NCBI GenBank assembly: GCA_001399795.1 | Contig: LIHK01000010.1 | Span: 1-53,996 of the forward strand | Direction: 5' to 3' | Source: Candidatus Bathyarchaeota archaeon BA2 | GTDB lineage: Archaea; Thermoproteota; Bathyarchaeia; Bathyarchaeales; Bathyarchaeaceae | DNA length: 53,996 nucleotides | In this document: positions 1-53,996 of the stretch, piece after piece | Layout: each line of letters starts with the position of its first letter | Numbering within the stretch: position 1 is the stretch's first letter | Position numbers and translations under genes: made by a program | The notes under the pieces: model-generated | What the model was told of the DNA's origin: nothing | Databases searched by the model: none | What the model saw: only the letters and a program-made list of their open reading frames with translations

Positions 1-471
1 GTTTCTCTTCCCCCTCAGGAAGCGGTAAAGTTTGGAAATCGCTGTCCGGTTTGTCGCAGAAAACTCACGAAGGGAGTGGAGCAACGCGTGGAAGAACTGG
101 CAGATCGACCTGTAGACTTCAAGCCCGAAGAAGCGATAGGCTACATGCATCTGTTACCCCTATCCGAAATAATCGCAACCGTTTTGGGAGTCAACTATCC
201 TGGCACCAGAAAAGTTTGGGGTATCTACAATCCGCTTGTCAAGAGGTTTGGCAATGAATACGCCGTGCTCATAGACGCATCAAAAGAAGAAATGTCCCAG
301 ATCGTTGATCCAGGGATCGCTGAAACCATTGTCCGTGTTAGAGAAGGCAAAGTGAAGGTTAATCCTGGATACGACGGTGTTTACGGCCAACTCGTAATCT
401 TTAAGGAAGAAGAAAAAGTAAAGGCTGCGCCAAAAAAGCCAAAGCAACGAAGCATAGCTGACTTTATGTAA
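1..471 (+). CDS. Endonuclease Q / PHP-family protein (TIGR00375-like), C-terminal part, 5'-truncated by window
   Basis: Frame is open from base 1: CPVCRRKLTKGVEQRVEELADR...HLLPLSEII...PGYDGVYG, the typical C-terminus of this family. Confidence 0.8.
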   Translation, partial: VSLPPQEAVKFGNRCPVCRRKLTKGVEQRVEELADRPVDFKPEEAIGYMHLLPLSEIIATVLGVNYPGTRKVWGIYNPLVKRFGNEYAVLIDASKEEMSQIVDPGIAETIVRVREGKVKVNPGYDGVYGQLVIFKEEEKVKAAPKKPKQRSIADFM

Positions 472-560
472 AAACGTCGCGGTTGCAAATAGAAAAGACA
501 TTAATCATTTTTCGTTAACAGTTAACTAGAGAAACATCATTGTATTGAGGGGAAAAACCC

Positions 561-1319
561 TTGAAGCTGCGTATAGCTTTAGTTCAATTTGGGCGGGGGT
601 TGAATAAGCCCAAAAACGTTGACCGTATGCTTTCAACCCTTTCAAAAATAAAGAATGTAGATATTGTTTGTCTGCCTGAAGCTTGGACTGGTAGAGGACT
701 TTTCCTAGAAGAGAAAGAATGCAAATCACTTCTCTCATCATTATGTCAACTCGCTGCCGAAAACGGTTACAATCTCCTAACTGGAGGCCTGTTTAATCGT
801 CGGGGAGAGAAAATCTTCGACACATGCCACGTAATTAGCAGGGATGGAAAGGTAATCGGTTTTTACGATAAGCGTTTTCCGTCCACAGCCTTTAACGAAA
901 GAAATTTCACTAGCTCTGGGAATGTTTCTCCAGTTTTTAAAGTTGACAGCGTCAATATCGGTGTATTGATTTGCGTTGATGCCCTCTACCCAGAACTCGC
1001 CAGAAACTTGGCTCTAAACGATGCCCACATAATTTTCAACCCATCAAACATACCCCAAAATCGAAGCGAATTATGGAAACACGTGTCAGTAACTAGAGCC
1101 GCAGAAAACACGGTTTTCTACGTTTTCGTCAACAACACCAACACCCGTTATCCAGATGGACGGATGGTGAAAGGCCACAGCATTGTCGCGGCGCCAGACG
1201 GAGAAGTGATTCTGGAAGCAGGTGAAGAGGAAAAGGTGTTCCAAACCAAGCTTGATCTGAACCAAATAGAAAGAATTAGAAAACGCTGGCGATACCTAAA
1301 CGACATACGCCAACTATAA
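561..1319 (+). CDS. Carbon-nitrogen hydrolase (nitrilase superfamily)
   Basis: CLPEAW (Glu), YDKRF (Lys), LICVDALYPE (Cys) catalytic triad motifs. Confidence 0.88.
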   Translation: MKLRIALVQFGRGLNKPKNVDRMLSTLSKIKNVDIVCLPEAWTGRGLFLEEKECKSLLSSLCQLAAENGYNLLTGGLFNRRGEKIFDTCHVISRDGKVIGFYDKRFPSTAFNERNFTSSGNVSPVFKVDSVNIGVLICVDALYPELARNLALNDAHIIFNPSNIPQNRSELWKHVSVTRAAENTVFYVFVNNTNTRYPDGRMVKGHSIVAAPDGEVILEAGEEEKVFQTKLDLNQIERIRKRWRYLNDIRQL

Positions 1320-1392
1320 ACCGTCTCTTCACCAAGCGGTACAACAACCACTTTATTAAATTGGGAGCCGATAGAAAATAGTGGTGTAAAGC

Positions 1393-2655
1393 TTGCCTGA
1401 AACCCACCCCTCAAAGGACATCATAGGAAGCAAGTCACGCCTATTGAAGGGGCGCAATATTGCCCTCTGCGTCACCGGAAGCGTAGCCGCTGTCAAGTGT
1501 CCTGAGATTGCCCGTGAACTCATGCGACAGGGCGCAGAAGTTTACACGGTTATGTCTTCTATGGCTCAGAAGATAATTCATCCATACCTCATGGAGTGGG
1601 CGACTGGGAACCATGTTGTAACGGAGCTAACTGGAAAGATTGAGCATGTGATGCTGGTTGGCGAGGGGCCTGATAAAGCTGACTTGGTTTTGGTTGCCCC
1701 AGCAACGGCGAACACCATCAGCAAAATCGCCTGTGGAATAGACGACACTACAGTTACTTCGCTGGTTTCAACAGCCTTCGGCTCCGGCACACCAATTATG
1801 ATTGTGCCAGCGATGCATGAATCCATGTATCGCCACCCAGTCGTAACCGAGAACATTAGAAAGCTTCAGTCCCTAGGCGTAGAGTTCGTTGGACCCAGAA
1901 TTGAAGAAGGAAAAGCAAAGATGGCTGAAACCAAGGAAATCGTAGAGGCAGTTATCCGTAAACTCACGGTTAAGAAGGACCTAGCCAAAAGAAAGGTCTT
2001 GGTCACAGCAGGCCCAACTTTAGAGCACATAGACCCTGTTAGGGTTATCACAAACAAAAGCTCCGGAAAGATGGGCGTAGCAGTAGTTGAGGAAGCATTG
2101 TCACGGGGAGCCGAAGTAACCTTAGTTTATGGTCCTGGGACAGCTGTTCCTCCTAAGGAAGCCAAGGAAATCTCTGTTGTAACCAGTCAAGAAATGTATG
2201 AAGCGGTGGTGTCTGAGTTAAAGTCGAAGAAGTACGACATTGCGATCGCTGTTGCGGCAGTGGCTGACTGGACGCCAGAAGAACAGTATGAATACAAAGT
2301 CCCAACAAGCACAGAACCGGAGCTGACAGTAAAATTGAAGCCAACCCCGAAAATTATTGATGCCGTAAAGAAGATTAGTCCAGACACGTTTCTCGTCGCG
2401 TTCCGGGCGGAATACAACCTGTCTGACGAAGAACTGGTTCAAAGCGCATACGAAAGACTGAAGAAAGCAAAGGCGGATCTAATTGCCGCAAACGATACCG
2501 AAAGAAAAGGAACTGGTTTCGGGTACGACGCCAACGAAGTTTTTATTGTTGACGCAAACAAAAAAGTCGTCCATGTTCCTCTCGCCAAGAAACGAGAAGT
2601 CGCAAAACACCTCTTCGATGTGATCGTCGATAAAATCAGGCAAAGCAAGACGTAA
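1393..2655 (+). CDS. coaBC: Bifunctional phosphopantothenoylcysteine decarboxylase/synthetase
   Basis: TGSVAA, APATANTISK, PAMHESM, TAGPTLEHIDPVRVITNKSSGKMG. Confidence 0.95.
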   Translation: MPETHPSKDIIGSKSRLLKGRNIALCVTGSVAAVKCPEIARELMRQGAEVYTVMSSMAQKIIHPYLMEWATGNHVVTELTGKIEHVMLVGEGPDKADLVLVAPATANTISKIACGIDDTTVTSLVSTAFGSGTPIMIVPAMHESMYRHPVVTENIRKLQSLGVEFVGPRIEEGKAKMAETKEIVEAVIRKLTVKKDLAKRKVLVTAGPTLEHIDPVRVITNKSSGKMGVAVVEEALSRGAEVTLVYGPGTAVPPKEAKEISVVTSQEMYEAVVSELKSKKYDIAIAVAAVADWTPEEQYEYKVPTSTEPELTVKLKPTPKIIDAVKKISPDTFLVAFRAEYNLSDEELVQSAYERLKKAKADLIAANDTERKGTGFGYDANEVFIVDANKKVVHVPLAKKREVAKHLFDVIVDKIRQSKT

Positions 2656-2746
2656 CTTAATAGAGTTCTGTTTAAACAGCCAAAGCACCAACTATTTTAA
2701 GAGAGAACCAACGTTAACTGACCATCCACTTTAGGAAAGAATTGCG

Positions 2747-4129
2747 TTGAAAGAAGACCTGGTAAAGGCCGTTGATTACGGGCAGAAACTTGGCGCCGAC
2801 TACGTTGAAGTTCGAACCCAGAAACTTTTCAAAACCCTCTTCACAACAAAAGACGGCGAAGTTGAAGCAGCTAAGGAGGGAACAGAAAACGGGGCAGGCA
2901 TCAGGGTTTTGGCAAAGGGCGCCTGGGGTTTCGTAACCCTTGGAACGCTGGATCCAAAGTTGCTAAAACAGGCTGTTGAAGAAGCATTCAAAATGGCGAA
3001 AGCAGCGAGTTTCAGGGTGAAAACGCCCGTAAAGCTTGCTGAGACAAAGGCTGTGGAAGACAGGGTGGTGACCAAATCAAGGAAAGATCCGAGGGAAATT
3101 CCAATCAAGGAAAAGATTAATGTCGCTTTAGCAATGGACAAAGCGATTTTTGATTACGACAACCGCGTAAAGAGTTGCACCATCGACTATCTTGATCTAA
3201 CAGGAACAAATTACTTCATCAACAGCGACGGAACCTACATTGAACAAGACAAACTTTACGTCTGGTCTAGAATTCTCGCCTCAGCAAGAGAAGCCGACGT
3301 TTTCACTTCGGGAAGAGAAGAAATAGGGTCCACAGCCGGTTTTGAAGTTTTTGACGTGGAAACACCAGAAATCGTGGGAACAAGAATTGCCAAACGCGTA
3401 ATTGATCAGTTAAAAGCCAAGGCGCCAAAGGGTGGAACTTTCCCAGCCGTAATCGGCACCAACGTAGTCGGTGTCTTCATCCACGAGGCTTTTGGGCATC
3501 TAGCAGAAGCAGACCTCACTTTATCTGGATCCATATTGTCTGACAAGCTTGGAAAGAAAATCGCATCAGAAGTCGTCACGACTTACGACGACGGCACAGT
3601 TGACGGCGCCTTCGGATCTTTCAAATACGATGACGAAGGAGTTCCAACGCAAAAATCTCTCTTGGTTAGAAACGGCAAAGTGGTTGGGCTTATGCACAAC
3701 CGTGAAACCGCCTTCAAGTTTAATATGCAACCAACAGGAAACGCTCGGGCTGAAGACTTCAGATTTGAACCCATCATCAGGATGAGGAACACCTACCTCG
3801 CCTCGGGCGATCATACGTTCGAGGAACTTATCGAGGACATTGATTTCGGCTATTACCTCAAAAGCTTTAGAGGAGGCCAAGCGAACCTGGACGGAACCTT
3901 TCAGGTTGGCATACAGGAGGCTTACGAAGTCGTTGAGGGACAGCTAGGCTCACCCGTTCGGAACGCCTCAATCAGTGGAAACACCCTTGAAACCCTACAC
4001 AAGGTGGATGCCGTTGGTAGAGACTTTAAATTGTGGCCCGGGAGATGCGGGAAGGTCCAAACAGCCTTCATTTGCGATGGAGGACCCCACATTCGGGTAA
4101 GAGAGGTTATCGTCGGTGGCGGAGCTTAA
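2747..4129 (+). CDS. tldD: TldD metalloprotease subunit
   Basis: HEAFGHLAEAD zinc motif, YDDEG, PIIRMRNTY, terminal CGK...GGPH. Confidence 0.92.
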   Translation: MKEDLVKAVDYGQKLGADYVEVRTQKLFKTLFTTKDGEVEAAKEGTENGAGIRVLAKGAWGFVTLGTLDPKLLKQAVEEAFKMAKAASFRVKTPVKLAETKAVEDRVVTKSRKDPREIPIKEKINVALAMDKAIFDYDNRVKSCTIDYLDLTGTNYFINSDGTYIEQDKLYVWSRILASAREADVFTSGREEIGSTAGFEVFDVETPEIVGTRIAKRVIDQLKAKAPKGGTFPAVIGTNVVGVFIHEAFGHLAEADLTLSGSILSDKLGKKIASEVVTTYDDGTVDGAFGSFKYDDEGVPTQKSLLVRNGKVVGLMHNRETAFKFNMQPTGNARAEDFRFEPIIRMRNTYLASGDHTFEELIEDIDFGYYLKSFRGGQANLDGTFQVGIQEAYEVVEGQLGSPVRNASISGNTLETLHKVDAVGRDFKLWPGRCGKVQTAFICDGGPHIRVREVIVGGGA

Positions 4130-5489
4130 ACCCGAGGAATTAACCAACATTGGAGAAAAAGCCGTTAAAATTGCAACTAAGAAAGGCGCTGAAGAGGCTG
4201 AAGCATTTCTAAGCATAAGCTCCAGCATATCTGTGGGGATTGAAAGGGGACAGATCGTTAGAAGCGTCAAGGGGATGGATCGAGGCCTAGGGGTAAGAGC
4301 CCTCTACAAAAAGGCAGCGGGTTTCTCCTACACAAACATATTAACAGACAAAACAATCCAAGACGCCGCTGTCAAGGCTTTCCACTCAGCCAAAGCCAGC
4401 AAACCAGACAAAAACTGGGTAAGCCTACCCAGCCCCAAGAAGCACAGCGCAACCAAGAGCACATACGACAAAAGACTGCCCGCCATCCCACCTGACGAAT
4501 TGGTGGAAACGGCGTCAGTCGCATTGAATGCAGCAGAAGGCTACGACAAGCGAGTTTTCCCCGTAGGGGGAGGAGTTGGAACCCTCCTTGCAGCTAGAGC
4601 CATCATCAACTCATATGGAGTGGAGGCTTACGATAAAGGCACAAGCATCGGATGCTCCATCGAAACCATAGCGAGAGAAGCCGGCGAGGTTACTCCCGTG
4701 TGTTTTGAATTCAACGCAGAAAGGGTTTACAAAATTGACCCGGAATGGGTGGGAAGAGAAGCGGCTAGGCAAGCAATTTATTCCCTCAAAGCCAAGAAAA
4801 TCAAATCTGGAAACCTTCCCATAATATTCACTCAACCAGCGTTTCACGCCCTTCTTTACTATACGCTGATAAACGCCGTGAAAGCGGACTACGTTCAAAG
4901 GGAGCGATCTGCCCTCAAAGGAAAAATCGGAGAGAAAATTGCCTCGGATCTTGTGACGGTTCACGATAACGGATTGCTTGAAGGCGGTCTTCAAACATGG
5001 AAATTTGACGGCGAGGGAGCTCCTAGCCAAAAAACTTTGCTCATTGAGAAGGGTGTCTTGAAGCATTACCTCTACGACAACTATACGGCGAAGAAGACTG
5101 GCGTTGAAAGCACTGGAAACGCTTTTAGGGGGGACCTAGCCCCATACGCGTCTACGCCAGTTTTGGAGGCAACAAACTTCACCTTTTCTCCAAGAAACAA
5201 ATCTCCAGAAAATCTTATCAACGAAATTGATGACGGACTCATAGTTTACGGTGTGCAAGGCGCCCACAGCAGTAACCCAGAAAGCGGAGAATTTTCTGTG
5301 GTAGCCACCCCGGCATGGAAGATTGAAAAAGGTAGCGTAGCCTATGCTGTGAAGGGAGCAATGCTGGCGGGTACGGTCTTCGACGTTTTGAAGAATATAT
5401 CGGCTCTTGGCAACAACACGAGGAAGATAGGACACTTAGTTGCACCATGGATTCGAGTGGAAAACGTTAAAATCATTGGAAGGCGATGA
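4116..5489 (+). CDS. pmbA: PmbA/TldE subunit
   Basis: TldD paralog lacking HExxH, FDGEG and STGNA motifs, overlaps tldD. Confidence 0.9.
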   Translation: MAELKPEELTNIGEKAVKIATKKGAEEAEAFLSISSSISVGIERGQIVRSVKGMDRGLGVRALYKKAAGFSYTNILTDKTIQDAAVKAFHSAKASKPDKNWVSLPSPKKHSATKSTYDKRLPAIPPDELVETASVALNAAEGYDKRVFPVGGGVGTLLAARAIINSYGVEAYDKGTSIGCSIETIAREAGEVTPVCFEFNAERVYKIDPEWVGREAARQAIYSLKAKKIKSGNLPIIFTQPAFHALLYYTLINAVKADYVQRERSALKGKIGEKIASDLVTVHDNGLLEGGLQTWKFDGEGAPSQKTLLIEKGVLKHYLYDNYTAKKTGVESTGNAFRGDLAPYASTPVLEATNFTFSPRNKSPENLINEIDDGLIVYGVQGAHSSNPESGEFSVVATPAWKIEKGSVAYAVKGAMLAGTVFDVLKNISALGNNTRKIGHLVAPWIRVENVKIIGRR

Positions 5490-5571
5490 AAGCTTTTTAT
5501 TGCACATAGGCTCACGTCTTTAAAGCCATAAACCTTGACAGCCAAAATCAAGTGGAGGAACAGCGAAGGAG

Positions 5572-6504
5572 TTGACCGGAGCCAAGGAGACGATATTTCG
5601 TGTTAAAAGGGCCGTTTTCAGAATAGAGACTGCGAGAAAAATCACGCAGTTTTGCTGTTTTGTGCTATTCAACGCCTTCATTTTTGGTTTAGGGCCTTGG
5701 CTAATCCTCCTTCCAGTCCTTCACAGCCCAGTGAGACCCGATCAAATAACTGGAGGAGACGCCTTTGCCTTCCTACAGCAGATGCTCCACGACGCCGTTT
5801 TTCCTTGGCTTCCCCTAGCTGCGTTTATTCTGACAGCGGTTTTTCTGGGCAGAGCCCTCTGCGGCTGGGCATGTCCCTTCGGTTTCATTCAGAATTTGTT
5901 GGGATACGTTAAGAAAAAACATACAGAGGTTTCTTTGAGAACCCACGAGAGAATGATCAAAGTTAAGTACATAGTTTTGGCGGTTACCCTATTCATCAGC
6001 GTGACTATAGCCATATCAGTGGCCACAGGAACGAGAGGAAGCTACAAAGAAGCCCTCGGCGTGTTTGCCCCAGCACCATTCAACGCGTTAAGTCCAGCCG
6101 ACACGCTCTTCGCTACTCTGCCAAGAATAGCATTAGACATTCGTTACGCCAACCCTAATACTGCACTAACCGACATGTTTGTGGTGCGACCGCTTCTGTG
6201 GACTCGCCTCGCCATAATGACATTTGTTCTAATTTTAGCCGCGTACGTCACTAGAAGTTGGTGTAGATACTTCTGCCCCCACGCAGCAGCACTAGCCCTT
6301 CTGAATCGATTCAGCTTTCTGGGCTTGAAGCGGGATCCCTTGAAGTGCACGAAAGCTGGGTGCCGCGCATGTGTGGAGGTTTGTCCAATGAAGATTCGCA
6401 TTTTGGAATTGCCTTGGGAGAAGTTCAGTGACCCAGAATGCATATACTGCCTAAAATGTGTTGAAGCTTGCACAACAAAAGCCATAAAACCAAAATTCCC
6501 ATGA
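5572..6504 (+). CDS. Membrane 4Fe-4S binding protein (NapH/MauN-like)
   Basis: CGWACPFG, WCRYFCP, two C-terminal CxxCxxxCP ferredoxin motifs, several TM segments. Confidence 0.85.
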   Translation: MTGAKETIFRVKRAVFRIETARKITQFCCFVLFNAFIFGLGPWLILLPVLHSPVRPDQITGGDAFAFLQQMLHDAVFPWLPLAAFILTAVFLGRALCGWACPFGFIQNLLGYVKKKHTEVSLRTHERMIKVKYIVLAVTLFISVTIAISVATGTRGSYKEALGVFAPAPFNALSPADTLFATLPRIALDIRYANPNTALTDMFVVRPLLWTRLAIMTFVLILAAYVTRSWCRYFCPHAAALALLNRFSFLGLKRDPLKCTKAGCRACVEVCPMKIRILELPWEKFSDPECIYCLKCVEACTTKAIKPKFP

Positions 6505-6636
6505 AAGTGCTGGAAGCTTGATTTAGCCTCATTTGTAACGTGGCTTCTCGCAGAACGAAACCATTATCAGCGGGCAGAACTCCATGTTGAAACAGATCAA
6601 AACGGCTTGTTAAACCTTTAACGAGGGATTGTTAGG

Positions 6637-8004
6637 ATGATAAAAAGGAAAATTCCATGCGCCATGACAATAGCCGGTTCTGACAGCAGTGGAGGCGCTG
6701 GGATAGAAGCCGACCTAAAAACCTTTGCCGCTTTAGGGGTTTTCGGAACCTGCGCCGCCACCGCCATAACAGCTCAGAACACAAAGGGAGTTTACGACAT
6801 ATTTCCTATACCTCCACGCATGGTTGAAAGACAAATAGAAACTGTCCTTGAGGACATCCCAGTCAAAGCGGCCAAAACAGGGATGCTCTACTCTAAGGAA
6901 GCCATGAAAGTGGTTGCTAAAGCCATTGATCGCCATAAACTGCGGGTTGTTGTCGATCCAGTTTTCCGGGCGGGTACTGGAGACCTTCTTATTCGTGAAG
7001 AAGATAAAGAGGCTTTAATCAAGATGGTTATTCCCCGGTCCTTTGTTGTCACCCCGAACAAGCATGAAGCTGAAGACATTGCTCAAATGAAAATAAAGAC
7101 GGTTGACGACATGAAAAAGGCGTCTTCAAAAATTGCGAAGCTAGGTGCGAAAGCAGTGGTTGTGAAGGGTGGTCACTTAGGAGGAGCAAACGTTATAGAC
7201 ATTTTGAACTATAATGGCGGTTTCAAGACTTTTACAAAACCCCGAGTTGAAGTAGAGGCCCATGGAGGAGGATGCGCTTTTTCCGCAGCCATTGCAGCCT
7301 ACCTTGCCCTTGACTATGGTGTTGTGGACGCCGTTACGAAAGCTGAAGAATTCATGCAGAACGCCATTACGTATGGTTTAGTTGTTGGGAAGGGCAGGGT
7401 TCCTGTGAACCCCATGGCAACCTTGTTCAATGAAGCCGAGAAGCATAGAGTTTTGGAGGATGTTTCCAAAGCGGCTAAAATGATTGAAGATCATCCGGAA
7501 TTCTTACCGTACATGGCCGAAGTTGGAATGCAGGTTGCTATGGCTCTGCCTTACGCTTCTACCAAGTGGCATGTTGCGGCTGTGGAGGGAAGAATCGTTA
7601 GGTTCGGTGAAAAGGCGAAGGCGGTTGGCTGCGTTAAGTTTGGAGCGTCTGACCATGTTGCTCATATAGTCCTGACCGCCATGAAGCGCGACCCCTCAAA
7701 GAGGGCCGCGCTGAACCTCCGCTATGACCAAGGGTTGGTGGAAGCCTTTAAGAAGCTTGGACGGGTGGCTTCAAGCTTTGACAGAAGGCTTGAGCCTCCA
7801 GAAGTGAAGGCCATGGAGGGTGGAACCCTTGTTTGGGGAGTGGAAGAAGCAATAAAGGCTGCTGGAAAGGTTCCAGACGTTATCTATGATCTAGGCGAGG
7901 TTGGGAAGGAACCCACGATTCGGGTTTTGGGAAACTCTGCAATGGATGTAGTGGAAAAAGCGCTAGCATCCATAAAGCTTCGAAAACATGTTAATCCGCA
8001 CTAA
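6637..8004 (+). CDS. thiDN: HMP/HMP-P kinase fused to ThiN thiamine-phosphate synthase
   Basis: [31 protein letters not shown], plus C-terminal ThiN domain ([14 protein letters not shown]). Confidence 0.92.
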
Positions 8005-8140
8005 TGGACTAAGTTTTTGTTGCTGGACCAAACCAAAATACTCAGCATTCCGGCTTCAAATTTTTCCTTCTTTCTTTAGGGCTTTGATTTCGGCTTCAAT
8101 CTGTTCGATTGTGAGGTGTAGCCCCCAGTAATGCTTATAT

Positions 8141-8171
8141 GTATTTACTTAGGTATATACTTAGTAAATAC
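8141..8171. promoter_or_regulatory. Inverted repeat, probable TA operator
   Basis: GTATTTACT-N13-AGTAAATAC directly before the antitoxin start. Confidence 0.55.
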
Positions 8172-8173
8172 TA

Positions 8174-8413
8174 TTGGGATGTACTATGGGTAAAGTAAAT
8201 GCGGTCACAGTGAAGATTTCAAACGAGTTGAAAGAAAAGATGAAGCAGGTTAAGGTGAATTGGAGCCAATACATAAGGGACGCTATTCAGAAGAAGATAG
8301 AGGAACAGAAGTTGAAAACTGCTTCAGCCAAAATCGACGAGGTTAGGAAGCGAGCCAAGCCTGTGCCCACAGACGAGCTTGTATCCTGGATCCGAGAAGA
8401 CAGGGAGAGATAA
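8174..8413 (+). CDS. RHH/CopG-type antitoxin (VapB-like)
   Basis: VTVKISNELKEKMKQVKVNWSQYIRDAI, upstream of a PIN gene. Confidence 0.8.
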   Translation: MGCTMGKVNAVTVKISNELKEKMKQVKVNWSQYIRDAIQKKIEEQKLKTASAKIDEVRKRAKPVPTDELVSWIREDRER

Positions 8414-8849
8414 AAACACGCCACAATACGTTGTGGATGCCAGCGTCATTGCAAAATGGGTCTTGCCAGGCGAGCCCTTCCAAGAGAAAGCTTTGAGACT
8501 AAAAGAAGACCATGTTTCAGGAGTAATAGAGCTATCCGCACCCAGTATAATTGTACAGGAGGTAGCTAACGCTCTCTGGAGGGCTACAAAGCTGAACAGA
8601 ATTTCTGAGGCAGACGCCAAAGAAGCCTTAAAGGCACTAAACGACATGAGAATTGAATTACATGAACCAGACTGGATTCAAACAGCACAAGCATTAAGCA
8701 TAGCATGCGATTTAGACTTAACAATTTATGACGCATCGTATGTTTTCCTCACTCATGAACTAAAAGTCCCGCTTATCACGGCCGACAAAACACTCTACGA
8801 AACTGCAAGAAAGAGTTTCAAAATCTTACACATTAAGGATTATTTATAA
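8379..8849 (+). CDS. vapC: VapC PIN-domain toxin (start uncertain)
   Basis: YVVDASVIAKW, EVANAL, IYDASYV, LITADK. Confidence 0.88.
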   Translation: MYPGSEKTGRDKNTPQYVVDASVIAKWVLPGEPFQEKALRLKEDHVSGVIELSAPSIIVQEVANALWRATKLNRISEADAKEALKALNDMRIELHEPDWIQTAQALSIACDLDLTIYDASYVFLTHELKVPLITADKTLYETARKSFKILHIKDYL

Positions 8850-8904
8850 GTTAGATAAGTTCATTCGATGCATTTGGTTATCAAGAACTTTTGAATGAAC
8901 TATT

Positions 8905-9361
8905 TTTAGTCAACTTTGTGTAAGTTTCAATAAGCGGTCTTATTTGCTCTTCAATTCTTCTTGAAATGAAGTCTGCGAGCGTGTCAAGTTCTTCCTCAGC
9001 CATCTTAAGTTCAGCAATACTGATTCGTCGATTCCTTTTTGGTGGTTGTAGGCACTTGATATATGTTTTTGGGCTCTTTCACAGTATTCTCTTGCTTTTT
9101 CGAAGTCTTGTCTAAATCTATGTATGTGTCCAATATCAGATCGGAGTCTCCGATCTACTCTTTCTCGCAGATTCTAAAAACTTTCTTCGATAGCATCCTC
9201 GATTTCTTTACTTTCTTTTCCACTACACTCTCGAGTATTCGTTGTAGTTCTTCTGAATGAGCACTCGATGACACCGCGGTTTTTAGAGGAACAATGTATG
9301 AGAGAACATCTGCTGCAGAATCGTGTGCTAATCTAACAACTTCAGCTAGTTTTTCTTGCAA
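8905..9361 (-). pseudogene. Degraded helical/TPR-like gene in AT-rich segment
   Basis: Fragments in different frames, e.g. DIGHIHRFRQDFEKAREYCERAQKH and AELKMAEEELDTLADFISRRIEEQIRPLIETYTKL, separated by stops. Confidence 0.35.
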
Positions 9362-9772
9362 TTCTTTAATTTCTTAAAACTTTGAGGTTAGCTTTATTGG
9401 AGATTCATTTAAGCCTTAGTAGTTACGCGCGTGGTTCTTTTTGTTCAAAACAGGGATGGGAAATGGAGATTATCAAATCCGAAGAAAGGGAAAAAGAGTT
9501 TATACTTGAGGCGAAATACAAAAAGCAAAATTTCCCTACTCTCCATTCGAAAGAAAAATGCTTTCTCTTCAACTTGAAGACAATCAAAAAAAGGTTTTCT
9601 TAGTTGAAATTGTAACAGCTGATATAGATTGGGAATATTTTAAAAATGAAATTGAGAAATTGAGGAAATTTTAAATAATGCTCAACTTGTTGAAAAGATG
9701 CGCCAATAAAAAGATGTAAAAACTAAAGGAAATTTATGATAAAGTAAAACTTAAGGTCTTAGAGCCTCGACT

Positions 9773-10084
9773 TTAATTCATTGTATCAGCGACGTTTTGC
9801 ACGCCACTCTTTAAAGGAAAGAGACTCACAACAATTAATACAATTCCGATGGCAATGAAAGGCCCAAATACTGAAAAAAGCGCTTCTAATCGGGGCCTAT
9901 AGTAGGGACCTCCCAGAGGGAATAGAATAGACATTAAAATAAACATTAAACCAGAGGCCAACGCACCAATTCCACTCAAAAGGATGATGATACCTATGGA
10001 CAAACGAATGCGCATTGCTGTTTTTAAATCCATCATTTCTGCTTGAATTCGCTCTTTGCTCCACCCTTCTTCTTTCTTAGCCAT
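9773..10084 (-). CDS. Small membrane protein (2 TM), unknown function
   Basis: ATG start with purine-rich upstream, two hydrophobic segments. Confidence 0.65.
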   Translation of the reverse strand: MAKKEEGWSKERIQAEMMDLKTAMRIRLSIGIIILLSGIGALASGLMFILMSILFPLGGPYYRPRLEALFSVFGPFIAIGIVLIVVSLFPLKSGVQNVADTMN

Positions 10085-10156
10085 CTTCTCTCCCTTTTGT
10101 CAAGCGCGCAGTGTTGACTATGCCCTCAACTTCTTTAAAAATTTTGTGGTACGCGC

Positions 10157-10190
10157 CAGCCCGCCGCCTGTTCCGCTCGGCCACCCCGGC
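10157..10190 (-). pseudogene. 5' half of a tRNA-Cys-like gene (nt 1-34), 3' half absent
   Basis: GCCGGGG TG GCC-GAGCGGAACA-GGC G GCGGG CT G then unrelated sequence; TTTATAA box at 10221-10227. Confidence 0.65.
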
Positions 10191-10329
10191 AAACTCAAAC
10201 TTGAGAGGTGTTATGGAAAGTTATAAACTTTGTTAGCGCGGGTTCTGTTGAATCTCTCGAAAGAGTTATTCTTATATTTTTGTTTTAGTTCAAAAGGAAT
10301 TGTTAATTTCCTCACTGGAGGAGTTGTCT

Positions 10330-11706
10330 ATGGCAACCATTAGGGAGGTTCCGGGCAAGGTTAGCCGATTTGAGAGAATTGGCGCCCACACCCATGTAAA
10401 GGGACTGGGTCTCGACGAGAATCTGAATGCGATTAAGGTAAAGGATGGGATGGTGGGACAGGAAAAGGCCAGGGAAGCAGCAGGACTAGTTGTCAAGATA
10501 ATAAGGGAGGGAAAGCTCAGCGGCAAGTGCATTATTTTGGCCGGTCCACCTGGAACGGGCAAAACAGCCATAGCGGTAGGAGTTTCCAGGGAGTTGGGTG
10601 CCAACGTTCCCTTCATACAGATGAGTGGAAGCGAAATCTACAGCAGCGAACGGAAGAAGACGGAGGTGTTGATTGAGGCCATTCGGAAGTGCATAGGCGT
10701 GGAAGTCCATGAGATGCGGAAAGTCTACGAGGGAGAGGTTACCAACGTGGACATAGTGACGGCTCCTCATCCCTACAACCCCTACCAGAAGGTTCCTGAA
10801 AGCATTCGACTGACACTGAAAACGACGAAGCAGGAGAAAACCATCGAGGCTGGGGAAACCATAGCTCAGCAGATAATACAGCAGAATATTTCAGAGGGAA
10901 ATGTTGTGCAGATCGACGCCGAAACTGGCAGGGTGGTAAACCTTGGCTTGAGTCTTGAGAGTGCAAAGGGCAAGAAGTATGATGTGGACACGCGTCTCAA
11001 GGTACCTCGCCCCGACGGCGAAGTTTTGAAGGAAAGGGAGTTTGTCTACATGCTCACAGTGGCTGATATTGATGAACTTAACGCCAGAAGTCGAGCTGGA
11101 GGAGGTTTCTTATCCATGTTTTTCGGAGCAACCGAAACAAAGGAAATTGACACTGAAATACGTTCAGCCGTGGATGAACAGGTGAAGAAACTGGTTGACG
11201 AGGGTAAAGGCTTCATCCATCCGGGCGTGTTATTCATAGATGACTCCCACCTCTTAGACTTAGAAGCCTTTAGCTTTCTAGGTCGAGCCATGGAAAGCGA
11301 ACTTGTGCTTATCATCATCCTCGCTACAAACAGAGGCGTAGCACGGATCAGAGGAACCGACGTGAAAAGTCCACTAGGCTTCCCACTGGACCTCATAGAC
11401 AGAGCTGTAATCATCGCAACCCACGAGTACGATCAAGAAAGCATCAAGGAGATACTGCGCATACGATCTGAGGAGGAGAAGGTCCAGATAAACAAAGAAG
11501 CCCTAGAAAAACTCACAGAGGTTGGAACGAAAAGCTCCCTCAGATATTCTGTTCAACTGCTTAGCTTAGCAGCCCAAAACGCTAAAGCAATGAAACGGGA
11601 AAAAGTAGACGTTGAAGACGTGGAAAGGGTTGACAAGCTTTTCATGGATGTCGGAGAAGCCGCGGAACACCTTAAAAAATACGAAGAAAAAATGATGCTT
11701 CATTAG
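10330..11706 (+). CDS. TIP49/RuvB-like AAA+ protein
   Basis: RIGAHTHVKGLGLD, GPPGTGKTA, ILATNRG, SLRYSVQL; ATG at 10330 preferred over upstream TTG. Confidence 0.93.
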   Translation: MATIREVPGKVSRFERIGAHTHVKGLGLDENLNAIKVKDGMVGQEKAREAAGLVVKIIREGKLSGKCIILAGPPGTGKTAIAVGVSRELGANVPFIQMSGSEIYSSERKKTEVLIEAIRKCIGVEVHEMRKVYEGEVTNVDIVTAPHPYNPYQKVPESIRLTLKTTKQEKTIEAGETIAQQIIQQNISEGNVVQIDAETGRVVNLGLSLESAKGKKYDVDTRLKVPRPDGEVLKEREFVYMLTVADIDELNARSRAGGGFLSMFFGATETKEIDTEIRSAVDEQVKKLVDEGKGFIHPGVLFIDDSHLLDLEAFSFLGRAMESELVLIIILATNRGVARIRGTDVKSPLGFPLDLIDRAVIIATHEYDQESIKEILRIRSEEEKVQINKEALEKLTEVGTKSSLRYSVQLLSLAAQNAKAMKREKVDVEDVERVDKLFMDVGEAAEHLKKYEEKMMLH

Positions 11707-11844
11707 GTTAAACAGGTCTTAATCTGTTAGCAAGGCATGCTGAAGTGGTTATCCTCTTTCATAGATAAACCTAAAAGCATCGCCGCTGTAACTGATCTTT
11801 ATCATTAATGAACAAGCTTAGATGCTATTCTTAACGACATCAGG

Positions 11845-12693
11845 TTGAGGAAAATGGGAAAACCGAGCGGGTTCTTGCGAATAATCAGACCGTTAAACTG
11901 CTTGATGATGGGTTTTGCGGTGATTGTGGGTGCTTCGCTGGTTTCCTCCCTTAACTTTTCGATCAACCTTCTCTTGGGGTTTATAACGTCGTTTACGTTG
12001 ACAGGGGCTTCCATGGCGATAAACGATTACTATGACCGACAGATTGACGCCATAAACGAGCCGAATCGTCCAATCCCGAGCGGCGCAGTTAGCCCAAAAG
12101 AGGCGCTGTTCTTCGCCCTTGTTTTAAGCATAATAGGGTTCATAGCAGCCTTTGGAACCAATGTGCCATGCCTTATAGTCGCAGCAATCGCATGGATTGT
12201 ATCTATGACCTATGTTACTAAGGGAAAACAAACAGGGCTTCCCGGAAATTTCTTAGTCAGCACCTGTGTCGTGATTCCCTTCATTTACGGGGGTTTCGTG
12301 GTGGAGAAACTTGAGTTGTCCATCGTGATTTTTGCGGCTATTGCCTTTCTCTCAAACACTGGCAGAGAGATCACGAAAGGAATAGTTGACGTTAGGGGAG
12401 ACACTTATCGAAATATTAGAACGATTGCGGTAATGTATGGAGAGAAAGATGCAGCGTTCGCGTCTTCGATTTTCTTTGTTTCGGCGGTGGGTTTAAGCCC
12501 CTTTCCATGGTTGTGGGGACTCGTTTCCAACTGGTTCCTTCCCCTAGTTATTCTAACAGACATTGGACTAGTCGTTTCTTCCATTTTGCTCATGCGAGAC
12601 TATTCTGAGGATAACGCTAGGAAAGTGAAGAACCTAATCTTAGTGTGGTTTATAACTGGACTATTAGCTTTCCTTGCAGGTACCATTGGCTGA
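11845..12693 (+). CDS. Digeranylgeranylglyceryl phosphate synthase (UbiA family)
   Basis: RPLNC, NDYYDRQIDAINEPNRPIPSG, REITKGIVDVRGD. Confidence 0.88.
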   Translation: MRKMGKPSGFLRIIRPLNCLMMGFAVIVGASLVSSLNFSINLLLGFITSFTLTGASMAINDYYDRQIDAINEPNRPIPSGAVSPKEALFFALVLSIIGFIAAFGTNVPCLIVAAIAWIVSMTYVTKGKQTGLPGNFLVSTCVVIPFIYGGFVVEKLELSIVIFAAIAFLSNTGREITKGIVDVRGDTYRNIRTIAVMYGEKDAAFASSIFFVSAVGLSPFPWLWGLVSNWFLPLVILTDIGLVVSSILLMRDYSEDNARKVKNLILVWFITGLLAFLAGTIG

Positions 12694-12715
12694 AAAACCG
12701 AAATGCAAAACAGTC

Positions 12716-13042
12716 TTATCTGATCTTGCTTCCTACCTCGACATCCTTCTCAGGCTTTAACAAAACGACGTTACCCTTATCGTCTTCCGCGGCGAGTACC
12801 ATGCACTGGGATTCCACACCCATGAATTTTCTTCTCTGCAAGTTCAAGACGAAAGCGTATTTTTTGTCCGTCAGCTCTTCTGGTTTGTAGTATTGTAGCA
12901 GTCCAGCCACAGACTGCCTCTTCTCGAAACCAAAATCAACTATCATCTTGATCAGGTTTCTTGATTCAGCGATTTGCTGGGCTTCAACGACTTTGCCAAC
13001 CCTCATGTCAAGTTTTAGAAACTCGTCAAACGGTATTTCCAT
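12716..13042 (-). CDS. tRNA-binding OB-fold protein (MetRS C-terminal/Trbp111/CsaA family)
   Basis: FDEFLKLDMRVGKV, NLQRRKFMGVESQCMVLAA. Confidence 0.9.
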   Translation of the reverse strand: MEIPFDEFLKLDMRVGKVVEAQQIAESRNLIKMIVDFGFEKRQSVAGLLQYYKPEELTDKKYAFVLNLQRRKFMGVESQCMVLAAEDDKGNVVLLKPEKDVEVGSKIR

Positions 13043-13184
13043 TTATGATCACCAACGATTATTTCCCTTCCATGCCTAGAGATTTTAAGCTTTGCCTTGG
13101 AGCTGAAGACTCGTGCTTCAATAACACCTAATTATACAGAAGCTTAATTAAAGCATCACGGCTTATGTTTTCTAGGATTAGCTC

Positions 13185-13988
13185 ATGGACATAGTGAGTG
13201 TGCTTACTCAGGCTTTAGAAAAAGCTAACAAGGCAAGAAGCATAAAACCTGAAAGTGAAGCGTATGCTTCAGCCCTTCGCTGGGAGTTCTATGCTTCATT
13301 ACAGAATCTACTTGATGGCCTGGCAATGATTGTCGCTGACTTGGGGCTTAGGAAACCTGGCATGTATTCCGAGCTTGGGAGCGTTTTACGCGAGCACGGC
13401 GTTTTGACAAATGAAGAAGAACAGCACATCAAAATTATTGCAAGGGCAAGAAACACTTTGGCCCACGCCTACCGTCGACTTGAGGTCGGCGACCTCTCAA
13501 GCATAGAACGCGAGATTCTACCCCTAGCCGAAACAATATCAAGGAAGCTTATAGGTTACACTACTAAAACGGGACTTGACCCAGAACACAAGAGCAACAC
13601 AGAAGACCTGAGAATTAAGCTTGAACCACTTTTCAAGAAGCATAAAGTTGCGTTGGCGTATCTGTTCGGAAGCAGGTCTAGAGGGACGGCTAAAAGAAAA
13701 AGCGACTACGACTTTGCGATTCTCTTTGAAAATGATGTCGATATTCTAAGCGAGATAAAACTGTCATTGGACATAGCGGAGGCTTTAAACACACCGCCTG
13801 AAATGGTGGATGTTGCAGCTTTAAACAAGGCGGACACAGCCCTGAAGTATAGGATACTTAAGGAAGGAAGACCCGTCTACTGGGCGAGCCGGAAGCTTAA
13901 GGATAGATGGGAACGCACAACATACCTTCAATTGCTCGAACTGAGAGAACTCTATAACGTGTTCCTTAAGAAACTAAAAATTGGTTGA
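13185..13988 (+). CDS. HEPN (DUF86)-MNT nucleotidyltransferase fusion protein
   Basis: N-terminal RNTLAHAY (RX4HXY); C-terminal YLFGSRSRGTAKRKSDYD...VDV in one reading frame. Confidence 0.85.
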   Translation: MDIVSVLTQALEKANKARSIKPESEAYASALRWEFYASLQNLLDGLAMIVADLGLRKPGMYSELGSVLREHGVLTNEEEQHIKIIARARNTLAHAYRRLEVGDLSSIEREILPLAETISRKLIGYTTKTGLDPEHKSNTEDLRIKLEPLFKKHKVALAYLFGSRSRGTAKRKSDYDFAILFENDVDILSEIKLSLDIAEALNTPPEMVDVAALNKADTALKYRILKEGRPVYWASRKLKDRWERTTYLQLLELRELYNVFLKKLKIG

Positions 13989-14341
13989 GGCACTAACTCC
14001 ACCGCCAAACGCGCGTGGTCTGTCACAAATAGCGAGCACATTTTTGAAAATGGCTAATTTGATGTTGATTTGTAAAAAATTGATTTTTCATAGTCGCGTA
14101 GAACCCGCCATTTCGCCTGGTTCGGTGTTTCAGTTCAGAAGCGCTAAACACGATGAAACATTAGCGTCAGCATTGGCGGCTTTGGAGCTTTACGCAATCG
14201 GATCTTACAAGCCTCACGGCTGCGGACAAGTGGTTATTGAAAAACCGTGGTAACTTTTAAGCGCGCGACATACATGAAAATTTCCGAGACGCCGAGACTT
14301 CGTCAACGCGTTCGGGTGTGTGAAAATACTTATATGTATCG

Positions 14342-14373
14342 TTTACAAACAAATGTAAACAGTTGTTTGTAAA
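14342..14373. promoter_or_regulatory. 11-bp-arm inverted repeat, probable operator
   Basis: TTTACAAACAA-N10-TTGTTTGTAAA ending at the ATG of the UPF0175 gene. Confidence 0.6.
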
Positions 14374-14678
14374 TGACCGAAGTCATATCCACACGCATTC
14401 CAGACGAAGTAGCTAAAGATCTACGAGAAATTGAAAAAGAAGAGAAAACCGACCGAGCCACAGTGATCAGGAAACTTTTGGCAAAAGCCATCGAACAATG
14501 GAAGATGGATCATGCCTTAAGGCTTTATCAGGAAGGAAAAGTGACATTATGGCGCGCGGCGAGGATGGCGGGCGTCACCATCAGGGAGATGATGGAACAA
14601 GCAGCCAAACAAAGAGTCCAGTTCAAATACACCGAGAAAGACCTCGAAGAAGACATCAAAGCAGCCCTAACGGAGTAA
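14373..14678 (+). CDS. UPF0175-family antitoxin-like protein (RHH + HTH), no adjacent toxin
   Basis: ISTRIPDEV...ALRLYQEGKVTLWRAARMAGV. Confidence 0.8.
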   Translation: MTEVISTRIPDEVAKDLREIEKEEKTDRATVIRKLLAKAIEQWKMDHALRLYQEGKVTLWRAARMAGVTIREMMEQAAKQRVQFKYTEKDLEEDIKAALTE

Positions 14679-14713
14679 ACCGAGCCAATTGCCCGTTTCA
14701 AACGCCTCACCCC

Positions 14714-15007
14714 TCATCTATCTTTGACCGTGCCCCAAACCGCTCTTAAATTTACCCCAAAGTACTCGTGGATTAATTTATCTCTCATTCTAGCCATATC
14801 TCTCCAAGGTATCTGCGGATAGCGGTTCTTCACTAATTCTGGTATCTTTTTCACCGCTTCTCCAATAATTTCTATAGCTCTTATAACGGCATAAACAGTT
14901 TTTCTGTCTTTAAGAAAATCGTCGTATTCCATGCCTTCTACAAAACTCATAGCATCATTCATAGCCTCGATTACATCTTCTATGTAATCCAAAAATTCCT
15001 CTTTCAT
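14714..15007 (-). CDS. HEPN/DUF86 toxin, possibly C-terminally shortened
   Basis: AVIRAIEIIGEA, PWRDMARMRDKLIHEYFGV. Confidence 0.88.
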   Translation of the reverse strand: MKEEFLDYIEDVIEAMNDAMSFVEGMEYDDFLKDRKTVYAVIRAIEIIGEAVKKIPELVKNRYPQIPWRDMARMRDKLIHEYFGVNLRAVWGTVKDR

Positions 15008-15303
15008 ACGTTTACAACTTCTTTCAAGATGTGTTTGCCTATCCTTGGCTTTAAGGCGCTTTTCTCAACTAAATCAACTTTAACCCCTAGAGAGTCACTC
15101 AAATAATTTTCTAGGGCAATGAACTTTAGAAGGCTTATTGGCTCCTCAAACTCCACTAAAATATCAAGATCACTCTTTTCCTTCTCCTGCCCCTTTATAT
15201 AAGAGCCAAAAAGCCCAATAGTTTTCACTTTGAATTCCCCCTTCATTACTGGCTTAAGCTCTACTAGTTTCCTTCTTATCTCTTCTAGTTCCATGTTCAT
15301 CAT
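15004..15303 (-). CDS. MNT nucleotidyltransferase antitoxin
   Basis: LFGSYIKGQEKEKSDLDILVEF, VKVDLV; ATGA overlap with the HEPN gene. Confidence 0.9.
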   Translation of the reverse strand: MMNMELEEIRRKLVELKPVMKGEFKVKTIGLFGSYIKGQEKEKSDLDILVEFEEPISLLKFIALENYLSDSLGVKVDLVEKSALKPRIGKHILKEVVNV

Positions 15304-15465
15304 TATTATTTTTATTTCAACGCTTTTATCTTTACCTACGAATTTTTGAAGGACCTATCGCAGGTTTTTCTCAGTCTTGAAGAGAAGAGGTATATACTCT
15401 TGATGGCATTCTAGAAACTCGGTTAGTTATTTATGACATGAAGTGCACGTAGGCATCTATCAGGT

Positions 15466-15867
15466 TTAGAGCATTAACGGCAATCCTTTAATCAACTTTC
15501 CTGTGGTTGGATCTACTTTAAACCCCATCTGCTCTAGGGCTACCACCCCAATGAGGGGAGTCGTGTCCTTGGGTCTCACCATCATATAACTTATAGCGGT
15601 TCTGTCCTCGATTTGTGCCACGCCAGCAACGAGCCTCACTTTCTCTTTTCCAGCCGCGACTTCAGCTTCACCCTCTCCCATGATTGGCAGGCCCAAATCC
15701 TCAACCAAATTATCTGGAAGAGCTGGAAATGTTGCACCGGTATCTACAAGGGCTTCGAGGTCAACCTTTCTAACGTTCTTTAAGTCACGTTTCCCTTGAA
15801 CATACTCTATATATTCAAACGGGTTATAGAACGTTGCCTCCACGTGAGTGTGACCCATGGTATTCAC
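15466..15867 (-). CDS. Clan AA (retroviral-like) aspartic protease
   Basis: ALVDTGAT, PLIGVVALEQMGFKVDP. Confidence 0.85.
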   Translation of the reverse strand: MNTMGHTHVEATFYNPFEYIEYVQGKRDLKNVRKVDLEALVDTGATFPALPDNLVEDLGLPIMGEGEAEVAAGKEKVRLVAGVAQIEDRTAISYMMVRPKDTTPLIGVVALEQMGFKVDPTTGKLIKGLPLML

Positions 15868-15939
15868 CTAAATAAATATTCTGCGAAGCATGTATAAACC
15901 TTTTAGAGAAGTTGTCTCTGAAATTCGAGAAGTGATAAC

Positions 15940-17133
15940 ATGAGAACACTGGTTTTGGGTGTGGGAAAGCAGGGATCAGTTTTAGTCAGGGATTTAATCG
16001 AAAGCCGTGACGTGTCAGAGGTCGTTGCCGGTGACATAGACATCCAGAGACTGAAGCAGTGCATAGACAAGCTTGCAAGCGAAAAAGTAAGAGCGGAAAA
16101 AATCGACGTAAAGGATCACGCAAAACTGGTTAAGCTAATGAAAGAAGGCTTCAACGTTGTTGCAAACGCGCTTCCATGGACATACCGCCTCGACGTAGCC
16201 AAAGCAGCCATAGAGGCATGTGTAAACTATGTTGATTTGGGTCCATCTCCAGAAGTATTCCAACTCAACGAAGACGCCAAAGCTGCTGGCGTAACCGTCA
16301 TACCATCATGCGGACTGGACCCAGGCATCGACAGCGTACTGGAGGGATACGGAGCAAGGAAACTTGACAAAGTTGAAAAAATTCACATGTGGTGCGGCGG
16401 AATCCCCCAGAAGAACACCCCTGCCTACAACAACCCCTTACGATACAAAATAACATGGTGGTGGGAAGGAACCGTATCCACCTACTGCGGAACCACGAAA
16501 ATCCTCCGCGACGGCAAAATAGTTGAAGTAGAAAAACTAGCCAGTTCTGAAATCATCAGATTCCCAGAGCCCATAGGAAGATGCGAAGCCTTCTACAGCG
16601 GAGCGCCACTTCTCCTCATAAAGCACCTCGGCCTCAAAGATGTCAAAGAAGCATGGTCTAAGACTGTACGCTGGCTAGGACACTGCGAAATCTGGAGAAA
16701 GCTAATTGACCTGGGTCTTACAAGAACCGATTTAAACCTTAAAATAAGGGAATGCGAAATCACACCCCGAGAATTCCTGATTGAACTGGGGGAGAAAACC
16801 CTCCAATATGAGGAGGGGGAGGGAGACCTCGTGGTTCAGAGGGTTCACGTGATTGGAGAAAAAAATGGAGAGAAGACAACGTATTCCTACAAGTTCATGG
16901 ACTTTTACGACGAAGAAAACGGCATAACCGCCATGGCCCGCACAACATCCTACCCATGCTCCATAGTAACCCAAATGATCGCCCGCGGCGAAATCAAAGA
17001 AAAAGGCGTAATACACGCCGGGGAAATCGGATGGCATCCTCAACTCGCCAAGTCATTCCTCTCTGAGCTAAAAAAGAGAAACATCCGCATCCATGAAACA
17101 GTGCTACACACCAGCAAACTTCAACAAAAGTGA
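15940..17133 (+). CDS. Saccharopine dehydrogenase-like oxidoreductase
   Basis: GVGKQG Rossmann motif, CGLDPG, WCGGIPQ, AMARTT. Confidence 0.85.
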   Translation: MRTLVLGVGKQGSVLVRDLIESRDVSEVVAGDIDIQRLKQCIDKLASEKVRAEKIDVKDHAKLVKLMKEGFNVVANALPWTYRLDVAKAAIEACVNYVDLGPSPEVFQLNEDAKAAGVTVIPSCGLDPGIDSVLEGYGARKLDKVEKIHMWCGGIPQKNTPAYNNPLRYKITWWWEGTVSTYCGTTKILRDGKIVEVEKLASSEIIRFPEPIGRCEAFYSGAPLLLIKHLGLKDVKEAWSKTVRWLGHCEIWRKLIDLGLTRTDLNLKIRECEITPREFLIELGEKTLQYEEGEGDLVVQRVHVIGEKNGEKTTYSYKFMDFYDEENGITAMARTTSYPCSIVTQMIARGEIKEKGVIHAGEIGWHPQLAKSFLSELKKRNIRIHETVLHTSKLQQK

Positions 17134-17205
17134 CCGCAAGTGGCAGAAAGAATGTTGAAAGTATAAATAGGGGGGCTATATACAGTTCGACACTCAGCTG
17201 GTCTA

Positions 17206-18060
17206 GTGTTCTCAATGCCCAGAGTTGCCATTGTAAAGGGAACAAAAACCCAGGACATGACAGTTAAATCCTTAAAAATGGTAAACGCAGATAAAGCCCT
17301 CCCTAAGAAAAAGCCCATTCTGATAAAGCCCAACTACATAAACGCAAGCCACCCATCAACAGGAATCACAACCGACAGCAGAGTCATCGAGGGCATAGTC
17401 AAATTCCTGAAGCAACACAACGCAGAAGAAATTATAATCGGCGAAGGAAGCGGATTCGCAGACACCCTTGAAGCCTTCCAAGTCGCTGGCGTCGACGCCG
17501 TGGCAGAAACGTGGAACGTAAAACTCGTAGACCTTAACAAAGACGAATTCGTCGAGGTTAGTCCTCCAAATCCTCTGGCCTTGAAAAGGGTGAAGATAGC
17601 TAAAACCGCCATAGAAAGCACAATCATCAGCGTTCCAAAACTTAAGCCCCACAGGCTGGCCACCGTCACCTTGAGCCTAAAAAACATGATGGGAGCAGTG
17701 ACTCCGAAGGGGTCCATACACCGCCCTTTAAGCGAAAAAATCGTTGACCTAGCTTCAATAATAAAACCAAGCGTGGCAGTCATAGACGGAATAATCGCCG
17801 GGGAAGGCCACGAGACAAGTGGAAACCCTGTGGAGATGAACCTAGTCATTGCAGGAACAGACCCGGTTGCCGTAGACGCCGTTGGCGCGGCTGTAATGGG
17901 CATACCTCCAGGAAGCGTCAAACACCTACGCTTGGCTGAGGAGAGAGGTCTTGGAACATGCAATCTAAATGAGATAACCGTGCTAGGCGAACCCATAGAG
18001 AAGGTGAAGAAGAAGTTTAAAACATCCTTCCTATCTAGATTCCTTGCTCATTTAGGTTAG
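17206..18060 (+). CDS. DUF362 family protein
   Basis: ILIKPN, IGEGS, PKLKPH, TLSLKNMMG, DPVAVD. Confidence 0.85.
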   Translation: MFSMPRVAIVKGTKTQDMTVKSLKMVNADKALPKKKPILIKPNYINASHPSTGITTDSRVIEGIVKFLKQHNAEEIIIGEGSGFADTLEAFQVAGVDAVAETWNVKLVDLNKDEFVEVSPPNPLALKRVKIAKTAIESTIISVPKLKPHRLATVTLSLKNMMGAVTPKGSIHRPLSEKIVDLASIIKPSVAVIDGIIAGEGHETSGNPVEMNLVIAGTDPVAVDAVGAAVMGIPPGSVKHLRLAEERGLGTCNLNEITVLGEPIEKVKKKFKTSFLSRFLAHLG

Positions 18061-18061
18061 C

Positions 18062-18745
18062 GTGCGGAAGATTAATTATTCGGATTTCGGTCTCTGTAGC
18101 GTTATGGAAATACTGAGCTTCATTGCGACCATTATTTTTGTGACGGCTTCAGGGGCATTAGCTCCGGGTCCTCTCTTTTTCGCCGCTATTTCACATGGTG
18201 CTAAGTCAGGGGCTAGGGGTGGTCTCGCTTTTTCTATAGGACACACTTTGGTCGAGTTTCCTCTTGTCGTTATACTAGCCCTTGGTCTTTTAATTGTTGC
18301 GAGAGAGCCCGCTGTACAGGTTTCAATAGGAGTTGTGGGAGGGCTAGCCCTTCTGGTTTTTGGTGCTATGCAGATTCGTGACTGCTTTAAGTTCAGATTT
18401 AATCAGCCTAGATCCAGCGGAATAGCATCTCGGAATCCCTTGCTTGTAGGGCTAACCTTTACAGGCTTAAACCCCTTTTTTATCCTTTGGTGGCTCACTG
18501 TTGGAGGAGATCTCATTCTTGACTCTCTAACAATTGCATGGCTACCCGGCGTTATACTCATGTATGTTAGCCACGTATGGATGGATTACGCTTGGCTTAC
18601 AGCCGTTGCTCATTTCGCCCGTGTAGGGACAAACGTGGTAGGCACCAAATGGTATAGGATTGTCATGATATTGTTCGGACCCGCCCTAATTTGCTTTGGG
18701 TTGCTAGGTTTATACCAAGCTCATCTCTCTTTGTCAACTCCCTAA
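18062..18745 (+). CDS. LysE-family translocator (start may be ATG at 18104)
   Basis: SGALAPGPLF, GHTLVE, NPFFILWWLTVG. Confidence 0.85.
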   Translation: MRKINYSDFGLCSVMEILSFIATIIFVTASGALAPGPLFFAAISHGAKSGARGGLAFSIGHTLVEFPLVVILALGLLIVAREPAVQVSIGVVGGLALLVFGAMQIRDCFKFRFNQPRSSGIASRNPLLVGLTFTGLNPFFILWWLTVGGDLILDSLTIAWLPGVILMYVSHVWMDYAWLTAVAHFARVGTNVVGTKWYRIVMILFGPALICFGLLGLYQAHLSLSTP

Positions 18746-18853
18746 GCTTTAAGGACTCCAAATTAACAGAAATTAAGTGTTAAAAATTTAGTGAATGGCG
18801 ATGGCAATATTTTAATTTCGGTTTTCCACTTTCCATAAGGAGGAGGCTGGTAA

Positions 18854-19168
18854 ATGTCCGAGCGAAGACGAAGAAGACGGTTTTTCGACCTCTCCGGCTT
18901 TGACGAAGAAGATTTTCTGTTTGGGCGAGAACCCGCCGAGGGCGGGTCCGGGTATTCCATTTCTGTAACGTATGATGAAAAGGGCAAACCCGTGGTTCAA
19001 GTCAAGACTTATGGGGATGTAGACATGGCGGAATTGCGTAGGGACATAGAGCAGCGGTATCCAGGGGCTAAGATTGAGGGGTTGGAGAAAAAACCCTTGA
19101 TTAGGATAGTTGATGAAGAAGAGAAGGAAAAAGCCAAGGACGATGAAGAGGCTTCAATGGGAAGTTAA
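18854..19168 (+). CDS. Hypothetical protein
   Basis: GGAGG RBS, ATG, plausible codon usage. Confidence 0.65.
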   Translation: MSERRRRRRFFDLSGFDEEDFLFGREPAEGGSGYSISVTYDEKGKPVVQVKTYGDVDMAELRRDIEQRYPGAKIEGLEKKPLIRIVDEEEKEKAKDDEEASMGS

Positions 19169-19360
19169 AAACTGAACTCTGATTTGGCTAAACGTGTCCT
19201 AAAATTGTATGCGGACTCTAACTTTCAGCCTTCAACCCAGAAATCAGATATGAGATATGAGGTTAGACCTACGTAAATCATCTTTATATACTTACCTCTT
19301 TTCGGAAATAATACGACTTTTTAATGGCGACGCCGACAATTATTTTGTTAGGGATAAAAT

Positions 19361-19585
19361 ATGCGCAAAATAGAAGGGGAGAAAAGGGCACTCTATCCGC
19401 CCCCAGTACCGAGAAGGCCGGAAAGGCCTGAGGAAGGGAGGTGGCCGTTGCCAACCCCGCTGCCTATAGTTCCACCACAAGACATCGGCAAAGTGCTCAA
19501 ACAAATATTAAACAGACTTGACGCTATAGAAAAGCGACTGGAAAGAATAGAAAAATTGTTGGCGGAAAAAAGGTCTCTCCTATAA
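19361..19585 (+). CDS. Small Pro-rich/coiled-coil hypothetical protein
   Basis: ATG ORF with heptad ILNRLDAIEKRLERIEKLL. Confidence 0.6.
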   Translation: MRKIEGEKRALYPPPVPRRPERPEEGRWPLPTPLPIVPPQDIGKVLKQILNRLDAIEKRLERIEKLLAEKRSLL

Positions 19586-19640
19586 AAGATAAAAGATGCA
19601 GAACTCGCGGGGAACAGAAACAGCGTTGTATTATCCTCTA

Positions 19641-20759
19641 CTAAGAGGGTAATCCGAGCCGTTTTCTGACGTATTCGCCCGTGATGGGAATAGGCCAACC
19701 GCATTTAGGGCACTTTTTGTCATCAGTAACCTTGTATCGGACTATCCTGTAGCCGAATCTCTGAATGAGCCGTTCTCCACAGTTGGGGCAGTAAGTATTC
19801 TCGTATCCATGACCCTGAACGTTTCCGAGGTAAGGATAAATGACCCCAGCTTTCTTCGCCATTTCATAGGCCTTTTCCAGCGTTTCAACTTTTGTGGGCG
19901 GGTTGTGGAATTTGTAGGCTGGATAGTACCTTGTGAAGTGTAAGGGTGTTTCCTGTCCCGCTTCCTTCAAGTGTTTCTCTATCACCCATTGTAGGCAATC
20001 TTCGTCGTCGTTGACGTCTGTGACCACTAGGTTCACGATTTCTATGTGAAAGCCCATTTTCTTGGCTTCTCGAGCGTTTCTCCAAACCTTCTCCACGTCT
20101 GTTCCGCCACAGTATTTCTGGTAAGTCTCAGCGTTGCCTTTCAGGTCTATTTTAAGCCCGTCCATGCCTGACTCCCTCAGCAATCTCAAGGCTTCTAGGG
20201 TCATGTAGCCGTTGGAAACGTAACAGCAGTAAAGTCCCCTTTCATGACCCATCCTAAACACGGGAATAACCCAGTCCGTCAAAATCGTGGGTTCTTGAAA
20301 ACTTACACATAAGCCGTCGTCTCCTCCTCGAAGAGCAGTCTCAACAATTTTCTCGGGAGAATAATAGCTGGATTTTGCGGGGTTAGGCTCAACTTTTGAC
20401 AGGTGAAAATTTTGGCACCAAACGCAGTTGAAGTTGCATGACCATGTGGAAAAGGTTAGGGCTGTTGAGCCAGGCCAGTAGTGGAAAAAGGGTTTGATTT
20501 CGATGGGTCTGCTTTCTAGGGCGCTTAGATCTCCATAAACCAAAGTGTAAAGCTTACCGTCTACATTCATTCTAGTCTTACAAAATCCTTTCAAGCCAGG
20601 CGAAGTCAAGCATTTCCTCTCACACAAACCACATCTAACCTTATCTCCCTTGAGTTTCTCGTAAAGGAGGGCTTCGCGAACCGTAGAATACCGCAGTAGC
20701 TCCTGCACTTCCAAACTTTTCAAGTTATTAAATTCAACATGCGTTTTCGCCATTTTCAT
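19641..20759 (-). CDS. AmmeMemoRadiSam-type radical SAM enzyme (PflA-like)
   Basis: CGLCERKC, IEIKPFFHYWPG, CNFNCVWCQN, PLHFTRYYP, CPNCG. Confidence 0.9.
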   Translation of the reverse strand: MKMAKTHVEFNNLKSLEVQELLRYSTVREALLYEKLKGDKVRCGLCERKCLTSPGLKGFCKTRMNVDGKLYTLVYGDLSALESRPIEIKPFFHYWPGSTALTFSTWSCNFNCVWCQNFHLSKVEPNPAKSSYYSPEKIVETALRGGDDGLCVSFQEPTILTDWVIPVFRMGHERGLYCCYVSNGYMTLEALRLLRESGMDGLKIDLKGNAETYQKYCGGTDVEKVWRNAREAKKMGFHIEIVNLVVTDVNDDEDCLQWVIEKHLKEAGQETPLHFTRYYPAYKFHNPPTKVETLEKAYEMAKKAGVIYPYLGNVQGHGYENTYCPNCGERLIQRFGYRIVRYKVTDDKKCPKCGWPIPITGEYVRKRLGLPS

Positions 20760-20869
20760 CTAACATATCCTACTGGTGGGTTATGTTTAATTAAGTATCT
20801 GTAGAAATTTTTCCCCAGTATAATACGCCCTACAAAGGTTAAGGGAGTGAGAAAAAGAAGAATTACATA

Positions 20870-21235
20870 TTGAGGAATCTAGAGATGCCCCCTAAACGAA
20901 TGGTCTTAACCACTGATGTTTATCCACTATTAGGTAAGATCGAAACAGCAGGAGGCCCACTAATCGAACGATGGAAGGCGGAGGTCGTTCAGCAGTTAAA
21001 AAGCGAAATTAAAGAGAAGGTTTATCAATGTTCCCTAAAGTTAGATTTTTACATAAGCAAAGACCTGATCTGGAAGGTTGACATAGACAACTTGGCTGAG
21101 CCAGTGCTAAATGCTGTTAAAGAGGCGGGGGCCTACTATGATGATTCGCTCGTCTGTAATGTTGAGATAACCAAAATACCAGTTCTTGGACACTTGATGG
21201 AAAAACTTCATATTGAGCTATGGGAATGGGAGTAA
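20870..21235 (+). CDS. RusA-like endonuclease-fold protein
   Basis: DIDNLAEPVLNA...YYDDSLV motif. Confidence 0.6.
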   Translation: MRNLEMPPKRMVLTTDVYPLLGKIETAGGPLIERWKAEVVQQLKSEIKEKVYQCSLKLDFYISKDLIWKVDIDNLAEPVLNAVKEAGAYYDDSLVCNVEITKIPVLGHLMEKLHIELWEWE

Positions 21236-21572
21236 ACGCTTTTCGTTAAGTCCCGAATTGCAACGCTAGAAAGACCTAACTATTTAAGTCCCGAAGATTC
21301 AACAGAACCGGAATGTGTAACTTGCATATGACAGCCTTAGTGGTCGTCACAACAAAAGACACAAGCATATCCACATCCATAACCTCAAACGACAACTAAA
21401 ATATGCTGTCCATTTCTACTATAAAAATTCTATTTAACCAACATATCTGGTTAAATCGGCAGTGAAAGTTTCGCACATCTCTAAGCGCGCATGACTGACA
21501 AAAAATTCGGTGGTTTTTGTCCCGTTTTTGTTTTTCATTAGGTTTTTATGGAGCGGTGCACTTGGTGCACCT

Positions 21573-21735
21573 ATGACGCCTAAGGTTAAGGTTGGGGTAG
21601 CGCTGGACAGGGAGGTCTTGGGGAAGATCGACACCGTGGCATACTAGAAGCTGAGGAACTGGTAAAGGATAGACGCGAAGGAAAATGGATTTTCTACAGC
21701 CTAAAAAACAAGCGTATTATTGAATTCATGAAAGG
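21573..21735 (+). pseudogene. Chimeric remnant: RHH N-terminus joined to ArsR HTH C-terminus
   Basis: MTPKVKVGVALDREVLGKIDT* followed in another frame by ILEAEELVKDRREGKWIFYSLKNKRI. Confidence 0.5.
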
Positions 21736-21737
21736 AC

Positions 21738-23534
21738 TCATGAAAGAAACAGACCGACGAACTGAAACCTCTGCGTGTCCACCAAGCCCTTATCCGTAAT
21801 TCTGAGTTCTGGAAGCACAGGCAGTGCAAGAAGCGACATAATCATGAAGGGCGAAGTCATGGTGCAGCCCAACTCAACCCAAGCCCTTTGCAGTTTTTCC
21901 ACCTGTTCGCTAACTTTTTCCACGGGCTTGTCAGACATGAGACCAGCGATGGGTAGTTCCACCATTCCAATGGCTTCACCGTTTTTGACAGCAATCATCC
22001 CACCGCCAACCTCTGCCAATCTATTTACTGCAAAAGCCATGTCATGGTCGTTCATGCCTACGACCAGCAAGTTGTGACTGTCGTGGGCTACGCTGGAGGC
22101 GACTGCGCCTTCTTTGAATCCGAAGCCCTTGACGAAGCCGAGGCCAATGTTTCCTGTGCGCTTATGCCTCTCCACCACAGCCACCTTAGCTATGTTCTCC
22201 TCTATGCTAGGCTGAGCTTCCCCGTTTTTCACAGGCATATCCTCTTGTAGGTGCCTTGTGACAGCTTTGCCTTCAATCACGCCTATGACGCGAACCTTAA
22301 CCTTTCCCTCCTCTATTGGAGCCTTGATTGAGAAGTCTGTCGCTGTTAATGGCCGCTTTAAACGAATGGACCTCTTGATAAAGTCTGGGTACTCAGCAGA
22401 GACCAAGTCAACAACAATCCTTCCTTTTTTGGCGACGATTACGCCATTGGCTATCACCGTGTCTACGTTAACTGTGGAAAGGTCGTTGAGAATGAGAATG
22501 TCGGCGCACTTGCTAGGCGCAATGCTTCCTAGGTCGTGGCTGACTCCAAAGTGTTCCGCAGTGTTTAAAGTTGCCATCTGCACGGCTGTTATTGGGTCCA
22601 CACCCTCCTCGATGGCGCGCCTAACAACATGGTCCATGTGCCCCAGATTTGTCAGAGTCTCGGGATGTCGATCGTCCGTGACCAGAATCACGTGGCGGGA
22701 GTCCAGCCCATCCTCTGTTACGCCTTTGATCACTTCGGCAAGGTCTCGCCAAGCCGATCCCTCTCGTACCATAGCGTATAAGCCGAGCCTAAGCCTCTGG
22801 ACTCCATCAATTTTTCTGGTGGATTCGTGGCACGAGGTCATTCCAGCCGAGGCATAGGCTGCCAACTCCTTGTCTAGGAGACTATTGGCGTGGCCCTCAA
22901 CCACTTTATTTGCACGAAGGGTTACTTGAATTTCTTCGTGCACTTTTTCGTCACCTCGCAATACGCCCGGATAATTCATCACTTCACCGAGACCAATGAC
23001 TCCTTCCCATGTAAGGGCCTCCTCAATATCGGCGGGTGTTATCTCAGCTCCAACAGTTTCAAAGTCTGGAACCGCTGGAACGCATGACGGGACGCAAACA
23101 AACACTTTGAGAGGAAGACTCCTCGCTTCGTCGAGCATAAGTTTTACACCTTTCAAGCCGAATACGTTTGCGATCTCGTGAGGGTCTATGAATACGCCCG
23201 TGGTTCCGTGGGGTAGCACAGCCCTCGCGAACTGGGTCAACGTGACCATGCTGCTTTCTACGTGAACGTGGCCGTCTAAAAAGCCGGGAACGACGTATTT
23301 GCCAGTTGCGTTTATGATCCTTGTCTCGTTTCCTATAGTGTGGTCTGCCTTCCCAACGAGGGCGATTCTCCCCTCCTTGACGGCGACGTCCACGTTTTCT
23401 TGGAGTTCTCGGGAGTTTACGTTCACTAAGGTACCGCTTTTAACCACTAGGTCAGCCTTCTCCTTTCCCATGGCTGTAGCAACGAGAAGTTTTGTAGTAT
23501 CCTCTAGCTTAGCTCTCCTAGACTGTAAAATCAT
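21738..23534 (-). CDS. ade: Adenine deaminase
   Basis: PGFLDGHVHVESS, DPHEIANV, CHES, TDDRHP, ASSVAHDSHNL. Confidence 0.95.
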   Translation of the reverse strand: MILQSRRAKLEDTTKLLVATAMGKEKADLVVKSGTLVNVNSRELQENVDVAVKEGRIALVGKADHTIGNETRIINATGKYVVPGFLDGHVHVESSMVTLTQFARAVLPHGTTGVFIDPHEIANVFGLKGVKLMLDEARSLPLKVFVCVPSCVPAVPDFETVGAEITPADIEEALTWEGVIGLGEVMNYPGVLRGDEKVHEEIQVTLRANKVVEGHANSLLDKELAAYASAGMTSCHESTRKIDGVQRLRLGLYAMVREGSAWRDLAEVIKGVTEDGLDSRHVILVTDDRHPETLTNLGHMDHVVRRAIEEGVDPITAVQMATLNTAEHFGVSHDLGSIAPSKCADILILNDLSTVNVDTVIANGVIVAKKGRIVVDLVSAEYPDFIKRSIRLKRPLTATDFSIKAPIEEGKVKVRVIGVIEGKAVTRHLQEDMPVKNGEAQPSIEENIAKVAVVERHKRTGNIGLGFVKGFGFKEGAVASSVAHDSHNLLVVGMNDHDMAFAVNRLAEVGGGMIAVKNGEAIGMVELPIAGLMSDKPVEKVSEQVEKLQRAWVELGCTMTSPFMIMSLLALPVLPELRITDKGLVDTQRFQFVGLFLS

Positions 23535-23563
23535 CTTCGTTTCACCAAAACCATGAGGGTAAA

Positions 23564-24676
23564 CTAGGCTTTAACATTCTTAGTTGCGTTTTCAACGGCG
23601 CTTGAAACGCGCCTTAGACACTCAAGCGCACTTTCATAAGTAGGGAAGCCCTTCAGCCCGCATTCAGGCCCAGCGTACGGAACTCTTTCCACGCCGAACC
23701 GCCCAACTACCTTAACCAAACGTTTCTTCATCAGATCAACGTCCTCCAGAAAGATTTTGGGGTCAGTTTTTTGGCTGTTGATGCTGGTCCAAGCCTCGGC
23801 AATCTTTTCATTTATTGTTGGTTCAGTCATTTTTTGCCGCGAAGTTTCCATGATTCTCTTTTTGATTAGTGTGTCAAATTCTACGGTGCAGATGCTTGCT
23901 TTCAGAAACTTGTCTGCTGTCTCTAATTGCTCCTTGGTTTTTTTCATTTGGTAGAGGGGGTCATCAACATGCGAGTCGATTACGTTCAGTGATTTTACTT
24001 CCCAAAACAGTTCGTCGGCCGTGTTGTGAAGGTGTAGTAATGTTTGTACATTTTTAGACTTGACTTTGTGGAAAATGGCTTCCCAAGCCTTTCGAAGGTT
24101 TTCCCTTCCCTCAGACCCGTAGTCAATCAGTGGATCATCTAGCATTCCGAAAATGGGTTCATCTACCGCGACCAAACTCACACCGCCGTGTTTTTCGCTA
24201 AAAATATTGTTTTCTACAATTTGCGAAATTGCGTTTCCTAATCTGCTGAATATTTCATTGTCTCGATGAATGAAGAGTGAAGACAGGGTGTAGGGGCCTG
24301 TGACGCAGACTTTGATTTGGAAAGGTTTACCCTTCTTTTCACGAATCATTTGAGAGTTCTTTTTTATTGCCGTGAGTTCTGGTATGTGGCTTCTGTTCTC
24401 CGTAACAGACGGAATCTTGGTTTCTATGTAGCCGCCCTTCATCCTCTCCACGCCTTCCATCATTGCCGGAAACATTTCGTTCATATCCCTGAACTGGGGA
24501 TAGTTTGGAATGTCTACGCCAGCCTCAACTTTATCTAGAAAACCTTTGATCAACTTTTCCTCAAAATATTTAACTGAATCGTCGTCTGGGTAGAGGTCGA
24601 AGCGGGCGGCGCCCTCCAAAAACTTCTCGATATCATTCTGAAAGGGCAAGCTGCCGACGTCGCAAGACTTAATCAT
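23564..24676 (-). CDS. Cobalamin-independent methionine synthase-like catalytic domain
   Basis: DVGSLP, YPQFRD, TGPYTL, VDEP, HLH, GPECGL. Confidence 0.75.
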   Translation of the reverse strand: MIKSCDVGSLPFQNDIEKFLEGAARFDLYPDDDSVKYFEEKLIKGFLDKVEAGVDIPNYPQFRDMNEMFPAMMEGVERMKGGYIETKIPSVTENRSHIPELTAIKKNSQMIREKKGKPFQIKVCVTGPYTLSSLFIHRDNEIFSRLGNAISQIVENNIFSEKHGGVSLVAVDEPIFGMLDDPLIDYGSEGRENLRKAWEAIFHKVKSKNVQTLLHLHNTADELFWEVKSLNVIDSHVDDPLYQMKKTKEQLETADKFLKASICTVEFDTLIKKRIMETSRQKMTEPTINEKIAEAWTSINSQKTDPKIFLEDVDLMKKRLVKVVGRFGVERVPYAGPECGLKGFPTYESALECLRRVSSAVENATKNVKA

Positions 24677-24697
24677 AAAAACGTCTCCACAAGTCCG

Positions 24698-25735
24698 TCA
24701 TGCTCTCTGATTTAGGCCTGTTTTAAAATGTTCCCATCCCCGAGCCTCTATGGGAACTGTTTTTCCCATCCTTTTGAGAAAGAGGCCCTTTTCCTTTGTA
24801 GCTAATCCAATTTTTATGAGGGAGCCCCCAACGTTTTCCACTGCTTCTTTGGCGTCTTGCCAAAACTTTGGTTTAACGGTTACCAGAAGCTCGTATTCCT
24901 CGCCGCCGTACAAACTTAGTTCTACCGGATCGAGACCGTGAATCTGTGTAAACTTTTCCATTTCACTAGCTATTGGAAGATTGTCGATGACGAATCCTAC
25001 TTTGCTTGCCCTTGAAATTTCGTGTATGCTCCAAGCTAAGCCGTCGCTGGAGTCTATGGATGCCGTTGCTGCCTGAGTTTGGGCGAGGGCTAAGCCCTCC
25101 TTAAGGCGTGCCCGGGGCATGAAAACAGCGTTAACAAGCTCTTCCTTTATATCTGGAGGAACTAAAAGGTTTTCAAGTAGAATTTTCAAGCCGGAGGCTG
25201 TTTTTCCGAAAAATCCTGTTACTGCCACGTAGTCCTTGGGCTTTGCGCCGCTACGCTTGATGAGGTCACGTTTTTGGCAAATTCCTAACGCCGCGCAGCT
25301 GATTATTAGGTCTGAGGCTTCGTTGGTGTCTCCGCCTAGCACATAGGCGTTGTATTCGCGGGCTCCGTTGTTTAGTCCCTTACCGATCTGTTGTATGTCT
25401 TTTTTGGAAAGCCCTTTTGGGATGCCTATTGATGCGAGTAGGGCGATGGGTTGCACTCCTTTGGCTGCTAGGTCGCTTACATTCATGACTACAGCCTTGC
25501 GGGCAGCTTGCCAAAGGTTCATGGCTGCTGGAACGTCTGTTTTTCCAACAAGCATGTCGGTTTTTATCACGGCAAGCTTTCCGTTTCCGATGTCTATGGC
25601 TGAGACGTCGTCTCCGAAGGGGACAGGCGTGTTAGGCATCTGATCTAGGCACTCCATAATGAGGTCTATGATCTTTCTTTCTCCAAGCTCCTCCACTAGA
25701 TTCAAGCAGAAACCTCCTATAGTAATGGTTTGCAT
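24698..25735 (-). CDS. thiL: Thiamine-monophosphate kinase (start probably a few codons inside)
   Basis: LGERKII, FGDD, KTDML, MNVSDLAAKG, GGDT, DSSDGL, GGEEYEL. Confidence 0.93.
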   Translation of the reverse strand: MQTITIGGFCLNLVEELGERKIIDLIMECLDQMPNTPVPFGDDVSAIDIGNGKLAVIKTDMLVGKTDVPAAMNLWQAARKAVVMNVSDLAAKGVQPIALLASIGIPKGLSKKDIQQIGKGLNNGAREYNAYVLGGDTNEASDLIISCAALGICQKRDLIKRSGAKPKDYVAVTGFFGKTASGLKILLENLLVPPDIKEELVNAVFMPRARLKEGLALAQTQAATASIDSSDGLAWSIHEISRASKVGFVIDNLPIASEMEKFTQIHGLDPVELSLYGGEEYELLVTVKPKFWQDAKEAVENVGGSLIKIGLATKEKGLFLKRMGKTVPIEARGWEHFKTGLNQRA

Positions 25736-25780
25736 CCGAACTTCTTAAAAATGTGCGTTTCCTTCACCTTTCGTGGAGAA

Positions 25781-25874
25781 GCCCCGGTGGCTAAGCCCGG
25801 TTATAGCAGCGGCCTCGTATGCAAAGTGCTGGGAGAGCCGCAGGTCGCGGGTTCGAATCCCGCCCGGGGCTCCA
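25781..25874 (+). tRNA. tRNA-Thr(CGT) with 16-nt intron at 37/38 (25820-25835)
   Basis: Full cloverleaf with encoded CCA; BHB helix CTCG/TGGG plus intron hairpin GCA-AAG-TGC. Confidence 0.93.
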
Positions 25875-25925
25875 AGCCTTTCAAGTGTAAAACTATAAAT
25901 ACCCTAGTATTACTCGTATTACCTT

Positions 25926-26156
25926 ATGATTCGAACGAAGGTAACGGAAAAGTATCAGACAACGATTCCGAAGCACATAAGGGAAATTCTCAAAGTGAAA
26001 GCTGGAGAAACGGTTGAGTGGTACATAATCCAAGGCATGGTTGTTCTTAGAAAACCTGTAAAGCTTGAAAAGCCCGTGGAGTTTCTCACATCACAAACAA
26101 GGCTTGACTTAGACGCCGTGAAACTTGTGAGAGAGACCAGAGAGGAATTTGGGTGA
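25926..26156 (+). CDS. AbrB/MazE-type antitoxin
   Basis: TKVTEKYQTTIPKHIREILKVKAGETVEW. Confidence 0.88.
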   Translation: MIRTKVTEKYQTTIPKHIREILKVKAGETVEWYIIQGMVVLRKPVKLEKPVEFLTSQTRLDLDAVKLVRETREEFG

Positions 26157-26578
26157 AGTATCTGGACACGAATGTAATAATCTATGCGATAGAGAACCAT
26201 CCAAAATATGGAGAAAAGTGTAAAGACCTTTTGAAAGACATAGAGAATGCTGAGCTTGAGGTCTGTGCTTCTACCTTGGTACTTGTGGAAGTAATTAACG
26301 TTTTGTGCAAACTAAACAGGATTCTAGAAAAAGCGCAGAAGAAAAAATTAAACATAAGAAAAAACATAGACGCCATACTCTCTCTACCAATAAAGTGGGT
26401 CGAACTGGACTTCGCCATAATACGAAGGGCTTCTGAATATCAATTCAAAGTTAGCGGGATAGATTACGTTCACGTAGCATCCATGGAACTTAACCTCACC
26501 AATGAAGTAATATCCGCCGACGAAGAGCTCGATAAAATAGATTTCATAAAAAGAATAGACCCCCTAAAATTCGGATGA
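26153..26578 (+). CDS. vapC: VapC PIN-domain toxin
   Basis: YLDTNV, DYVHVASM, ISADEELD; GTGA overlap with the antitoxin. Confidence 0.9.
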   Translation: MKYLDTNVIIYAIENHPKYGEKCKDLLKDIENAELEVCASTLVLVEVINVLCKLNRILEKAQKKKLNIRKNIDAILSLPIKWVELDFAIIRRASEYQFKVSGIDYVHVASMELNLTNEVISADEELDKIDFIKRIDPLKFG

Positions 26579-26665
26579 AGGGTACATGAAATCCAAGTAG
26601 GCAAGTTCCTTCTTACAGACTTTTTTGGTTGCGATTTCAAATTTGCCTTAGATATCCACACTATT

Positions 26666-26866
26666 TTATGTAGGGGACAGCAAAGAACCCCGAAATACGT
26701 TAGCAGCTAACACTAGAAGACCAGCTATCCCGAGGAAAATCCCTATAACTGCACCGTATATGCCCGAAAGAGGGTCCTTCGGATTCGTCATGTTTGTTCC
26801 ATAGGCGTATGCGACTAAGCCTAGAATGATTAAAAGAACACCTACTACAACTCCGCGTACTCGCAA
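26666..26866 (-). CDS. Small 2-TM membrane protein
   Basis: Two hydrophobic helices. Confidence 0.55.
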   Translation of the reverse strand: MRVRGVVVGVLLIILGLVAYAYGTNMTNPKDPLSGIYGAVIGIFLGIAGLLVLAANVFRGSLLSPT

Positions 26867-27024
26867 TTGTAACTACCTTCGCTATGTATTTTCCATGGTC
26901 ACACCTAAAGAAAGATGTTATGAAGCTACAATATGTATTAGAAAAACTTCAGAAGGTTACGGTGGCTATGGCAACCCAACAATGTAGATTTGGCTACAGA
27001 AGCTTCAATCCGACGGGTGAAATT

Positions 27025-27507
27025 TTACTCCTCAAAGGCGGTTAGAACTTTCATAAAGGGGTCTTCAGGCTTGTTTTTTATCGTGCTGTGAACTATGAAA
27101 GTCTCCGTCTCCCTAACACCGCTCAAATTATGAAGCCTTTTAACAAGATTCGTTAATTCCTCCTTATCCTCAACCAAGACTTTTATGATGCTGTCGTATT
27201 TCCCAAAGATGCGATGGAATTCGGATACCTCAGGAAAACCCTTGATTACCTCTTCATTCTTCCTCCTAAGGTCACTTCGCGGGTCCTCACGCATGAATAC
27301 GTAAGCTTGGATGCCTAACCCAAATTTTTCTGCCTCCAACTTTGGGGCAAAAGAACTGATCAAACCAGATTTGCAGAATTCATCGATCTTCTTCGCGACG
27401 GTTTGCCTCGTAGCTCCCACATTTTTTGCAATCTGTAGGATTGGCTGTCTAGCGTCCCTAAGTAGCTGGAGGAGTATTTTCTTATCCAAGTCCTTGGTTT
27501 TTAACAT
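27025..27507 (-). CDS. Lrp/AsnC transcriptional regulator
   Basis: DLDKKILLQLLRDAR HTH; GKYDSIIKV, VRETET RAM domain. Confidence 0.9.
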   Translation of the reverse strand: MLKTKDLDKKILLQLLRDARQPILQIAKNVGATRQTVAKKIDEFCKSGLISSFAPKLEAEKFGLGIQAYVFMREDPRSDLRRKNEEVIKGFPEVSEFHRIFGKYDSIIKVLVEDKEELTNLVKRLHNLSGVRETETFIVHSTIKNKPEDPFMKVLTAFEE

Positions 27508-27588
27508 TTTGTTAACAAAACATTTAAAAACCTCCTCTTATTTATAAGATTTTCGTTAAAAGGAAAACTGAAAGTTAAGGAATTACAG

Positions 27589-29238
27589 ATGAAACTCGGA
27601 AAGCTCAGAAGAAATCTGGAAGAGAATAAAGTGGTTACAATGTCAAAATTTGACCTTGAAGAATTTGCCAAAACTGCTGATAGAATTAGGAGAAAGGCAA
27701 TAGAAGAAAACAGGTTGCTAGATAATCCCTCTGATGAAGAGTTAAGGTTACTTGTGGAAAAGGAGCCTGGGATTAAGAAAACAATATATGGAAATTATGT
27801 TGCTGAAAGTGAACCCACTTCCAGGGCAGCTATGTTCACCGAAAACAGTGTTGACCATCCTTTCGGCGAAGAAGAACTCCAACTGTTAGCCCAATGTGAA
27901 AAGGCTTTGGCTAAAGAAAAACTGATTTCTATTGATAGAATTGTAGGTAATGAAAGTAGTGAAACAACAGTCAGGTTAATTGTTCCTGAAGGATTTGCTC
28001 ATGTTGCCTACGGTGGGAAGAATCTTTTCATACCCGTAAAAAAGGAGGTTAAAGAGCCAACATATCAAATCTTGTTTTTCACCGACGAAGCTTTCGAAGC
28101 TAATAAATCAAAGCCACTTCCACAAAAAGACATCACCATAAGATTGGCTATGTTGGATGATGGAAGGGTTATCAAGATAGTTAGGAACAGCAACTACATA
28201 GGCGAATTTAAAAAGGGAGTTTTCGCTGCAGAGGACTGGAATGCTAAAACTAGAAGAGGCGGGATCTTCCTACATGCAGGTTGTAGAGAGGATTATCTCC
28301 AGTCAGCGCATGGAGATTACCGAAATATTAGAACATTACTTCTTGCTTTAAGTGCAAATGGGAAAACAACCACAACCTGTAGGATCTTGGCAAGAAAAGG
28401 AAAGGAAAAATCGTGGCTTATTCAAGACGATGGTGGAACTCTAATGCCAGATGGTTCTTTTCATGGCTTCGAAGCTGGAGGAGTATTTGTCAAAACAGAG
28501 AGTGTAAATCCAGGGGAACAACTCGGAATATATTATGGCTTATTAAAACCAGGAATATTATGTGAGAATGTGTACGTAAACGAAGATGGAGACTTTGACT
28601 TTTTCAACTTAGAAAGAACATCAAATGGAAGAGCAGTTATACTGAGAAGAGATTTTATGCACGCCAGCCCCTATATTGATGTGGACAAGATTGATAACCT
28701 GATTCTTATCACAAGAGGGCCGTTGATCCCTGCTATAGCAAAATTAACTATGGAACAAGCAGTAGCTTTAATGATTTTAGGGCAAGCAATGGAATCATCA
28801 GCAGGTGACCCAACCCAAGCAGGAAAGATTAGAAGCGAATTTTTCTACGATCCCTTTGTAGCTGGTGACAGAGCAGAGCATGCCAACAGATTTTATGAAA
28901 TGTTGAAAGGTCTTCCTCACATGAATTACTTCCTGTTAAATACAGGAGGAGTGGGTGAAGGAGCACGTTACAAAGAGATAAGACTAGAACATACGATGGC
29001 TATATTAGATTCTCTATTAAGAAGAGGGTTTGAAGACTGGATAGATTCACCTACAGGCTTTAAGGTACCAAAAGCGATAAGGATGGTGGATGATATTTAC
29101 CTGCATCCTGAGAAGCTTTACTCAAGAGCTGAATTTGAGGAGAAGCAGAAGGAGCTTAATAGATTTAGACGTGAAGCCATTGAAAAAATCGGCGGTGCCC
29201 TACATCCCGATATAAAAAAGGTTTTTAGCGAGAAGTAA
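27589..29238 (+). CDS. pckA: ATP-type phosphoenolpyruvate carboxykinase, divergent
   Basis: YIGEFKKG, LHAGC, LSANGKTT, IQDD, TSNGRA, LLNTG. Confidence 0.8.
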   Translation: MKLGKLRRNLEENKVVTMSKFDLEEFAKTADRIRRKAIEENRLLDNPSDEELRLLVEKEPGIKKTIYGNYVAESEPTSRAAMFTENSVDHPFGEEELQLLAQCEKALAKEKLISIDRIVGNESSETTVRLIVPEGFAHVAYGGKNLFIPVKKEVKEPTYQILFFTDEAFEANKSKPLPQKDITIRLAMLDDGRVIKIVRNSNYIGEFKKGVFAAEDWNAKTRRGGIFLHAGCREDYLQSAHGDYRNIRTLLLALSANGKTTTTCRILARKGKEKSWLIQDDGGTLMPDGSFHGFEAGGVFVKTESVNPGEQLGIYYGLLKPGILCENVYVNEDGDFDFFNLERTSNGRAVILRRDFMHASPYIDVDKIDNLILITRGPLIPAIAKLTMEQAVALMILGQAMESSAGDPTQAGKIRSEFFYDPFVAGDRAEHANRFYEMLKGLPHMNYFLLNTGGVGEGARYKEIRLEHTMAILDSLLRRGFEDWIDSPTGFKVPKAIRMVDDIYLHPEKLYSRAEFEEKQKELNRFRREAIEKIGGALHPDIKKVFSEK

Positions 29239-29445
29239 AAAATTAAGTGTCAAAACTGTCCCCCTTTTTGCGTTTTTTGCTAGGTGAGCAGGGAATGCTT
29301 GCGCCCGTAAAAACTGTCAGGACTGGATATTTCCCAAGCTCCAAAATTAGATAAGGTAATGATGAAAATCGCGGTAAGTCAATAAAGTATTTTAATTGCC
29401 AGCAGTCTAAATCTGAAAGTAAAGGAAAACTTGAGGTAACGGATT

Positions 29446-29540
29446 GCCCCGGTGGCTAAGTCCGGTTATAGCAGCGGCCTTGTATGTAAAGTGCCTGAGA
29501 GAGCCGCAGGTCGCGGGTTCGAATCCCGCCCGGGGCTCCA
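29446..29540 (+). tRNA. tRNA-Thr(TGT) with 17-nt intron at 37/38
   Basis: Full cloverleaf nearly identical to the 25781 copy; BHB helix CTTG/TGAG; encoded CCA. Confidence 0.93.
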
Positions 29541-29740
29541 CACTAAAACTTTCTGGTTATTTCTAGTGTGCAAAAATGTATTCTGTATTCATAAATTTTT
29601 ATTATTCTTTGTGTTAAAACGTTTGGTCCATCCTTTATCTTTGTCCATCCTAAATCCGCTCACGGAGTCTTAATAGAATACTAAATGATAATAAACTCAC
29701 AAGTTTTATGCGCCTCCCAACAAACGCTTTCAGCGTAGAC

Positions 29741-30898
29741 CTAACTATCACTCTTATTTTCTTCATGCACAGAAACAGTCTCGCTGGATAAGGACACTCT
29801 TCCAATGCCTGCCCTGAAGAAGCAAAATCCAACAGCTGTTAACGCTGCTGCGGCGTACATTGTAGCCCTAAAACCAAAGAGTTGCGAGATTGCTCCACCA
29901 ATTAACGCTCCGAAAACAACAGCGAGATTAATCACCGAACTAAGTAGCCCTGTGCAAGTAGCCCTTTCAATGTTATGTTGCATCAGGTAGAGAAGCGCGC
30001 CAACATAGAGGCATGACCAAGAACAGGCAAGCAAAACCTGGATCGGGATGAGTTGATAAAAATTTTGAGCCAAGGTGAAAGCAAAGAATGTTACTGAAGA
30101 AAGGATTAGTCCAGCGTTGACCAGAGTTCCGCTTCTAAACCCATCAACAAATCGCATAACAAGAAACTGGGACGCTGTATTCACGGTGTAAATCACTCCA
30201 ACCCAAAACATGTTTCCTCCAAGACTTACGATATAGAGAGGATATATGATCCATATGCAGTTGGCTCCGGTGTGTCTCATAAAGTAGGATAGGTACAAGT
30301 GCCAGTTCTTTTTGATTACACTCTTGGGGAAAAACGGAACCCTTAACTGTGGACTACTGACCGTAGGTATTGTGAAGGAAACAAGAAAAGCCAACAAAAG
30401 ACAGGCTGAGGACAACATAAAGGCACCCCAATACATGGCTATCAAGCCAGCAGCAAAGTTGCCAACAGCCCAGCCCAACGCCCCAAAAGAACTGAACCTC
30501 CCAAGCGCGTCCCCTGCCTCATAAACATAAGCTGTAAGCGCAGCAGGGAAAATTCCAATAGAAAACCCTGCTAAGCCGCGGGTGAGAGCAAGCAACCACG
30601 GATCTGCCAAAAAAGGCGCGACAAAAGTGGGGTCTGTTAAAACTTGTAGGAAAAATGTGATGGTGGAGACTCCGAGACCGAGGTGAAGGAAAAACTTTCG
30701 ACCGTAAACATCAGATGCGCGACCAAAAATGTACGAAGAACTGAAAAGGGCAAGTCCATAGACTGCTCCAATGATCCCTAATTGAGTGTCGCTTGCCCCC
30801 AAATCTTTAGCCAAGTTGGGAATAAACAAATACGAAGCTGAGAAAGCTATGTTGAATAGCAACTGAATGACATTTGGCTTCATGTCAAGTCTCGCCAA
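29741..30898 (-). CDS. MFS transporter
   Basis: GRASDVYGRK motif A, about 12 TM segments. Confidence 0.88.
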   Translation of the reverse strand: MARLDMKPNVIQLLFNIAFSASYLFIPNLAKDLGASDTQLGIIGAVYGLALFSSSYIFGRASDVYGRKFFLHLGLGVSTITFFLQVLTDPTFVAPFLADPWLLALTRGLAGFSIGIFPAALTAYVYEAGDALGRFSSFGALGWAVGNFAAGLIAMYWGAFMLSSACLLLAFLVSFTIPTVSSPQLRVPFFPKSVIKKNWHLYLSYFMRHTGANCIWIIYPLYIVSLGGNMFWVGVIYTVNTASQFLVMRFVDGFRSGTLVNAGLILSSVTFFAFTLAQNFYQLIPIQVLLACSWSCLYVGALLYLMQHNIERATCTGLLSSVINLAVVFGALIGGAISQLFGFRATMYAAAALTAVGFCFFRAGIGRVSLSSETVSVHEENKSDS

Positions 30899-30974
30899 AT
30901 AGGCATCTACAGACTTTTAGATGCTTTTAAATATTTGTCAGAGGCGCCTACCTTCATGATTAAAATATGTTTAG

Positions 30975-31808
30975 TTGCAACTAAGTAACTGGGTGGAGGT
31001 CACTACATTTACGCTAAGGTTAATTGACATCTTAATCCTTGGTGTTGTTCAGGGGGTAACCGGGTGGCTACCAGTATCCAGTTCAGGGCATCTCGCCATC
31101 GTACAAAAATATCTTGGCTTGAGTAGTAAAGAACACCAGTTAATTTACTTAGACATTATGCTTCATGTGGGAACCTTGGTTGTAATTCTGCTGGCATTCA
31201 GAGAGGACATTGTAAAAATTGTTAAAGCCGTAGCCAGACTGGATTTTAAAACCGAAGAAGGAAAACTGGCTTTATTCATACTTGTGGGAAGTGTACCAAC
31301 AGCGCTGATCAGTTTTACTCTCCGCAGTATCTTCGAATCCTTTTTCGAAAAAATGCTAGTAGTTGGCATAGCATTGTTAGTTACTGGCTTTTTCCTATTT
31401 GCTTCTGAGCGCAGAAAAAGCAACAAAGGATTAGATTATTTTGATTCTTTACTAATAGGAATAGCACAGGGTATCGCGTTTATTCCCGGCATTTCAAGAA
31501 GCGGCTTTACAATAGCTACAGGATTGTTGAGAAAGGTGAAAAAAGAAGTAGCCTTTAGATTTTCTTTTCTACTCTCTATACCAGCGGTGACAGGAACAGC
31601 AATAGCGTCAACAATTACAGAGTTTAGAAGTTTGTCGACTCAAGACATCTATATGCCTACAGTACTTTTCGGCGTAGTAATATCAATGGTCTTAGGTTAC
31701 GTATCCTTAAAATTGTTGCAGAGGGTGGTCATGAAAGGAAAGTTTCACACGTTTTCATATTACTGTTGGACGGTTGGAGCAATAATCATTTTTTACCATC
31801 TTTTTTAA
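30975..31808 (+). CDS. uppP: Undecaprenyl-diphosphate phosphatase (BacA)
   Basis: VQGVTGWLPVSSSGH, PGISRSGFT, FSFLLSIP; the usual TE motif Glu reads Gly here. Confidence 0.88.
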   Translation: MQLSNWVEVTTFTLRLIDILILGVVQGVTGWLPVSSSGHLAIVQKYLGLSSKEHQLIYLDIMLHVGTLVVILLAFREDIVKIVKAVARLDFKTEEGKLALFILVGSVPTALISFTLRSIFESFFEKMLVVGIALLVTGFFLFASERRKSNKGLDYFDSLLIGIAQGIAFIPGISRSGFTIATGLLRKVKKEVAFRFSFLLSIPAVTGTAIASTITEFRSLSTQDIYMPTVLFGVVISMVLGYVSLKLLQRVVMKGKFHTFSYYCWTVGAIIIFYHLF

Positions 31809-31830
31809 TAAGTCTTGTGAAAACAACTTA

Positions 31831-32496
31831 ATGGCAGAAGTGGTGCCGTGCCCTTTCATGAAGAAAAGTCCAAGTGTTGTCTACTGGCTTGGGAACGACC
31901 TGTACCTGAACATAACTAACAGATGCTCCAACAATTGCTACTTCTGCTTTAGAAAATTCAAAGACGGGATACAGGGTTTCAACCTAAAACTGAGAAGGGA
32001 ACCGTCCCCAAATGAGGTAATCAAAAAATTGCAAGAAGTTATAAACAGAAAAAATTGGAGCGAAGTTGTTTTCTGCGGGTTCGGAGAACCCTTAGAGAGA
32101 CTCGATCGTGTTCTCGAGGTTACAAGATGGATAAAAAAGTATTCTGGGATGATTGTTAGAATAGACACCAATGGTCAAGGATGCCTTTTGAACAAAGGAA
32201 GGAAAGTTGTCAGGGAATTGAAGGAAGCTGGCGTAGACAAGATAAGTGTAAGCTTGAATGCTCATGAGAAAGAGACTTACAATCAGGTATGCAAACCAAC
32301 GTTTGAAAACGCATTTGAAAACGTTTTAGGGTTCATTGAAAAAGCTGGGAAGGAGTTTGACGTGGAAATAACTGTTGTAACTATCCCAGAAGTGAATATT
32401 CAAAAGGTAAGGAAAATAGCAAGAAAATTGGGAGTTGGATTCAGGATAAGAGAGTATATACCTTGCTTCTGGTTAAAACCTGTGCCTATAACATGA
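31831..32496 (+). CDS. TatD-associated radical SAM protein
   Basis: LYLNITNRCSNNCYFC, VFCGFGEP, RIDTNG. Confidence 0.88.
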   Translation: MAEVVPCPFMKKSPSVVYWLGNDLYLNITNRCSNNCYFCFRKFKDGIQGFNLKLRREPSPNEVIKKLQEVINRKNWSEVVFCGFGEPLERLDRVLEVTRWIKKYSGMIVRIDTNGQGCLLNKGRKVVRELKEAGVDKISVSLNAHEKETYNQVCKPTFENAFENVLGFIEKAGKEFDVEITVVTIPEVNIQKVRKIARKLGVGFRIREYIPCFWLKPVPIT

Positions 32497-32546
32497 AACG
32501 GTATAAAAGTTGTTATAAGTTGACAGACTTGATAAAAGGTTGACAA

Positions 32547-32789
32547 TTAACCTTCGGGACTAGCCAGCTCAGGAGAGAGAAAACCGACTATGCTGATTTT
32601 GCTTCCACACTTGTTACACTGGATTACCAGTTCTTCCAAAGATTCACCCTTAACCTTTGTTTCCAGAATGGTGTAGACCTCTTCTGTTTCGTCTTCAGGA
32701 GATATGACAACTCCGCAACTGGGACATGGGAAATCTCCCGCTCCCTTGATTTTTGTCAAGTCCACTTCATACACCAGAGGCTGTTTCAC
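32547..32789 (-). CDS. Small zinc-ribbon protein
   Basis: CPSCG and CNKCG pairs. Confidence 0.75.
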   Translation of the reverse strand: MKQPLVYEVDLTKIKGAGDFPCPSCGVVISPEDETEEVYTILETKVKGESLEELVIQCNKCGSKISIVGFLSPELASPEG

Positions 32790-33015
32790 TTTTACCTCTT
32801 CCCTTTATATTTGGTGAATCCTTTTGTCATTTTATGGTAGTAATAACGTTTATGAAGGCTAAGTCTATTTTATATTTCTATATCTAAAACTGTGACTTAA
32901 AAATCGGTTCAGAATCCAAAGTTTAACTTATAGATGAACGCATTAGAAGCCGCGAATCACTTTAAACCAAGACAGATGACATGAAGTTTAACCGAAAGGA
33001 AATCTTCCTCATTTT

Positions 33016-33057
33016 TGGTGCGGCGGACCGGATTTGAACTAGCGAACCTCTACGGGG
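33016..33057 (-). repeat. tRNA-Leu 3' fragment (variable arm to CCA), degenerate
   Basis: CCCCGTAGAGGTTCGCTAGTTCAAATCCGGTCCGCCGCACCA. Confidence 0.8.
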
Positions 33058-33094
33058 CGTAAGTCTTACAAATCAAGAAGTTGAATGTACGTCC

Positions 33095-33421
33095 ATGAGT
33101 AAGACCATTTTTGAAGTTGTTGCAAAATTTGGGAAAAAGGTTAGGTTAACTGAAGGAAAATGTGACCATGTCTGTAAGAGCCATCCAGAAGTGACGGGTG
33201 AAATAGGTAAAATGAAGGAGACTTTAGTCTCGCCGCAGATGATTAGAAGAAGTCTATATGATGAGAAGGTTTGGTTGTTTTATCGTTTCTTCGAGGATAC
33301 GCCGGTTACTGAAAAGTATTTAATGGTGGCTGCGAGAATACTCAACGATGAAGGATTCGTGGTTACAAGTTACTTTACAGACAAGGTTAAGATGGGTGAA
33401 GAAAATTGGAGGGAAAGATAA
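33095..33421 (+). CDS. Putative RelE/DUF4258-like toxin
   Basis: HVCKSHPEV...ETLVSP...FVVTSYFT, upstream of a DUF2283 gene. Confidence 0.7.
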   Translation: MSKTIFEVVAKFGKKVRLTEGKCDHVCKSHPEVTGEIGKMKETLVSPQMIRRSLYDEKVWLFYRFFEDTPVTEKYLMVAARILNDEGFVVTSYFTDKVKMGEENWRER

Positions 33422-33642
33422 ACTTCTTCTTCGATGAAGAGGGTGATGTGTTAGACATCACTTTTGGGGAGCCGAGAAATGCCGTCGCGAAGGAATTAAA
33501 GAATGACATAGCGATACGGGTAGACCCAAAAACTGGGGAAATAGTAGGCATTGTGATACTAAATTTCATGAGAAGATTTAGGTTGAAGAAGAAAACAGAG
33601 AAAATTGAACTTCCCGTCAAAGTCACAATAACCACAAGTTAA
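33406..33642 (+). CDS. DUF2283-family antitoxin
   Basis: FDEEGDVLDITF, IRVDPKTGEIVGIVILNF. Confidence 0.8.
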   Translation: MEGKINFFFDEEGDVLDITFGEPRNAVAKELKNDIAIRVDPKTGEIVGIVILNFMRRFRLKKKTEKIELPVKVTITTS

Positions 33643-33649
33643 CAATTTT

Positions 33650-33668
33650 TGGTGTGGCGGGCAAGACT
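33650..33668 (-). repeat. Short tRNA-Leu 3' end remnant
   Basis: TGGTGTGGCGGGCAAGACT versus intact TGGTGCAGCGGGCAGGATT. Confidence 0.5.
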
Positions 33669-33711
33669 GTTCAAAACCTTGATTTGATCATTAAGGGATT
33701 GAGGGGCAAGC

Positions 33712-33804
33712 TTAAAGCCTTAAAGTTCTATACTGAAATCCATTTAGGTCCTTTAGTCTCCTTAGAAACTCCTTAGTGAAGACAAACTCAAATTTCTTGT
33801 TCAT
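33712..33804 (-). pseudogene. Truncated RelE/ParE toxin
   Basis: MNKKFEFVFTKEFLRRLKDL... stops after 30 aa; overlaps the end of the upstream antitoxin. Confidence 0.6.
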
Positions 33805-34018
33805 TCAAACTCAGCTCTTTGGGGAACTCCTTGAAGCCGAGCAGTCTATCCTTCTGGATGTCTTTCTCGCTAACCTTGATGCTTTCCATAAGCGTCTCAT
33901 CGCTTAGGATCTCTAGGGTCTCTATGAGCCCCTCAACAAGCAAGCGGAGTTTTGGCATCTCTTCGGCTAAAGTCTTCAGATTTCTCCTATCCTCATCGGT
34001 TAAAACCACTTTAACCAA
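33788..34018 (-). CDS. RelB-like antitoxin
   Basis: ETLEILSDETLMESIKVSEKDIQKDRL acidic antitoxin C-terminus. Confidence 0.65.
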   Translation of the reverse strand: MVKVVLTDEDRRNLKTLAEEMPKLRLLVEGLIETLEILSDETLMESIKVSEKDIQKDRLLGFKEFPKELSLNEQEI

Positions 34019-34127
34019 CCTTAGCCACCAACATTGCTTTGTAATCTACAAGAACTGTGCCTCTATTAAAATTTCTCTCGAATAATCTGAAAACCTCCTA
34101 AAATCTCGCTCTTTTAACGGAAATTCA

Positions 34128-34197
34128 TGGTGCGGAGGGTGGGATTCGAACCAGCGAACCCCTACGGGAGAGGACGTCTCCATCTAGGCTTGAGTCC
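34128..34197 (-). repeat. tRNA-Leu(CAA) 3' fragment from anticodon stem to CCA, with degenerate intron
   Basis: AGGACTCAAG-[CCTAGATGGAGAC]-GTCCTC...TTCGAAT...CCTCCGCACCA. Confidence 0.8.
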
Positions 34198-34215
34198 TTA
34201 AAGGGCACTTATGTT

Positions 34216-35112
34216 TCACTTCTTTAGTATAGATTTGATCGTATTGACCAAACTTTCTTCGAGTTTCCTAGCACCTCTAGGATCGTAGGTGTACTCAATC
34301 ACCCTTAGGTGTCTTATGTCGAAGGGGACATCATCCATAGACTGAGTTAATATCACCACTTCTTTGCCCACGGTGTGCGCAATGCCCAACTCATAATATA
34401 CATTGGGATTTTTTCCTGTAACATCAGCAATTACTATCCTCGCCTTACTGATGTATTCCCAGATATCTTCAATTATCTCCCGATTAGAAAAAATGTCATC
34501 CGACCGCATACATTTCATTTTGCATTCTTCAACAATCACCTTCTTAATATGATCTTCATAAATTGGTTGAAATCTCTGTTCAAACGGCATCAACACAAAG
34601 CATAAATTTTGTTCCAAAAGAAATCCTCTTCCTTTGAAAATTGGGTTAATTGTAATTTTACGTCTTGCTTTTTCCTCTTCTTGCAGTTCAAATTCTATGT
34701 ATTCATTTGCAAGATTTTTCAGTGCTTCACCTCGTTCTGCTGTGGAAAGATCAGCGAGACTAGCTGGAATGCTTGCAATCAAAAGTTCGTCGGGTGGAAA
34801 ACCGCAGTATGTAATAGCTAGAGCCTTAGCATCCTCTAGGCCAAGTGGCTCTTCTTTTTTATGCTCATAATAAAACCATCTTGTTTGCCCCGCGATGGCA
34901 CCTTTGTTAGTGATTATCAAAATAATCTCCTTTTTATCCACGGTGATCACTAGATAGAGGGGTCGTAAGAGACGAAGAGATATTCTTTTCATACCTCTCT
35001 CTTCAAGAGTACGTCTGACACTCGATACAAACTCTTCCACACATTTCTGAACATTATCTCTTTTTGGTGTATGAATAGTCGGAGTTAGTAAAAATTGGTC
35101 GAAGAAACTCAT
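34216..35112 (-). CDS. Protein with C-terminal nucleoside-2-deoxyribosyltransferase/TIR-like domain
   Basis: CFVLMPF...RSDD...IADVTGKNPNVYYELGIAH...PFDIRHLRVIEY. Confidence 0.75.
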   Translation of the reverse strand: MSFFDQFLLTPTIHTPKRDNVQKCVEEFVSSVRRTLEERGMKRISLRLLRPLYLVITVDKKEIILIITNKGAIAGQTRWFYYEHKKEEPLGLEDAKALAITYCGFPPDELLIASIPASLADLSTAERGEALKNLANEYIEFELQEEEKARRKITINPIFKGRGFLLEQNLCFVLMPFEQRFQPIYEDHIKKVIVEECKMKCMRSDDIFSNREIIEDIWEYISKARIVIADVTGKNPNVYYELGIAHTVGKEVVILTQSMDDVPFDIRHLRVIEYTYDPRGARKLEESLVNTIKSILKK

Positions 35113-35226
35113 AAGCGTTCACTTTGAAATCAGTACAAAATATCGATGAGTCGCATTTGATTTTTAAATATTATGTAGGATTGTCTATTTCGATATTATA
35201 AATTCTATTTCAAGTTCAGCATACTT

Positions 35227-35278
35227 TGGTGCAGGGGGTGAGATTTGAACTCACGAACCCCTTCGGGACGGGATCTTG
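35227..35278 (-). repeat. tRNA-Leu 3' fragment (anticodon loop to CCA)
   Basis: CAAGATCCCGTCCCGAAGGGGTTCGTGAGTTCAAATCTCACCCCCTGCACCA with intact T-arm. Confidence 0.85.
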
Positions 35279-35280
35279 GG

Positions 35281-35790
35281 TCACCATCTTTTATAAGGAG
35301 TGCTGCTCCATTGTTTTTTCACTTTATTTCGCATAAATTTCTGGAAGTGTATTGCTGGATTGTTTGATTTAGGAACTATTTCAACGACCTCTATGATTAT
35401 GCTTCTTGTTTTTTGATAACGCTCGATAACTTCATTTATATATGTTGTTAACTCTGCAAGTTGACACAGATCAGCATTATGGGCACTTAAAATCTCACCA
35501 GTACTTTCAAACTTATGCTCCTCGTATATGTGATTAAATATATACAACTGAAATTCAAGATATTTTTCAAGATCGCCTTTCTCTGGTATGTTATGTTCCA
35601 GTAGATATCTAGCCATAGCGTAGGTTATAGCCAGCTCATCATAAGTGTAAGGAAACCTTGCTTTGCAATCACTGCATTTATCAAACACAATTTTAATTTG
35701 TCGTTGTTCACTAGGCGACCGGACTTGTCTGGTTTCGATGAATCTCCCACATACCTCGCAAAGCGCATCAGCATTGCTTAAAATCAGCCA
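35281..35790 (-). CDS. Zinc-finger hypothetical protein, true start lost or frameshifted
   Basis: Frame extends upstream of the listed ORF: LCEVCGR...DKCSDCKARFPY, with no in-frame ATG before the first CxxC. Confidence 0.5.
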   Translation of the reverse strand, partial: WLILSNADALCEVCGRFIETRQVRSPSEQRQIKIVFDKCSDCKARFPYTYDELAITYAMARYLLEHNIPEKGDLEKYLEFQLYIFNHIYEEHKFESTGEILSAHNADLCQLAELTTYINEVIERYQKTRSIIIEVVEIVPKSNNPAIHFQKFMRNKVKKQWSSTPYKRW

Positions 35791-35815
35791 TTTCCCCTAT
35801 ACGTATTCGTGCATT

Positions 35816-35968
35816 CTATTCGATGTCAAAAACGTGGCCGCATCTAGGGCATTTAACGTTTTTGAGTTTTTCTTTAACTTTGTCTAGTTCACGGCGACAT
35901 TGCATTGCTTCAGAGGAGTAATGGGCTATCTCTCGATCTTTCCAAAAAGGATACTGACCTCTAGACAT
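35816..35968 (-). CDS. 50-aa zinc-ribbon microprotein (below ORF-track cutoff)
   Basis: MSRGQYPFWKDRE...KCPRCGHVFDIE*. Confidence 0.55.
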   Translation of the reverse strand: MSRGQYPFWKDREIAHYSSEAMQCRRELDKVKEKLKNVKCPRCGHVFDIE

Positions 35969-36029
35969 TTTTCATCAATAGCTAATCAATGAATTGTGTA
36001 GAAAAACTTTTCGAAGGCACTAAATTGAT

Positions 36030-36117
36030 TGGTGCAGCGGGCAGGATTTGAACCTGCGAACCCCTACGGGAAAGGATCTTGAGTCCTTCGCCTTTGACCT
36101 GGCTTGGCGACCGCTGC
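36030..36117 (-). tRNA. tRNA-Leu(CAA), intact, intronless
   Basis: All stems pair: GCAGCGG/CCGCTGC, AAGGA-CTCAAGA-TCCTT, long variable arm, GCAGG-TTCAAAT-CCTGC, CCA. Confidence 0.95.
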
Positions 36118-36212
36118 TGACCAAGCACTTAAATTTGCATACAGAATAATTAAGTATTACTTAAAAGAAAAACACTCAAAAGAAAGCGCTAAAATCAAAA
36201 TGTGGCTAAATA

Positions 36213-36896
36213 ATGGTTAATTTATCAAAAATGGGCAAAGGTAGGCATATTACCTATCATCCGCCAAAAGAAGTTCTTGATATAGAAGTTGCAGAGCTTT
36301 TAGGGCTTCATGCAGGTGATGGTTATATGTCATGCGGAATTTGGGGCGTACGATGCAACCTTCAAGACGAAGACATGGCTCAGCGAATAATACACCTAGC
36401 TCGCAACATTCTTGGAGTAGAACCGTGTGTCCGAATAAGAGAAAACACCTTTGAAATACGCAGCGGGCAAAGGCAAATAGTTCGCTTTTTCCGAAAGTAT
36501 GGCTTTATTGAAGGAAAGAAAGCCTACATCGTTCAAGTACCCAACCAAATAACCTGCACAAACGATTTAAAAATTATTGAGGCGTTCTTAAGAGGCTTAT
36601 TCAGCTCGGATGGAAGTTTCAGTTTCCAGAAAAGAGACTATTCTCCTCGCATAGATTTGATGGTTAGGAGCAGATTGCTAAGAGACCAGTTTGTCGAATT
36701 GGCTGCGAAGGTCGGCTTTTCGTTTAACAAATCCGACGCTATAAGGGTAAAGAAAGGCTTTACAACGAAATCAACTGGAGCCTTCTTTAACGCAAACCTC
36801 GCTTCAAGAGATGATGTACTGAGATGGATGACAACCATAGGCACTCTTTGCGGCACTCATATGAAAAAGTTCAAAGCTTGGCAATCAGAGACTTAA
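36213..36896 (+). mobile_element. Free-standing double-motif LAGLIDADG homing endonuclease
   Basis: ELLGLHAGDGYM and AFLRGLFSSDGSF; no intein Cys1/His-Asn termini and no flanking exons. Confidence 0.85.
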
Positions 36897-36900
36897 CTAA

Positions 36901-36947
36901 CATCTAGCCCCTATACGCATAGATTGACCTGGCTCTGCTACCCCCGC
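36901..36947 (-). pseudogene. tRNA-Leu 5' fragment with promoter and probable 20-nt D-loop intron (36904-36923)
   Basis: GCGGGGGTAGCAGAGCCAGGTCAA|TCTATGCGTATAGGGGCTAG|ATG; helix GGTC/GGCT with 3-nt bulges; upstream GAAAAAATTAATAG. Confidence 0.7.
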
Positions 36948-37055
36948 ACCCGTTTCACAAACTAACTCTTCCTTTCTATTAATTTTTTCCAACGACGGTA
37001 TCATCGTGAATATATTTATGTGTAACAAATCCTTAACGTCCTTGGAGACAGCCTC

Positions 37056-37409
37056 TTGGGGCACGTTCACGTTACAGCGAAGCTAACAAGTCCGATTACT
37101 AACGAAAGTGAAATTGTAGAGTCCCTAGTAGACACGGGAGCCACGTTTACCACGGTTCCCATAAGCTTGAGTGAAAAATTCAAATTGCCTCATGTCACGA
37201 AAAGAAGGGTCAAAACGGCAAGTGGCGAGGAAGAACTGGTTGAATCATATCTCATAATCGAGGTTCTAAACGAAAAAACTACAACCCCTGTACTTATAAG
37301 TGATAAGCTGGATCGAGTTTTGATAGGTGCCTTAACGCTGGAGGCATTAGCCTTTAAAGTAGACCCGAAAACAGGAAAACTTGAAAAAACAGAACTTTTA
37401 CTGCTTTAG
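37056..37409 (+). CDS. Clan AA aspartic protease
   Basis: SLVDTGATFT, LIGALTLEALAFKVDP. Confidence 0.85.
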   Translation: MGHVHVTAKLTSPITNESEIVESLVDTGATFTTVPISLSEKFKLPHVTKRRVKTASGEEELVESYLIIEVLNEKTTTPVLISDKLDRVLIGALTLEALAFKVDPKTGKLEKTELLLL

Positions 37410-37410
37410 A

Positions 37411-37425
37411 CTTGGCTACCGCCGC
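37411..37425 (-). repeat. 15-nt tRNA-Leu 5' end
   Basis: GCGGCGGTAGCCAAG, 1 mismatch to the 5' end of the 37730 copy. Confidence 0.6.
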
Positions 37426-37427
37426 TC

Positions 37428-37541
37428 GACCAGCCGAACTAATCTAACGAATGGTGGTCCCAACCTTTTCGCCCTTAATAACCAACAAAACGTTTTCAGG
37501 CTTGAAGCCGTTCACCACAACCACTCTCATTCTTCTCTTTT
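37428..37541 (-). pseudogene. pyrH: Duplicate of the pyrH 3' end and its downstream 16 nt
   Basis: About 4 mismatches over 114 nt versus 42273-42386. Confidence 0.9.
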
Positions 37542-37729
37542 TTAAGGATTCCTATGAGCTATCCTATAAAGAAAACTTAATCTTTCTCTCTGGAGATAGA
37601 CTCCACCCCATTTTCTTTAAATAATCCCAACATTTGCAGGTCTATTCGCGGTACATGATTAACTAACATTTTATGTGAACGCAAGAAATGTTCGGCTGGC
37701 AAAATCTCCGGTGTTTCACGTAGTCTGGA

Positions 37730-37839
37730 TGGTCGGGCGGGCCGGATTCGAACCGGCGAACCCGTACGGGAGAGGATAGCTCATGGGAGTCCAACCGATC
37801 TTGAGTCCTCCGTGTTTGACCTAGCTTCGCTACCGCCGC
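37730..37839 (-). tRNA. tRNA-Leu(CAA) with 22-nt intron (37778-37799), probably a pseudo-tRNA
   Basis: Full length, BHB helix CTCA/TGAG; acceptor 1-72 and 2-71 mismatched (CCGCCCG-ACCA) and one D-stem mismatch. Confidence 0.8.
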
Positions 37840-37951
37840 CCAATTAGCAAATTTTCTTCTCGCTTCTATTAATTCTTTCCAGTTTTCATAATGCCCAAGT
37901 AGTCAAGGCGGTGGAGGTGGCTTCTCTTCTTAAACGGAGGATTATCAAAGA

Positions 37952-38475
37952 ATGAAAACAATAACTCCTCTGGCACAGCAAGAATATGAGAGAATGTGTG
38001 AAACACTGGGCGGAAAGCCGGTACACTCAACTCTTGCATTTCATTGAGCCAGACTCATAGAACTACTATACGTGGCCGAAAGGGCCGTAGAATTGAGCAT
38101 AGACGAGAGATAACAAGTAAAGACATTAGGAATGAGGTAGGTAGCCTCGGAGAGGGAGTTGGAATAGTCGAAGCGGCCAGGGGCACCCTGATACATCATT
38201 ATCAACTTGACGAAGACGCCCTAATAAAAAAAGTCAATTTAATAGTGGCTACGACAAACAACGCTTCAGCCATATGCATGTCCATAAGAGACGCAGCTAA
38301 AGGTCTCATACACGGCGGAGAAGTGAGTGAGGAAATATTGAACATGGTGGAGATGGCCTTCAGAGCCTACGACCCATGCTGGGCATGCGCCACCCACTTC
38401 GCAATAGGTCAAATGCCCTTTGAACTCAAAATATACAGCCACAACAAAAAGCTCCTAAAAACCCTGAAAAGGTAA
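37952..38475 (+). pseudogene. mvhA: 3' third of a group-3 [NiFe]-hydrogenase large subunit
   Basis: TPLAQQEYERM...GGKPVHSTLAFH*ARLIELLY, frameshift, then VEAARGTLIHHY...RAYDPCWACATH. Confidence 0.85.
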
Positions 38476-38815
38476 CTTTCACAATTCTGATGTTGCTTTA
38501 GGCAAGAAAATCCGCAGCAAAGCAAAAGCCCTTTAAAGTAGCTCGGCAACTCGTAAAAACTTTCATAGGGAGAGCGAAAAATTTTACGTCAAGGATGCTG
38601 AAACGGACGGCAGAATACTTCTACGCAGAAAAGACGAAACAGATACATAACTAAGCAGAAGAGGCTTGATAAATCACCAAATATATGTAACCAGTGAGGG
38701 TGGGCGTTGGATAATGGATTCAGGTGTTAAAAATTGAACTCCCACTTAGGGACAAAGTTCGACAGCAACAGAAATAAGTTAGCTTGCAAGAAATTGAGGT
38801 GCAAAGTGAAGAGTA

Positions 38816-40012
38816 ATGTTAAAGTGTATAAGAATCAAAAATCTAAGATCTATCAAGGAACAAGAAATAGAGGTCGCTCCAGTAACTGTCCTTTACGGTC
38901 CTAACGCCTCTGGAAAATCAACACTTTTGCACGCACTTGCAATTCTAAGAAACGTTATGATGAATCCTAATCAACCTCTTGACAGTTTTTTCAACCTTCT
39001 CTTCGCTAACTTCGGAGGATTTGAACAAGTTGTGTTTAACCATATACCTGACGAACAAATAGAATTAGAAATAGATTCTATACAGGATTCCGCAATTATA
39101 ACATACAAGGTCGTCCTTAGTAAGACGAAGGGAGGTTTTTCGATCCGCGTGAGCGATCCATTTAAGGCCGCATCTAAAATTGAAACAACTTTTCCATACC
39201 AAGCGAACATCCAGCAGAATATTACAGTTAAGTATGACGAGATCCCCTTGACGGTAACTTGGAACGGCATTCTTGCCCAGCCTTTAGGCACACCTGAAGC
39301 CCCAGAGGCTGCGGAGAGGTTGGCTACTTTACTCAATAGTCCCATTGAAGAGCTTCGAAAAACTGATTTTGTTCATATAAAACGAGGTTTTTCTCATCCT
39401 CACTATGGAACTGTATCACTCACCTCTGCACTTTTCACAGAAGGCGAAGTGGCGACGCTTTTAGCTAGTGATCCTTACTTAGAAGGTAAGGTCAGTCACT
39501 ACCTTGAGCAAATTCTTGGAAGAGATTTACGAGTGCGAGTAACGCCTGCAACAGCTCTTTTCTGGCTCAGAACTACAGACAAAATGACTGGATTGTCCAC
39601 CGAGCTTGTCAATGATGGATTTGGGGTTAATCAGCTTGTCTACCTGCTTGCGAAGTGTCTAAGAAAGGATACCTCTCTAATATGCATAGAAGAACCGGAG
39701 ATTCATTTGCATCCGAAAGCTCTAAGAAATCTTGTCTATGAATTGGTGAAACTGGTTAAGGAAGAATGCAAAACTTTGATCATCTCTTCTCACAGCGATC
39801 ACTTTGTTGTATATCTGCTTAGTGCTGTTGCAAAAAAGCAGATAAGCCCCGATGAAGTAGCTTGTTATCTATGCACCAAAACTAAAGAAGGAACCACGTT
39901 TGAGCGCCAGCGAGTGCAACCTGACGGTCGAATGGAGGGCGGATTGTCAAGTTTTATGGAAGGCGAATTAGAAGACCTTAAGACTATTCTAAGTCTTTCC
40001 AAAGAGGAATAA
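38816..40012 (+). CDS. ABC-class ATPase (AAA_15/AAA_21-like, DUF3696-like tail)
   Basis: GPNASGKS, DGFGVNQL signature, IEEPEIHLHP, SSHS. Confidence 0.88.
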   Translation: MLKCIRIKNLRSIKEQEIEVAPVTVLYGPNASGKSTLLHALAILRNVMMNPNQPLDSFFNLLFANFGGFEQVVFNHIPDEQIELEIDSIQDSAIITYKVVLSKTKGGFSIRVSDPFKAASKIETTFPYQANIQQNITVKYDEIPLTVTWNGILAQPLGTPEAPEAAERLATLLNSPIEELRKTDFVHIKRGFSHPHYGTVSLTSALFTEGEVATLLASDPYLEGKVSHYLEQILGRDLRVRVTPATALFWLRTTDKMTGLSTELVNDGFGVNQLVYLLAKCLRKDTSLICIEEPEIHLHPKALRNLVYELVKLVKEECKTLIISSHSDHFVVYLLSAVAKKQISPDEVACYLCTKTKEGTTFERQRVQPDGRMEGGLSSFMEGELEDLKTILSLSKEE

Positions 40013-40019
40013 ACTCGAA

Positions 40020-40472
40020 ATGGAAAGGGAAATTACCGTTGATGAATGGATAGTCCACTTTATATCTGAGCCTCAGAAACGTGAAGTGGCGGTCAAGTTT
40101 TTGGAAAAAGTTCATCAGAAATGTGACAAATTGGTCACTCTGAGAGGAGGACCCTTAGATCAAAAAATATGGAAAATGGCTAAGAGTTCACAAGATTGGG
40201 ATATTGGGGGAAAAAGACTTGTAAAGTGGTTCATGAGAGAATTTAGACTCAGCAGTAAATTTCGCGCTCTTGAAGAATTAGACATGGAACCGTTACCCGG
40301 GGATTTGGAACGAGAGACCCCAGAAGATGACTTATATCTTGTCAAAACTGCAATAAGCACGTTAGACCGCCTTATTGTTACCACAGACGGAGGGCTGAAG
40401 GAAAGGCTATCAAGCAGATCAGAATTGACTGTATGCTTTTTTGATGAATTTTTTAAAGTATATAATTGTTAG
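40020..40472 (+). CDS. PIN-fold-like protein, co-transcribed with the ATPase
   Basis: ITVDEWI, PEDDLYLV, LIVTTDGGL acidic motifs. Confidence 0.65.
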   Translation: MEREITVDEWIVHFISEPQKREVAVKFLEKVHQKCDKLVTLRGGPLDQKIWKMAKSSQDWDIGGKRLVKWFMREFRLSSKFRALEELDMEPLPGDLERETPEDDLYLVKTAISTLDRLIVTTDGGLKERLSSRSELTVCFFDEFFKVYNC

Positions 40473-40886
40473 GAAGCTATTGTTTCGTTATTATCTGCAT
40501 AATTTGTGTTCTGCGTCATAACGCATAACGGATTTTCTGACAAATTTCTTTTTCAATCCCAATTTTCTTTATTTTTAATGAAGAACACAATTTTTACCTG
40601 TAAAATAATTTTTGATGAACTAACTTTGCTAGTAAGACTAGAAGGATTTGCGGGAAAAGGACCTCGAATATAAGTTTTTGACTCTCCAAAGTGGAGAGTT
40701 TTTTATATATTAAATTCTTCTGTTATTAGGCTCCAAATAGACGCATGGAAAGGTACGAATTTTATGGAGGGTTTTGAAGTGTTGTTGGATTTGAAGGCGG
40801 GGAAGGTTAAGCTTAAGAGGTATCCACCCGAAGTCAGGTTAATTTAATTCTCCCACAATGAACATGCTGCGCGTGTTATACGGAAA

Positions 40887-41246
40887 TCACGTCTTGACAA
40901 GTTTCTTAAGTTTTTGAGCTAGTTGTTTTACGGCTTCCGCGTCTCTTTTCACAGCACCTAAAGGCATCCATGCTTCGTAGAAGTTTTGGTGAAGGGCGTT
41001 TGCTATGGAAAACAATTTAACTATTTCAGAGTCCTTAAGTTCCTCGGCTAGTTTGTCCACGAACTCCCAAAGTTCCCCATGGCTTTTTAGCTCAACGTTT
41101 CGACTGGCGGCGACTGCCTTCACCATTTCTGCTGTTGCCCCCCAAAGCTTTTCGGAGGCCTGAATGTGGTCTCCTTTGGCTAGGAGGGTCTCAGCCTCTT
41201 GTAGGTACTTCTGATTTAGGTCTAAGTAGTGCCCAGTCCTCTCCAT
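40887..41246 (-). CDS. PaREP1-family (HEPN-like) protein
   Basis: QASEKLWGA...ANALHQNFYE. Confidence 0.88.
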   Translation of the reverse strand: MERTGHYLDLNQKYLQEAETLLAKGDHIQASEKLWGATAEMVKAVAASRNVELKSHGELWEFVDKLAEELKDSEIVKLFSIANALHQNFYEAWMPLGAVKRDAEAVKQLAQKLKKLVKT

Positions 41247-41921
41247 ACTGCTTCCTCATCTTTTCAAGGCTTTAGCCACTACTTAAGACTTATGCGTGGC
41301 TTCAGAGAAGGAAACTCTAAGAAAAAGGTTAAGTAGCTATAACCATTCTAGCGCAAGCAGATTTTATTAGTGGATAGGAAACTTCAAACCTAACCTTAGA
41401 CGCGGTGAGAATAAAAATAACCCTAAACAGCGACAGCGCAATAAGACAGCGCAATAACATTTATGACAAAGCTCCTTCCAAGACCGCTACGAGTAAAACC
41501 GAAAACCAGTTTTCTATGGAAACCCGTTTTGTACATGTCTAAACAGTCGGGTAGTGGCTCTGTTAGATAGACCGCCTATATAGCCCCCTCTATATTATAC
41601 TTTCAACATTCTTTCCAGGCTTTGCGGCTTCTATCCCCATTCCAGCGCAATAGATTTCTGAGAAAACCTGTTTTCAACATTTCACCTTATTAGAACCGTA
41701 TAGGATACATAAAAAGGATGGAAAAATCATAACGAGGTGGCGTGAAGAACTTAGGATCCTAGTTATTTCTTCCAACAGGTTTAAAATCAAAAATGGTTTG
41801 ATATTTGATCCTGATACTCCAAAAATAAGCCCCAAATTAATGCAATTATCTACCACTGTGTCCCATTGCTAGAGCACACTGATGTTGCGATTATCGAAAA
41901 GGGACAGGTTAAAGGAATAAG

Positions 41922-41964
41922 CCCCAATTCCAGCCGGCTTCGGCGTAAGAAACTCCTTATAAAT
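41922..41964 (+). repeat. Orphan copy of the 16S rRNA 5' leader/processing strand
   Basis: CCCCAATTCCAGCCGGCTT identical to reverse complement of 46131-46149; similarity continues (AAACTCC, TAAAT). Confidence 0.7.
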
Positions 41965-42288
41965 ATGAATTCGATCTATCTCCAAATTAATAAATTGGTT
42001 AAGAAATCTAAGTTAACTTGTTCTTCATCCTTTTGTGAACTACACAACCAGAACCAACATTAGCACACATGGCAAAAACTTCGATGAAATACGCATCTTA
42101 CATAGAAAGCAAGATGGTGTTAGCGATCAACCGAACGACCTTAACAAACCGGCCCATGACATTCAACAACATACACAAAAACCCATAAACAAACGAGTTA
42201 AAATAGCAAACCTAAAACAAAACCAACACAATAGAGAGGGGGCTATAGAGGGGGCTAGAAAGAGAAAGAGAGGACCAGCCGAACTAAT

Positions 42289-42981
42289 CTAACGAATGGT
42301 GGTCCCAACCTTTTCGCCCTTAACAGCCAACAAAACGTTTTCAGGCTTGAAGCCGTTCACCACAACAATTCTCATTCTTCTCTTTTCAAGAATTTTAACG
42401 GCTTCAGGATCAAGAATTTGATGAATCCCCGCCTTGTGTTTGTTTTCCTCAAACAGCCACGACAAATCATCGAAACCAAGCTCATCAATCTTTTTTGCAT
42501 CCAAATGCTTCTTGGGGTCTTTTGTGAATACGCCGTCTACGTCTGAAGCTTTCACCAACAAATCAGCCTCTATCTTCTCACCCATCATAGCCGCCACAGC
42601 GTCTGTGGTCATGCCGGGCTTCAAACCACCCATAACAACGATTTTTCCCCGCTTCAGACAGCCAAAAGCCTCATCCAAAGAAACTGGCACGGCTCCACAA
42701 CCATCTTCACCCAAACGCATAACAAACAACTGGGCGAAAAGACGCGAAACATGAATTGCAGCCCAGTCTCGTTTCGCCTCGTCCAAACCCAACTCGCCGG
42801 CGATTTTGATGAAGTCACGGGCTAGAGCGCCGCCTCCAACAACTGCAGCAACCTCGTGCCCCTGCCTCTTCAAATCCTTCAACAAATCAGCGTACCTACT
42901 AATCAAAGTAGAGTTGGGAGGAGAGACTATAACGGAACCTCCGACACGAACCACGATCTTCAACTGAAACGCTCCTACCAC
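42289..42981 (-). CDS. pyrH: UMP kinase
   Basis: VGGSVI, VVGGGALAR, GGLKPGMTTDAVA, DVDGVFTKDP. Confidence 0.95.
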   Translation of the reverse strand: MVGAFQLKIVVRVGGSVIVSPPNSTLISRYADLLKDLKRQGHEVAAVVGGGALARDFIKIAGELGLDEAKRDWAAIHVSRLFAQLFVMRLGEDGCGAVPVSLDEAFGCLKRGKIVVMGGLKPGMTTDAVAAMMGEKIEADLLVKASDVDGVFTKDPKKHLDAKKIDELGFDDLSWLFEENKHKAGIHQILDPEAVKILEKRRMRIVVVNGFKPENVLLAVKGEKVGTTIR

Positions 42982-43110
42982 CTAATGTTACGACACTCGT
43001 AATAAAACTCTCTCCATGTCTTCGCCAAACTCGAATGTTTATAACGATTCTCTACAATATTTAAAATGCAAATGCGCGAATCTTCAAAAGGCTATTCCGG
43101 TGAAAGAACA

Positions 43111-43962
43111 ATGGCTGAAGTTGAACTAGTTTTTCTAGGAACAGGAGGAGGAAGGTTCGCCACCATAACCCAAAAACGGAGAACAGGCGGAATCCGCTTT
43201 CTATCCAAAGACTTAAACATGCATTTAGACCCAGGTCCAGGCGCCCTAATATACTCCCTAAACATGAGGTTAGACCCACAGAAAATTACGGCAGTGCTTG
43301 TTTCCCACGGTCATCCGGACCACTACACCAACGCAGAGGTTTTAATCGAAGCCATGACCAAAGGAATGCTAAAGAAAAGGGGTATCCTAGCCGCGCCTCA
43401 CAGCGTGTTGCTTGGCAATAACGAATGCGGGCCTTCGATTTCCAAGTATCATCAGCAGATGCCTGAAAAAGTGATAGAGATAAAGCCAGGTGTAGTCTTC
43501 CACATAGGCGACACAAAGGTCATCGCTACGGAGGCTAGACACACAGATCCGGACACCGTTGGGTTTCGGTTTGAAACTCCAGACGTTGGAGACATAGGCT
43601 ACACATCAGACACAGAATTCTTTGAAGGCATCGGAAAAGCCTACGAGGGCGTTAGACTCCTCTTACTCTGCGTCATGAGGCCTTCTGGAAACCCATGGAA
43701 GGGACACATGACCCCAGACGATGCCATAAAAATAGTGGAAGAAGCCCGTCCGGAAATGGCTGTAGCCACCCATTTTGGCATGAGAATGATCTTTAGTGGT
43801 CCCTACCGCGAAACTAAGCTCATTGAGAAGAAAACTGGGGTTCCAACCTTGGCAGCTTCTGATGGGATGCGCATACGTGTGGGCGAGGAGATTCGGGTGA
43901 TGAGGGCGGATAGGAAGCAACGAGTGTTGGAAGATTTCTTGAGAAGCAGTAGAAAGAAGTAG
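43111..43962 (+). CDS. MBL-fold metallo-hydrolase
   Basis: FLGTGGGR, DPGPG, SHGHPDH, TSDT, THF; ATG at 43111 preferred. Confidence 0.88.
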   Translation: MAEVELVFLGTGGGRFATITQKRRTGGIRFLSKDLNMHLDPGPGALIYSLNMRLDPQKITAVLVSHGHPDHYTNAEVLIEAMTKGMLKKRGILAAPHSVLLGNNECGPSISKYHQQMPEKVIEIKPGVVFHIGDTKVIATEARHTDPDTVGFRFETPDVGDIGYTSDTEFFEGIGKAYEGVRLLLLCVMRPSGNPWKGHMTPDDAIKIVEEARPEMAVATHFGMRMIFSGPYRETKLIEKKTGVPTLAASDGMRIRVGEEIRVMRADRKQRVLEDFLRSSRKK

Positions 43963-44390
43963 TTATTGTGTAGGTTTAAAGAAATAATAAGGGCAAAGAT
44001 AGCCTAGGTGGGAATAACCACGCATATTTGGAGCCTAATAACAGAAGAATATTTGAAAACAATATTTTCTCGGAAAAACCCTTTGCGCTAAAATGGAAAC
44101 AGATCTCCGCGGTGAGTTGAAGCTGCAACGCGGCAAAAGAATGTTGATAGTATATACCCTCCCCCTCTCCAAAGGAGATTTCAAACGTGAAACTCAAGAA
44201 ATCGAAAACAATAACCCGTATCCTCTAACTGCAAAATTTTAAGTATTCTCATGTTAATCTTTAGGGTTCTGGAGGAATAAAATTATATTCAACTTTTTTC
44301 AAAAAATAGTTGACAAAGTAAAACTTGTATGGAATCGTCTTCCATAGTCGGAAAAACTTTTAGAAGCGACAGCTAGTAGGGTTGTGGCTT

Positions 44391-44413
44391 GTGCGCTTTT
44401 CCCCTCCAGCCGG
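44391..44413 (-). other. 3' strand of the 16S pre-rRNA processing stem
   Basis: CCGGCTGGA-GGGG-AAA-AGCG pairs with leader CGCT-AAT-CCCC-AAT-TCCAGCCGG (46134-46156), a bulge-helix-loop arrangement. Confidence 0.7.
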
Positions 44414-44429
44414 TCTGCGCTGCTTACTT

Positions 44430-46107
<1,678 letters not shown>

Positions 46108-46494
46108 TAAGTTTGGAGTTTTTAGCCGCAAAGCCGGCTGGAATTGGGGATTAGCGCCAAGCCCATCTTGGACCTAAAAGCGTTCAGGTCCTCATCTCTG
46201 TTGCCGTAACCGGAGGTCGAACCCATCATCCAGGGGCGTTAGACGCCTTAAACGTCGGGGTTGAAGCCGCCGAAGGTTACGGCTTGCGCAATTCATATCG
46301 CCAAAATGGTACTTGAGGCGATCTTGCAAATATAAATATTACTCCTGAACCTAATAAGCTTTCTGAAGGGGAACAAACTGATGTTATTTTCCTAAGATTT
46401 TCGAGGCAGGAATGTTTACGCTTGATATGGATTTGTAGGTCGTAAAGTATAACGGGAGCAGACTTTGGTAAATTAATGGTGCAGGTGAGGAAAG

Positions 46495-46698
46495 TTGAAC
46501 GAAGTTCTTCTATTGGCATGCAAGGAGCTAATTGACGATGCCAAACTCGGATGCGCTGATCTAGTTTTCAAAGACATATGTTTGGAAATTCTAGCGAAGG
46601 CAAGGCAGATCCTGACTGAAGAACAATTCAGGGAACTTTCTTCTTATACTGCTGAAAGAATTAAAGAGAAACTGATCCGCAATCCGAGAGCCAAATGA
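46495..46698 (+). CDS. Small conserved-looking hypothetical protein
   Basis: GAGG-like RBS, helical 67-aa ORF. Confidence 0.65.
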   Translation: MNEVLLLACKELIDDAKLGCADLVFKDICLEILAKARQILTEEQFRELSSYTAERIKEKLIRNPRAK

Positions 46699-46751
46699 GA
46701 ACTGAATAAAGACTCTGTTTTAACCTCTCAGAAACTCTCACCTTCAACTGG

Positions 46752-48107
46752 CTAGGTCATAAACCTTTCTACGAGTCGACAGAGAACGCTTGTCCCGAAG
46801 ACAAGATTCTCCACCGAAATGCGCTCATCGACGCCGTGGATCATTTTCAGCAGTTCATCCATAGGCATATCGGTTTTCAAAGGCTGGAATCCGTAGCATA
46901 CAGAGCCCAGGCGCCTAAGGTATCGAGAATCCGTTCCTCCAGTCATCATGAAAGGAACCACGGAGCAACCGGGCAAAAACTCCTTCAATGTTTCTTCCAC
47001 CTGCCGATAAAGAGCTGTGTCAAAGGGCGATTCCGAAGGTTCACTTGCCTTAATAATTTCGAACTCCAAATTTTCGATGTCCTTCAAAACTTCTTTCACC
47101 TCGTTTAGCAAGGTTTCCTTCGTTTGTCCAGGCAAGATGCGACAGTCAAAGACGCCTTCGCATCCGGAAGGTATGATGTTTTCTTTAATGCCTCCGTGAA
47201 CCATGGTCGGCGCGATCGTCGTTCTCATCGAAGCTCGCAAATACTCAGCTATGCCTTTCTCCTTCTTAGCCATTTGATCTAGTACAAGGTCAGCGGAAAA
47301 AGGTTTAGTCATCAAACTTGATAGGAGACGAGCAATCGTGCCTCTCTCTTTGGAAAGTTCTTTAATCATATGTTTAACCGTTGGCGCAACTTTAATCTTG
47401 GATCGGTGAGTCCCAAGGCGTCTCGCAACCTCGGCCATGCGCAGAACAGCGTTGTCGGCTAATCCGGGACAGGAGCCATGGCCTGGACGACCATGAGCCT
47501 TGATTTTCATCCATACAATGCCCTTTTCAGCTGTTTGAACTGTGAAGATGTGTTTGCCGTTTATGTGTATGGAAGGTAGCGTGTTACCCTCATTTATCAC
47601 GTAATCGGCTCTAATCTTTTCTGGATGGGTTTCAACGAGCCATCCCACGCCTACTTCTCCCCCCATCTCCTCATCGGCGGTTGCCGCAAAAATCACGTCA
47701 CCCTTAAGCTTGACTTCTTTCCTCGCTAGAAGCTTCATAACTATGGTTTCGATGGCTACTAGAGACTTGCAGTCTAAGGCTCCTCTGCCCCAAACGTAGC
47801 CCTCTTTCACTAAGCCCGAAAAGGGATCGACACTCCACTCCTTTGGTGTAGCTGGTACAACGTCTAGATGAGACAAGAGGAGAAGGTTAGGCTTTTTGCC
47901 ATCGCCTTTAATTCGTGCGATAATGTTGCCCCTGCCTTTACTTGACTTCAATAATTCGCACTCTAGGCCCTCTTCTTCTAAGGTTTTAGCCAGGAATTTC
48001 GCCGCTGGAGTTTCGTTTCCAGGAGGGTTCGTGGTGTTGATTCTGATTAAGTCGCTGAGGAGAGTAGTTACTTCATCTTCAACTTCATGAAACAACTTCG
48101 TGCACAA
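46752..48107 (-). CDS. M20-family peptidase/deacylase
   Basis: SHLDVVP, GRGALDCK, ADEEMGG, INEG, GGTDSR, HGVDER. Confidence 0.92.
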   Translation of the reverse strand: MCTKLFHEVEDEVTTLLSDLIRINTTNPPGNETPAAKFLAKTLEEEGLECELLKSSKGRGNIIARIKGDGKKPNLLLLSHLDVVPATPKEWSVDPFSGLVKEGYVWGRGALDCKSLVAIETIVMKLLARKEVKLKGDVIFAATADEEMGGEVGVGWLVETHPEKIRADYVINEGNTLPSIHINGKHIFTVQTAEKGIVWMKIKAHGRPGHGSCPGLADNAVLRMAEVARRLGTHRSKIKVAPTVKHMIKELSKERGTIARLLSSLMTKPFSADLVLDQMAKKEKGIAEYLRASMRTTIAPTMVHGGIKENIIPSGCEGVFDCRILPGQTKETLLNEVKEVLKDIENLEFEIIKASEPSESPFDTALYRQVEETLKEFLPGCSVVPFMMTGGTDSRYLRRLGSVCYGFQPLKTDMPMDELLKMIHGVDERISVENLVFGTSVLCRLVERFMT

Positions 48108-48190
48108 AAGGTTAGCCTCCGCTTCTCAGATGTACTGGAGAGTAATGAACTTAAAAGTTAGGCTGAAGATGTTGAAGGTTTTCTGCGGTT

Positions 48191-48528
48191 TCAGCATGTT
48201 AGGTGGAGGGCTGCTACGACTTTTTTGGACTTGACAAGGCGGTTGAAGGTTTTGCAGGCTTCTGTGGTTCTTTGGGCTATCAGCTTGATTCCTTTTGACT
48301 CAATGTATTCTTTGGTTTCGGCTGGAACTTTCATGAGTCCCGAGTAGCCGGTGCAACTATTAGCACCTTTGGGTTGTCTTGAACAGCCTCATCTAAGTCT
48401 TTAATGTGTAGGCTGTGGCCTTCCTTCCTCCACCAACCGTCCTTAACTCGGTCAGGAAAGACTATTAGGTCGGTGGTGTACTGCCTTCCGTTGATGACTA
48501 TTCTGCCGAAATCGTAAGAATCAATCAT
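48191..48528 (-). pseudogene. Mth938-like (DUF498) protein with a 1-nt frameshift near 48354
   Basis: Restoring one G gives ...VLIVGTGYSGLMKVP...ACKTFNRL...AALHLTC*. Confidence 0.8.
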
Positions 48529-48599
48529 TTCAGGGTGCTCCGTAACAGTTTATGCGATTAATTTATTTTTGAATTTTATGTTTAAGATTCAAGCAGGCG

Positions 48600-48779
48600 A
48601 TGGATACCAATTTATTTCTGTGCAGCAATTGTCTCATTGAGGATTATGGGTTGGCTAGACGGGTTAGGAAGCCTAGACCCTTCAACAGTGCTGAGTGTAG
48701 AGCTTGCCAACTGAAGGGAAGCGCATATTGCTGGAGGCAGTGCCCCTACAACGCCTGGCGCCAAAGGCAAATTGAATGA
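48600..48779 (+). CDS. 59-aa Cys-rich microprotein (below ORF-track cutoff)
   Basis: MDTNLFLCSNC...ECRACQLKGSAYCWRQCPYNAWRQRQIE*, ends 12 nt before the next gene. Confidence 0.6.
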   Translation: MDTNLFLCSNCLIEDYGLARRVRKPRPFNSAECRACQLKGSAYCWRQCPYNAWRQRQIE

Positions 48780-48791
48780 GAGCGCAGAAAC

Positions 48792-49286
48792 TTGAAACTT
48801 GTTGGCTTAATCTCTGACACTCATATACCCTCCAAAGCAAAAGCTATCCCAAACGAAGTTTTTGAAGTTTTCAATGGAGTAAACCTCATTCTACACGCTG
48901 GAGACTTAACCCAACTCAGCGTCGTCGACGAACTTGAGCAACTGGCGCCTGTGGTTGCGGTTTCCGGAAACATGGATCCCGATGAAGTTAGAAAGAGGCT
49001 GCCAAAAATGAACTATGTAACGGTTTACAACTGGAAAATCGGGGTCATCCACGATCCCGGAGTCTTCATGGGAACAAGAAGAATGAAAACCATGGCGAAG
49101 CAAAAAAATCTTGACATACTAGTTTTTGGGCATACTCATCGACCAAGTTTCAAGCGAGCGGAAGAAGTCTTATTCATCAATCCGGGAAGTCCGACCAATC
49201 CGCTACCACCATTCATAACAAAGCCCAGTGTGGCTCTGTTGAAGATAACGAAAGAAAATATCGAACCGGAAATCATCAAAATCTAG
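48792..49286 (+). CDS. YfcE/MJ0936-type metallophosphoesterase
   Basis: ISDTH, HAGD, GNMD, FGHTH, NPGS. Confidence 0.9.
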   Translation: MKLVGLISDTHIPSKAKAIPNEVFEVFNGVNLILHAGDLTQLSVVDELEQLAPVVAVSGNMDPDEVRKRLPKMNYVTVYNWKIGVIHDPGVFMGTRRMKTMAKQKNLDILVFGHTHRPSFKRAEEVLFINPGSPTNPLPPFITKPSVALLKITKENIEPEIIKI

Positions 49287-49366
49287 AGGTGGCTACTCTT
49301 CAATATCCTTTCACTTTCACCATTGTCTCTCCGCTTCATAGGTTGTCGTTGCATCGAGGGTTTTAA

Positions 49367-49576
49367 ATGTGCCTCCGCCTAGATCGTCAAGCAATCAGGG
49401 ATGTTCTCTTGAAAAACCTCGAACGCTCAAATCGCCCAGTTGAAAACTGTAAAAACCCATGGAACGGAGAGTGCAGAAGCGCAGACATCGAGGTCTACAT
49501 TTACTATAAGGGCAGACTTCGCCCTATCTGTAGAGACTGCTGGAGCGACATAGTTGAGAAGGATATTGAATGGTGA
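49367..49576 (+). CDS. Small Cys-containing hypothetical protein
   Basis: CKNPWNGEC and PICRDCW. Confidence 0.65.
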   Translation: MCLRLDRQAIRDVLLKNLERSNRPVENCKNPWNGECRSADIEVYIYYKGRLRPICRDCWSDIVEKDIEW

Positions 49577-49821
49577 AAAGGATGAGGAGATTTGATTTAA
49601 ACTCGGCTCGAACATACGTTGGAAGCAACGTGAACCTCCACCTAAAAGACGGGTCCGTTATAATCAACGTCTTGGTTACCAAAGCCGTCCAGCGAAAAAG
49701 CCGTCATGGAGGCGCAATCCTTCATTGCGTATTACCAACCAGAAAGAAAACCGTGAAAGTTTCGCTGGGAGAAATCGAGTGGGCGGAGCGGTTGGGTCCT
49801 CATCCACTGTTGTGGCATTAA
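49570..49821 (+). CDS. Small basic hypothetical protein (possible Sm-like beta fold)
   Basis: YVGSNVNLHLKDGSVIINV; overlaps the upstream stop. Confidence 0.55.
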   Translation: MVKRMRRFDLNSARTYVGSNVNLHLKDGSVIINVLVTKAVQRKSRHGGAILHCVLPTRKKTVKVSLGEIEWAERLGPHPLLWH

Positions 49822-49990
49822 CTACGCACGCGTCCCATCCTGTTTCTTTCTCGAATTTCCCTTTCTGCGAGGAAATTGGAACGGGCTTTCCATGCGTCCT
49901 TTTCTTTCATACATCCACTCTCAGCTTCTTAATCTGTTTTTCACTTACCTCGCAATATTAGCCTTTCCTCAGAGAATGCGTGTCTTAAAG

Positions 49991-51598
49991 CTACCTCATC
50001 TTCAGTTTTATCAATTGATAAGCAAGATGTGCTGGAAGAGACGAGGCAACTTTTATTTTTCCGCTTCTAGCGTCTCTTATCATAGTCGGCAAGTCATAAT
50101 CATAATCATCTCGGCACCTGCAGATCAGTTCCCTTGCCAGCTTGATTCCGTACGAAAAGATGAACTTTAACCCGTATTGGGCGACTCTGCCTCTTATAGA
50201 CAAGTAAGAATATTCCTTAACCAGAGTGGAAGCCCAGTTCAGGTTGTGCTCCCAGCATTTCAAATAAAGCTCATAGTGTTTGTTCGTCATTCCCTCCAAT
50301 ATGAAAGAATCAGCTCTGTTTTTCAGTCCCCCCATGGATACGAGGAAAAGCGGAACAATCAGGCTTTTGAAGGGTTTCAACTCCTCCATAAGCTCGATTG
50401 TGAGGTCAACGTCCTTCTCAGTTTCTCCCGGTAAGCCCAGAATCAAGGTGCCGCACGGAAGCCAATAGTTCCTAGACAAAATTTCAAAAGAATCCACAAC
50501 TACCTCAGGCCAGTCTTCCGGTTTGAAGGGTTTACACTTTCCAGCCATATGCATCTTAATCAATTTGGGACTGCCAGTTTCGATACCAGTCTGGGCGGCG
50601 GTCCAAGGAGCCTTCTCGCCTAAACCCAAAATGTTTGAGATTTCTTCAACAACGTCCGGTGCATCTAAAACCGAGGAAAGCGCTATGTGACTTAGGCTTG
50701 TCATTTCAACGCCCGGATGATTTTGCACAGTTCTGAAAAGGTTAATCACAGCCTCCTTGTTAACTCTGAAACCCTTTGCTTTGTACCTTAACACGTCCTC
50801 GGCGTGTAGCAATGGTTGTCTGCCCGCCCTAAGGTTTACTTCAACTTCCTTCAAAATGTGCTTGAGGGAAAGGCAGCGATATACCTGGAGTGTTGGGACG
50901 CAAAAGGCGCATCCCCTTCCGCATCCTCGAGCGATTTCAACCAATCCACATATTGTCGGACCCTTAATAATCGGTATTTCTTCTTCAGAAACTACTTCCC
51001 CCCGCACAATTTCTGGCAGTGTTTCACTGTTCACAGCCTTCTCGAAGACGGGCCCTACAACCTTCTCTCCTTCTCCCACGATTACGCAGTCTATCCCGAG
51101 TTCTTTTCGAGCCTCGACGCTTTCAAGCTGCCACGCGCCTGGCCCCCCAACAACGATTTTTGGTTTAAACCTCTTTATGGCGGGGTGGTTCAAAAGCTCC
51201 CTAAACTTGATAGCCATGTATGCTTCTCCACCCAACAGCCCTGTGAAGGAGGAGGTGGCGGGGCCTATACCCAATGGGTCGGTTTCCGCGATTCCAACAA
51301 CTTTTGTGTCAGGTCCCACGACTTTGTCAATGTGTTCTGGATGTGCGACGATTATGTCTTCTCTCTGGAAACCATAGTTCAGCAACGTAGCCTCCACTTT
51401 CCTTATTCCGCATGGAGCATACCTGGCAGATCCGTCTCTGTTTACTTCTACAGAGGGGCAGAGCAAGGAAAAGTAGAGCCTATCTGAAATCAACCCTTTA
51501 GGTACGCAAGCGCTGAATCCCAGAAAAAGGCCGCCATAGTACTCACTCATCAAAGTACGATCGGCGGTGAGGACGATTTTGTAACCGCTGTTTGACAT
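49991..51598 (-). CDS. B12-binding-type radical SAM protein
   Basis: VVGGPGAWQ, EIARGCGRGCAFC, GIETGS, LGLPGET. Confidence 0.88.
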   Translation of the reverse strand: MSNSGYKIVLTADRTLMSEYYGGLFLGFSACVPKGLISDRLYFSLLCPSVEVNRDGSARYAPCGIRKVEATLLNYGFQREDIIVAHPEHIDKVVGPDTKVVGIAETDPLGIGPATSSFTGLLGGEAYMAIKFRELLNHPAIKRFKPKIVVGGPGAWQLESVEARKELGIDCVIVGEGEKVVGPVFEKAVNSETLPEIVRGEVVSEEEIPIIKGPTICGLVEIARGCGRGCAFCVPTLQVYRCLSLKHILKEVEVNLRAGRQPLLHAEDVLRYKAKGFRVNKEAVINLFRTVQNHPGVEMTSLSHIALSSVLDAPDVVEEISNILGLGEKAPWTAAQTGIETGSPKLIKMHMAGKCKPFKPEDWPEVVVDSFEILSRNYWLPCGTLILGLPGETEKDVDLTIELMEELKPFKSLIVPLFLVSMGGLKNRADSFILEGMTNKHYELYLKCWEHNLNWASTLVKEYSYLSIRGRVAQYGLKFIFSYGIKLARELICRCRDDYDYDLPTMIRDARSGKIKVASSLPAHLAYQLIKLKMR

Positions 51599-51726
51599 TT
51601 CGATTCTCTCGATGAGAATTGTTATAACTCACGTAGCCTTTAAATTTTTAAATTCTAACAATCCAAGGAGCCGTGCAACTAAACCGTTAAGGGACTAAGC
51701 GGCTCGAAAGGGGACGAATCGTCAAC

Positions 51727-53214
51727 TCATTTCTTCTTGAAGAATAACCAGTTCTTCCTTCCTTTAAACCTCACCAAACAATAAATGCCTCTAAGCTTGT
51801 TGCCTTTGATTTCGAAAATCAACTTGTCTTCATCTCTTTCCTTCAAGACGTACTGCCCATTATCCCAGATTTCCACGGTGCCAGCGCCGTATAGACCTTC
51901 TGGAATAGAATTAGACACTAGCATAGACCCTGCGAAGTAGTTGTTATTGTCTTGAACGTGAATGTCGTATCGCTGTTGGCTGCGAATCTGTTTGCTACTA
52001 GCCTTCTCAAGTGCCACAATCCTTGCAGGAACGACATTTTGCTCTCCTCTTTCACCCATCCATTCAGAATGATAGCGACGAATGTAGGTCTTATACCTGA
52101 GCTCTTTCAAGATGAAATTGTTTATTAATGTAAGAAACCTCATGGAACCAACTTTGCTCAAATGAATAAAATACCCTCCGGCACTTTTCTTCCTTGGCTT
52201 TTTATGATATACCTTGGCCTCTAATTGCCATTCATCATTCAGAAAATCGGCGATTAAATTGTTCTCTTCCTTTGTGAAGCCGTGTGTACAAAGCTCCACG
52301 TATTTGCTCTGTGCAAGGTATCCATCATCCATGTACCATACAGCCAGACCACGCTCGTCTAGCATAGATAGAATTTCCTTTGTCATGGCCTTCTTCCCTT
52401 CATTGTAGAAGCGTTGATAAAGATCTAGTAGGCTTACGTCTGTGAAACGAAAGGAATAAGAGTCGCTACCTTTCCTCGCCCTGATCCTCGCTTTTGGCGC
52501 GAGTTGGTTACGTACGAACTCCAGGTAACCTTTTTGACCTCCAGCATGCGTAAGCTCGTAATGTGGCACATGTGTATTGCTTGGCTGCTCTAAATGCGCG
52601 TCTCCAAGGATCGTTCCCAGCAATATCTGTATTTGTTCATCGCCCCATCTCATTCCGAGAACAAGGATAGTGTCTCCAACTTTAAGGGCTCCTGCTGGCT
52701 TTAAACCCGTAGGGGTGTAAATCATGTGGTTGGGGGTTACTGTTATGATGCGCCTTCCACCATGCTGTCCTGGAACACGGATTCTTATGAAATCTTTTGT
52801 TCTTCCATTCCTGAACCACCCGACGATGGGTTTCCATTCTAGTTGATCTGTCGTTAAATTGTATGAAAGAACATTCGCCCTCAGCTTTTTGTTGACTATC
52901 TCGCCTATATTCACTGCACCTTTATCCGTTATAATCTTAGTATAGAATTCAAAGCAACCTTCAAAATTTGCGTAGTCAACGGGGTGATCTCCCACCTGCA
53001 CCGCAAGTCTTTTTATGCCTTTCTCTGTGGGAGGTGTTTTGGGGATTGCCCAGCTTCTGAGAACTCCATCCATTTCCAGTCTCAAGTCGTAATGTAAACG
53101 TCTGGCTTGGTGTTTTTGAATAACGTAAATGTTTCCTCCGCTTGTTTTTTCGCCACCTTTCGGCTCGTTTGTTTTTTCAAAATCTCTTTTCTTCCAGTAT
53201 TCTTTGAGCCTCAT
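51727..53214 (-). CDS. Stand-alone LigD 3'-phosphoesterase precursor containing an intein (146-aa spliced product)
   Basis: RDF...[34 protein letters not shown]|[16 protein letters not shown]. Confidence 0.9.
51910..52956 (-). mobile_element. 349-aa intein with LAGLIDADG endonuclease
   Basis: Cys1 (CFEFYT), block [14 protein letters not shown] and AVWYMDDG, block [22 protein letters not shown], +1 Ser. Confidence 0.93.
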
Positions 53215-53307
53215 CTTCTAACCCTTTAGAAGATTATGAAAACGATTGCATTATTTTTGACTTTAGGTGAAAGAAAAGGGTAAAAAGCTCTAACCACTCC
53301 TTTAGTT

Positions 53308-53996
53308 TTGTTCAATTACGGGGGACATTATACGTCGCTTGTTTGGTTGTATAGTCTAGCGAGTGTCGTCATTGTTAGTTTAATTTCTCTAGTCGGTGTG
53401 TTTACTTTTTTAATAAAGGAAGAAAAATTAAAGAAGATGCTCTTGTATCTCGTAAGTTTTTCTGCTGGAGGACTTTTCGGAAACGCCTTTATTCACTTAA
53501 TCCCTGAAGCAGCAGGAAAGAACGGTTTTGGATTACAGGCATCCTTATACATTCTGATTGGCATCATTGCCTCCTTTATTATAGAGGAGATTCTCCAATG
53601 GAGACACCGCCATATACCCACATCAGAGGGACATCCCCATTCGTTTGCCTACATGACTCTTTTTGGCGACGCTGTCCACAATTTTATAGACGGGCTCATA
53701 ATAGGTGGAAGCTACTTGGCAAGCATACCAGTGGGACTAGCCACAACCCTAGCCGTAGTTTTCCACGAGATTCCTCAGGAAATCGGACACTTCGGCATCC
53801 TGATATACGGAGGATTCAACAAATCTAAAGCGCTTTTCTTCAATTTTTCAACCGCCATCACGGCAATATTTGGAGCCATCGTGGCCCTCGGCTTAGGTTT
53901 TTACATTCAAAGTTTTTCAAGGTTTTTTCTGGTACCCTTTGCTGCAGGTAACTTCATTTACATAGCCGGTTCAGATTTGATTCCAGAACTTCGTAA
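53308..53996 (+). CDS. ZIP-family metal transporter, 3'-truncated by window
   Basis: AFIHLIPE, HNFIDG, HEIPQEIG, SDLIPEL; start uncertain. Confidence 0.88.
   Translation, partial: MFNYGGHYTSLVWLYSLASVVIVSLISLVGVFTFLIKEEKLKKMLLYLVSFSAGGLFGNAFIHLIPEAAGKNGFGLQASLYILIGIIASFIIEEILQWRHRHIPTSEGHPHSFAYMTLFGDAVHNFIDGLIIGGSYLASIPVGLATTLAVVFHEIPQEIGHFGILIYGGFNKSKALFFNFSTAITAIFGAIVALGLGFYIQSFSRFFLVPFAAGNFIYIAGSDLIPELR

Follow-up and report, generated by a model that had tools for sequence, protein, structure and literature searches.

An array of tRNA-Leu pieces and small toxin-antitoxin and defense cassettes near pyrH in an uncultured sediment archaeon

The source genome (G000 in our comparisons) is a 1.46-Mb, 92.5%-complete short-read MAG of an uncultured sediment archaeon. 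In the window, by which we mean the whole 53,996-nt stretch of DNA analyzed, positions 33015 to 37839 contain one intact tRNA-Leu(CAA) gene, four 3′ pieces downstream of it, two promoter-side 5′ pieces upstream of it, and one intron-bearing chimeric pseudo-copy (Table 1). ARAGORN and Rfam detected the intact gene at 55 bits and an intron-bearing copy at 37733-37839 on the minus strand at a sub-threshold 21.7 bits, and the partial copies were located by repeat search and direct reading. An earlier claim, made from the sequence alone, that tRNA-Leu-derived segments are spread over 4.8 kb was thus borne out. A 26-nt tRNA-Leu motif had five matches in the 4.8 kb of array and two elsewhere in the genome; it had zero to five matches per genome in 59 other family genomes, and its reversed control had none. 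The allele types (a, b, c, and d) and tRNA position numbers used here come from our own reading of alignments. By this reading, every 5′ piece stops, and every 3′ piece starts, at around tRNA positions 26 to 31. Cassettes between the pieces occur on either strand and have upstream regions of their own, the cargo is mainly toxin-antitoxin (TA) and defense genes, and stop codons at 35281, 36896, and 37409 stand against tRNA pieces where the sequence-only reading had placed them.

Table 1. Features of the array and its pyrH-side flank
Feature	Position	Strand	Remark
Outermost 3′ piece of tRNA-Leu, anticodon-loop region to CCA	33015..33075	-	
Oldest cassette: PBECR2-like toxin (108 aa) and DUF2283 protein (78 aa)	33095..33642	+	
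Truncated 3′ piece, only acceptor 3′ strand and CCA	33650..33665	-	Orthologous to 25-nt piece in L061
Decayed three-part cassette	33664..34018	no single strand	
PBECR2-like toxin gene fragment in decayed cassette	33664..33748	+	88% to C2:1549-1633
RelE/ParE-like N-terminal stump in decayed cassette	about 33787..33749	-	
76-aa antitoxin-like ORF in decayed cassette	33788..34018	-	
3′ piece from anticodon stem, with 13-nt intron	34127..34201	-	T stem mismatched (GCTGG/CCCAC)
One-gene NDT/TIR-like cassette, 298-aa protein and own upstream region	34216..35225	-	
3′ half of c-type tRNA-Leu(CAA) allele	35226..35288	-	T arm GTGAG/CTCAC, acceptor CCCCTGC
Central-module cargo: 135-aa ORF (stop inside c-type anticodon stem) and 50-aa zinc-ribbon ORF	35281..35968	-	
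Intact intron-less d-type tRNA-Leu(CAA)	36030..36117	-	
Free-standing double-motif LAGLIDADG endonuclease gene, 227 aa	36213..36896	+	Divergent from intact tRNA
c-type allele promoter, 5′ part (36901-36947), D-loop-intron remnant	36901..36990	-	Ends at about tRNA position 26; abuts LAGLIDADG stop codon
Retropepsin-like aspartic protease, 117 aa, 5′-side cassette	37056..37409	+	
15-nt 5′ piece GCGGCGGTAGCCAAG	37411..37425	-	2 nt from end of pyrH 3′-end duplicate
Duplicate (96.5%) of last 98 nt of pyrH plus 16 nt	37428..37541	-	Marks older pyrH-tRNA-Leu junction
Copy (98%) of T arm, 3′ end, and 160-nt flank of another tRNA gene (C4:7509-7696)	37572..37759	-	
a-type tRNA-Leu(CAA), promoter and canonical intron, T arm fused to C4-derived end	37730..37881	-	
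NiFe-hydrogenase large-subunit gene fragment	37920..38476	+	91% identical to C22:24047-24561
Defense-type ABC/AAA_15 ATPase and adjacent 150-aa ORF	38816..40472	+	PADLOC NsnB 1.6e-38, AriA-like
MITE-like insert, TAGCCCCCTCTATA inverted ends	41585..42265		Copies on other contigs; directly after pyrH
pyrH (UMP kinase), conserved flank	42289..42981	-	In relatives, tRNA-Leu(CAA) directly follows

One way in which such a locus could appear in a short-read MAG is if the assembler had joined alternative alleles from co-existing strains into a single contig via shared tRNA sequences. Many relatives' contigs do break inside tRNA-Leu genes, and the repeats at 37428-37541 and 37572-37759 exceed the k-mer length. 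Logan unitigs of the source run, however, tiled 31500-37457 at a depth of 28 to 37 and the junctions 37512-37601 and 37719-38028 at a depth of 33 to 37, and depth over the array joints equaled that of the core flanks. Moreover, duplicated segments have their own SNPs, and the array architecture recurs on contigs from other samples (L060, L061, L063, L066, and L075). Source-run contigs contained no alternative joints, and no circular cassette, empty-site polymorphism within one population, or cleavage site was seen, which counts against the insertion model set out below. Independent unitigs tile the region at even depth, and we therefore conclude that it is not an assembly chimera, an artifact being very improbable.

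On the 3′ side, the outermost piece, whose ortholog in L061 is the distal piece there, has an acceptor strand (CCGCCGC) that matches the GCGGCGG of the 5′ parts at 37425 and 37839. The PBECR2-like toxin/DUF2283 pair next to it also adjoins tRNA-Leu in G006, L060, and L061. The following interval was first described as an antitoxin plus a RelE stump; both are there, together with a PBECR2-like toxin fragment on the plus strand. Deletion scars at 33650-33790, namely, the truncated piece and the fused gene stumps, lie in these older cassettes, and part of the array is therefore ordinary decay. We conclude that the older layers decay through deletion.

The piece at 34127 was longer than first read, starting at AAGGACTCAAG and including an intron; as far as the T loop, it moves together with the NDT cassette. 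The protein of that cassette matched a PADLOC TIR effector (E 3e-11) and was 95% identical in L073 and 86% identical in L075, both within other tRNA-Leu arrays, the former in another chromosomal context behind a tRNA-Leu(CAG). Between G000 and L073, the gene was 95.2% identical; in the piece, identity was 83.7% over positions 27 to 53 but dropped to 68.4% at positions 61 to 76 and to 20.6% beyond. A search for the same cassettes at other tRNA-Leu loci had been suggested, and the NDT/TIR-like unit indeed recurred as a discrete one in three arrays, with the same limits and different neighbors. We conclude that the 3′ cassettes behave as discrete units, with homology that extends into the flanking pieces and stops around their T loops.

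The innermost 3′ piece and the 5′ piece at 36947 are partners. c-type 5′ pieces (G000, L063, L064, and L066) stop where c-type 3′ pieces start, and the two jointly rebuild an allele that is intact in G008 and G010; in G000, the split is clean, with a 0- to 1-nt overlap. The central block of LAGLIDADG gene, intact tRNA, and cargo is a clean insertion within this older c-type allele. Its d-type tRNA is the only CAA isoacceptor found in G000 and is identical to the resident gene of G016 except for one base and a D-loop intron. The pieces match alleles resident as tRNA-Leu genes in other genera, in agreement with the earlier view that they come from different alleles. In G010 and L060, too, the 5′ pieces stop where the c-type ones do, and the resident tRNA of L060 has a 28-nt intron exactly there. 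G010 is the reciprocal case, in which a 44%-identical enzyme and a c-type tRNA lie inside a d-type allele.

The catalytic Asp in both LAGLIDADG motifs was invariant across 23 homologues down to 36% identity. The endonuclease was found in 3 of 60 family genomes, the gene adjoins tRNA-Leu in six unrelated chromosomal contexts, and the protein is 90% identical in L060, compared with 69% for the L060 pyrH and lactamase_B genes. To judge from these comparisons, the central layer looks homing driven. The genes at the central-cargo position, next to the intact tRNA, are unrelated and differ in every relative, and simple homing of a fixed module thus does not explain them. Moreover, arrays without a nearby LAGLIDADG gene occur in G006, G008, and L073, and at each of three other G000 tRNA genes there is a single TA cassette, with att extents of the ordinary integrase type that begin in the T loop or anticodon stem. 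We conclude that the endonuclease cannot be the general engine of the arrays.

Free-standing homing endonucleases that bring a replacement gene end are exemplified by Seg/Mob of phage T4, with SegB in a tRNA cluster, and by mobile endonuclease ORFs of fungal mitochondria. The central block resembles them in that the gene sits outside any intron or intein, in or against its presumed target, is patchily distributed and better conserved than the host flanks, and is accompanied by sequence that keeps the target functional. It differs in having as its target a tRNA gene of an archaeal chromosome, which is rescued by a complete second tRNA allele that brings its own promoter. In addition, cargo of variable content lies between the old halves, and each of two diverged enzymes goes with one of a reciprocal pair of allele replacements (c into d and d into c).

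Upstream, homologues of the aspartic protease occur in the arrays of L060, L064, and L073. The copy at 37730, first taken for a damaged full copy, is damaged but is a chimera with the 3′ end and flank of another tRNA (Table 1), and it is a pseudogene because two acceptor pairs (1:72 and 2:71) and one pair of the D stem no longer form. The mosaic left of 37430, toward pyrH (pyrH 3′-end duplicate, copied tRNA flank, hydrogenase fragment, and MITE), is separate from the array.

A further possibility is that the pieces are working split-tRNA genes. In Nanoarchaeum and Caldivirga, the transcripts of such genes are joined in trans. A promoter-like TTAATAGAA box is kept in two of the 5′ pieces, and noncanonical introns are numerous in archaea of this kind. 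No inverted repeat, however, links 5′-piece trailers to 3′-piece leaders, an intact gene is present, and the pieces either overlap or lack positions 27 to 33, with stems broken in several. We find this reading scarcely credible.

Comparison with relatives indicated that cassettes vary in number and identity exactly at the tRNA pieces, as the sequence-only reading implied. Cassette counts at the same joints were zero in G012 and G014, which have pyrH, the tRNA, and the core gene; one in G006, a DUF2283 cassette with a 3′ piece; three in L061, two of them unlike those of G000; four in G000; and at least four in L075, which has at least four pieces. In L061, two pieces that are identical from the T loop to the 3′ end stand 1.13 kb apart, and a 349-aa ORF takes up that interval.

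That the window holds no integrase, as first noted, was supported by profile and tblastn searches. PF00589 and PF16795 had no match on the array contig, and tblastn with a family integrase left the recombinase part unmatched there, the only matches being to the query stretch read through a tRNA gene. No integrase remnant was found in six frames of the window. At eight array-bearing loci, none of the genes called within about 10 kb has a tyrosine-recombinase domain, and in about 20 cassettes of 11 arrays no called gene has a recombinase domain. Elsewhere in G000, a tyrosine recombinase was represented by four integrase fragments on other contigs, and no intact PF00589 gene was found in the 92.5%-complete genome. 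The fragments are relatives of an integrase in G061, a member of the same family, where a 16.4-kb element occupies a tRNA-Leu gene and its tyrosine integrase reads through the tRNA.

The G061 element and the G000 fragments fit integration followed by loss, and the array could be ordinary debris: integrase-bearing viruses or plasmids would have integrated serially into tRNA-Leu and then shrunk, TA and defense genes being kept as hard to lose and the 5′ pieces being left by less common elements with the 5′ half as target. Such a mechanism is well documented: arrays arise by re-use of tRNA att sites, with 5′-half targeting rare but known (PMC6563490), and Prochlorococcus tycheposon islands contain partial tRNAs and degraded integrases (10.1101/2020.12.28.424599). 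The truncated 33650 piece beside fused stumps and the over-representation of TA pairs in the cargo point the same way. Debris would not, however, account for the want of recombinase-domain genes and integrase remnants, and several cassettes, such as that of the L061 349-aa ORF, are too tight for an integrase. Moreover, the limits of the NDT cassette are constant among different neighbors, and the clean c-type split fits insertion, not erosion. We consider debris an unlikely explanation.

Tandem accreted elements at tRNA genes include the CIMEs (cis-mobilizable elements) of streptococcal ICEs. Archaeal SSV/pNOB8-type and thaumarchaeal integrated elements (PMC6563490) and the tycheposon islands are likewise of this kind. 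Like them, the array has a full tRNA at one end, co-oriented partial copies between successive inserts, the newest insert beside the tRNA, adaptive or defensive cargo, and decaying older units. Unlike them, its units measure 0.5 to 1.1 kb and have one or two genes, with no called integrase-domain gene in the 11 arrays examined; promoter-bearing 5′ pieces stack upstream in mirror order; all joints fall at one anticodon-stem point; and the resident tRNA itself is replaced by foreign alleles.

The sequence-only reading proposed an integron-like or homing-driven system, and homing gained support for the central block. A dedicated integron-like platform would use a recombinase encoded elsewhere to capture promoter-bearing mini-cassettes, the tRNA-Leu-like end acting as attC and the tRNA gene as attI. 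As in integrons (IntI, attI, and attC), small, mostly single-gene cassettes are ordered, each ends in a recombination-site-like repeat, and content differs among close relatives. New cassettes adjoin the tRNA and the shared old DUF2283 cassette is distal, cassettes retain, as far as the T loop, a distal piece of their own, and the motif TTCGCTGGTTC recurs in pieces of separate arrays (G000 34127, L061, and G008). The T stem of the resident gene in G009 and G021 is, however, GCTGG as well, and the only conserved neighbor of the arrays is the LAGLIDADG gene, with no conserved candidate recombinase beside them and, as noted, no intact PF00589 gene. Moreover, there is no IntI and no common promoter, the cassettes lie in both orientations, and the joints are tRNA 3′ halves rather than folded, hairpin attC sites. 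We regard such a platform as quite improbable.

Our best reading, which we hold to be reasonably probable, is that the array consists of nested site-specific insertions of integrase-less modules carrying tRNA replacement parts, with a homing-driven central layer. Insertion would occur in the 5′ strand of the tRNA-Leu(CAA) anticodon stem, at about positions 26 to 31, and each small (0.5- to 1.6-kb), integrase-free module would supply a replacement for the tRNA part that it displaces. A module with a new 3′ part and one or two cargo genes would push the old 3′ part downstream, giving the four 3′ pieces, and one that brings, along with its cargo, a promoter and either a new 5′ part or a whole tRNA would push the old promoter and 5′ part upstream, giving the 5′ pieces. 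The 3′ cassettes may move by the action in trans of a tyrosine integrase from larger elements, by repair of endonuclease-induced breaks, or by plain homologous recombination at the pieces. The central layer, with LAGLIDADG gene, d-type tRNA, and cargo inside the c-type allele, would be a homing-endonuclease element, and we infer that the enzyme cuts an allele lacking it, with repair copying its gene, a cut-resistant replacement tRNA, and cargo between the old halves. Through all such replacements, one functional tRNA-Leu(CAA) gene would always be retained.

Repeat finding combined with reading of the minus strand resolved the array at 33015-37839 into an intact tRNA-Leu(CAA), an intron-bearing sub-threshold copy, and a series of tRNA-Leu 3′ and 5′ pieces, and thus confirmed overall the array of tRNA-Leu pieces that had been proposed from the sequence-only reading. 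The intron mode of ARAGORN was too noisy for the source genome (G000), and Rfam took its place there. A 26-nt tRNA-Leu motif matched five times within the 4.8 kb of the array, twice in the remaining genome and zero to five times in each of 59 other genomes of the family, and the reversed motif, used as a control pattern, gave 0 matches. As had been described, pieces lie directly against the stop codons at 35281, 36896, and 37409. The piece at 34127 is present but starts earlier than was claimed, at the anticodon stem (AAGGACTCAAG), and carries a 13-nt intron. The supposed damaged full copy is indeed not intact, but its nature is that of a chimera in which an a-type tRNA-Leu (alleles were named from our alignments) is fused to the end of another tRNA: an a-type promoter, 5′ part and canonical intron lead to a fusion point within the T arm, and the other part matches, at 98% identity, the 3′ end of a tRNA gene on contig C4 of the same genome together with 160 nt of its flank. 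The interval described as holding a RelE stump does contain a RelE-like N-terminal stump, and it is corrected here to a deletion scar in which that stump is fused with part of a gene for a PBECR2-like toxin.

Coordinates of tRNA-Leu copies and pieces in the window and of toxin-antitoxin (TA) cassettes at other tRNA genes of the source genome
Feature	Position	Strand	Basis or content
Intact tRNA-Leu(CAA)	36030-36117	-	55 bits (ARAGORN, Rfam)
Intron-bearing sub-threshold tRNA-Leu copy	37733-37839	-	21.7 bits (ARAGORN, Rfam)
tRNA-Leu 3′ piece	33015-33075	-	Repeat finding, minus-strand reading
tRNA-Leu 3′ piece	33650-33665	-	Repeat finding, minus-strand reading
tRNA-Leu 3′ piece	34127-34201	-	Repeat finding, minus-strand reading
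tRNA-Leu 3′ piece	35226-35288	-	Repeat finding, minus-strand reading
tRNA-Leu 5′ piece	36901-36947 (promoter-like box to 36990)	-	Repeat finding, minus-strand reading
tRNA-Leu 5′ piece	37411-37425	-	Repeat finding, minus-strand reading
TA cassette	C26:6204-7320		RHH+PIN
TA cassette	C47:12960-14285		211 aa+107 aa
TA cassette	C1:9380-10550		RelE-like+145 aa

The window is the entire 54-kb contig C11 of a 57-contig, 1.46-Mb metagenome-assembled genome (MAG). In Logan unitigs, an independent assembly of the source run, the joints were covered at a depth of 28 to 37, equal to that of the core flanks, and unique junction unitigs spanned 37512-37601 and 37719-38028. Neither alternative joints nor empty sites appeared in the contigs of the source run; since contigs drop rare variants, such forms may nevertheless exist. 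Because independent unitigs span the joints at flank-like depth, we conclude that the array is real DNA of one haplotype.

The number and identity of cassettes were expected to vary among relatives exactly at the tRNA pieces, and this was borne out. The genomes compared belong to other genera, the closest pyrH genes being 74 to 81% identical. Two family genomes (G012 and G014) have tRNA-Leu(CAA) within about 50 nt after pyrH, a conserved core gene immediately next, and zero cassettes. A third (G006) has a single cassette, the same PBECR2-like and DUF2283 pair as at 33095-33642, and the 3′ piece that bounds it begins with the anticodon. In G008, a full tRNA is followed by a 2.4-kb cassette (a restriction-enzyme-like open reading frame [ORF] and a TIR protein) and then by a displaced 3′ piece with an intron. 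In the metagenome locus L061, 3′ pieces separate three cassettes, of which one holds a 349-aa ORF, another a PIN toxin-antitoxin pair, and the third the DUF2283 pair, the distal cassette and its two pieces being orthologous to those of the window, and locus L075 has at least four pieces. The DUF2283 cassette was found in G000, G006, L060, and L061. In many related MAGs, contigs break off within a tRNA-Leu gene (e.g., G018:C37:7-32, G041:C64:24-49, and G045:C14:17-42), which suggests that strain-variable inserts occur there family-wide.

The cassette at 34216..35225, which encodes an NDT/TIR-like protein and has a conserved upstream region of its own, behaves as a discrete unit. The protein is 95% identical in L073 and 86% identical in L075, a third array. 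In L073 the cassette lies behind tRNA-Leu(CAG) in a different chromosomal context and is flanked on one side by a NucS-like nuclease cassette and on the other by sequence resembling the beginning of the DUF2283 cassette. DNA identity between the window and L073 was 95.2% in the gene, 100% over the 14 nt after the stop, and 83.7% in the downstream piece up to the T stem, dropping to 68.4% from the T-stem 3′ strand to the 3′ end (about positions 61 to 76) and to 20.6% beyond the piece. On the other side, homology begins right after the CCA of the upstream piece. From these limits, the unit consists of the upstream region, the gene, and a tRNA-like arm. The drop in identity in the T-loop region is as expected for a crossover there, and the alignment places the exchange point in or near the T loop. 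Thus, a unit that lacks a recombinase and is bracketed by att-like pieces recurs at the same type of site in G000, L073, and L075.

We aligned the 5′ pieces of the window and of three array-bearing loci (L063, L064, and L066) against both the corresponding 3′ pieces and the genes that are intact in G008 and G010. This indicated that the pieces at 36947 and 35226 are two halves of one c-type tRNA-Leu(CAA) gene, recognized by its acceptor [GC(G/A)GGGG/CCCCTGC], T arm (GTGAG/CTCAC), and D-loop intron. The 5′ half stops after GCGCGG and the 3′ half starts at GGACTCAAG, with a one-base overlap between the two in L063. The halves enclose a LAGLIDADG gene, cargo, and the intact d-type tRNA, which has an upstream region of its own. 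Only one base and a D-loop intron set this d-type tRNA apart from its resident counterpart in G016, a member of another genus, and the a-type pieces resemble the resident tRNA-Leu of G012. The 5′ pieces of G010 and L060 stop at the same place as the c-type 5′ halves, all 3′ pieces of these arrays start at the same point, and a 28-nt intron interrupts the resident L060 tRNA precisely at that 5′-piece end. c-type and d-type DNAs differ by several bases on both sides of the junction. Introns of resident tRNA-Leu(CAA) genes in relatives (L060, 9770-9886; L063, 2426-2544, with two at once; L038, 17296-17398) occupy differing canonical and noncanonical places, namely, the D loop, about position 28/29, and the canonical site, and their position varies between otherwise near-identical alleles.

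The LAGLIDADG gene encodes a 227-aa protein with two LAGLIDADG motifs (Pfam LAGLIDADG_3, 1.5e-9; Hom_end), and among solved structures it is closest to intein endonuclease domains, with a weak match to I-Tsp061I. Across 23 homologues, ranging down to 36% identity, the motif residues D36 and D133 never vary. Metagenomes yielded 65 homologues, mostly of 220 to 240 aa. A conserved housekeeping gene, as so many homologues of the same length might indicate, was rejected as an explanation because the gene is present in only 3 of the 60 family genomes and in differing chromosomal contexts. Homologues lie directly beside tRNA-Leu in six neighborhoods (pyrH, CODH/ACS, rpoB, Moco genes, a TA-rich contig, and L075). 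In L060, identity reaches 90% for the enzyme but 69% for the pyrH and lactamase_B genes that flank it, which argues for horizontal spread of the module. Two motifs with acidic residues, sporadic presence, and a c-type gene split cleanly around the module are all consistent with a homing endonuclease. In a mirror case, G010 carries a 44%-identical enzyme and an intact c-type tRNA between d-type 5′ and 3′ halves, and we infer that two pairs of endonuclease plus allele, each with putative cleavage activity, may invade each other's alleles. A text search of the literature for LAGLIDADG, tRNA-Leu, and archaea returned nothing relevant.

The 3′ cassettes raise the question of integrases. The statement that the window holds no integrase held up: a six-frame HMM search of the contig found no match to PF00589 or PF16795, and tblastn with a family integrase matched a translated tRNA stretch and not the recombinase part. 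Likewise, no called gene with a tyrosine-recombinase domain was found in L060, L061, L063, L064, L066, L068, L073, or L075. As a positive control, a 16.4-kb element in G061 has a tyrosine integrase that reads through the tRNA-Leu gene and an att repeat that starts at about position 40. Other contigs of the source genome contain four fragments of G061-like integrases, none intact. The 135-aa ORF and other tRNA-abutting ORFs, considered as split integrase halves, had neither similarity to the G061 integrase nor Pfam matches. An IMG/VR scan for an attP-like site in a helper virus or plasmid returned no integrase; it gave an unrelated tRNA and a single terminase contig that contains part of a tRNA-like sequence. 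In this contig (L077, 4930-5010), a partial tRNA-Leu-like segment comprising the variable arm and T arm lies at the end of the large-terminase gene.

The four 3′ pieces downstream of the intact gene are direct repeats of the tRNA 3′ part, as is typical of att sites, and integrases supplied in trans, or old integrations stripped to their addictive genes, are good candidates for the origin of the 3′ cassettes. Pure decay has against it that about 20 cassettes in 11 arrays lack a recombinase-domain gene among called genes, that several cassettes have no space left for an integrase, and that the NDT unit has unchanged limits in three arrays. Chimeric T arms were considered as proof of integrase crossover; the argument is weakened for the 33015 piece, as GCTGG/CCGGC is a legitimate stem in the G008 piece, and only at the 34127 piece, where the identity gradient backs it, does it stand. 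At three further tRNA genes, the source genome has one TA-only cassette each, about 1 kb long and without an integrase, which ends in a copy of the tRNA 3′ end; the 3′ pieces there have ordinary T-loop or anticodon-type extents. Mini-cassettes are therefore a genome-wide habit that is independent of the endonuclease. Since piece ends coincide with the endonuclease-linked insertion point, capture of 3′ cassettes by break repair is an alternative candidate, and homologous recombination alone, acting at the pieces, is another. In the most far-reaching form of break-repair capture, the LAGLIDADG endonuclease would power the entire array and not its own module alone: breaks at one point of tRNA-Leu(CAA) would be repaired from donors with tRNA-like flanks, so that neither cassettes ending in a tRNA 3′ half nor complete replacement alleles would need a recombinase for their capture and spread. 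Such a homing-based functional analogue of an integron would cause alleles of an essential archaeal tRNA gene to turn over and to acquire protective introns where the enzyme cuts, with rival c and d endonuclease-allele pairs replacing each other; we consider this unlikely.

The pyrH side of the array is also rearranged. A duplicate of the pyrH 3′ end (the last 98 nt plus 16 nt, 96.5% identical) adjoins the chimeric tRNA, and the 15-nt 5′ piece starts 2 nt beyond it, such that the older layout was pyrH followed directly by tRNA-Leu. The 4.7 kb from the duplicate to the real pyrH contain a MITE-like insert, a PaREP1 gene, a defense-type ATPase pair, and a hydrogenase gene fragment copied from contig C22. 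The fragment (37920-38476), beside the chimeric tRNA, derives from a NiFe-hydrogenase large subunit, is 91% identical to the region of the full C22 gene with an internal deletion, and is either cargo or debris. At 38816-40472, an ABC/AAA_15 ATPase gene (PADLOC NsnB, 1.6e-38; AriA-like) and an unannotated 150-aa partner gene 7 nt downstream form a candidate two-gene defense system. The MITE-like element (41585-42265, about 680 bp) has inverted ends TAGCCCCCTCTATA and copies on C48, C9, C38, C5, C12, and C17. Duplicates of the pyrH 3′ end lie downstream of the real gene in G000 (37428-37541 versus 42273-42386) and G016 (L049, 1240-1345), and G006 has a separate pyrH C-terminal fragment (C206:5623-5943), so this looks like a second recurrent insertion site. 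Elsewhere, a repeat of about 27 nt (40714-40740 and 44025-44050), found at 93 to 100% identity on at least 10 contigs, may be a terminator or small repeat element; the sequence right beside it forms a hairpin (CTCTCCACTTTGGAGAG). The 16S rRNA gene (44430-46107) spans 1,678 nt against a 1,478-position model and thus contains an insertion or intron of about 200 nt.

The array had been read as an integron-like or homing-driven system; cassette behavior and the homing component are supported, but an integron-like recombinase platform is not. Unlike in an integron, no IntI-type tyrosine recombinase gene lies beside the array, the joints align to tRNA-Leu positions of about 27 to 76 rather than forming attC hairpins, and the cassettes lie on both strands rather than as promoterless, co-oriented units under a common Pc promoter. 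Repeat finding revealed no other repeat family that bounds the cassettes. Split tRNA genes fit poorly as well: the flanks of the 5′ and 3′ pieces share no inverted repeat of the kind that a bulge-helix-bulge between trans-spliced halves would need, and an intact gene is present. Bracketing tRNA 3′ repeats are shared with tRNA-targeting integrative elements, but the element's own integrase is absent here. Tandem reuse of tRNA att sites, rare targeting of 5′ halves, and integration into the 3′ ends of protein genes have been described in archaea (PMC6563490), and Prochlorococcus tycheposons form islands of partial tRNAs with degraded elements (10.1101/2020.12.28.424599). In contrast to both, the units here are very small and integrase-less, 5′ pieces form a mirror stack, there is a single insertion point, and an endonuclease carries a replacement tRNA.

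We conclude that an archaeon without a detectable active integrase can assemble and reshuffle a small island of defense and TA genes that is tied to one nucleotide-level hot spot in an essential tRNA gene. The island offers a concrete case, open to testing, in which a homing endonuclease would move together with a spare tRNA gene, and the putative cut site, resistant alleles, and cassettes are defined well enough for cloning and assay. If our reading is right, it would explain orphan tRNA halves, the replacement of a tRNA by a foreign allele, and noncanonical introns exactly at the invaded position.

Follow-up and report, generated by a model that had tools for sequence, protein, structure and literature searches.

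Nested halves of tRNA-Leu(CAA) genes suggest repeated invasion by endonuclease-tRNA cassettes in a Bathyarchaeota archaeon

The T-even phages carry free-standing homing endonucleases, among them SegB in the tRNA gene cluster of T4, which is believed to promote its own inheritance together with that of the adjoining tRNA region. In the mitochondrial endonuclease ORFs of the Allomyces atp6 type, the insert brings a replacement for the 3' end of the interrupted gene. The enzymes I-DmoI, I-Tsp061I and I-PorI of archaeal rRNA introns have the LAGLIDADG fold and target a conserved stable-RNA gene; their genes lie within a bulge-helix-bulge intron, and the function of the host gene is recovered by RNA splicing. 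Where integrases have disrupted archaeal tRNA genes (Caldiarchaeum tRNA-Thr, SSV and pNOB8), a piece of tRNA adjoins a tRNA gene that has been replaced or reconstituted, with accessory DNA between the two (PMC3293823). Cleave-and-Rescue (ClvR) pairs a nuclease that destroys an important gene with a closely linked copy that resists cleavage and supplies the lost function (PMC6442612).

The window analysed here is a stretch of 53,996 nt of Candidatus Bathyarchaeota archaeon BA2 (contig LIHK01000010.1), and the data came from metagenome assemblies throughout. Its minus strand contains an array of one whole tRNA-Leu(CAA) gene (T) with 5' pieces upstream and 3' pieces downstream, and the endonuclease gene HE-1 is transcribed divergently from T (Table 1). 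Small selfish cassettes have probably invaded a chromosomal tRNA-Leu(CAA) gene here repeatedly, and the minimum of such a cassette appears to be a free-standing LAGLIDADG endonuclease gene and a complete tRNA-Leu(CAA) of a different allele. Like SegB (discussed in PMC13096335), the endonuclease gene lies beside tRNA genes and in no intron or intein, whereas SegB is a GIY-YIG enzyme of a phage genome that lies outside tRNA genes, does not split a gene into halves and carries no substitute for a gene it destroys. With the archaeal rRNA-intron endonucleases the cassettes share the fold, the archaeal host and the kind of target, but they are free-standing, HE-1 being even antisense to its tRNA, and a second gene copy would restore function. 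As in the Allomyces atp6 type, the element supplies anew the sequence that it disrupts and leaves the original downstream as a pseudogene piece; there, however, the replacement is partial and concerns a protein gene of an organelle. The destroy-and-rescue logic is shared with Cleave-and-Rescue and home-and-rescue gene drives, which, unlike the cassettes, are engineered with Cas9 in diploid animals. We know of no reciprocal nested invasions among mitochondrial replacement-type endonuclease ORFs, and the arrangement of an endonuclease with a replacement tRNA-Leu was not found in any paper.

Table 1. Features of the tRNA-Leu(CAA) locus and its surroundings in the window.
Feature	Coordinates	Strand	Basis
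Gene X, native upstream gene, amino-acid-kinase family	42289-42981	-	Pfam AA_kinase E=3e-32
Accessory block of 4.7 kb between two X 3'-end copies	37542-42272		Pfam, self-BLAST
F1, near-complete tRNA-Leu(CAA) pseudogene with 22-nt canonical intron	37839-37730	-	Rfam 21.7 bits
Partial second copy of X 3' end with 16-nt leader	37541-37428	-	self-BLAST
F2, 5' piece of native type-A tRNA-Leu(CAA), 17 nt, GCGGCGGTAGCCAAGTC	37425-37409	-	read from sequence
Retropepsin-like aspartyl protease gene	37056-37409	+	Pfam gag-asp_proteas, Asp_protease_2
F3, type-B tRNA-Leu(CAA) 5' half, GCGGGGGTAGCAGAGCCAGGTCAA and D-loop insert	36947-36901	-	sequence comparison
HE-1, free-standing LAGLIDADG homing endonuclease, two motifs	36213-36896	+	Pfam LAGLIDADG_3 E=1.5e-9, Hom_end
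T, intact intron-less tRNA-Leu(CAA), type A' (GCAGCGG...CCGCTGC)	36117-36030	-	ARAGORN; Rfam 55 bits
Cargo between T and F5	35281-35968	-	ORF list, Pfam
F5, type-B 3' half, anticodon loop to CCA, U33->C	35282-35227	-	sequence comparison
Cargo protein, nucleoside-deoxyribosyltransferase/TIR-like C-terminal domain	34216-35112	-	weak Pfam match, Nuc_deoxyrib_tr
F6, 3' half of a third allele, decayed T stem	34199-34128	-	sequence comparison
F7, 3' end remnant of tRNA-Leu, 13 nt, GCCCGCCACACCA	33662-33650	-	aligned to L091
Toxin-antitoxin-like pair, 108-aa protein and DUF2283 protein	33095-33642	+	Pfam DUF2283
F8, outermost 3' piece, native type A, variable arm to CCA	33058-33016	-	sequence comparison

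All the pieces named in a first-pass annotation of this DNA were recovered at their positions on the minus strand, and its order of 5' halves upstream and 3' halves downstream of the intact gene was confirmed. The 3' pieces matched the intact gene with BLAST E-values of 1e-3 to 5e-9 and complete alleles of other genomes with identities of up to 48/48; the pieces are genuine tRNA-Leu fragments and not chance similarities. T is the only CAA isoacceptor found in the MAG, where the remaining tRNA-Leu genes have CAG, TAG and TAA anticodons and also, by our own reading, GAG. T is 100% identical to the HE-1-linked tRNA of locus L075.

Type A is the family-typical allele, and type B is defined by the D-arm GCAGAG...ATGC, the anticodon stem CGGGA/TCCCG and a D-loop insert, with complete copies in three relatives and about 25 other loci. 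When the halves were compared with the alleles of relatives, the check that the first-pass annotation had called for, F3 and F5 were both of type B and F2 and F8 both of type A. The inner pair is one type-B allele in two halves: F3, of which the first 20 nt are an A/B mosaic, runs on as ...GGGGCTAGATG like type-B genes, its end lying 5 nt from the stop codon of the endonuclease gene, and F5 is identical over its last 48 nt to the type-B tRNAs of L082 and L091 and 98% identical to L091 positions 2946-3003. The outer pair, matched already in the first-pass annotation, is the native type-A allele; F2 agrees with the type-A consensus of relatives in 16 of 17 nt, its acceptor strand is the complement of CCGCCGC, the acceptor strand of F8, and F8 differs from type A by four transitions (G->A or C->T) and has T-stem mismatches. 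For the inner 5' half either F5 or F6 had been suggested as partner; F5 was borne out and F6 was not, as it belongs to a third allele, whose anticodon stem reads ..GGA/TCCTC and whose 14-nt canonical intron resembles those of the HE-1-linked tRNAs of L068-L076. That such complementarity is merely generic tRNA-Leu conservation is countered by the co-variation of tRNA positions 3 and 70 in 11/11 loci with both outer halves (five G-C and six A-T; Fisher's exact test about 0.002-0.004, the loci being partly non-independent). The matched allele classes support the earlier proposal of successive insertions into the resident tRNA-Leu, each with a replacement tRNA.

Two more pieces were found. F1 falls below the Rfam gathering score of 29; its D stem contains mismatches, and so do the acceptor pairs 1:72 and 2:71, the last two of the acceptor stem. 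Its allele class is the one directly downstream of a second endonuclease, HE-2, in L081 and L089, and its 5' segment GCGGCGGTAGCGAAGCTAGGTC agrees with L089; upstream of it, at 37893-37855, about 12 codons of the HE-2 C-terminus and a leader are left (weak tblastn matches). F7 aligns with the end of a fuller 3' piece of L091 in the same slot, before the same toxin-antitoxin pair. F1, F7, the third-allele nature of the piece at 34128 and the endonuclease as likely driver were absent from the first-pass annotation.

The halves might instead be split tRNA genes of the kind known from Nanoarchaeum and Caldivirga, whose separate transcripts are joined in trans. F3 retains an intact leader with a TATA-like box, and the genome is rich in non-canonical tRNA introns, which implies a splicing machinery of broad specificity. 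We give this reading only the slimmest probability, given that an intact CAA gene exists, that the halves have lost bases or suffered damage (U33->C in F5, 17 nt in F2, T-stem mismatches in F6 and F8) and that equivalent halves occur in many genomes at differing stages of decay. In addition, the complementarity of trailers and leaders stayed within shuffled controls, in line with the earlier remark that complementary pairs were lacking and with its ranking of trans-splicing as the alternative.

Searches with the window endonuclease located homologues at 48 further loci, 19 on genome contigs and 29 on metagenome contigs, in Bathyarchaeia and Nitrososphaerota. A tRNA-Leu gene lay within about 130 nt of the endonuclease in 48/48 of these, with the CAA anticodon in Bathyarchaeia and UAA in Nitrososphaerota, and at L071 it was reduced to its 5' part. 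The endonuclease tree contained three well-supported clades, which agreed with orientation and partner tRNA. Endonucleases of the HE-1 lineage are transcribed divergently from a type-A/A' tRNA and lie within type-B genes, while HE-2 is co-oriented with its tRNA, usually of type B, and sits in type-A genes; a simple A-versus-B rule has exceptions, since HE-2 is followed by an A-type tRNA at four loci (L081, L089, L055 and L056). Both genes are under purifying selection (median dN/dS 0.17 for HE-1 and 0.10 for HE-2). The acidic residues D36 and D133 were invariant across 24 homologues, the AlphaFold model of HE-1 had a pLDDT of 90, and its best Foldseek matches were intein endonuclease domains, I-Tsp061I and I-DmoI. 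Because of the two LAGLIDADG motifs with invariant acidic residues, the confident model and the low dN/dS, the HE-1 protein looks like an active enzyme.

The same protein could instead be a domesticated DNA-binding factor, WhiA- or maturase-like, that serves tRNA-Leu, with the fragments left by homologous recombination between transferred divergent alleles. The purifying selection, the presence of WhiA among the structural matches, the overlap of the last HE-2 codons with the tRNA leader and putative promoter, and the tRNA-Leu linkage kept across two archaeal classes, in Nitrososphaerota mostly without flanking halves, would fit such a role. WhiA-type proteins have lost the catalytic acidic residues, whereas both are invariant here, and the endonuclease gene lies exactly at the break of split tRNA genes. 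Furthermore, strong matches were sporadic (about 4-5 of 301 Bathyarchaeia species genomes, about 1.5%) and many copies are degraded, several by stops or truncations, unlike a housekeeping gene. We therefore regard domestication as quite improbable. The patchy distribution and degraded copies, together with relatives in which the locus is uninvaded (L037) or at an earlier stage (L088 and L091, with 86% identity of flank DNA), are the signature of a selfish element.

In many homologous loci another tRNA-Leu(CAA) allele, interrupted in the 5' strand of the anticodon stem, has one half on either side of the endonuclease. The full nest is seen in L073, in the order A' 5' half, intact HE-2, B 5' half, HE-1, tRNA, B 3' half and A' 3' half, and parts of this order are repeated at four other loci (L050, L068, L076 and L096). 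The reverse nesting occurs in G010 (L032/L054), where an A'-type gene is split by a type-B tRNA cassette, and an HE-2 and type-B cassette splits an A or A' gene at eight loci in all (L054, L051, L059, L084, L085, L088, L089 and L091). In L068 a minimal cassette of 944 bp, HE-1 and tRNA alone, lies between two type-B halves, 12 nt separating the tRNA from the 3' half. The type-B junction of L073 reads ATGCGCGG / cassette / GACTCAAG, which rejoined give an intact gene. At the HE-2 junctions the 5' halves end ...GCGAAG(GA) and the 3' halves begin (GA)AGGACTCAAG, with an overlap of 0-6 nt. The insertion point is shared by the loci and nearly clean. The cassette right ends were not conserved; this and the varying overlap would be unexpected from simple copying of a single ancestral insertion.

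The tRNA-Leu(CAA) locus originally began, on its 5' side, at gene X, probably a UMP kinase, whose homologues lie 20-370 nt upstream of tRNA-Leu(CAA) at nine loci of relatives, including L037, L088 and L091. A 114-bp duplication (42386-42273 and 37541-37428; 96.5% identity by self-BLAST) places a copy of this native upstream flank, the 3' end of X, directly upstream of F2 and joined to it; the copy shares 88-89% identity with the corresponding part of X in L091 and L088. The F3 leader (37005-36948) is the native tRNA-Leu leader, 91.6% identical to that downstream of X in L091. The accessory block contains a PaREP1-family gene, a pair of PIN-like and AAA ATPase genes, a NiFe-hydrogenase C-terminal fragment and F1, and its first ~48 nt (42272-42225) tentatively resemble the left end of an HE-2 cassette, TAGCCCCTCTAT. 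The aspartyl protease gene fills the HE-2 slot of related cassettes, with a homologue in the same slot in L068 and L069. The ORFs carried as cargo from T to F5, one for a zinc-ribbon protein of 50 aa (35816-35968) and one of 135 aa (35281-35688), are missing from the minimal cassette of L068. The deoxyribosyltransferase/TIR-like gene has an 86% identical copy in L084 in the same slot just before the 3' half, and the toxin-antitoxin-like pair has copies of 79% and 92% identity between two 3' pieces of L091 and homologues at three more loci (L034, L075 and L096).

Such 3' pieces, bracketing cargo modules as direct repeats, are like att repeats, and tRNA genes are the classic att sites of archaea; a 5' tRNA fragment upstream of a replaced tRNA in Caldiarchaeum has been so explained (PMC3293823). 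Serial integration by tyrosine recombinases of the SSV or pNOB8 type at the anticodon-loop region of tRNA-Leu, followed by decay and with the endonuclease as a passenger, was therefore considered, and we find it unlikely. Integrase-disrupted tRNA genes have a recombinase gene and att direct repeats, whereas PF00589 was not detected on the contig (three fragments lie elsewhere in the genome), the halves overlap by 0-6 nt and not by an att repeat of tens of bases, and an endonuclease gene sits at the break. Inspection by eye of the cargo ORFs listed for eight further loci revealed no recognisable integrase, Pfam having been applied to window ORFs. In addition, the minimal cassette holds endonuclease and tRNA alone, the viral contigs searched gave no endonuclease homologue, and the 48/48 linkage is hard to square with a passenger. 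A recombinase acting in trans is possible for the arrival of cargo between the 3' pieces.

Returning to cassette invasion, we infer that the endonuclease cleaves tRNA-Leu(CAA) genes of a rival allele, in the 5' strand of their anticodon stem, and that its partner tRNA is immune. The cassette would be copied or inserted into the cut, spreading by homing through break repair from the cassette-bearing copy; the cut gene would be left behind as a 5' and a 3' half, and the cassette tRNA, differing in anticodon and D stems, would take over decoding. We propose that the two lineages, HE-1 and HE-2, each invade the tRNA of the other. Since the target allele and the partner allele share the core GGACTCAAGATCC, immunity must depend on a small number of bases beside it. 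Invasion has also affected alleles that contain a D-loop insert or a canonical intron, and introns are thus not obviously protective. As tRNA-Leu(UAA) might read UUG, the CAA gene may not be strictly essential.

For the window, the native type-A gene (F2...F8) may have been invaded by an HE-2 and type-B cassette, from which HE-2 was later lost, probably when the A 5' half recombined with the B gene. The type-B gene (F3...F5) would then have been invaded by the cassette of HE-1 and T, intact today. F1 and F6 may be the remains of further cassettes, and small cargo genes would have built up between the 3' pieces. If this is true, the locus would represent a natural, protein-guided cleave-and-rescue system in archaea.

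The tRNA-Leu(CAA) pieces were mapped on the window, which is contig C11 in full length and belongs to a 1.46-Mb MAG with a completeness of 92.5%. ARAGORN on its own picked up a single tRNA in this region and gave wrong calls for many tRNAs of the genome that contain introns, so Rfam and short-word BLAST were used instead. The coordinates and sequences that the first-pass annotation had given to the pieces were found correct when reread on the minus strand, and all the pieces it named are present, but F1 and F7 had escaped it. No CAA isoacceptor other than the intact gene T was found in this MAG, and the remaining Leu tRNAs of the genome are CAG, TAG, TAA and, by our own reading, GAG. Elsewhere on the contig, a tRNA with a 17–19-nt intron at 29446–29540 (+) scored 60.5 bits with Rfam and was called as Thr(UGU) by ARAGORN in intron mode only; many tRNAs of this MAG have non-canonical or multiple introns.

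Features of the tRNA-Leu(CAA) locus on contig C11 (forward-strand coordinates)
Feature	Position	Strand	Description
X	42981–42289	−	amino-acid-kinase-family gene, native upstream gene
Accessory block	42272–37542		4.7 kb, F1 inside
F1	37839–37730	−	tRNA-Leu(CAA) pseudogene, near-complete, canonical intron
Second copy of X 3' end	37541–37428	−	114 bp
F2	37425–37409	−	5' piece
Aspartyl-protease-like gene	37056–37409	+	
F3	36947–36901	−	5' half
HE-1	36213–36896	+	LAGLIDADG endonuclease gene
T	36117–36030	−	sole intact tRNA-Leu(CAA)
Two small ORFs	35968–35281	−	
F5	35282–35227	−	3' half
NDT/TIR-like gene	35112–34216	−	
F6	34199–34128	−	3' half, intron-bearing
Small ORF	34018–33788	−	
F7	33662–33650	−	3' remnant, 13 nt
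Toxin-antitoxin-like pair	33095–33642	+	DUF2283
F8	33058–33016	−	3' piece

The allele identity of the pieces was determined by comparison with the tRNA-Leu(CAA) genes of 40 relatives, and, in a later round, with a 62-member panel of complete genes. Two allele classes were distinguished. Type A/A', the norm of the family, has the acceptor strand GCGGCGG or GCAGCGG, a D-arm reading GCCAAG...GGC and an anticodon stem of AAGGA/TCCTT; in relatives, it lies 20–370 nt downstream of gene X. Type B has the acceptor strand GCAGGGG or GCGGGGG, the D-arm GCAGAG...ATGC with a D-loop insert, and the anticodon stem CGGGA/TCCCG. The inner halves F3 and F5 are both type B: F3 carries the type-B D-loop insert, which ends in ...GGGGCTAGATG, and F5 agrees with the type-B genes of the related loci L082 and L091 without a mismatch over its final 48 nt. 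Both outer pieces, F2 and F8, are of type A. F2 represents the native 5' end, because it directly follows a copy of the X 3' end and leader that is 96.5% identical to the copy at 42386–42273, and F8 differs from type A by four G-to-A or C-to-T transitions and nothing else. Furthermore, positions 3 and 70 co-vary in all 11 loci having both outer halves (5 G-C, 6 A-T). Thus, each matched pair belongs to one allele class and its halves do not come from different alleles, and the nesting described by the first-pass annotation is real. For the inner 5' piece F3, two partners had been left open; F5 was retained, and F6 was set aside as coming from a third allele: its stem strand is TCCTC, and its intron resembles the one in the HE-1-linked tRNAs of L068–L076. 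F6 would be the remnant of this other allele.

The same annotation had considered split, trans-spliced tRNA genes as the alternative and had seen no complementary leader/trailer pairs. This absence was borne out, as the longest complementary stretches and the duplex energies between trailers and leaders fell within those of shuffled controls. In addition, the halves are shortened or mutated and do not make up a full working tRNA, and the isoacceptor has an intact gene, T. The split-gene explanation was therefore rejected.

The HE-1 ORF encodes two LAGLIDADG motifs, LLGLHAGDG and LRGLFSSDG, and the acidic residues at the conserved catalytic position of each motif (D36 and D133) were invariant in 24 homologues. 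Pfam matches to LAGLIDADG_3 (38.4 bits; cut-off 22.5) and Hom_end (22.8 bits; cut-off 21.1) were obtained. The predicted model (pLDDT 90, pTM 0.89) showed a two-domain alpha-beta-beta-alpha-beta-beta-alpha fold, and Foldseek matched it with a probability of 1.00 to the TliVMA intein endonuclease, I-Tsp061I and I-DmoI. Motifs, profiles and predicted fold together mark HE-1 as a putative LAGLIDADG homing endonuclease. Both endonuclease lineages of these loci are under purifying selection, with a median dN/dS of 0.17 for HE-1 and 0.10 for the second lineage, HE-2. The HE-1 ORF stands antisense to the tRNA pieces, without intein termini and without a match to an Rfam intron family in 27000–43000; lacking the housing of a self-splicing intron or intein, it belongs to the free-standing kind.

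BLASTP identified 43%-identical endonuclease homologues in the relative genomes G010 and G011, each immediately upstream of a type-B tRNA, and the G010 homologue lies between the 5' and 3' halves of an A' gene, an arrangement that mirrors the one in the window. The three proteins were aligned and used for scans, which yielded 19 genome contigs and 29 metagenome contigs; many variants came from metagenomes of the Ga0315308–Ga0315314 series. The endonuclease gene adjoins a tRNA-Leu gene in all 48 loci. The protein tree resolved three well-supported clades. In the Nitrososphaerota clade, the gene is co-oriented with a tRNA-Leu(UAA) and flanking halves are mostly absent. In HE-2, it is co-oriented and 30–100 nt upstream of its own tRNA, usually type B, and sits inside type-A/A' genes. 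In HE-1, which includes the window, it is divergent from its own type-A/A' tRNA and sits inside type-B genes. The N-terminally extended homologues of Nitrososphaerota in L057, L058, L060, L063 and L065 lie directly upstream of intron-bearing tRNA-Leu(UAA) genes. Because the exons of these tRNAs resemble the Bathyarchaeia type-B allele, endonuclease and tRNA may have been transferred jointly from one class to another. At the DNA level, the final ~12 codons of HE-2 (…HWKKIIETKRS) share homology with the native tRNA-Leu leader and the TATA-like box in it (TTGGAAAAAATTAATAGAAAGG), as seen for example at L054 6620–6690, L091 2800–2892 and 37005–36948 of the window, so that the endonuclease ORF reads into the promoter of its own tRNA. 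Strong matches were found in only ~4–5 of 301 class genomes, and stops or truncations occur in the copies of L061–L064, L067, L076, L086 and L092–L096. Such patchy spread with decaying copies is a pattern typical of homing endonucleases.

The layers of the nest were recognised in individual loci. L073 holds the full nest in order: A' 5' half, intact HE-2, B 5' half, HE-1, tRNA, B 3' half and A' 3' half. In L068, the 944 bp between two type-B halves contain HE-1 and its own tRNA and nothing else, and these two genes are thus the minimal unit (cassette). L088 and L091 share 86% DNA identity with the window over X and the region upstream of it, and have the order X, leader, A 5' half, HE-2, type-B tRNA and A 3' half, which is the state preceding the arrival of HE-1. 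The site next to X is uninvaded in L037, carries HE-2 only in L088 and L091, and carries HE-1 in the type-B gene in the window and L068; related genomes are therefore polymorphic for presence and absence at the same chromosomal site. In L071, a T-type tRNA linked to HE-1 breaks off after 26 nt at 1312–1337 (−), and an HE-2 gene fragment lies ~0.9 kb beyond it at 7–444 (−); this may be a third level of invasion, with a junction lacking the usual HE-2 left end.

Type-B halves end in ATGCGCGG and resume at (G)GGACTCAAG, rejoining exactly to an intact gene in L073. Type-A halves end in GCGAAG(GA) and resume at (GA)AGGACTCAAG, with a variable overlap of 0–6 nt. Every break lies at a fixed position in the 5' strand of the anticodon stem, and both sets of junctions place the insertion of both lineages at the 3' end of this strand. 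The left-end sequence TTTTGTGTG...AGCCCNTCTATTTGGA is common to four HE-2 cassettes, and the right ends of cassettes differ with the cargo. The core GGACTCAAGATCC is common to target and partner alleles, and their difference is confined to the flanking stem bases. A protective role of introns found no support, as alleles bearing D-loop inserts (L051, L084, L085, L088, L091) or canonical introns (L052, L082, L085) are among those whose halves flank a cassette. Similarly, a simple rule of A versus B specificity is weakened by L081, L089, L055 and L056, where HE-2 is followed by an A-type tRNA.

An integrase-type element was considered as the agent of insertion. Contig C11 gave no match to the tyrosine recombinase family PF00589, Pfam showed no integrase among the island ORFs of the window, and none was recognised by eye among the cargo ORFs of eight related loci. 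Direct att repeats of tens of bases flanking the insert were not found, the 5' and 3' halves overlapping by only 0–6 nt. A virus or plasmid vehicle was likewise rejected, since the endonuclease has no homologue in viral contigs. An endonuclease-driven mechanism is favoured by the lack of a tyrosine recombinase on the contig and of viral homologues of the endonuclease, by the constant linkage to tRNA-Leu with the endonuclease gene at the break, by the minimal cassette holding nothing else, by the purifying selection, and by the rarity and decay of the copies. Cleavage, allele specificity and homing by HE-1 and HE-2 are what we infer from these patterns. In the reconstructed history of the window locus, likewise inferred, a cassette of HE-2 and type-B tRNA would have invaded the native type-A gene (F2...F8). 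HE-2 would have been lost afterwards, the A 5' half recombining with the B gene. F3 sits on the native leader (37005–36948 shares 91.6% identity with the leader following X in L091), and its first 20 nt form a mosaic of A and B, which such a recombination would be expected to leave. The type-B gene would then have received the cassette of HE-1 and T. F1 is of the same allele class as the tRNA following HE-2 in L081 and L089, and ~12 codons of the HE-2 C-terminus and the leader are kept upstream of it.

Cargo genes recur in the same slots across loci. L084 has an 86% identical copy of the NDT/TIR-like gene; the two genes of the toxin-antitoxin pair have copies of 79% and 92% identity in L091, where the pair likewise lies between two 3' pieces; and the protease-like gene is also found in L068 and L069. 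The repeated 3' pieces around cargo modules form direct repeats, which may be att repeats of these modules. In L034 (G006), positions 4518–5314 hold an intact type-A tRNA, then a toxin-antitoxin pair homologous to the DUF2283 pair and finally a 3' piece, without an endonuclease and without a 5' half; this points either to loss of the endonuclease through recombination of direct repeats or to a separate route by which the cargo arrives. The part of the accessory block that separates X from F1 contains, at 38816–40472 (+), the genes for an AAA_15/AAA_21 ATPase of 398 aa and, 7 nt after it, for a 150-aa protein without a Pfam match. The pair is likely a two-gene defence module, and no homologue of it was found in the other tRNA-Leu loci retrieved. 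The block also contains a PaREP1/PaREP8-family protein at 40887–41246 (−; Pfam E = 3e-27) and, at 38044–38475 (+), the C-terminal part alone of a NiFe-hydrogenase large subunit (Pfam positions 419–508 of 508), probably a captured pseudogene piece. The 114-bp duplication (42273–42386 and 37428–37541) comprises the end of the amino-acid-kinase gene (3' side) with 16 nt of leader, and suggests that the recombination of one event or more took place in the upstream flank and not in the tRNA itself.

Homing endonucleases are known to spare the host either through concealment in self-splicing introns or inteins or through a position between genes. The cassette is a putative free-standing homing endonuclease element, a known kind, with what would be a new way of neutralising its own damage; breaking a tRNA gene and yet supplying a resistant copy would be a third solution to host damage. 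On balance, we lean slightly towards a natural “home-and-rescue” drive in archaea, in which rival endonucleases destroy each other's tRNA-Leu(CAA) allele and carry an immune copy, resulting in nested halves and in a tRNA-Leu locus that is a platform accumulating toxin-antitoxin and TIR/NDT-like cargo. Near relatives in kind are SegB of T4, a free-standing phage endonuclease beside tRNA genes, and the mitochondrial endonuclease ORFs that bring a replacement gene end. The LAGLIDADG enzymes of archaeal rRNA introns share the fold of HE-1, but their host gene is rescued by RNA splicing. The likeness to synthetic cleave-and-rescue drives (PMC6442612) is one of logic, and the cassette would be their natural counterpart. 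The Caldiarchaeum tRNA-Thr case, which looks similar to the window locus, was explained by an integrase (PMC3293823). Cassettes of an endonuclease and a tRNA that lie nested in tRNA genes of archaea were not found described in the literature searched, most subscription journals lying outside it. The home-and-rescue process could account for part of the tRNA fragments, and perhaps for some of the disrupted tRNA genes, in Thermoproteota-related archaea, offering an endonuclease-based route to tRNA gene fragments so far attributed to integrases. It makes the turnover of archaeal tRNA alleles directly testable and points to an endonuclease family with predictable, probably reciprocal 20-bp targets in the tRNA gene.

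Follow-up and report, generated by a model that had tools for sequence, protein, structure and literature searches.

The window (the whole 53,996-nucleotide stretch of Candidatus Bathyarchaeota archaeon BA2 DNA that was analyzed) carries at 36213–36896, on the forward strand, a free-standing gene for a two-domain LAGLIDADG endonuclease of 227 amino acids, which belongs to clade 3 of its family. The tRNA features around it all lie on the reverse strand. An intact A-type tRNA-Leu(CAA) (36030–36117; 55 bits; acceptor GCAGCGG/CCGCTGC) stands 95 nt upstream of the nuclease ATG in divergent orientation, and the spacer between them (36118–36212) contains the tRNA promoter, of the TTAATTATTCT type, and presumably the promoter of the ORF. 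The same promoter type precedes the resident tRNA-Leu(CAA) of an ORF-free relative (G017). On the other side of the ORF, the 5′ piece of an X-type tRNA-Leu(CAA) (36901–36950) breaks off 4 nt from the TAA; it consists of an exon (36950–36927, GCGGGGGTAGCAGAGCCAGGTCAA) followed by the remnant of a D-loop intron, and is preceded by the promoter region of the split gene (36951–36995), with a box, TGGAAAAAATTAATAGAAA, at 36973–36991 that is common to other tRNA-Leu genes and pieces. The X-type 3′ piece (35226–35282), in which the 5′ strand of the anticodon stem and U33 have decayed, pairs with this 5′ piece (acceptor strands GCGGGGG and CCCCTGC).

A break in the anticodon stem has left the X gene as two halves 1.6 kb apart, of which the 5′ piece retains the promoter and the 3′ piece has decayed; between them lies the module of nuclease ORF and A-type tRNA. 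When spliced, the X-type sequence folds as a tRNA-Leu(CAA). Because the truncated half is of the X type and has its 3′ partner 1.6 kb off, the intact tRNA belongs to the inserted cassette and not to the invaded gene. We call it the replacement ("rescue") copy, since it is the sole intact tRNA-Leu(CAA) in the 1.46-Mb assembly, in which no intact X-type target gene is left. An earlier, sequence-only reading had placed the nuclease antisense to the tRNA pieces, between the promoter side of the intact tRNA and a truncated 5′ half close to the stop codon, and the layout was found as described; the X type of the 5′ half, as against the A type of the intact gene, had been missed.

Between the replacement tRNA and the X-type 3′ piece lies cargo (35283–36029, reverse strand) with two small ORFs, one of 135 amino acids (35281–35688) and a zinc-ribbon ORF of 50 amino acids (35816–35968). 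Farther out, the 5′ piece of a GCGGCGG-type tRNA-Leu (37411–37434), which directly follows a relic of the pyrH 3′ end, pairs with an outer 3′ piece (33016–33056, acceptor CCGCCGC). The order pyrH→tRNA-Leu is present in relatives, and the 37411–37434 piece marks the ancestral pyrH-tRNA-Leu junction. Two extra 3′ pieces have no 5′ partner: one near 33650, and one at 34127–34183 (acceptor CCTCCGC, mismatched T stem) behind which stands a cargo ORF that matches Nuc_deoxyrib_tr weakly. A damaged full-length tRNA-Leu(CAA)-like copy with a 22–25-nt intron and two acceptor mismatches lies at 37733–37839 (21.7 bits, below the gathering score). ARAGORN large-intron output was used as pointers only, and the large-intron "tRNAs" in which it joined distant halves were spurious. 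Weak Rfam matches, far below gathering scores, were also seen to CRISPR-DR62 (36161–36195), snoU83 (35906–35983) and Plastid-ycf2, and were disregarded.

The nuclease

The protein matches the Pfam families LAGLIDADG_3 (1.5e-9) and Hom_end (1e-4), and the Pfam search found no Hint/intein domain in its 227 residues. It has two LAGLIDADG motifs, LLGLHAGDG (residues 29–37) and FLRGLFSSDG (residues 125–134), whose catalytic aspartates, D36 and D133, are invariant among the 27 family members aligned. The AF2 model (pLDDT 89.7, pTM 0.88) has the pseudo-symmetric fold, twice α-β-β-α-β-β-α with a β-sheet DNA saddle, and in Foldseek it matches 7qsu, 2dch (I-Tsp061I), PI-SceI and I-DmoI with E values from 1e-12 to 1e-6, as well as VMA-intein endonuclease domains, the WhiA N-terminal domain and maturases. 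Sequence identity to the closest solved structures is 15–21% (about 18% for I-Tsp061I). LAGLIDADG homing endonucleases make site-specific double-strand cuts in long targets and leave 4-nt 3′ overhangs.

The protein consists of LAGLIDADG domains only and has its own ATG, conserved in homologs, and its own stop codon; no flanking host ORF is in frame with it that could serve as an extein. WhiA-like regulators have lost the catalytic acidic residues and have a C-terminal helix-turn-helix domain, whereas here the catalytic aspartates are retained and the fold alone is shared, and no extra C-terminal domain or helix-turn-helix was found in clade 3 proteins by Pfam or in the AF2 model. The sequence-only reading of a free-standing, two-motif gene without an intein thus agrees with the Pfam matches, the motifs, the invariant aspartates and the confidently predicted fold. 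It had also named WhiA-like regulators and intein debris as what the homologs might prove to be; the conserved aspartates, the lack of a Hint domain in the window protein and the constant tRNA-Leu context speak against both. Finally, the comparison of dN/dS among homologs that it had proposed gave a median of 0.17 for clade 3 and of 0.11 for clade 1; dS values reached >1. Nuclease genes of both clades are under purifying selection.

Recurrence of the layout

In clade 3, the same layout was found in about 39 metagenomic loci. A divergent tRNA-Leu(CAA) lies at most 130 nt away in 31 of 32 loci, and the X-type 5′ piece lies at most 90 nt from the ORF stop in at least 25 of 34, and in most of the others on inspection. 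The arrangement of tRNA, ORF and 5′ piece is not due to chance, because it recurs at these frequencies in related loci. Spacer length is conserved within the clade (86–99 nt, mostly 95). Sister clade 1 (about 43% identity; 29 loci) has the reverse arrangement, with the ORF and an intact X-type tRNA within a split A-type gene. Here the tRNA-Leu follows the ORF immediately in 29/29 loci, an A-type 5′ piece lies upstream in 14/16 and an A-type 3′ piece beyond in 13/13; the ORF overlaps the tRNA promoter and is co-oriented with the split gene. Members of deeper clades, those in Nitrososphaeria included, lie upstream of tRNA-Leu(UAA) or tRNA-Leu(UAG), some of them preceded by an older 5′ piece. The uniform layout within each clade would also result from a single ancient insertion per clade and subsequent vertical inheritance. 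The distribution of the family is patchy, with members in 3/37 genomes of the taxonomic family and a truncated copy in another family. Viral contigs yielded only two distant matches (27–31% identity) and no sign of a virus-carried cassette.

All family members examined (>120 loci) adjoin a tRNA-Leu gene, and in no case is an rRNA gene the site or the neighbour. This bears on an earlier suggestion that the target, reached in trans, is the site of the ORF-less intron in the 16S rRNA gene of this genome. Such an intron is present, and the fold resembles that of I-Tsp061I, a 16S-intron enzyme, but sequence identity to that enzyme is low (about 18%, as above) and the genomic context of the family gives the suggestion no support; we regard it as extremely improbable.

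Nests inside nests occur, and the outer nuclease genes in them are decaying. Clade-1 genes outside clade-3 cassettes are intact in L032/33, frameshifted in L020 and fragmentary in L048–53, L040, L031 and L052. In the window, tblastn found no clade-1 ORF relic upstream of the 5′ piece. A candidate relic there, RWKKLIERKS* at about 36960–36992, was rejected, the same sequence being an ordinary tRNA-Leu promoter region in L077, L084 and L092; the clade-1 relics in L020, L032/33 and L048–53 are real.

These observations also bear on the possibility of domestication, in which a LAGLIDADG protein that binds DNA or RNA, like WhiA or a maturase, controls the adjacent tRNA-Leu or helps to process it, the split pieces being unrelated debris. 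Strong purifying selection over so long a time (dS >1) is not usual in a nuclease that is purely selfish, and a host function could account for it; the clade-3 ORF keeps a fixed 95-nt spacer to the tRNA promoter, the clade-1 ORF overlaps that promoter, the fold search matched the WhiA N-terminal domain and maturases, and one source names a homolog WhiA. Yet both catalytic aspartates, which are absent in WhiA, are invariant, and clade 3 has no C-terminal helix-turn-helix. Moreover, the protein is absent from most relatives, which retain the same tRNA, the gene decays after its partner tRNA is invaded, and it always lies inside a split tRNA gene. On balance, we judge a host function of this kind distinctly unlikely.

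Split genes, break site and empty sites

The acceptor strands of the flanking pieces are fully complementary and covary (GCAGCGG/CCGCTGC or GCGGCGG/CCGCCGC) in 7/7 loci, and the pieces are therefore halves of one gene. Both tRNA types share one break site: 5′ pieces end at about G29–T33 and 3′ pieces start at G29/G30, with junction overlaps of 2–5 nt. The targets are split into non-overlapping halves, as opposed to having duplicated 3′ att copies. At the break, A- and X-type tRNAs are identical over GGACTCAAGATCC, and their anticodon stems differ (CGGGA/TCCCG in the X type; AAGGA/TCCTT in the A type, where the cassette tRNA sometimes has introns). Intact X-type genes, as clade-1 loci have, carry a D-loop intron in L011, L012 and L009.

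Uninterrupted tRNA-Leu(CAA) genes beside pyrH in ORF-free relatives represent empty sites. Homology between L032/33 and L097 stops exactly at the end of GCGCGG. L032 and L033 are near-identical alleles (flanks 97.7–100% identical) in which the whole tRNA next to the ORF has been swapped; no filled allele was found that has an empty counterpart with >97% identical flanks. Where third codon positions of the ORF are saturated, the dead 5′ exon is still about 90% conserved, a figure subject to ascertainment; such conservation is expected if repeated invasion renews the flanks.

That the break lies near the canonical intron position raises the possibility that the insert is a giant archaeal bulge-helix-bulge intron with an intron-encoded nuclease resembling the archaeal rRNA-intron enzymes, or that the halves form a trans-spliced split tRNA, so that the interrupted tRNA-Leu is still made. 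In split tRNAs of the Nanoarchaeum/Caldivirga type, the halves are transcribed separately, and a complementary leader and trailer form the splicing motif from which mature tRNA is produced. The clade-1 ORF has the orientation of the split gene and might use that gene's promoter, the 5′ pieces retain promoters and well-conserved exons, and non-canonical tRNA and 16S introns are spliced in these genomes. However, the window ORF is antisense to the split gene, the window 3′ piece has no anticodon-stem strand and no U33, and several split 3′ halves at other loci have mutated anticodons or are truncated. A complete tRNA within the insert would be excised by RNase P and RNase Z, and a full replacement tRNA would be unneeded if the split gene still gave a product. 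By eye, no convincing trailer/leader complementarity was found. We consider a functional split gene of either kind very improbable.

The tRNA-Leu pieces might instead be att scars of integrative elements, or products of recombination at a tRNA hot spot, with the LAGLIDADG gene as mere cargo. The 2–5-nt junction overlaps, which are not what clean homing leaves, could be crossover cores. The array of 3′ pieces downstream of the intact gene, some of them partnerless, with its small toxin-antitoxin-like and defence-like cargo genes, resembles integrase-type islands, and in Caldiarchaeum a recombinase-encoding element lies between a tRNA-Thr 5′ fragment and the new tRNA-Thr 1.8 kb downstream (PMC3293823). 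Against this, no tyrosine recombinase (PF00589) was found on this contig or within ±6 kb of four other loci (12-kb loci, L004–L010), and no recurrent recombinase was found among the 25 commonest Pfam families of 148 neighbouring ORF clusters, a sample in which a rare integrase could be hidden. Nor does an att core restore the tRNA: the 5′ piece does not match the intact tRNA in its acceptor strand, the two being different alleles, which eliminated a restored hybrid tRNA of the att type. In the innermost layer (about 70 loci), the LAGLIDADG gene is the one constant gene and always abuts the intact tRNA, whereas cargo genes differ from locus to locus. The non-overlapping halves, and acceptor types that make the intact tRNA foreign to the split gene, likewise argue against a passenger role, and we think such a role unlikely. 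An inversion between two tRNA genes was also rejected as the origin of the layout: re-inverting the segment fails to rejoin the halves.

Proposed mechanism

Taken with its locus, the sequence of the 36213–36896 product suggests that it is probably a LAGLIDADG homing endonuclease, still active, whose gene moves together with a complete tRNA-Leu(CAA) gene as one compact cassette. The enzyme would cut a resident tRNA-Leu(CAA) gene that is uninterrupted and of a different sequence type; in the case of clade 3, the target would be an X-type gene with a D-loop intron, cut in the anticodon stem/loop at about positions 29–33. Repair of the break from a cassette-bearing allele would copy in the nuclease gene, the tRNA and any cargo, and split the resident gene. 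The A-type tRNA of the cassette would escape cutting, as it differs across the site; we assume that A and X types are told apart through flanking stem and D-arm positions. By restoring the lost decoding, the cassette tRNA would make the cassette hard to lose. In clade 1 the roles would be reversed, with A-type genes cut and an X-type tRNA carried, and invasion by each clade of the replacement tRNA of the other would produce nested "Russian-doll" arrays such as that in the window.

The proposal that the enzyme cuts cassette-free tRNA-Leu alleles and drives the array, made in the sequence-only reading, is well supported by comparison, through the family-wide linkage, the one split site, the reciprocal nesting, the empty sites and the decay of outer genes. 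These are observed, as are the anatomy, the purifying selection, the intact catalytic residues and the fold of the model; from them we infer cleavage and transfer, the exact cut site, the immunity of the replacement tRNA and homing. A wider interpretation, which we advance tentatively and which may well prove wrong, is that the two sister LAGLIDADG clades of Bathyarchaeia, which have relatives in Nitrososphaeria, work as "cleave-and-replace" drives of natural origin. Each would cut the substitute tRNA-Leu of the other and leapfrog into nested half-genes, and their conflict would be a direct and still active cause of tRNA intron gain, allele turnover and gene splitting in archaea.

If the mechanism holds, the cassette is a selfish element of natural origin that joins a nuclease to a rescue copy and attacks an essential tRNA gene; we found no description of such an element in the searchable literature. 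It would provide a testable agent for archaeal tRNA introns at odd positions, for half-gene litter at tRNA loci and for the origin of split tRNAs, and, on the wider interpretation, the conflict between the clades would supply the selective agent so far lacking in the hypothesis that disrupted tRNA genes protect against mobile elements. It would also show how small genes of the defence-like and toxin-antitoxin-like kinds can enter a chromosome as hitch-hikers where no integrase is at work. The family's dozens of natural LAGLIDADG variants, presumably with shifted specificities on near-identical targets, form a series for the study and engineering of meganuclease specificity.

Comparison with known systems

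The nuclease shares with I-Tsp061I, I-DmoI and archaeal VMA-intein domains the monomeric two-domain LAGLIDADG fold and both catalytic acidic residues, and with archaeal rRNA-intron enzymes the Thermoproteota-type hosts and a structural-RNA gene as (here presumed) target. It differs from the rRNA-intron and VMA-intein enzymes in that its gene is free-standing, outside any intron or intein and, in the window, antisense to the interrupted gene, and from the rRNA-intron enzymes in that a tRNA gene would be the target and a complete substitute tRNA is carried in place of splicing.

Free-standing homing endonucleases of T-even phages, such as SegB in the T4 tRNA region, spread by break repair and co-conversion ("intronless homing"), the carrier allele being resistant. 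The parallel with SegB, drawn in the earlier reading, stands as a functional analogy: in both cases a free-standing nuclease gene lies beside its target locus. It does not extend to the enzymes, SegB being a GIY-YIG nuclease, nor to the setting, which here is a cellular archaeal chromosome, with a split target gene and a whole replacement tRNA in the cassette. Organellar LAGLIDADG genes insert into protein genes, for example rps3, atp and cox in fungal mitochondria, and bring with them a duplicate of the gene end by which the reading frame is restored. There too the nuclease invades a needed gene and brings a piece that keeps it working, but the piece is a partial in-frame duplicate, whereas here it is a complete, separately promoted RNA gene of another type; in the tRNA-Leu(UAA) clades, perhaps only the 5′ part may be replaced.

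In Caldiarchaeum subterraneum, an inserted mobile element separates the 5′ fragment of an old tRNA-Thr(GGU) from a new tRNA downstream that has the same specificity (Sugahara et al., 2012; PMC3293823). This 1.8-kb insert, a transposable element present as a repeat, codes for a DNA recombinase, and disruption of this kind was suggested to lead to tRNA introns and split tRNAs (PMC3293823). Unlike that locus, those described here show no recurrent recombinase, the LAGLIDADG gene is the constant partner, both old halves remain, and the insertions are reciprocal and nested. The synthetic "Cleave and Rescue" (ClvR) drive follows the same logic, in that a site-specific nuclease that destroys an essential gene is tightly linked to a cleavage-resistant version of it. 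ClvR, however, is an engineered, Cas9-based element placed at an unlinked site, whereas the cassette described here is natural, would rely on a protein-only nuclease and lies inside the gene that it breaks.

tRNA-Leu pieces in the window

The LAGLIDADG ORF (36213–36896, + strand, 227 aa) was found between an intact tRNA-Leu gene and a truncated antisense 5′ tRNA half, as the sequence-only reading had described. The intact tRNA-Leu(CAA) gene (36117–36030, − strand, 95 nt from the ORF ATG) is the sole one of the 1.46-Mb assembly and is A-type, with acceptor GCAGCGG/CCGCTGC and anticodon stem AAGGA/TCCTT. The 5′ half (36950–36901, − strand), to which promoter box TGGAAAAAATTAATAGAAA belongs, ends 4 nt from the ORF stop codon and comprises a 5′ exon plus its intron of the second type, the X-type, which has acceptor GCAGGGG (or GCGGGGG)/CCCCTGC, anticodon stem CGGGA/TCCCG and a D-loop intron of 20–28 nt after GGTCAA. 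X-type genes are intact in three related loci (L009, L011 and L012), and minus the intron the X-type folds as a normal tRNA-Leu(CAA). The acceptor of the 36950–36901 piece finds its complement not in the intact A gene but in a 3′ piece (CCCCTGC) at 35282–35226 (− strand), X-type from G29/G30 onward. An X-type gene has thus been split at the anticodon stem, and the 1.6-kb insert that separates its halves carries the nuclease gene, a complete A-type tRNA and a pair of small ORFs. Because this 3′ piece has lost the stem strand and U33, the X-type tRNA is dead in the window. A giant spliced intron or a split tRNA is quite improbable, since in the window the ORF runs antisense to the split gene and the 3′ exon has decayed.

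A 298-aa cargo ORF (34216–35112, − strand) occupies the gap between two 3′ tRNA pieces; its sole match, in the C-terminal part of the ORF, was a weak one to Nuc_deoxyrib_tr (E 0.0014, below cut-off). Two tRNA genes detected by Rfam at 25781–25871 and 29446–29537 (+ strand; 57.7 and 60.5 bits) were missed by ARAGORN and probably carry introns, as do many tRNAs of the same genome. The contig is archaeal: an archaeal 16S gene lies at 44430–46107, and relatives carry the name Candidatus Bathyarchaeia. Action of the nuclease in trans on the ORF-less 16S intron site, which the sequence-only reading had raised, found no support in this analysis and is considered very remote.

LAGLIDADG protein and selection

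Pfam matches of the ORF were LAGLIDADG_3 (1.5e-9) and Hom_end (1e-4), with no other domain, and a sequence search against solved structures placed it closest to the endonuclease domains of Thermococcus-type VMA inteins, with I-Tsp061I matched weakly. Both motifs, LLGLHAGDG and FLRGLFSSDG, retain their Asp, and D36 and D133 are invariant across 27 diverse relatives. The AlphaFold2 model was confident (pLDDT 89.7, pTM 0.88) and matched the two-domain LAGLIDADG enzymes TliVMA intein, I-Tsp061I, PI-SceI, PI-PfuI and I-DmoI, as well as maturases and the N-domain of WhiA, which is catalytically dead. Since no Hint domain was detected by domain search and the N-terminal start MVNLSKMG is kept in homologs, the ORF is free-standing and not intein-borne, as initially proposed. 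Median dN/dS was 0.17 (dS 0.70) in clade 3, which includes the window ORF, and 0.11 (dS 1.13) in its sister, clade 1; both proteins are maintained in a working state.

Recurrence of the layout

A large protein collection contained 65 relatives (~227–290 aa, 37–90% identity), a metagenome scan gave 80 loci and named genomes 21 further close loci. The tree of the ORF family consists of two strongly supported main clades and smaller clades. In clade 3 (60–90% identity), a divergent tRNA-Leu(CAA) is present in 31/32 loci across a spacer of 86–99 nt, mostly 95; the stop codon is followed by an X-type 5′ piece in at least 25/34 loci, with most of the "missing" ones revealed by inspection, and on the far side of the tRNA X-type 3′ pieces occur at varying distances. 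In clade 1 (~43% identity to the window protein), an intact X-type tRNA follows the ORF by 35–50 nt in 29/29 loci, its promoter overlapped by the final ORF codons, with an A-type (or GCGGCGG-type) 5′ piece upstream in 14/16 loci and the matching 3′ piece downstream in 13/13. These flanking pieces are halves of one former gene, because their acceptor strands are fully complementary and covary in 7/7 loci. Each clade therefore occupies, together with one tRNA type, a gene of the other type that has been split.

Members of deeper clades, also in Nitrososphaeria (Ca. Gagatemarchaeum and "Thaumarchaeota" MAGs), lie directly upstream of tRNA-Leu(UAA) or tRNA-Leu(UAG), and L096/L139 and L142 additionally have, ahead of the ORF, an older 5′ piece from a different tRNA-Leu type. 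The Nitrososphaeria members L139 (Ca. Gagatemarchaeum stordalenia, 2739–3816), L142 (2785–3851) and L140 are 39–41% identical and directly precede an intron-bearing tRNA-Leu(UAA), so the ORF–tRNA-Leu association is confined neither to one class nor to one anticodon. A sub-lineage nested in clade 3, L045/L047 (= L007/L008), has a different layout, in which a tRNA-Leu(CAA) of a third type (2461–2587; stem CCGCG/CGCGG, 40-nt intron) comes after the ORF (1686–2387) in the same orientation, with tRNA-Thr, tRNA-Gly and a TnpB-like gene as neighbours; here the nuclease gene seems to have relocated independently.

Position of the break and uninterrupted genes

Split 5′ pieces terminate between G29 and T33 (ending in GAAGGACT, GCGGGG or GCGCGG) and 3′ pieces start at G29/G30 (GGACTCAAG). 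The break position is alike in both tRNA types, with 2–5 nt common to the two pieces, and homology between L032/33 and L097 (93.6%) ends exactly at GCGCGG. Relatives from the same family and order that lack the ORF (G017, G057 and six others) retain a tRNA-Leu(CAA) without interruption immediately downstream of pyrH, that of G017 being 97% identical to the window A gene with the same promoter type. A copy of the pyrH 3′ end at 37428–37541 followed by a GCGGCGG 5′ piece (37434–37411), whose 3′ partner (CCGCCGC) lies at 33016–33056, is what survives of the ancestral pyrH–tRNA junction. For clade 3, the intact X genes of clade-1 loci are the empty sites. The ORF occurs in just 3 of the 37 genomes of the host's taxonomic family, and a truncated copy, again beside that divergent tRNA, occurs in another family.

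The pyrH 3′ end forms a 114-nt direct repeat (96.5%; 37428–37541 and 42273–42386), the real pyrH being at 42289–42981 (− strand). The repeats enclose ~4.7 kb of accessory DNA, with a copy of tRNA-Leu that is damaged, the C-terminal fragment of a NiFe-hydrogenase (38044–38475) and an AAA_15/AAA_21 ATPase with a 150-aa partner (38816–40472); this looks like an insertion into the pyrH end that carried its own gene end.

Nesting, decay and allele turnover

L032 and L033 are double nests, in the order A 5′ piece, intact clade-1 ORF, X 5′ piece, clade-3 ORF with A tRNA, and X 3′ piece. Other loci show an outer clade-1 gene with a frameshift (L020) or broken into fragments (L048-53, L040, L031, L052 and L035), and the window retains only the promoter. 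If the protein were a domesticated regulator or maturase associated with tRNA-Leu, the strong purifying selection and fixed spacing would be accounted for, but decay of the nuclease gene after invasion of its partner tRNA, an intact active site and a patchy distribution make this improbable.

Flanks of L032 and L033 are 97.7–100% identical and their nuclease genes near-identical, whereas the adjoining tRNA-Leu(CAA) is wholly different (L032, 554–641, intron-less GCAGCGG type; L033, 2873–2993, two-intron GCGGCGG type), which is a recent swap of the whole tRNA allele. L037 (clade 3) and L081 (clade 1) have both outer flanks in common at 93–95% around different nests. The supposedly dead X 5′ exon of clade-3 loci (24 nt, after the ORF stop; window 36950–36927) is ~90% identical between loci, a value from copies collected by pattern, which misses strongly diverged ones; this is far above the conservation of synonymous sites in the ORF, whose third codon positions are saturated there (~45% identity). 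Such conservation is consistent with working genes being invaded anew time after time, which would renew the exon, or with the piece still having a function. The promoter of the exon points antisense into the nuclease gene, and one such function may be to supply an antisense transcript by which the nuclease is controlled.

Proposed mechanism

The best-supported reading, held with moderate confidence, is a homing-endonuclease cassette that would break a resident tRNA-Leu gene and bring a substitute. The nuclease would break the resident gene at the anticodon stem, and the cassette would be copied into the break along with cargo genes and a tRNA-Leu of a type that the nuclease would spare. The analysis establishes the anatomy, how widely it recurs, the empty sites, the selection, the catalytic residues and the fold, whereas cleavage, cut position, immunity and homing are inferences. 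Substitute and target differ in stem pairs 27–28/42–43 and the D-arm, and the substitute is often also intron-interrupted within ~10 bp of the break; immunity could come from either. Under the homing-cassette reading, nested arrays would follow from the reciprocity of clades 1 and 3. Alternatively, the split genes could be integrase-type scars with the nuclease a passenger, in line with the closest published case, the Caldiarchaeum tRNA-Thr disruption, which involves a recombinase (PMC3293823). This is unlikely, as no recombinase was found on the window contig or in four other loci, none recurred in 148 neighbouring ORF clusters (25 commonest Pfam families listed), and the sole constant gene is the nuclease.

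Comparison with known systems

Literature searches turned up no system that combines a cell's own free-standing LAGLIDADG gene, always coupled to a complete tRNA as replacement, with two clades that invade each other's replacement and with serial nesting in which the outer copies decay. The parts are each of a known kind: LAGLIDADG enzymes, homing genes that stand free, and fragments of tRNA genes at insertion hot spots. The system that unites them here is directly relevant to how disrupted tRNA genes arose in Archaea.

Follow-up and report, generated by a model that had tools for sequence, protein, structure and literature searches.

In LigD-type 3'-phosphoesterases (PEs), the roles of the catalytic residues are reportedly established by mutagenesis in the Shuman laboratory and by the 3N9B structure. 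The closest described relatives of the PE studied here are the stand-alone archaeal enzymes of Methanosarcina barkeri (MbaPE, 3P43) and Methanocella paludicola (5DMP), together with CkoPE (3P4H). They fall in the same length class and possess the same six catalytic residues, but unlike the PE studied here they are uninterrupted. For the interrupting element, the nearest well-described system is the group of the Mtu RecA intein (PI-MtuI), with which it shares a class 1 HINT domain, a first residue Cys1, a TxxH motif in block B and a LAGLIDADG_2 endonuclease. A Cys in block F and the WCT triad are the sign of a class 3 intein; a penultimate His in block G is usual in inteins, yet not obligatory.

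The window, that is the whole stretch of 53,996 nucleotides analysed, belongs to a 1.46-Mb metagenome-assembled genome (MAG) of Bathyarchaeia, Candidatus Bathyarchaeota archaeon BA2, which is 92.5% complete. On its minus strand, as for all features given below, a single intact open reading frame of 495 codons plus stop (51727..53214) encodes a PE precursor made of N-extein, intein and C-extein, as attested by domain and PDB matches. With the intein included, the 495-aa protein matches PF13298 (LigD_N) in two separated stretches, with E 3.5e-34 and 117.6 bits against a cut-off of 31.1. It reaches 171.1 bits with TIGR02777 (LigD_PE_dom), for which the curated cut-off is 144. PF03161 (LAGLIDADG_2) covers residues 196-353 (E 8.4e-32; 110.9 bits against a cut-off of 25), PF14890 (Intein_splicing) residues 99-435 and TIGR01445 (intein N-terminal region) residues 87-167 (E 1.8e-10). 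These E-values rule out that the domain matches are due to chance. The profiles thus bear out the proposal of the initial annotation that a stand-alone PE of LigD type contains a full LAGLIDADG intein.

The borders of the insert emerge from alignment with uninterrupted PEs. In the intein-free 3p43, residues 3-88 and 89-150 are adjacent to each other; they pair with residues 3-86 and 436-494 of the query, and the extein as a whole aligns with 3p43 from end to end (E 9e-43). Residues 86 and 436 are also contiguous in the alignments with 3p4h and with 2lj6, the PE of Pseudomonas aeruginosa LigD. The insert therefore comprises exactly residues 87-435, from a Cys to a terminal Ser-Asn. It is in frame, and host homologues are contiguous over the site, both in 3p43 and in the empty alleles of relatives. 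At 349 aa against 146 aa for the extein, the intein is indeed more than twice the size of its host. The junction reads DHPVDY81-ANFEG86/S436-IPEGLYGAG (the slash marking the splice point), five residues past the catalytic Tyr81; the placement proposed earlier, within FEG/(S/T)IPEG.YGAG and a few residues after DHPxxY, is correct. This position, next to the catalytic Tyr, is in keeping with the known preference of inteins for conserved segments of active sites.

The N-extein (residues 1-86; 52957..53214) contains all six catalytic PE residues, according to its alignment with 2lj6, 3p43 and 3p4h. H35, H41, D43, R45, H77 and Y81 are invariant in 25 aligned sequences; in the 2lj6 alignment they correspond to H42, H48, D50, R52, H84 and Y88 of P. 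aeruginosa LigD. From structure and homologue alignments, the first four constitute the metal and phosphate motif H35-x5-H41-Y-D43-L-R45 (53080..53112), and the last two the motif H77-P-V-D-Y81 (52972..52986), which ends five residues before the splice junction. The C-extein (residues 436-495 plus stop; 51727..51909), also delimited by alignment, begins with the codon of the predicted +1 nucleophile, Ser436 (51907-51909).

The intein itself occupies 51910..52956, as delimited by profiles, alignments, a structure model and fold matches, and its motifs assign it to class 1. The N-terminal half of its HINT domain (residues 87-191; 52642..52956) is recognised by TIGR01445, by its invariant positions and by fold matches to 2in9 and 4kl5. 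It starts with the block A nucleophile, Cys87, invariant in 25/25 sequences. Block B is T160-P-N-H163 (52726-52737), where H163 is invariant and T160 nearly invariant in the same 25 sequences. The C-terminal half (residues 390-435; 51910..52047) holds the invariant positions D417, N423, N425 and L432-N435. Within it, the homologue alignment places blocks F and G from Y416-D417 to S434-N435 (51910-51969), with D417 as the block F Asp, invariant across the 25 sequences.

Between both halves lies the LAGLIDADG_2 homing-endonuclease domain (residues 196-353; 52156..52629), monomeric and with two motifs, as judged from the PF03161 match, the fold, the conserved acidic residues and dN/dS. Motif 1, ...LLGTILGD205AH (about 52588-52626), and motif 2, LAVWYMD296D297G (52315-52347), both retain their catalytic acidic residues, LGD205 and MD296D297G. 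In 48 relatives and in the 17 full-length PE inteins, the acidic columns of GD and DDG show little or no variation.

An AlphaFold2 model of the precursor that draws on 25 homologues reaches an average pLDDT of 84.7. Its Foldseek matches come in three groups, which defines three modules in the precursor: endonuclease, HINT and PE. Whole intein-endonucleases, PI-PfuI and PI-SceI, are matched as well. The HINT module superimposes on 2in9 and 3ifj with an rmsd of 2.2-2.3 Å over about 100 residues, and also matches 4kl5 and 8ubs; the Mtu RecA and NpuDnaE inteins superimpose on it with an rmsd of 2.2-2.5 Å, and the Mtu RecA intein is its best PDB match both in sequence and in fold (2in9, 3ifj). The endonuclease module matches I-SceI and I-WcaI (TM-score on target 0.65-0.69, E 1e-10), whose fold is superimposable, which share the PF03161 match and which keep the acidic residues of …LGD… and …MDDG…. 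In contrast to these intron-encoded, free-standing enzymes, the endonuclease of the PE intein is nested within the HINT domain. The PE structures 3n9d, 3p43, 3p4h and 5dmp are matched by the precursor model too, but with an rmsd of about 20 Å; the model is therefore silent on whether the extein halves assemble before splicing.

We consider it very probable that the locus is a class 1 intein with a working LAGLIDADG homing endonuclease, residing in a single-copy chromosomal PE gene. We infer actual splicing and DNA cleavage, along with an inactive unspliced precursor. In the proposed mechanism, the HINT domain of the 495-aa precursor would fold and Cys87 would perform an N-S acyl shift, aided by T160 and H163 of block B. 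The resulting thioester would be attacked by Ser436 at position +1; Asn435 would then cyclise with the help of D417 of block F and without a penultimate His, and an O-N shift would join G86 to S436. The predicted products are a PE of 146 aa (…FEG-SIPEG…) and a free 349-aa endonuclease. The latter would be expected to cleave PE alleles devoid of the intein across their FEG/TIPEG coding site, which in relatives reads …GCAAACTTTGAAGGA/ACAATCCCTGAGGGACAA…. Recombinational repair would copy the intein and roughly 10-15 flanking codons, the Ser+1 codon included, into the empty allele.

One feature of the splicing apparatus is a counterpoint: the copy in BA2 has neither the penultimate His (Ser434) nor the block F His (Asn424), the usual helpers of Asn cyclisation. 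Ser434 stands in the penultimate position in 32/32 PE-site inteins, and the family has N, H, S or Q at the block F position. The Ser-Asn ending in place of His-Asn had been remarked upon at the outset and is confirmed. The loss of both histidines is compatible with an insertion that does not splice, leaving the PE effectively inactivated and the endonuclease kept merely by spreading; the PE is moreover accessory, being missing in about 10/60 relatives, and its loss may be tolerated. We regard this explanation as most unlikely. The other splicing residues are invariant in 25-32 diverged alleles, including old mini-inteins that are incapable of homing, and the HINT domain evolves with dN/dS of 0.09-0.15. 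Both exteins are intact, with the six catalytic residues present. Furthermore, Ser-Asn is the majority ending in 137 relatives, within essential hosts (RecA, helicases) that must splice: among these extracted inteins, 75 end in SN, 55 in HN and 7 in GN. Being the commonest ending of the clade, Ser-Asn is no peculiarity of the BA2 copy. Together with the variable block F His, this majority suggests that the clade presumably splices without the pair of helper histidines. Inteins of this Ser-Asn, Ser+1 kind, whose mini forms have about 150 aa, could suit protein engineers seeking Cys-poor splicing junctions.

The FEG/S site is not occupied in BA2 alone. A protein search returned about 22 full-length proteins of like architecture, 53-83% identical, as well as about 9 further PE proteins of about 300 aa that bear a mini-intein devoid of endonuclease. 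In total, about 30 public metagenomic archaeal PEs are occupied at this site, in MAGs labelled Promethearchaeota, Nanoarchaeia, Nitrososphaerales/Nitrososphaeria, Thermoproteota, Korarchaeota and Odinarchaeia. The pattern FEG/C…LVSN/SIPEG is common to 25 aligned homologues and to 32 identified by motif, over which C87, H163, D417, N435 and S436 are invariant; C-terminal Asn and Ser at +1 (N435/S436) are found in all 32. The deletions of the mini-inteins have different end-points in P0024, in P0025-31 and in P0032, which suggests that the endonuclease was lost more than once. A long match in Methanosarcina (L007), taken up as a candidate mini-intein, turned out to be a normal PE that has a long frame upstream. 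A scan of genome contigs with the family alignment recovered almost exclusively intein-free PEs.

Public names for the FEG/S-site proteins are either 'DNA polymerase ligase N-terminal domain-containing' or 'hypothetical': none of them mentions an intein, and the profile matches include no NCBIfam 'intein-containing' model for PE. Public annotation hence overstates the size of the PE protein and misses the intein. That the LigD PE is not known as an intein host agrees with the searchable literature, the 2016 intein census among it, where we found no paper mentioning a LigD or PE intein. It is plausible that both the PE host and the FEG/S site were previously undescribed. The suggestion of a new insertion site holds to that extent, though not as a trait unique to this genome, given the public metagenomic proteins that share it. 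The list of intein hosts thereby gains a small accessory enzyme of DNA-end healing. No new mechanism is opened: the element is of a well-known selfish kind, in an apparently new host and site.

Within the family and order of BA2, the PE gene is present in 50/60 relatives, and all copies are uninterrupted, both halves lying on contiguous DNA. Over the sampled phylum, the intein occurs in 3/401 genomes: that of BA2 and two of one other genus, at 61% identity. With its intein-free orthologues in the same family, the BA2 extein shares 76-88% identity, and three of these orthologues retain the divergent ZIP-transporter neighbour. On these two grounds, the intein was inserted precisely into a resident chromosomal gene. 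By tblastn, the BA2 genome contains no second or related copy of it. The other intein matches in this genome are unrelated to the PE intein at the BLAST level.

Divergence of the intein and of its host is decoupled. The closest inteins are 88%, 81% and 76% identical to that of BA2, yet for their exteins identity reaches no more than 73%, 78% and 61%. Synonymous divergence (dS) is 0.45 for the intein and 2.49 for the extein in comparison with P0002, and 0.83 and 1.39 with P0004; with P0005, it is 1.74 for the intein and saturated for the extein. Along the alignment with P0002, nucleotide identity is 0.62-0.75 in both exteins and 0.85-0.95 in the intein, with a step at each junction and a transition within about 10-15 codons of it. 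All this points to a horizontal and recent acquisition of the intein. Its base composition carries no signal of foreign origin: G+C is 0.436, equal to that of the host gene, against 0.442 for the genome. Most of the extein divergence is older than the insertion, so a low extein dN/dS is no proof that PE function was kept after the invasion.

The residue at position +1 tells filled and empty alleles apart. It is Ser in 32/32 intein-bearing alleles; in the empty alleles of close relatives, it is Thr in 8 cases and Lys, Ala or Val in 1 each, and never Ser. Confined to filled alleles and missing from close empty ones, Ser+1 follows the pattern expected if its codon were co-converted with the intein.

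The same data bear on whether the intein might be a fixed remnant that splices, has a dead endonuclease and is only inherited vertically. Its composition, equal to that of the host, would agree with this, as would the source hydrocarbon metagenome, in which the intein-bearing form alone is seen, at a depth of 54. With a single form in that population, homing is not currently observable there. However, both LAGLIDADG acidic residues are kept, the endonuclease domain is under purifying selection (dN/dS 0.07-0.13), the intein dS is far below the extein dS and the steps at the junctions are sharp. In addition, filled and empty alleles coexist in other communities. We therefore rate the remnant as unlikely and retain a working homing endonuclease as the preferred reading.

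This coexistence is seen in public contigs compared with the region, where matches of at least 85% likeness were considered. In marine-sediment, sediment and subsurface metagenomes, extein-like sequence far exceeds intein-like sequence: extein and intein depths are about 2400 and 177 in X3, and about 1000 and 3-7 in X5, these depths pooling several organisms at the 85% threshold and reflecting allele frequencies only roughly. Contigs of X3, X5 and X7 join position 51892 to 52958 and skip the intein exactly, the 18 letters in between encoding TIPEGQ. X3 additionally yields a 1290-nt contig that contains the intein, at 94% identity. Filled and empty alleles thus share the same communities. With empty alleles, alleles invaded along with co-converted flanks, and mini forms without endonuclease all in one allele family, the PE site is an unusually clean example of the homing cycle.

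Does the intein serve its host? It had been suggested that splicing might gate break repair; in such a switch, the PE would stay inactive until a signal such as DNA damage, redox state or temperature released 3'-end healing. The geometry is suggestive, in that the insertion lies five residues from Tyr81 and parts the strands of the last 60 residues of the PE from the half with the catalytic residues, which makes an inactive precursor plausible; the loss of both helper histidines could also slow Asn cyclisation. Some RadA, RecA and SufB inteins are documented to splice conditionally (PMC5874633). Nevertheless, such a switch is very unlikely here. The intein is found in 0/60 relatives while 50/60 keep the PE, and in less than 1% of the phylum sample; that every relative with this PE lacks the intein speaks against its having been adopted for a function. 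It was acquired recently and horizontally. Selection acts on its endonuclease, something required by a selfish element but not by a switch, and no sensor-like feature was identified. The idea of a splicing-gated control is consequently not sustained, and the sporadic, horizontally moving intein with its selected endonuclease is better described as a selfish homing element.

Downstream of the PE gene lies a radical-SAM-like gene and, divergently upstream, the ZIP transporter; no repair gene stands beside it. Neither a PF02735 match (Ku) nor a match to the polymerase part of full LigD, the primase-polymerase, is present in the genome, and at 92.5% completeness both absences are not certain. A classical end-joining pathway that could be gated is thus not evident. 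Genes for ATP-dependent DNA ligases number three, C17, C13 and C6 (586 aa); the two scanned for domains, C17 and C13, carry DNA_ligase_A N/M/C domains. The M. paludicola PE is said to work with Ku, a ligase and a polymerase. Whereas that enzyme is a component of archaeal NHEJ, as the title of 5DMP has it, no Ku or primase-polymerase was detected in BA2; for this reason, a general function in healing 3' ends is more likely for the PE described here than membership of a Ku-dependent end-joining apparatus.

Queried by itself in an exhaustive search, the intein gave 5481 relatives at E <= 1e-3, 98 of them at <= 1e-30. The PE-site inteins make up a single cluster at 50% identity, followed by a gap and then by other relatives at 27-40% identity. 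Hosts of the 48 nearest relatives include RecD-like helicases (7), RNA ligases (7), phage portal proteins (6), RecA (4), phage Mu F-like proteins (4), SNF2 helicases (3) and LigD_N proteins (3). In a tree of 160 inteins with SH-aLRT branch support, the 23 full-length PE-site inteins are monophyletic (100). The nearest rows to their clade are P0127, P0150 and P0164, with a weak support of 21 that leaves a sister relationship unsupported. These three have the same LAGLIDADG_2 and HINT architecture and are inserted in an ATP-dependent DNA-ligase domain, also a nucleic-acid end-repair enzyme, within phage-like proteins of 1.7-2.0 kaa that end in an XkdF-type prohead protease. They differ from the PE intein by host domain and site, and are only about 35% identical to it.

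A second insertion site exists in the PE domain. Four relatives (P0173, P0136, P0124 and P0202) carry a related SN/S intein inside the His-His-Asp motif of the PE, with the junction …QKHDAKxAG/C…LVSN/SH(F/Y)DLRLE…; some of their hosts are PE-ligase(-polymerase) fusions. These inteins form their own clade in the 160-intein tree, with a support of 99. A sister relationship of the two PE-site clades, as site-hopping inside a single host would produce, was also considered; either clade is monophyletic (100 and 99), and their joining is unsupported. A picture emerges in which inteins target the PE domain at more than one site. It is a stronger and improbable proposition that the LigD-type PE domain is an actual hot-spot, so far unrecognised and with several independent sites of insertion, and that one Ser-Asn clade shuttles between PE, ATP-dependent DNA ligase and RNA ligase; if so, Ser-Asn LAGLIDADG inteins may shuttle across archaea, bacteria and tailed viruses. 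In a bolder version, since the intein endonuclease makes double-strand breaks, an unspliced and silenced PE could steer these breaks to recombination, that is to homing, and away from end joining.

The tree, which the initial annotation had called for, also bears on its remark on a RecA-type resemblance. The likeness is real: metagenomic RecA inteins are about 30% identical to the PE intein over its full length, endonuclease included, and have Ser at +1. It is not special, as they account for 12/137 relatives and the tree, with weak support, places the ligase-domain inteins nearer. RecA inteins are scattered over the 160-intein tree with none on the nearest branch, and we reject them as the source of the PE intein. 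They reside in RecA and not in a 146-aa PE, and 11/12 of these relatives end in His-Asn, unlike the Ser-Asn of the PE intein. The RecA site, MFG/SPE, loosely resembles the PE site, FEG/SIPE; this is a lead only and may be due to chance.

Beyond the FEG|S point occupied by the LAGLIDADG intein of the stand-alone phosphoesterase (PE) gene, LigD-type PE domains carry a second insertion site. Searching with the intein sequence returned four proteins from outside the window (P0173, P0136, P0124 and P0202) in which a related Ser-Asn|Ser LAGLIDADG intein lies within the catalytic His-x-His-x-Asp motif, with the junctions …QKHDAKxAG|C…LVSN|SH(F/Y)DLRLE…. Some of these hosts are PE-ligase(-polymerase) fusions of up to 3163 aa.

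The closest relatives of the PE intein, placed with weak support, are those of proteins P0127, P0150 and P0164, all inserted in an ATP-dependent DNA-ligase domain. Their hosts are phage-like proteins of 1.7-2.0 kaa with a C-terminal XkdF-type prohead protease; 2'-5' RNA ligase and D12 methyltransferase are further domains found among them. A likeness is also seen at the RecA insertion site, where the flanks of the inteins P0040, P0044 and P0066, GVMFG|SPETT, resemble the PE flanks ANFEG|SIPEG (window 52957-52971 and 51895-51909). Such similarity of flanking residues might have helped a jump from host to host, or it may be due to chance.

On one side of the PE gene, the ZIP-family metal transporter (window 53308-53994 (+)) is transcribed divergently from it. 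Three relatives from the same family (L086, L089 and L091) have this transporter conserved beside their intein-free PE, at 76-78% identity, which makes it a handy synteny anchor. Downstream lies a radical-SAM-like protein of 535 aa with a CxxxCxxC motif (window 49991-51598 (-)), whose gene climbs in G+C to 0.52-0.54. The two long overlapping ORFs of 206 and 223 aa on its opposite strand (window 50757-51487 (+)) look like shadow frames, not genes.

The PE intein is accompanied by four further clear inteins on other contigs of the BA2 genome. Intein matches in this genome fall at C38:13988-14227 (-), C35:6395-6694 (-), C31:9375-9623 (+), C28:34-162 (+) and C45:3714-3824 (+). Once the insert is excised, scans identify three of the hosts: a Cbf5/TruB-PUA pseudouridine synthase, a myo-inositol-1-phosphate synthase and ribosomal protein uS12. 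The host of the fourth clear intein, judged by eye, resembles a family B DNA polymerase. A fifth, N-terminal intein match stays below threshold (18.5 bits versus a cut-off of 24.5); it is located in a protein of 1825 aa, in which an intein-like ending, …VIVHN|S, is also present.
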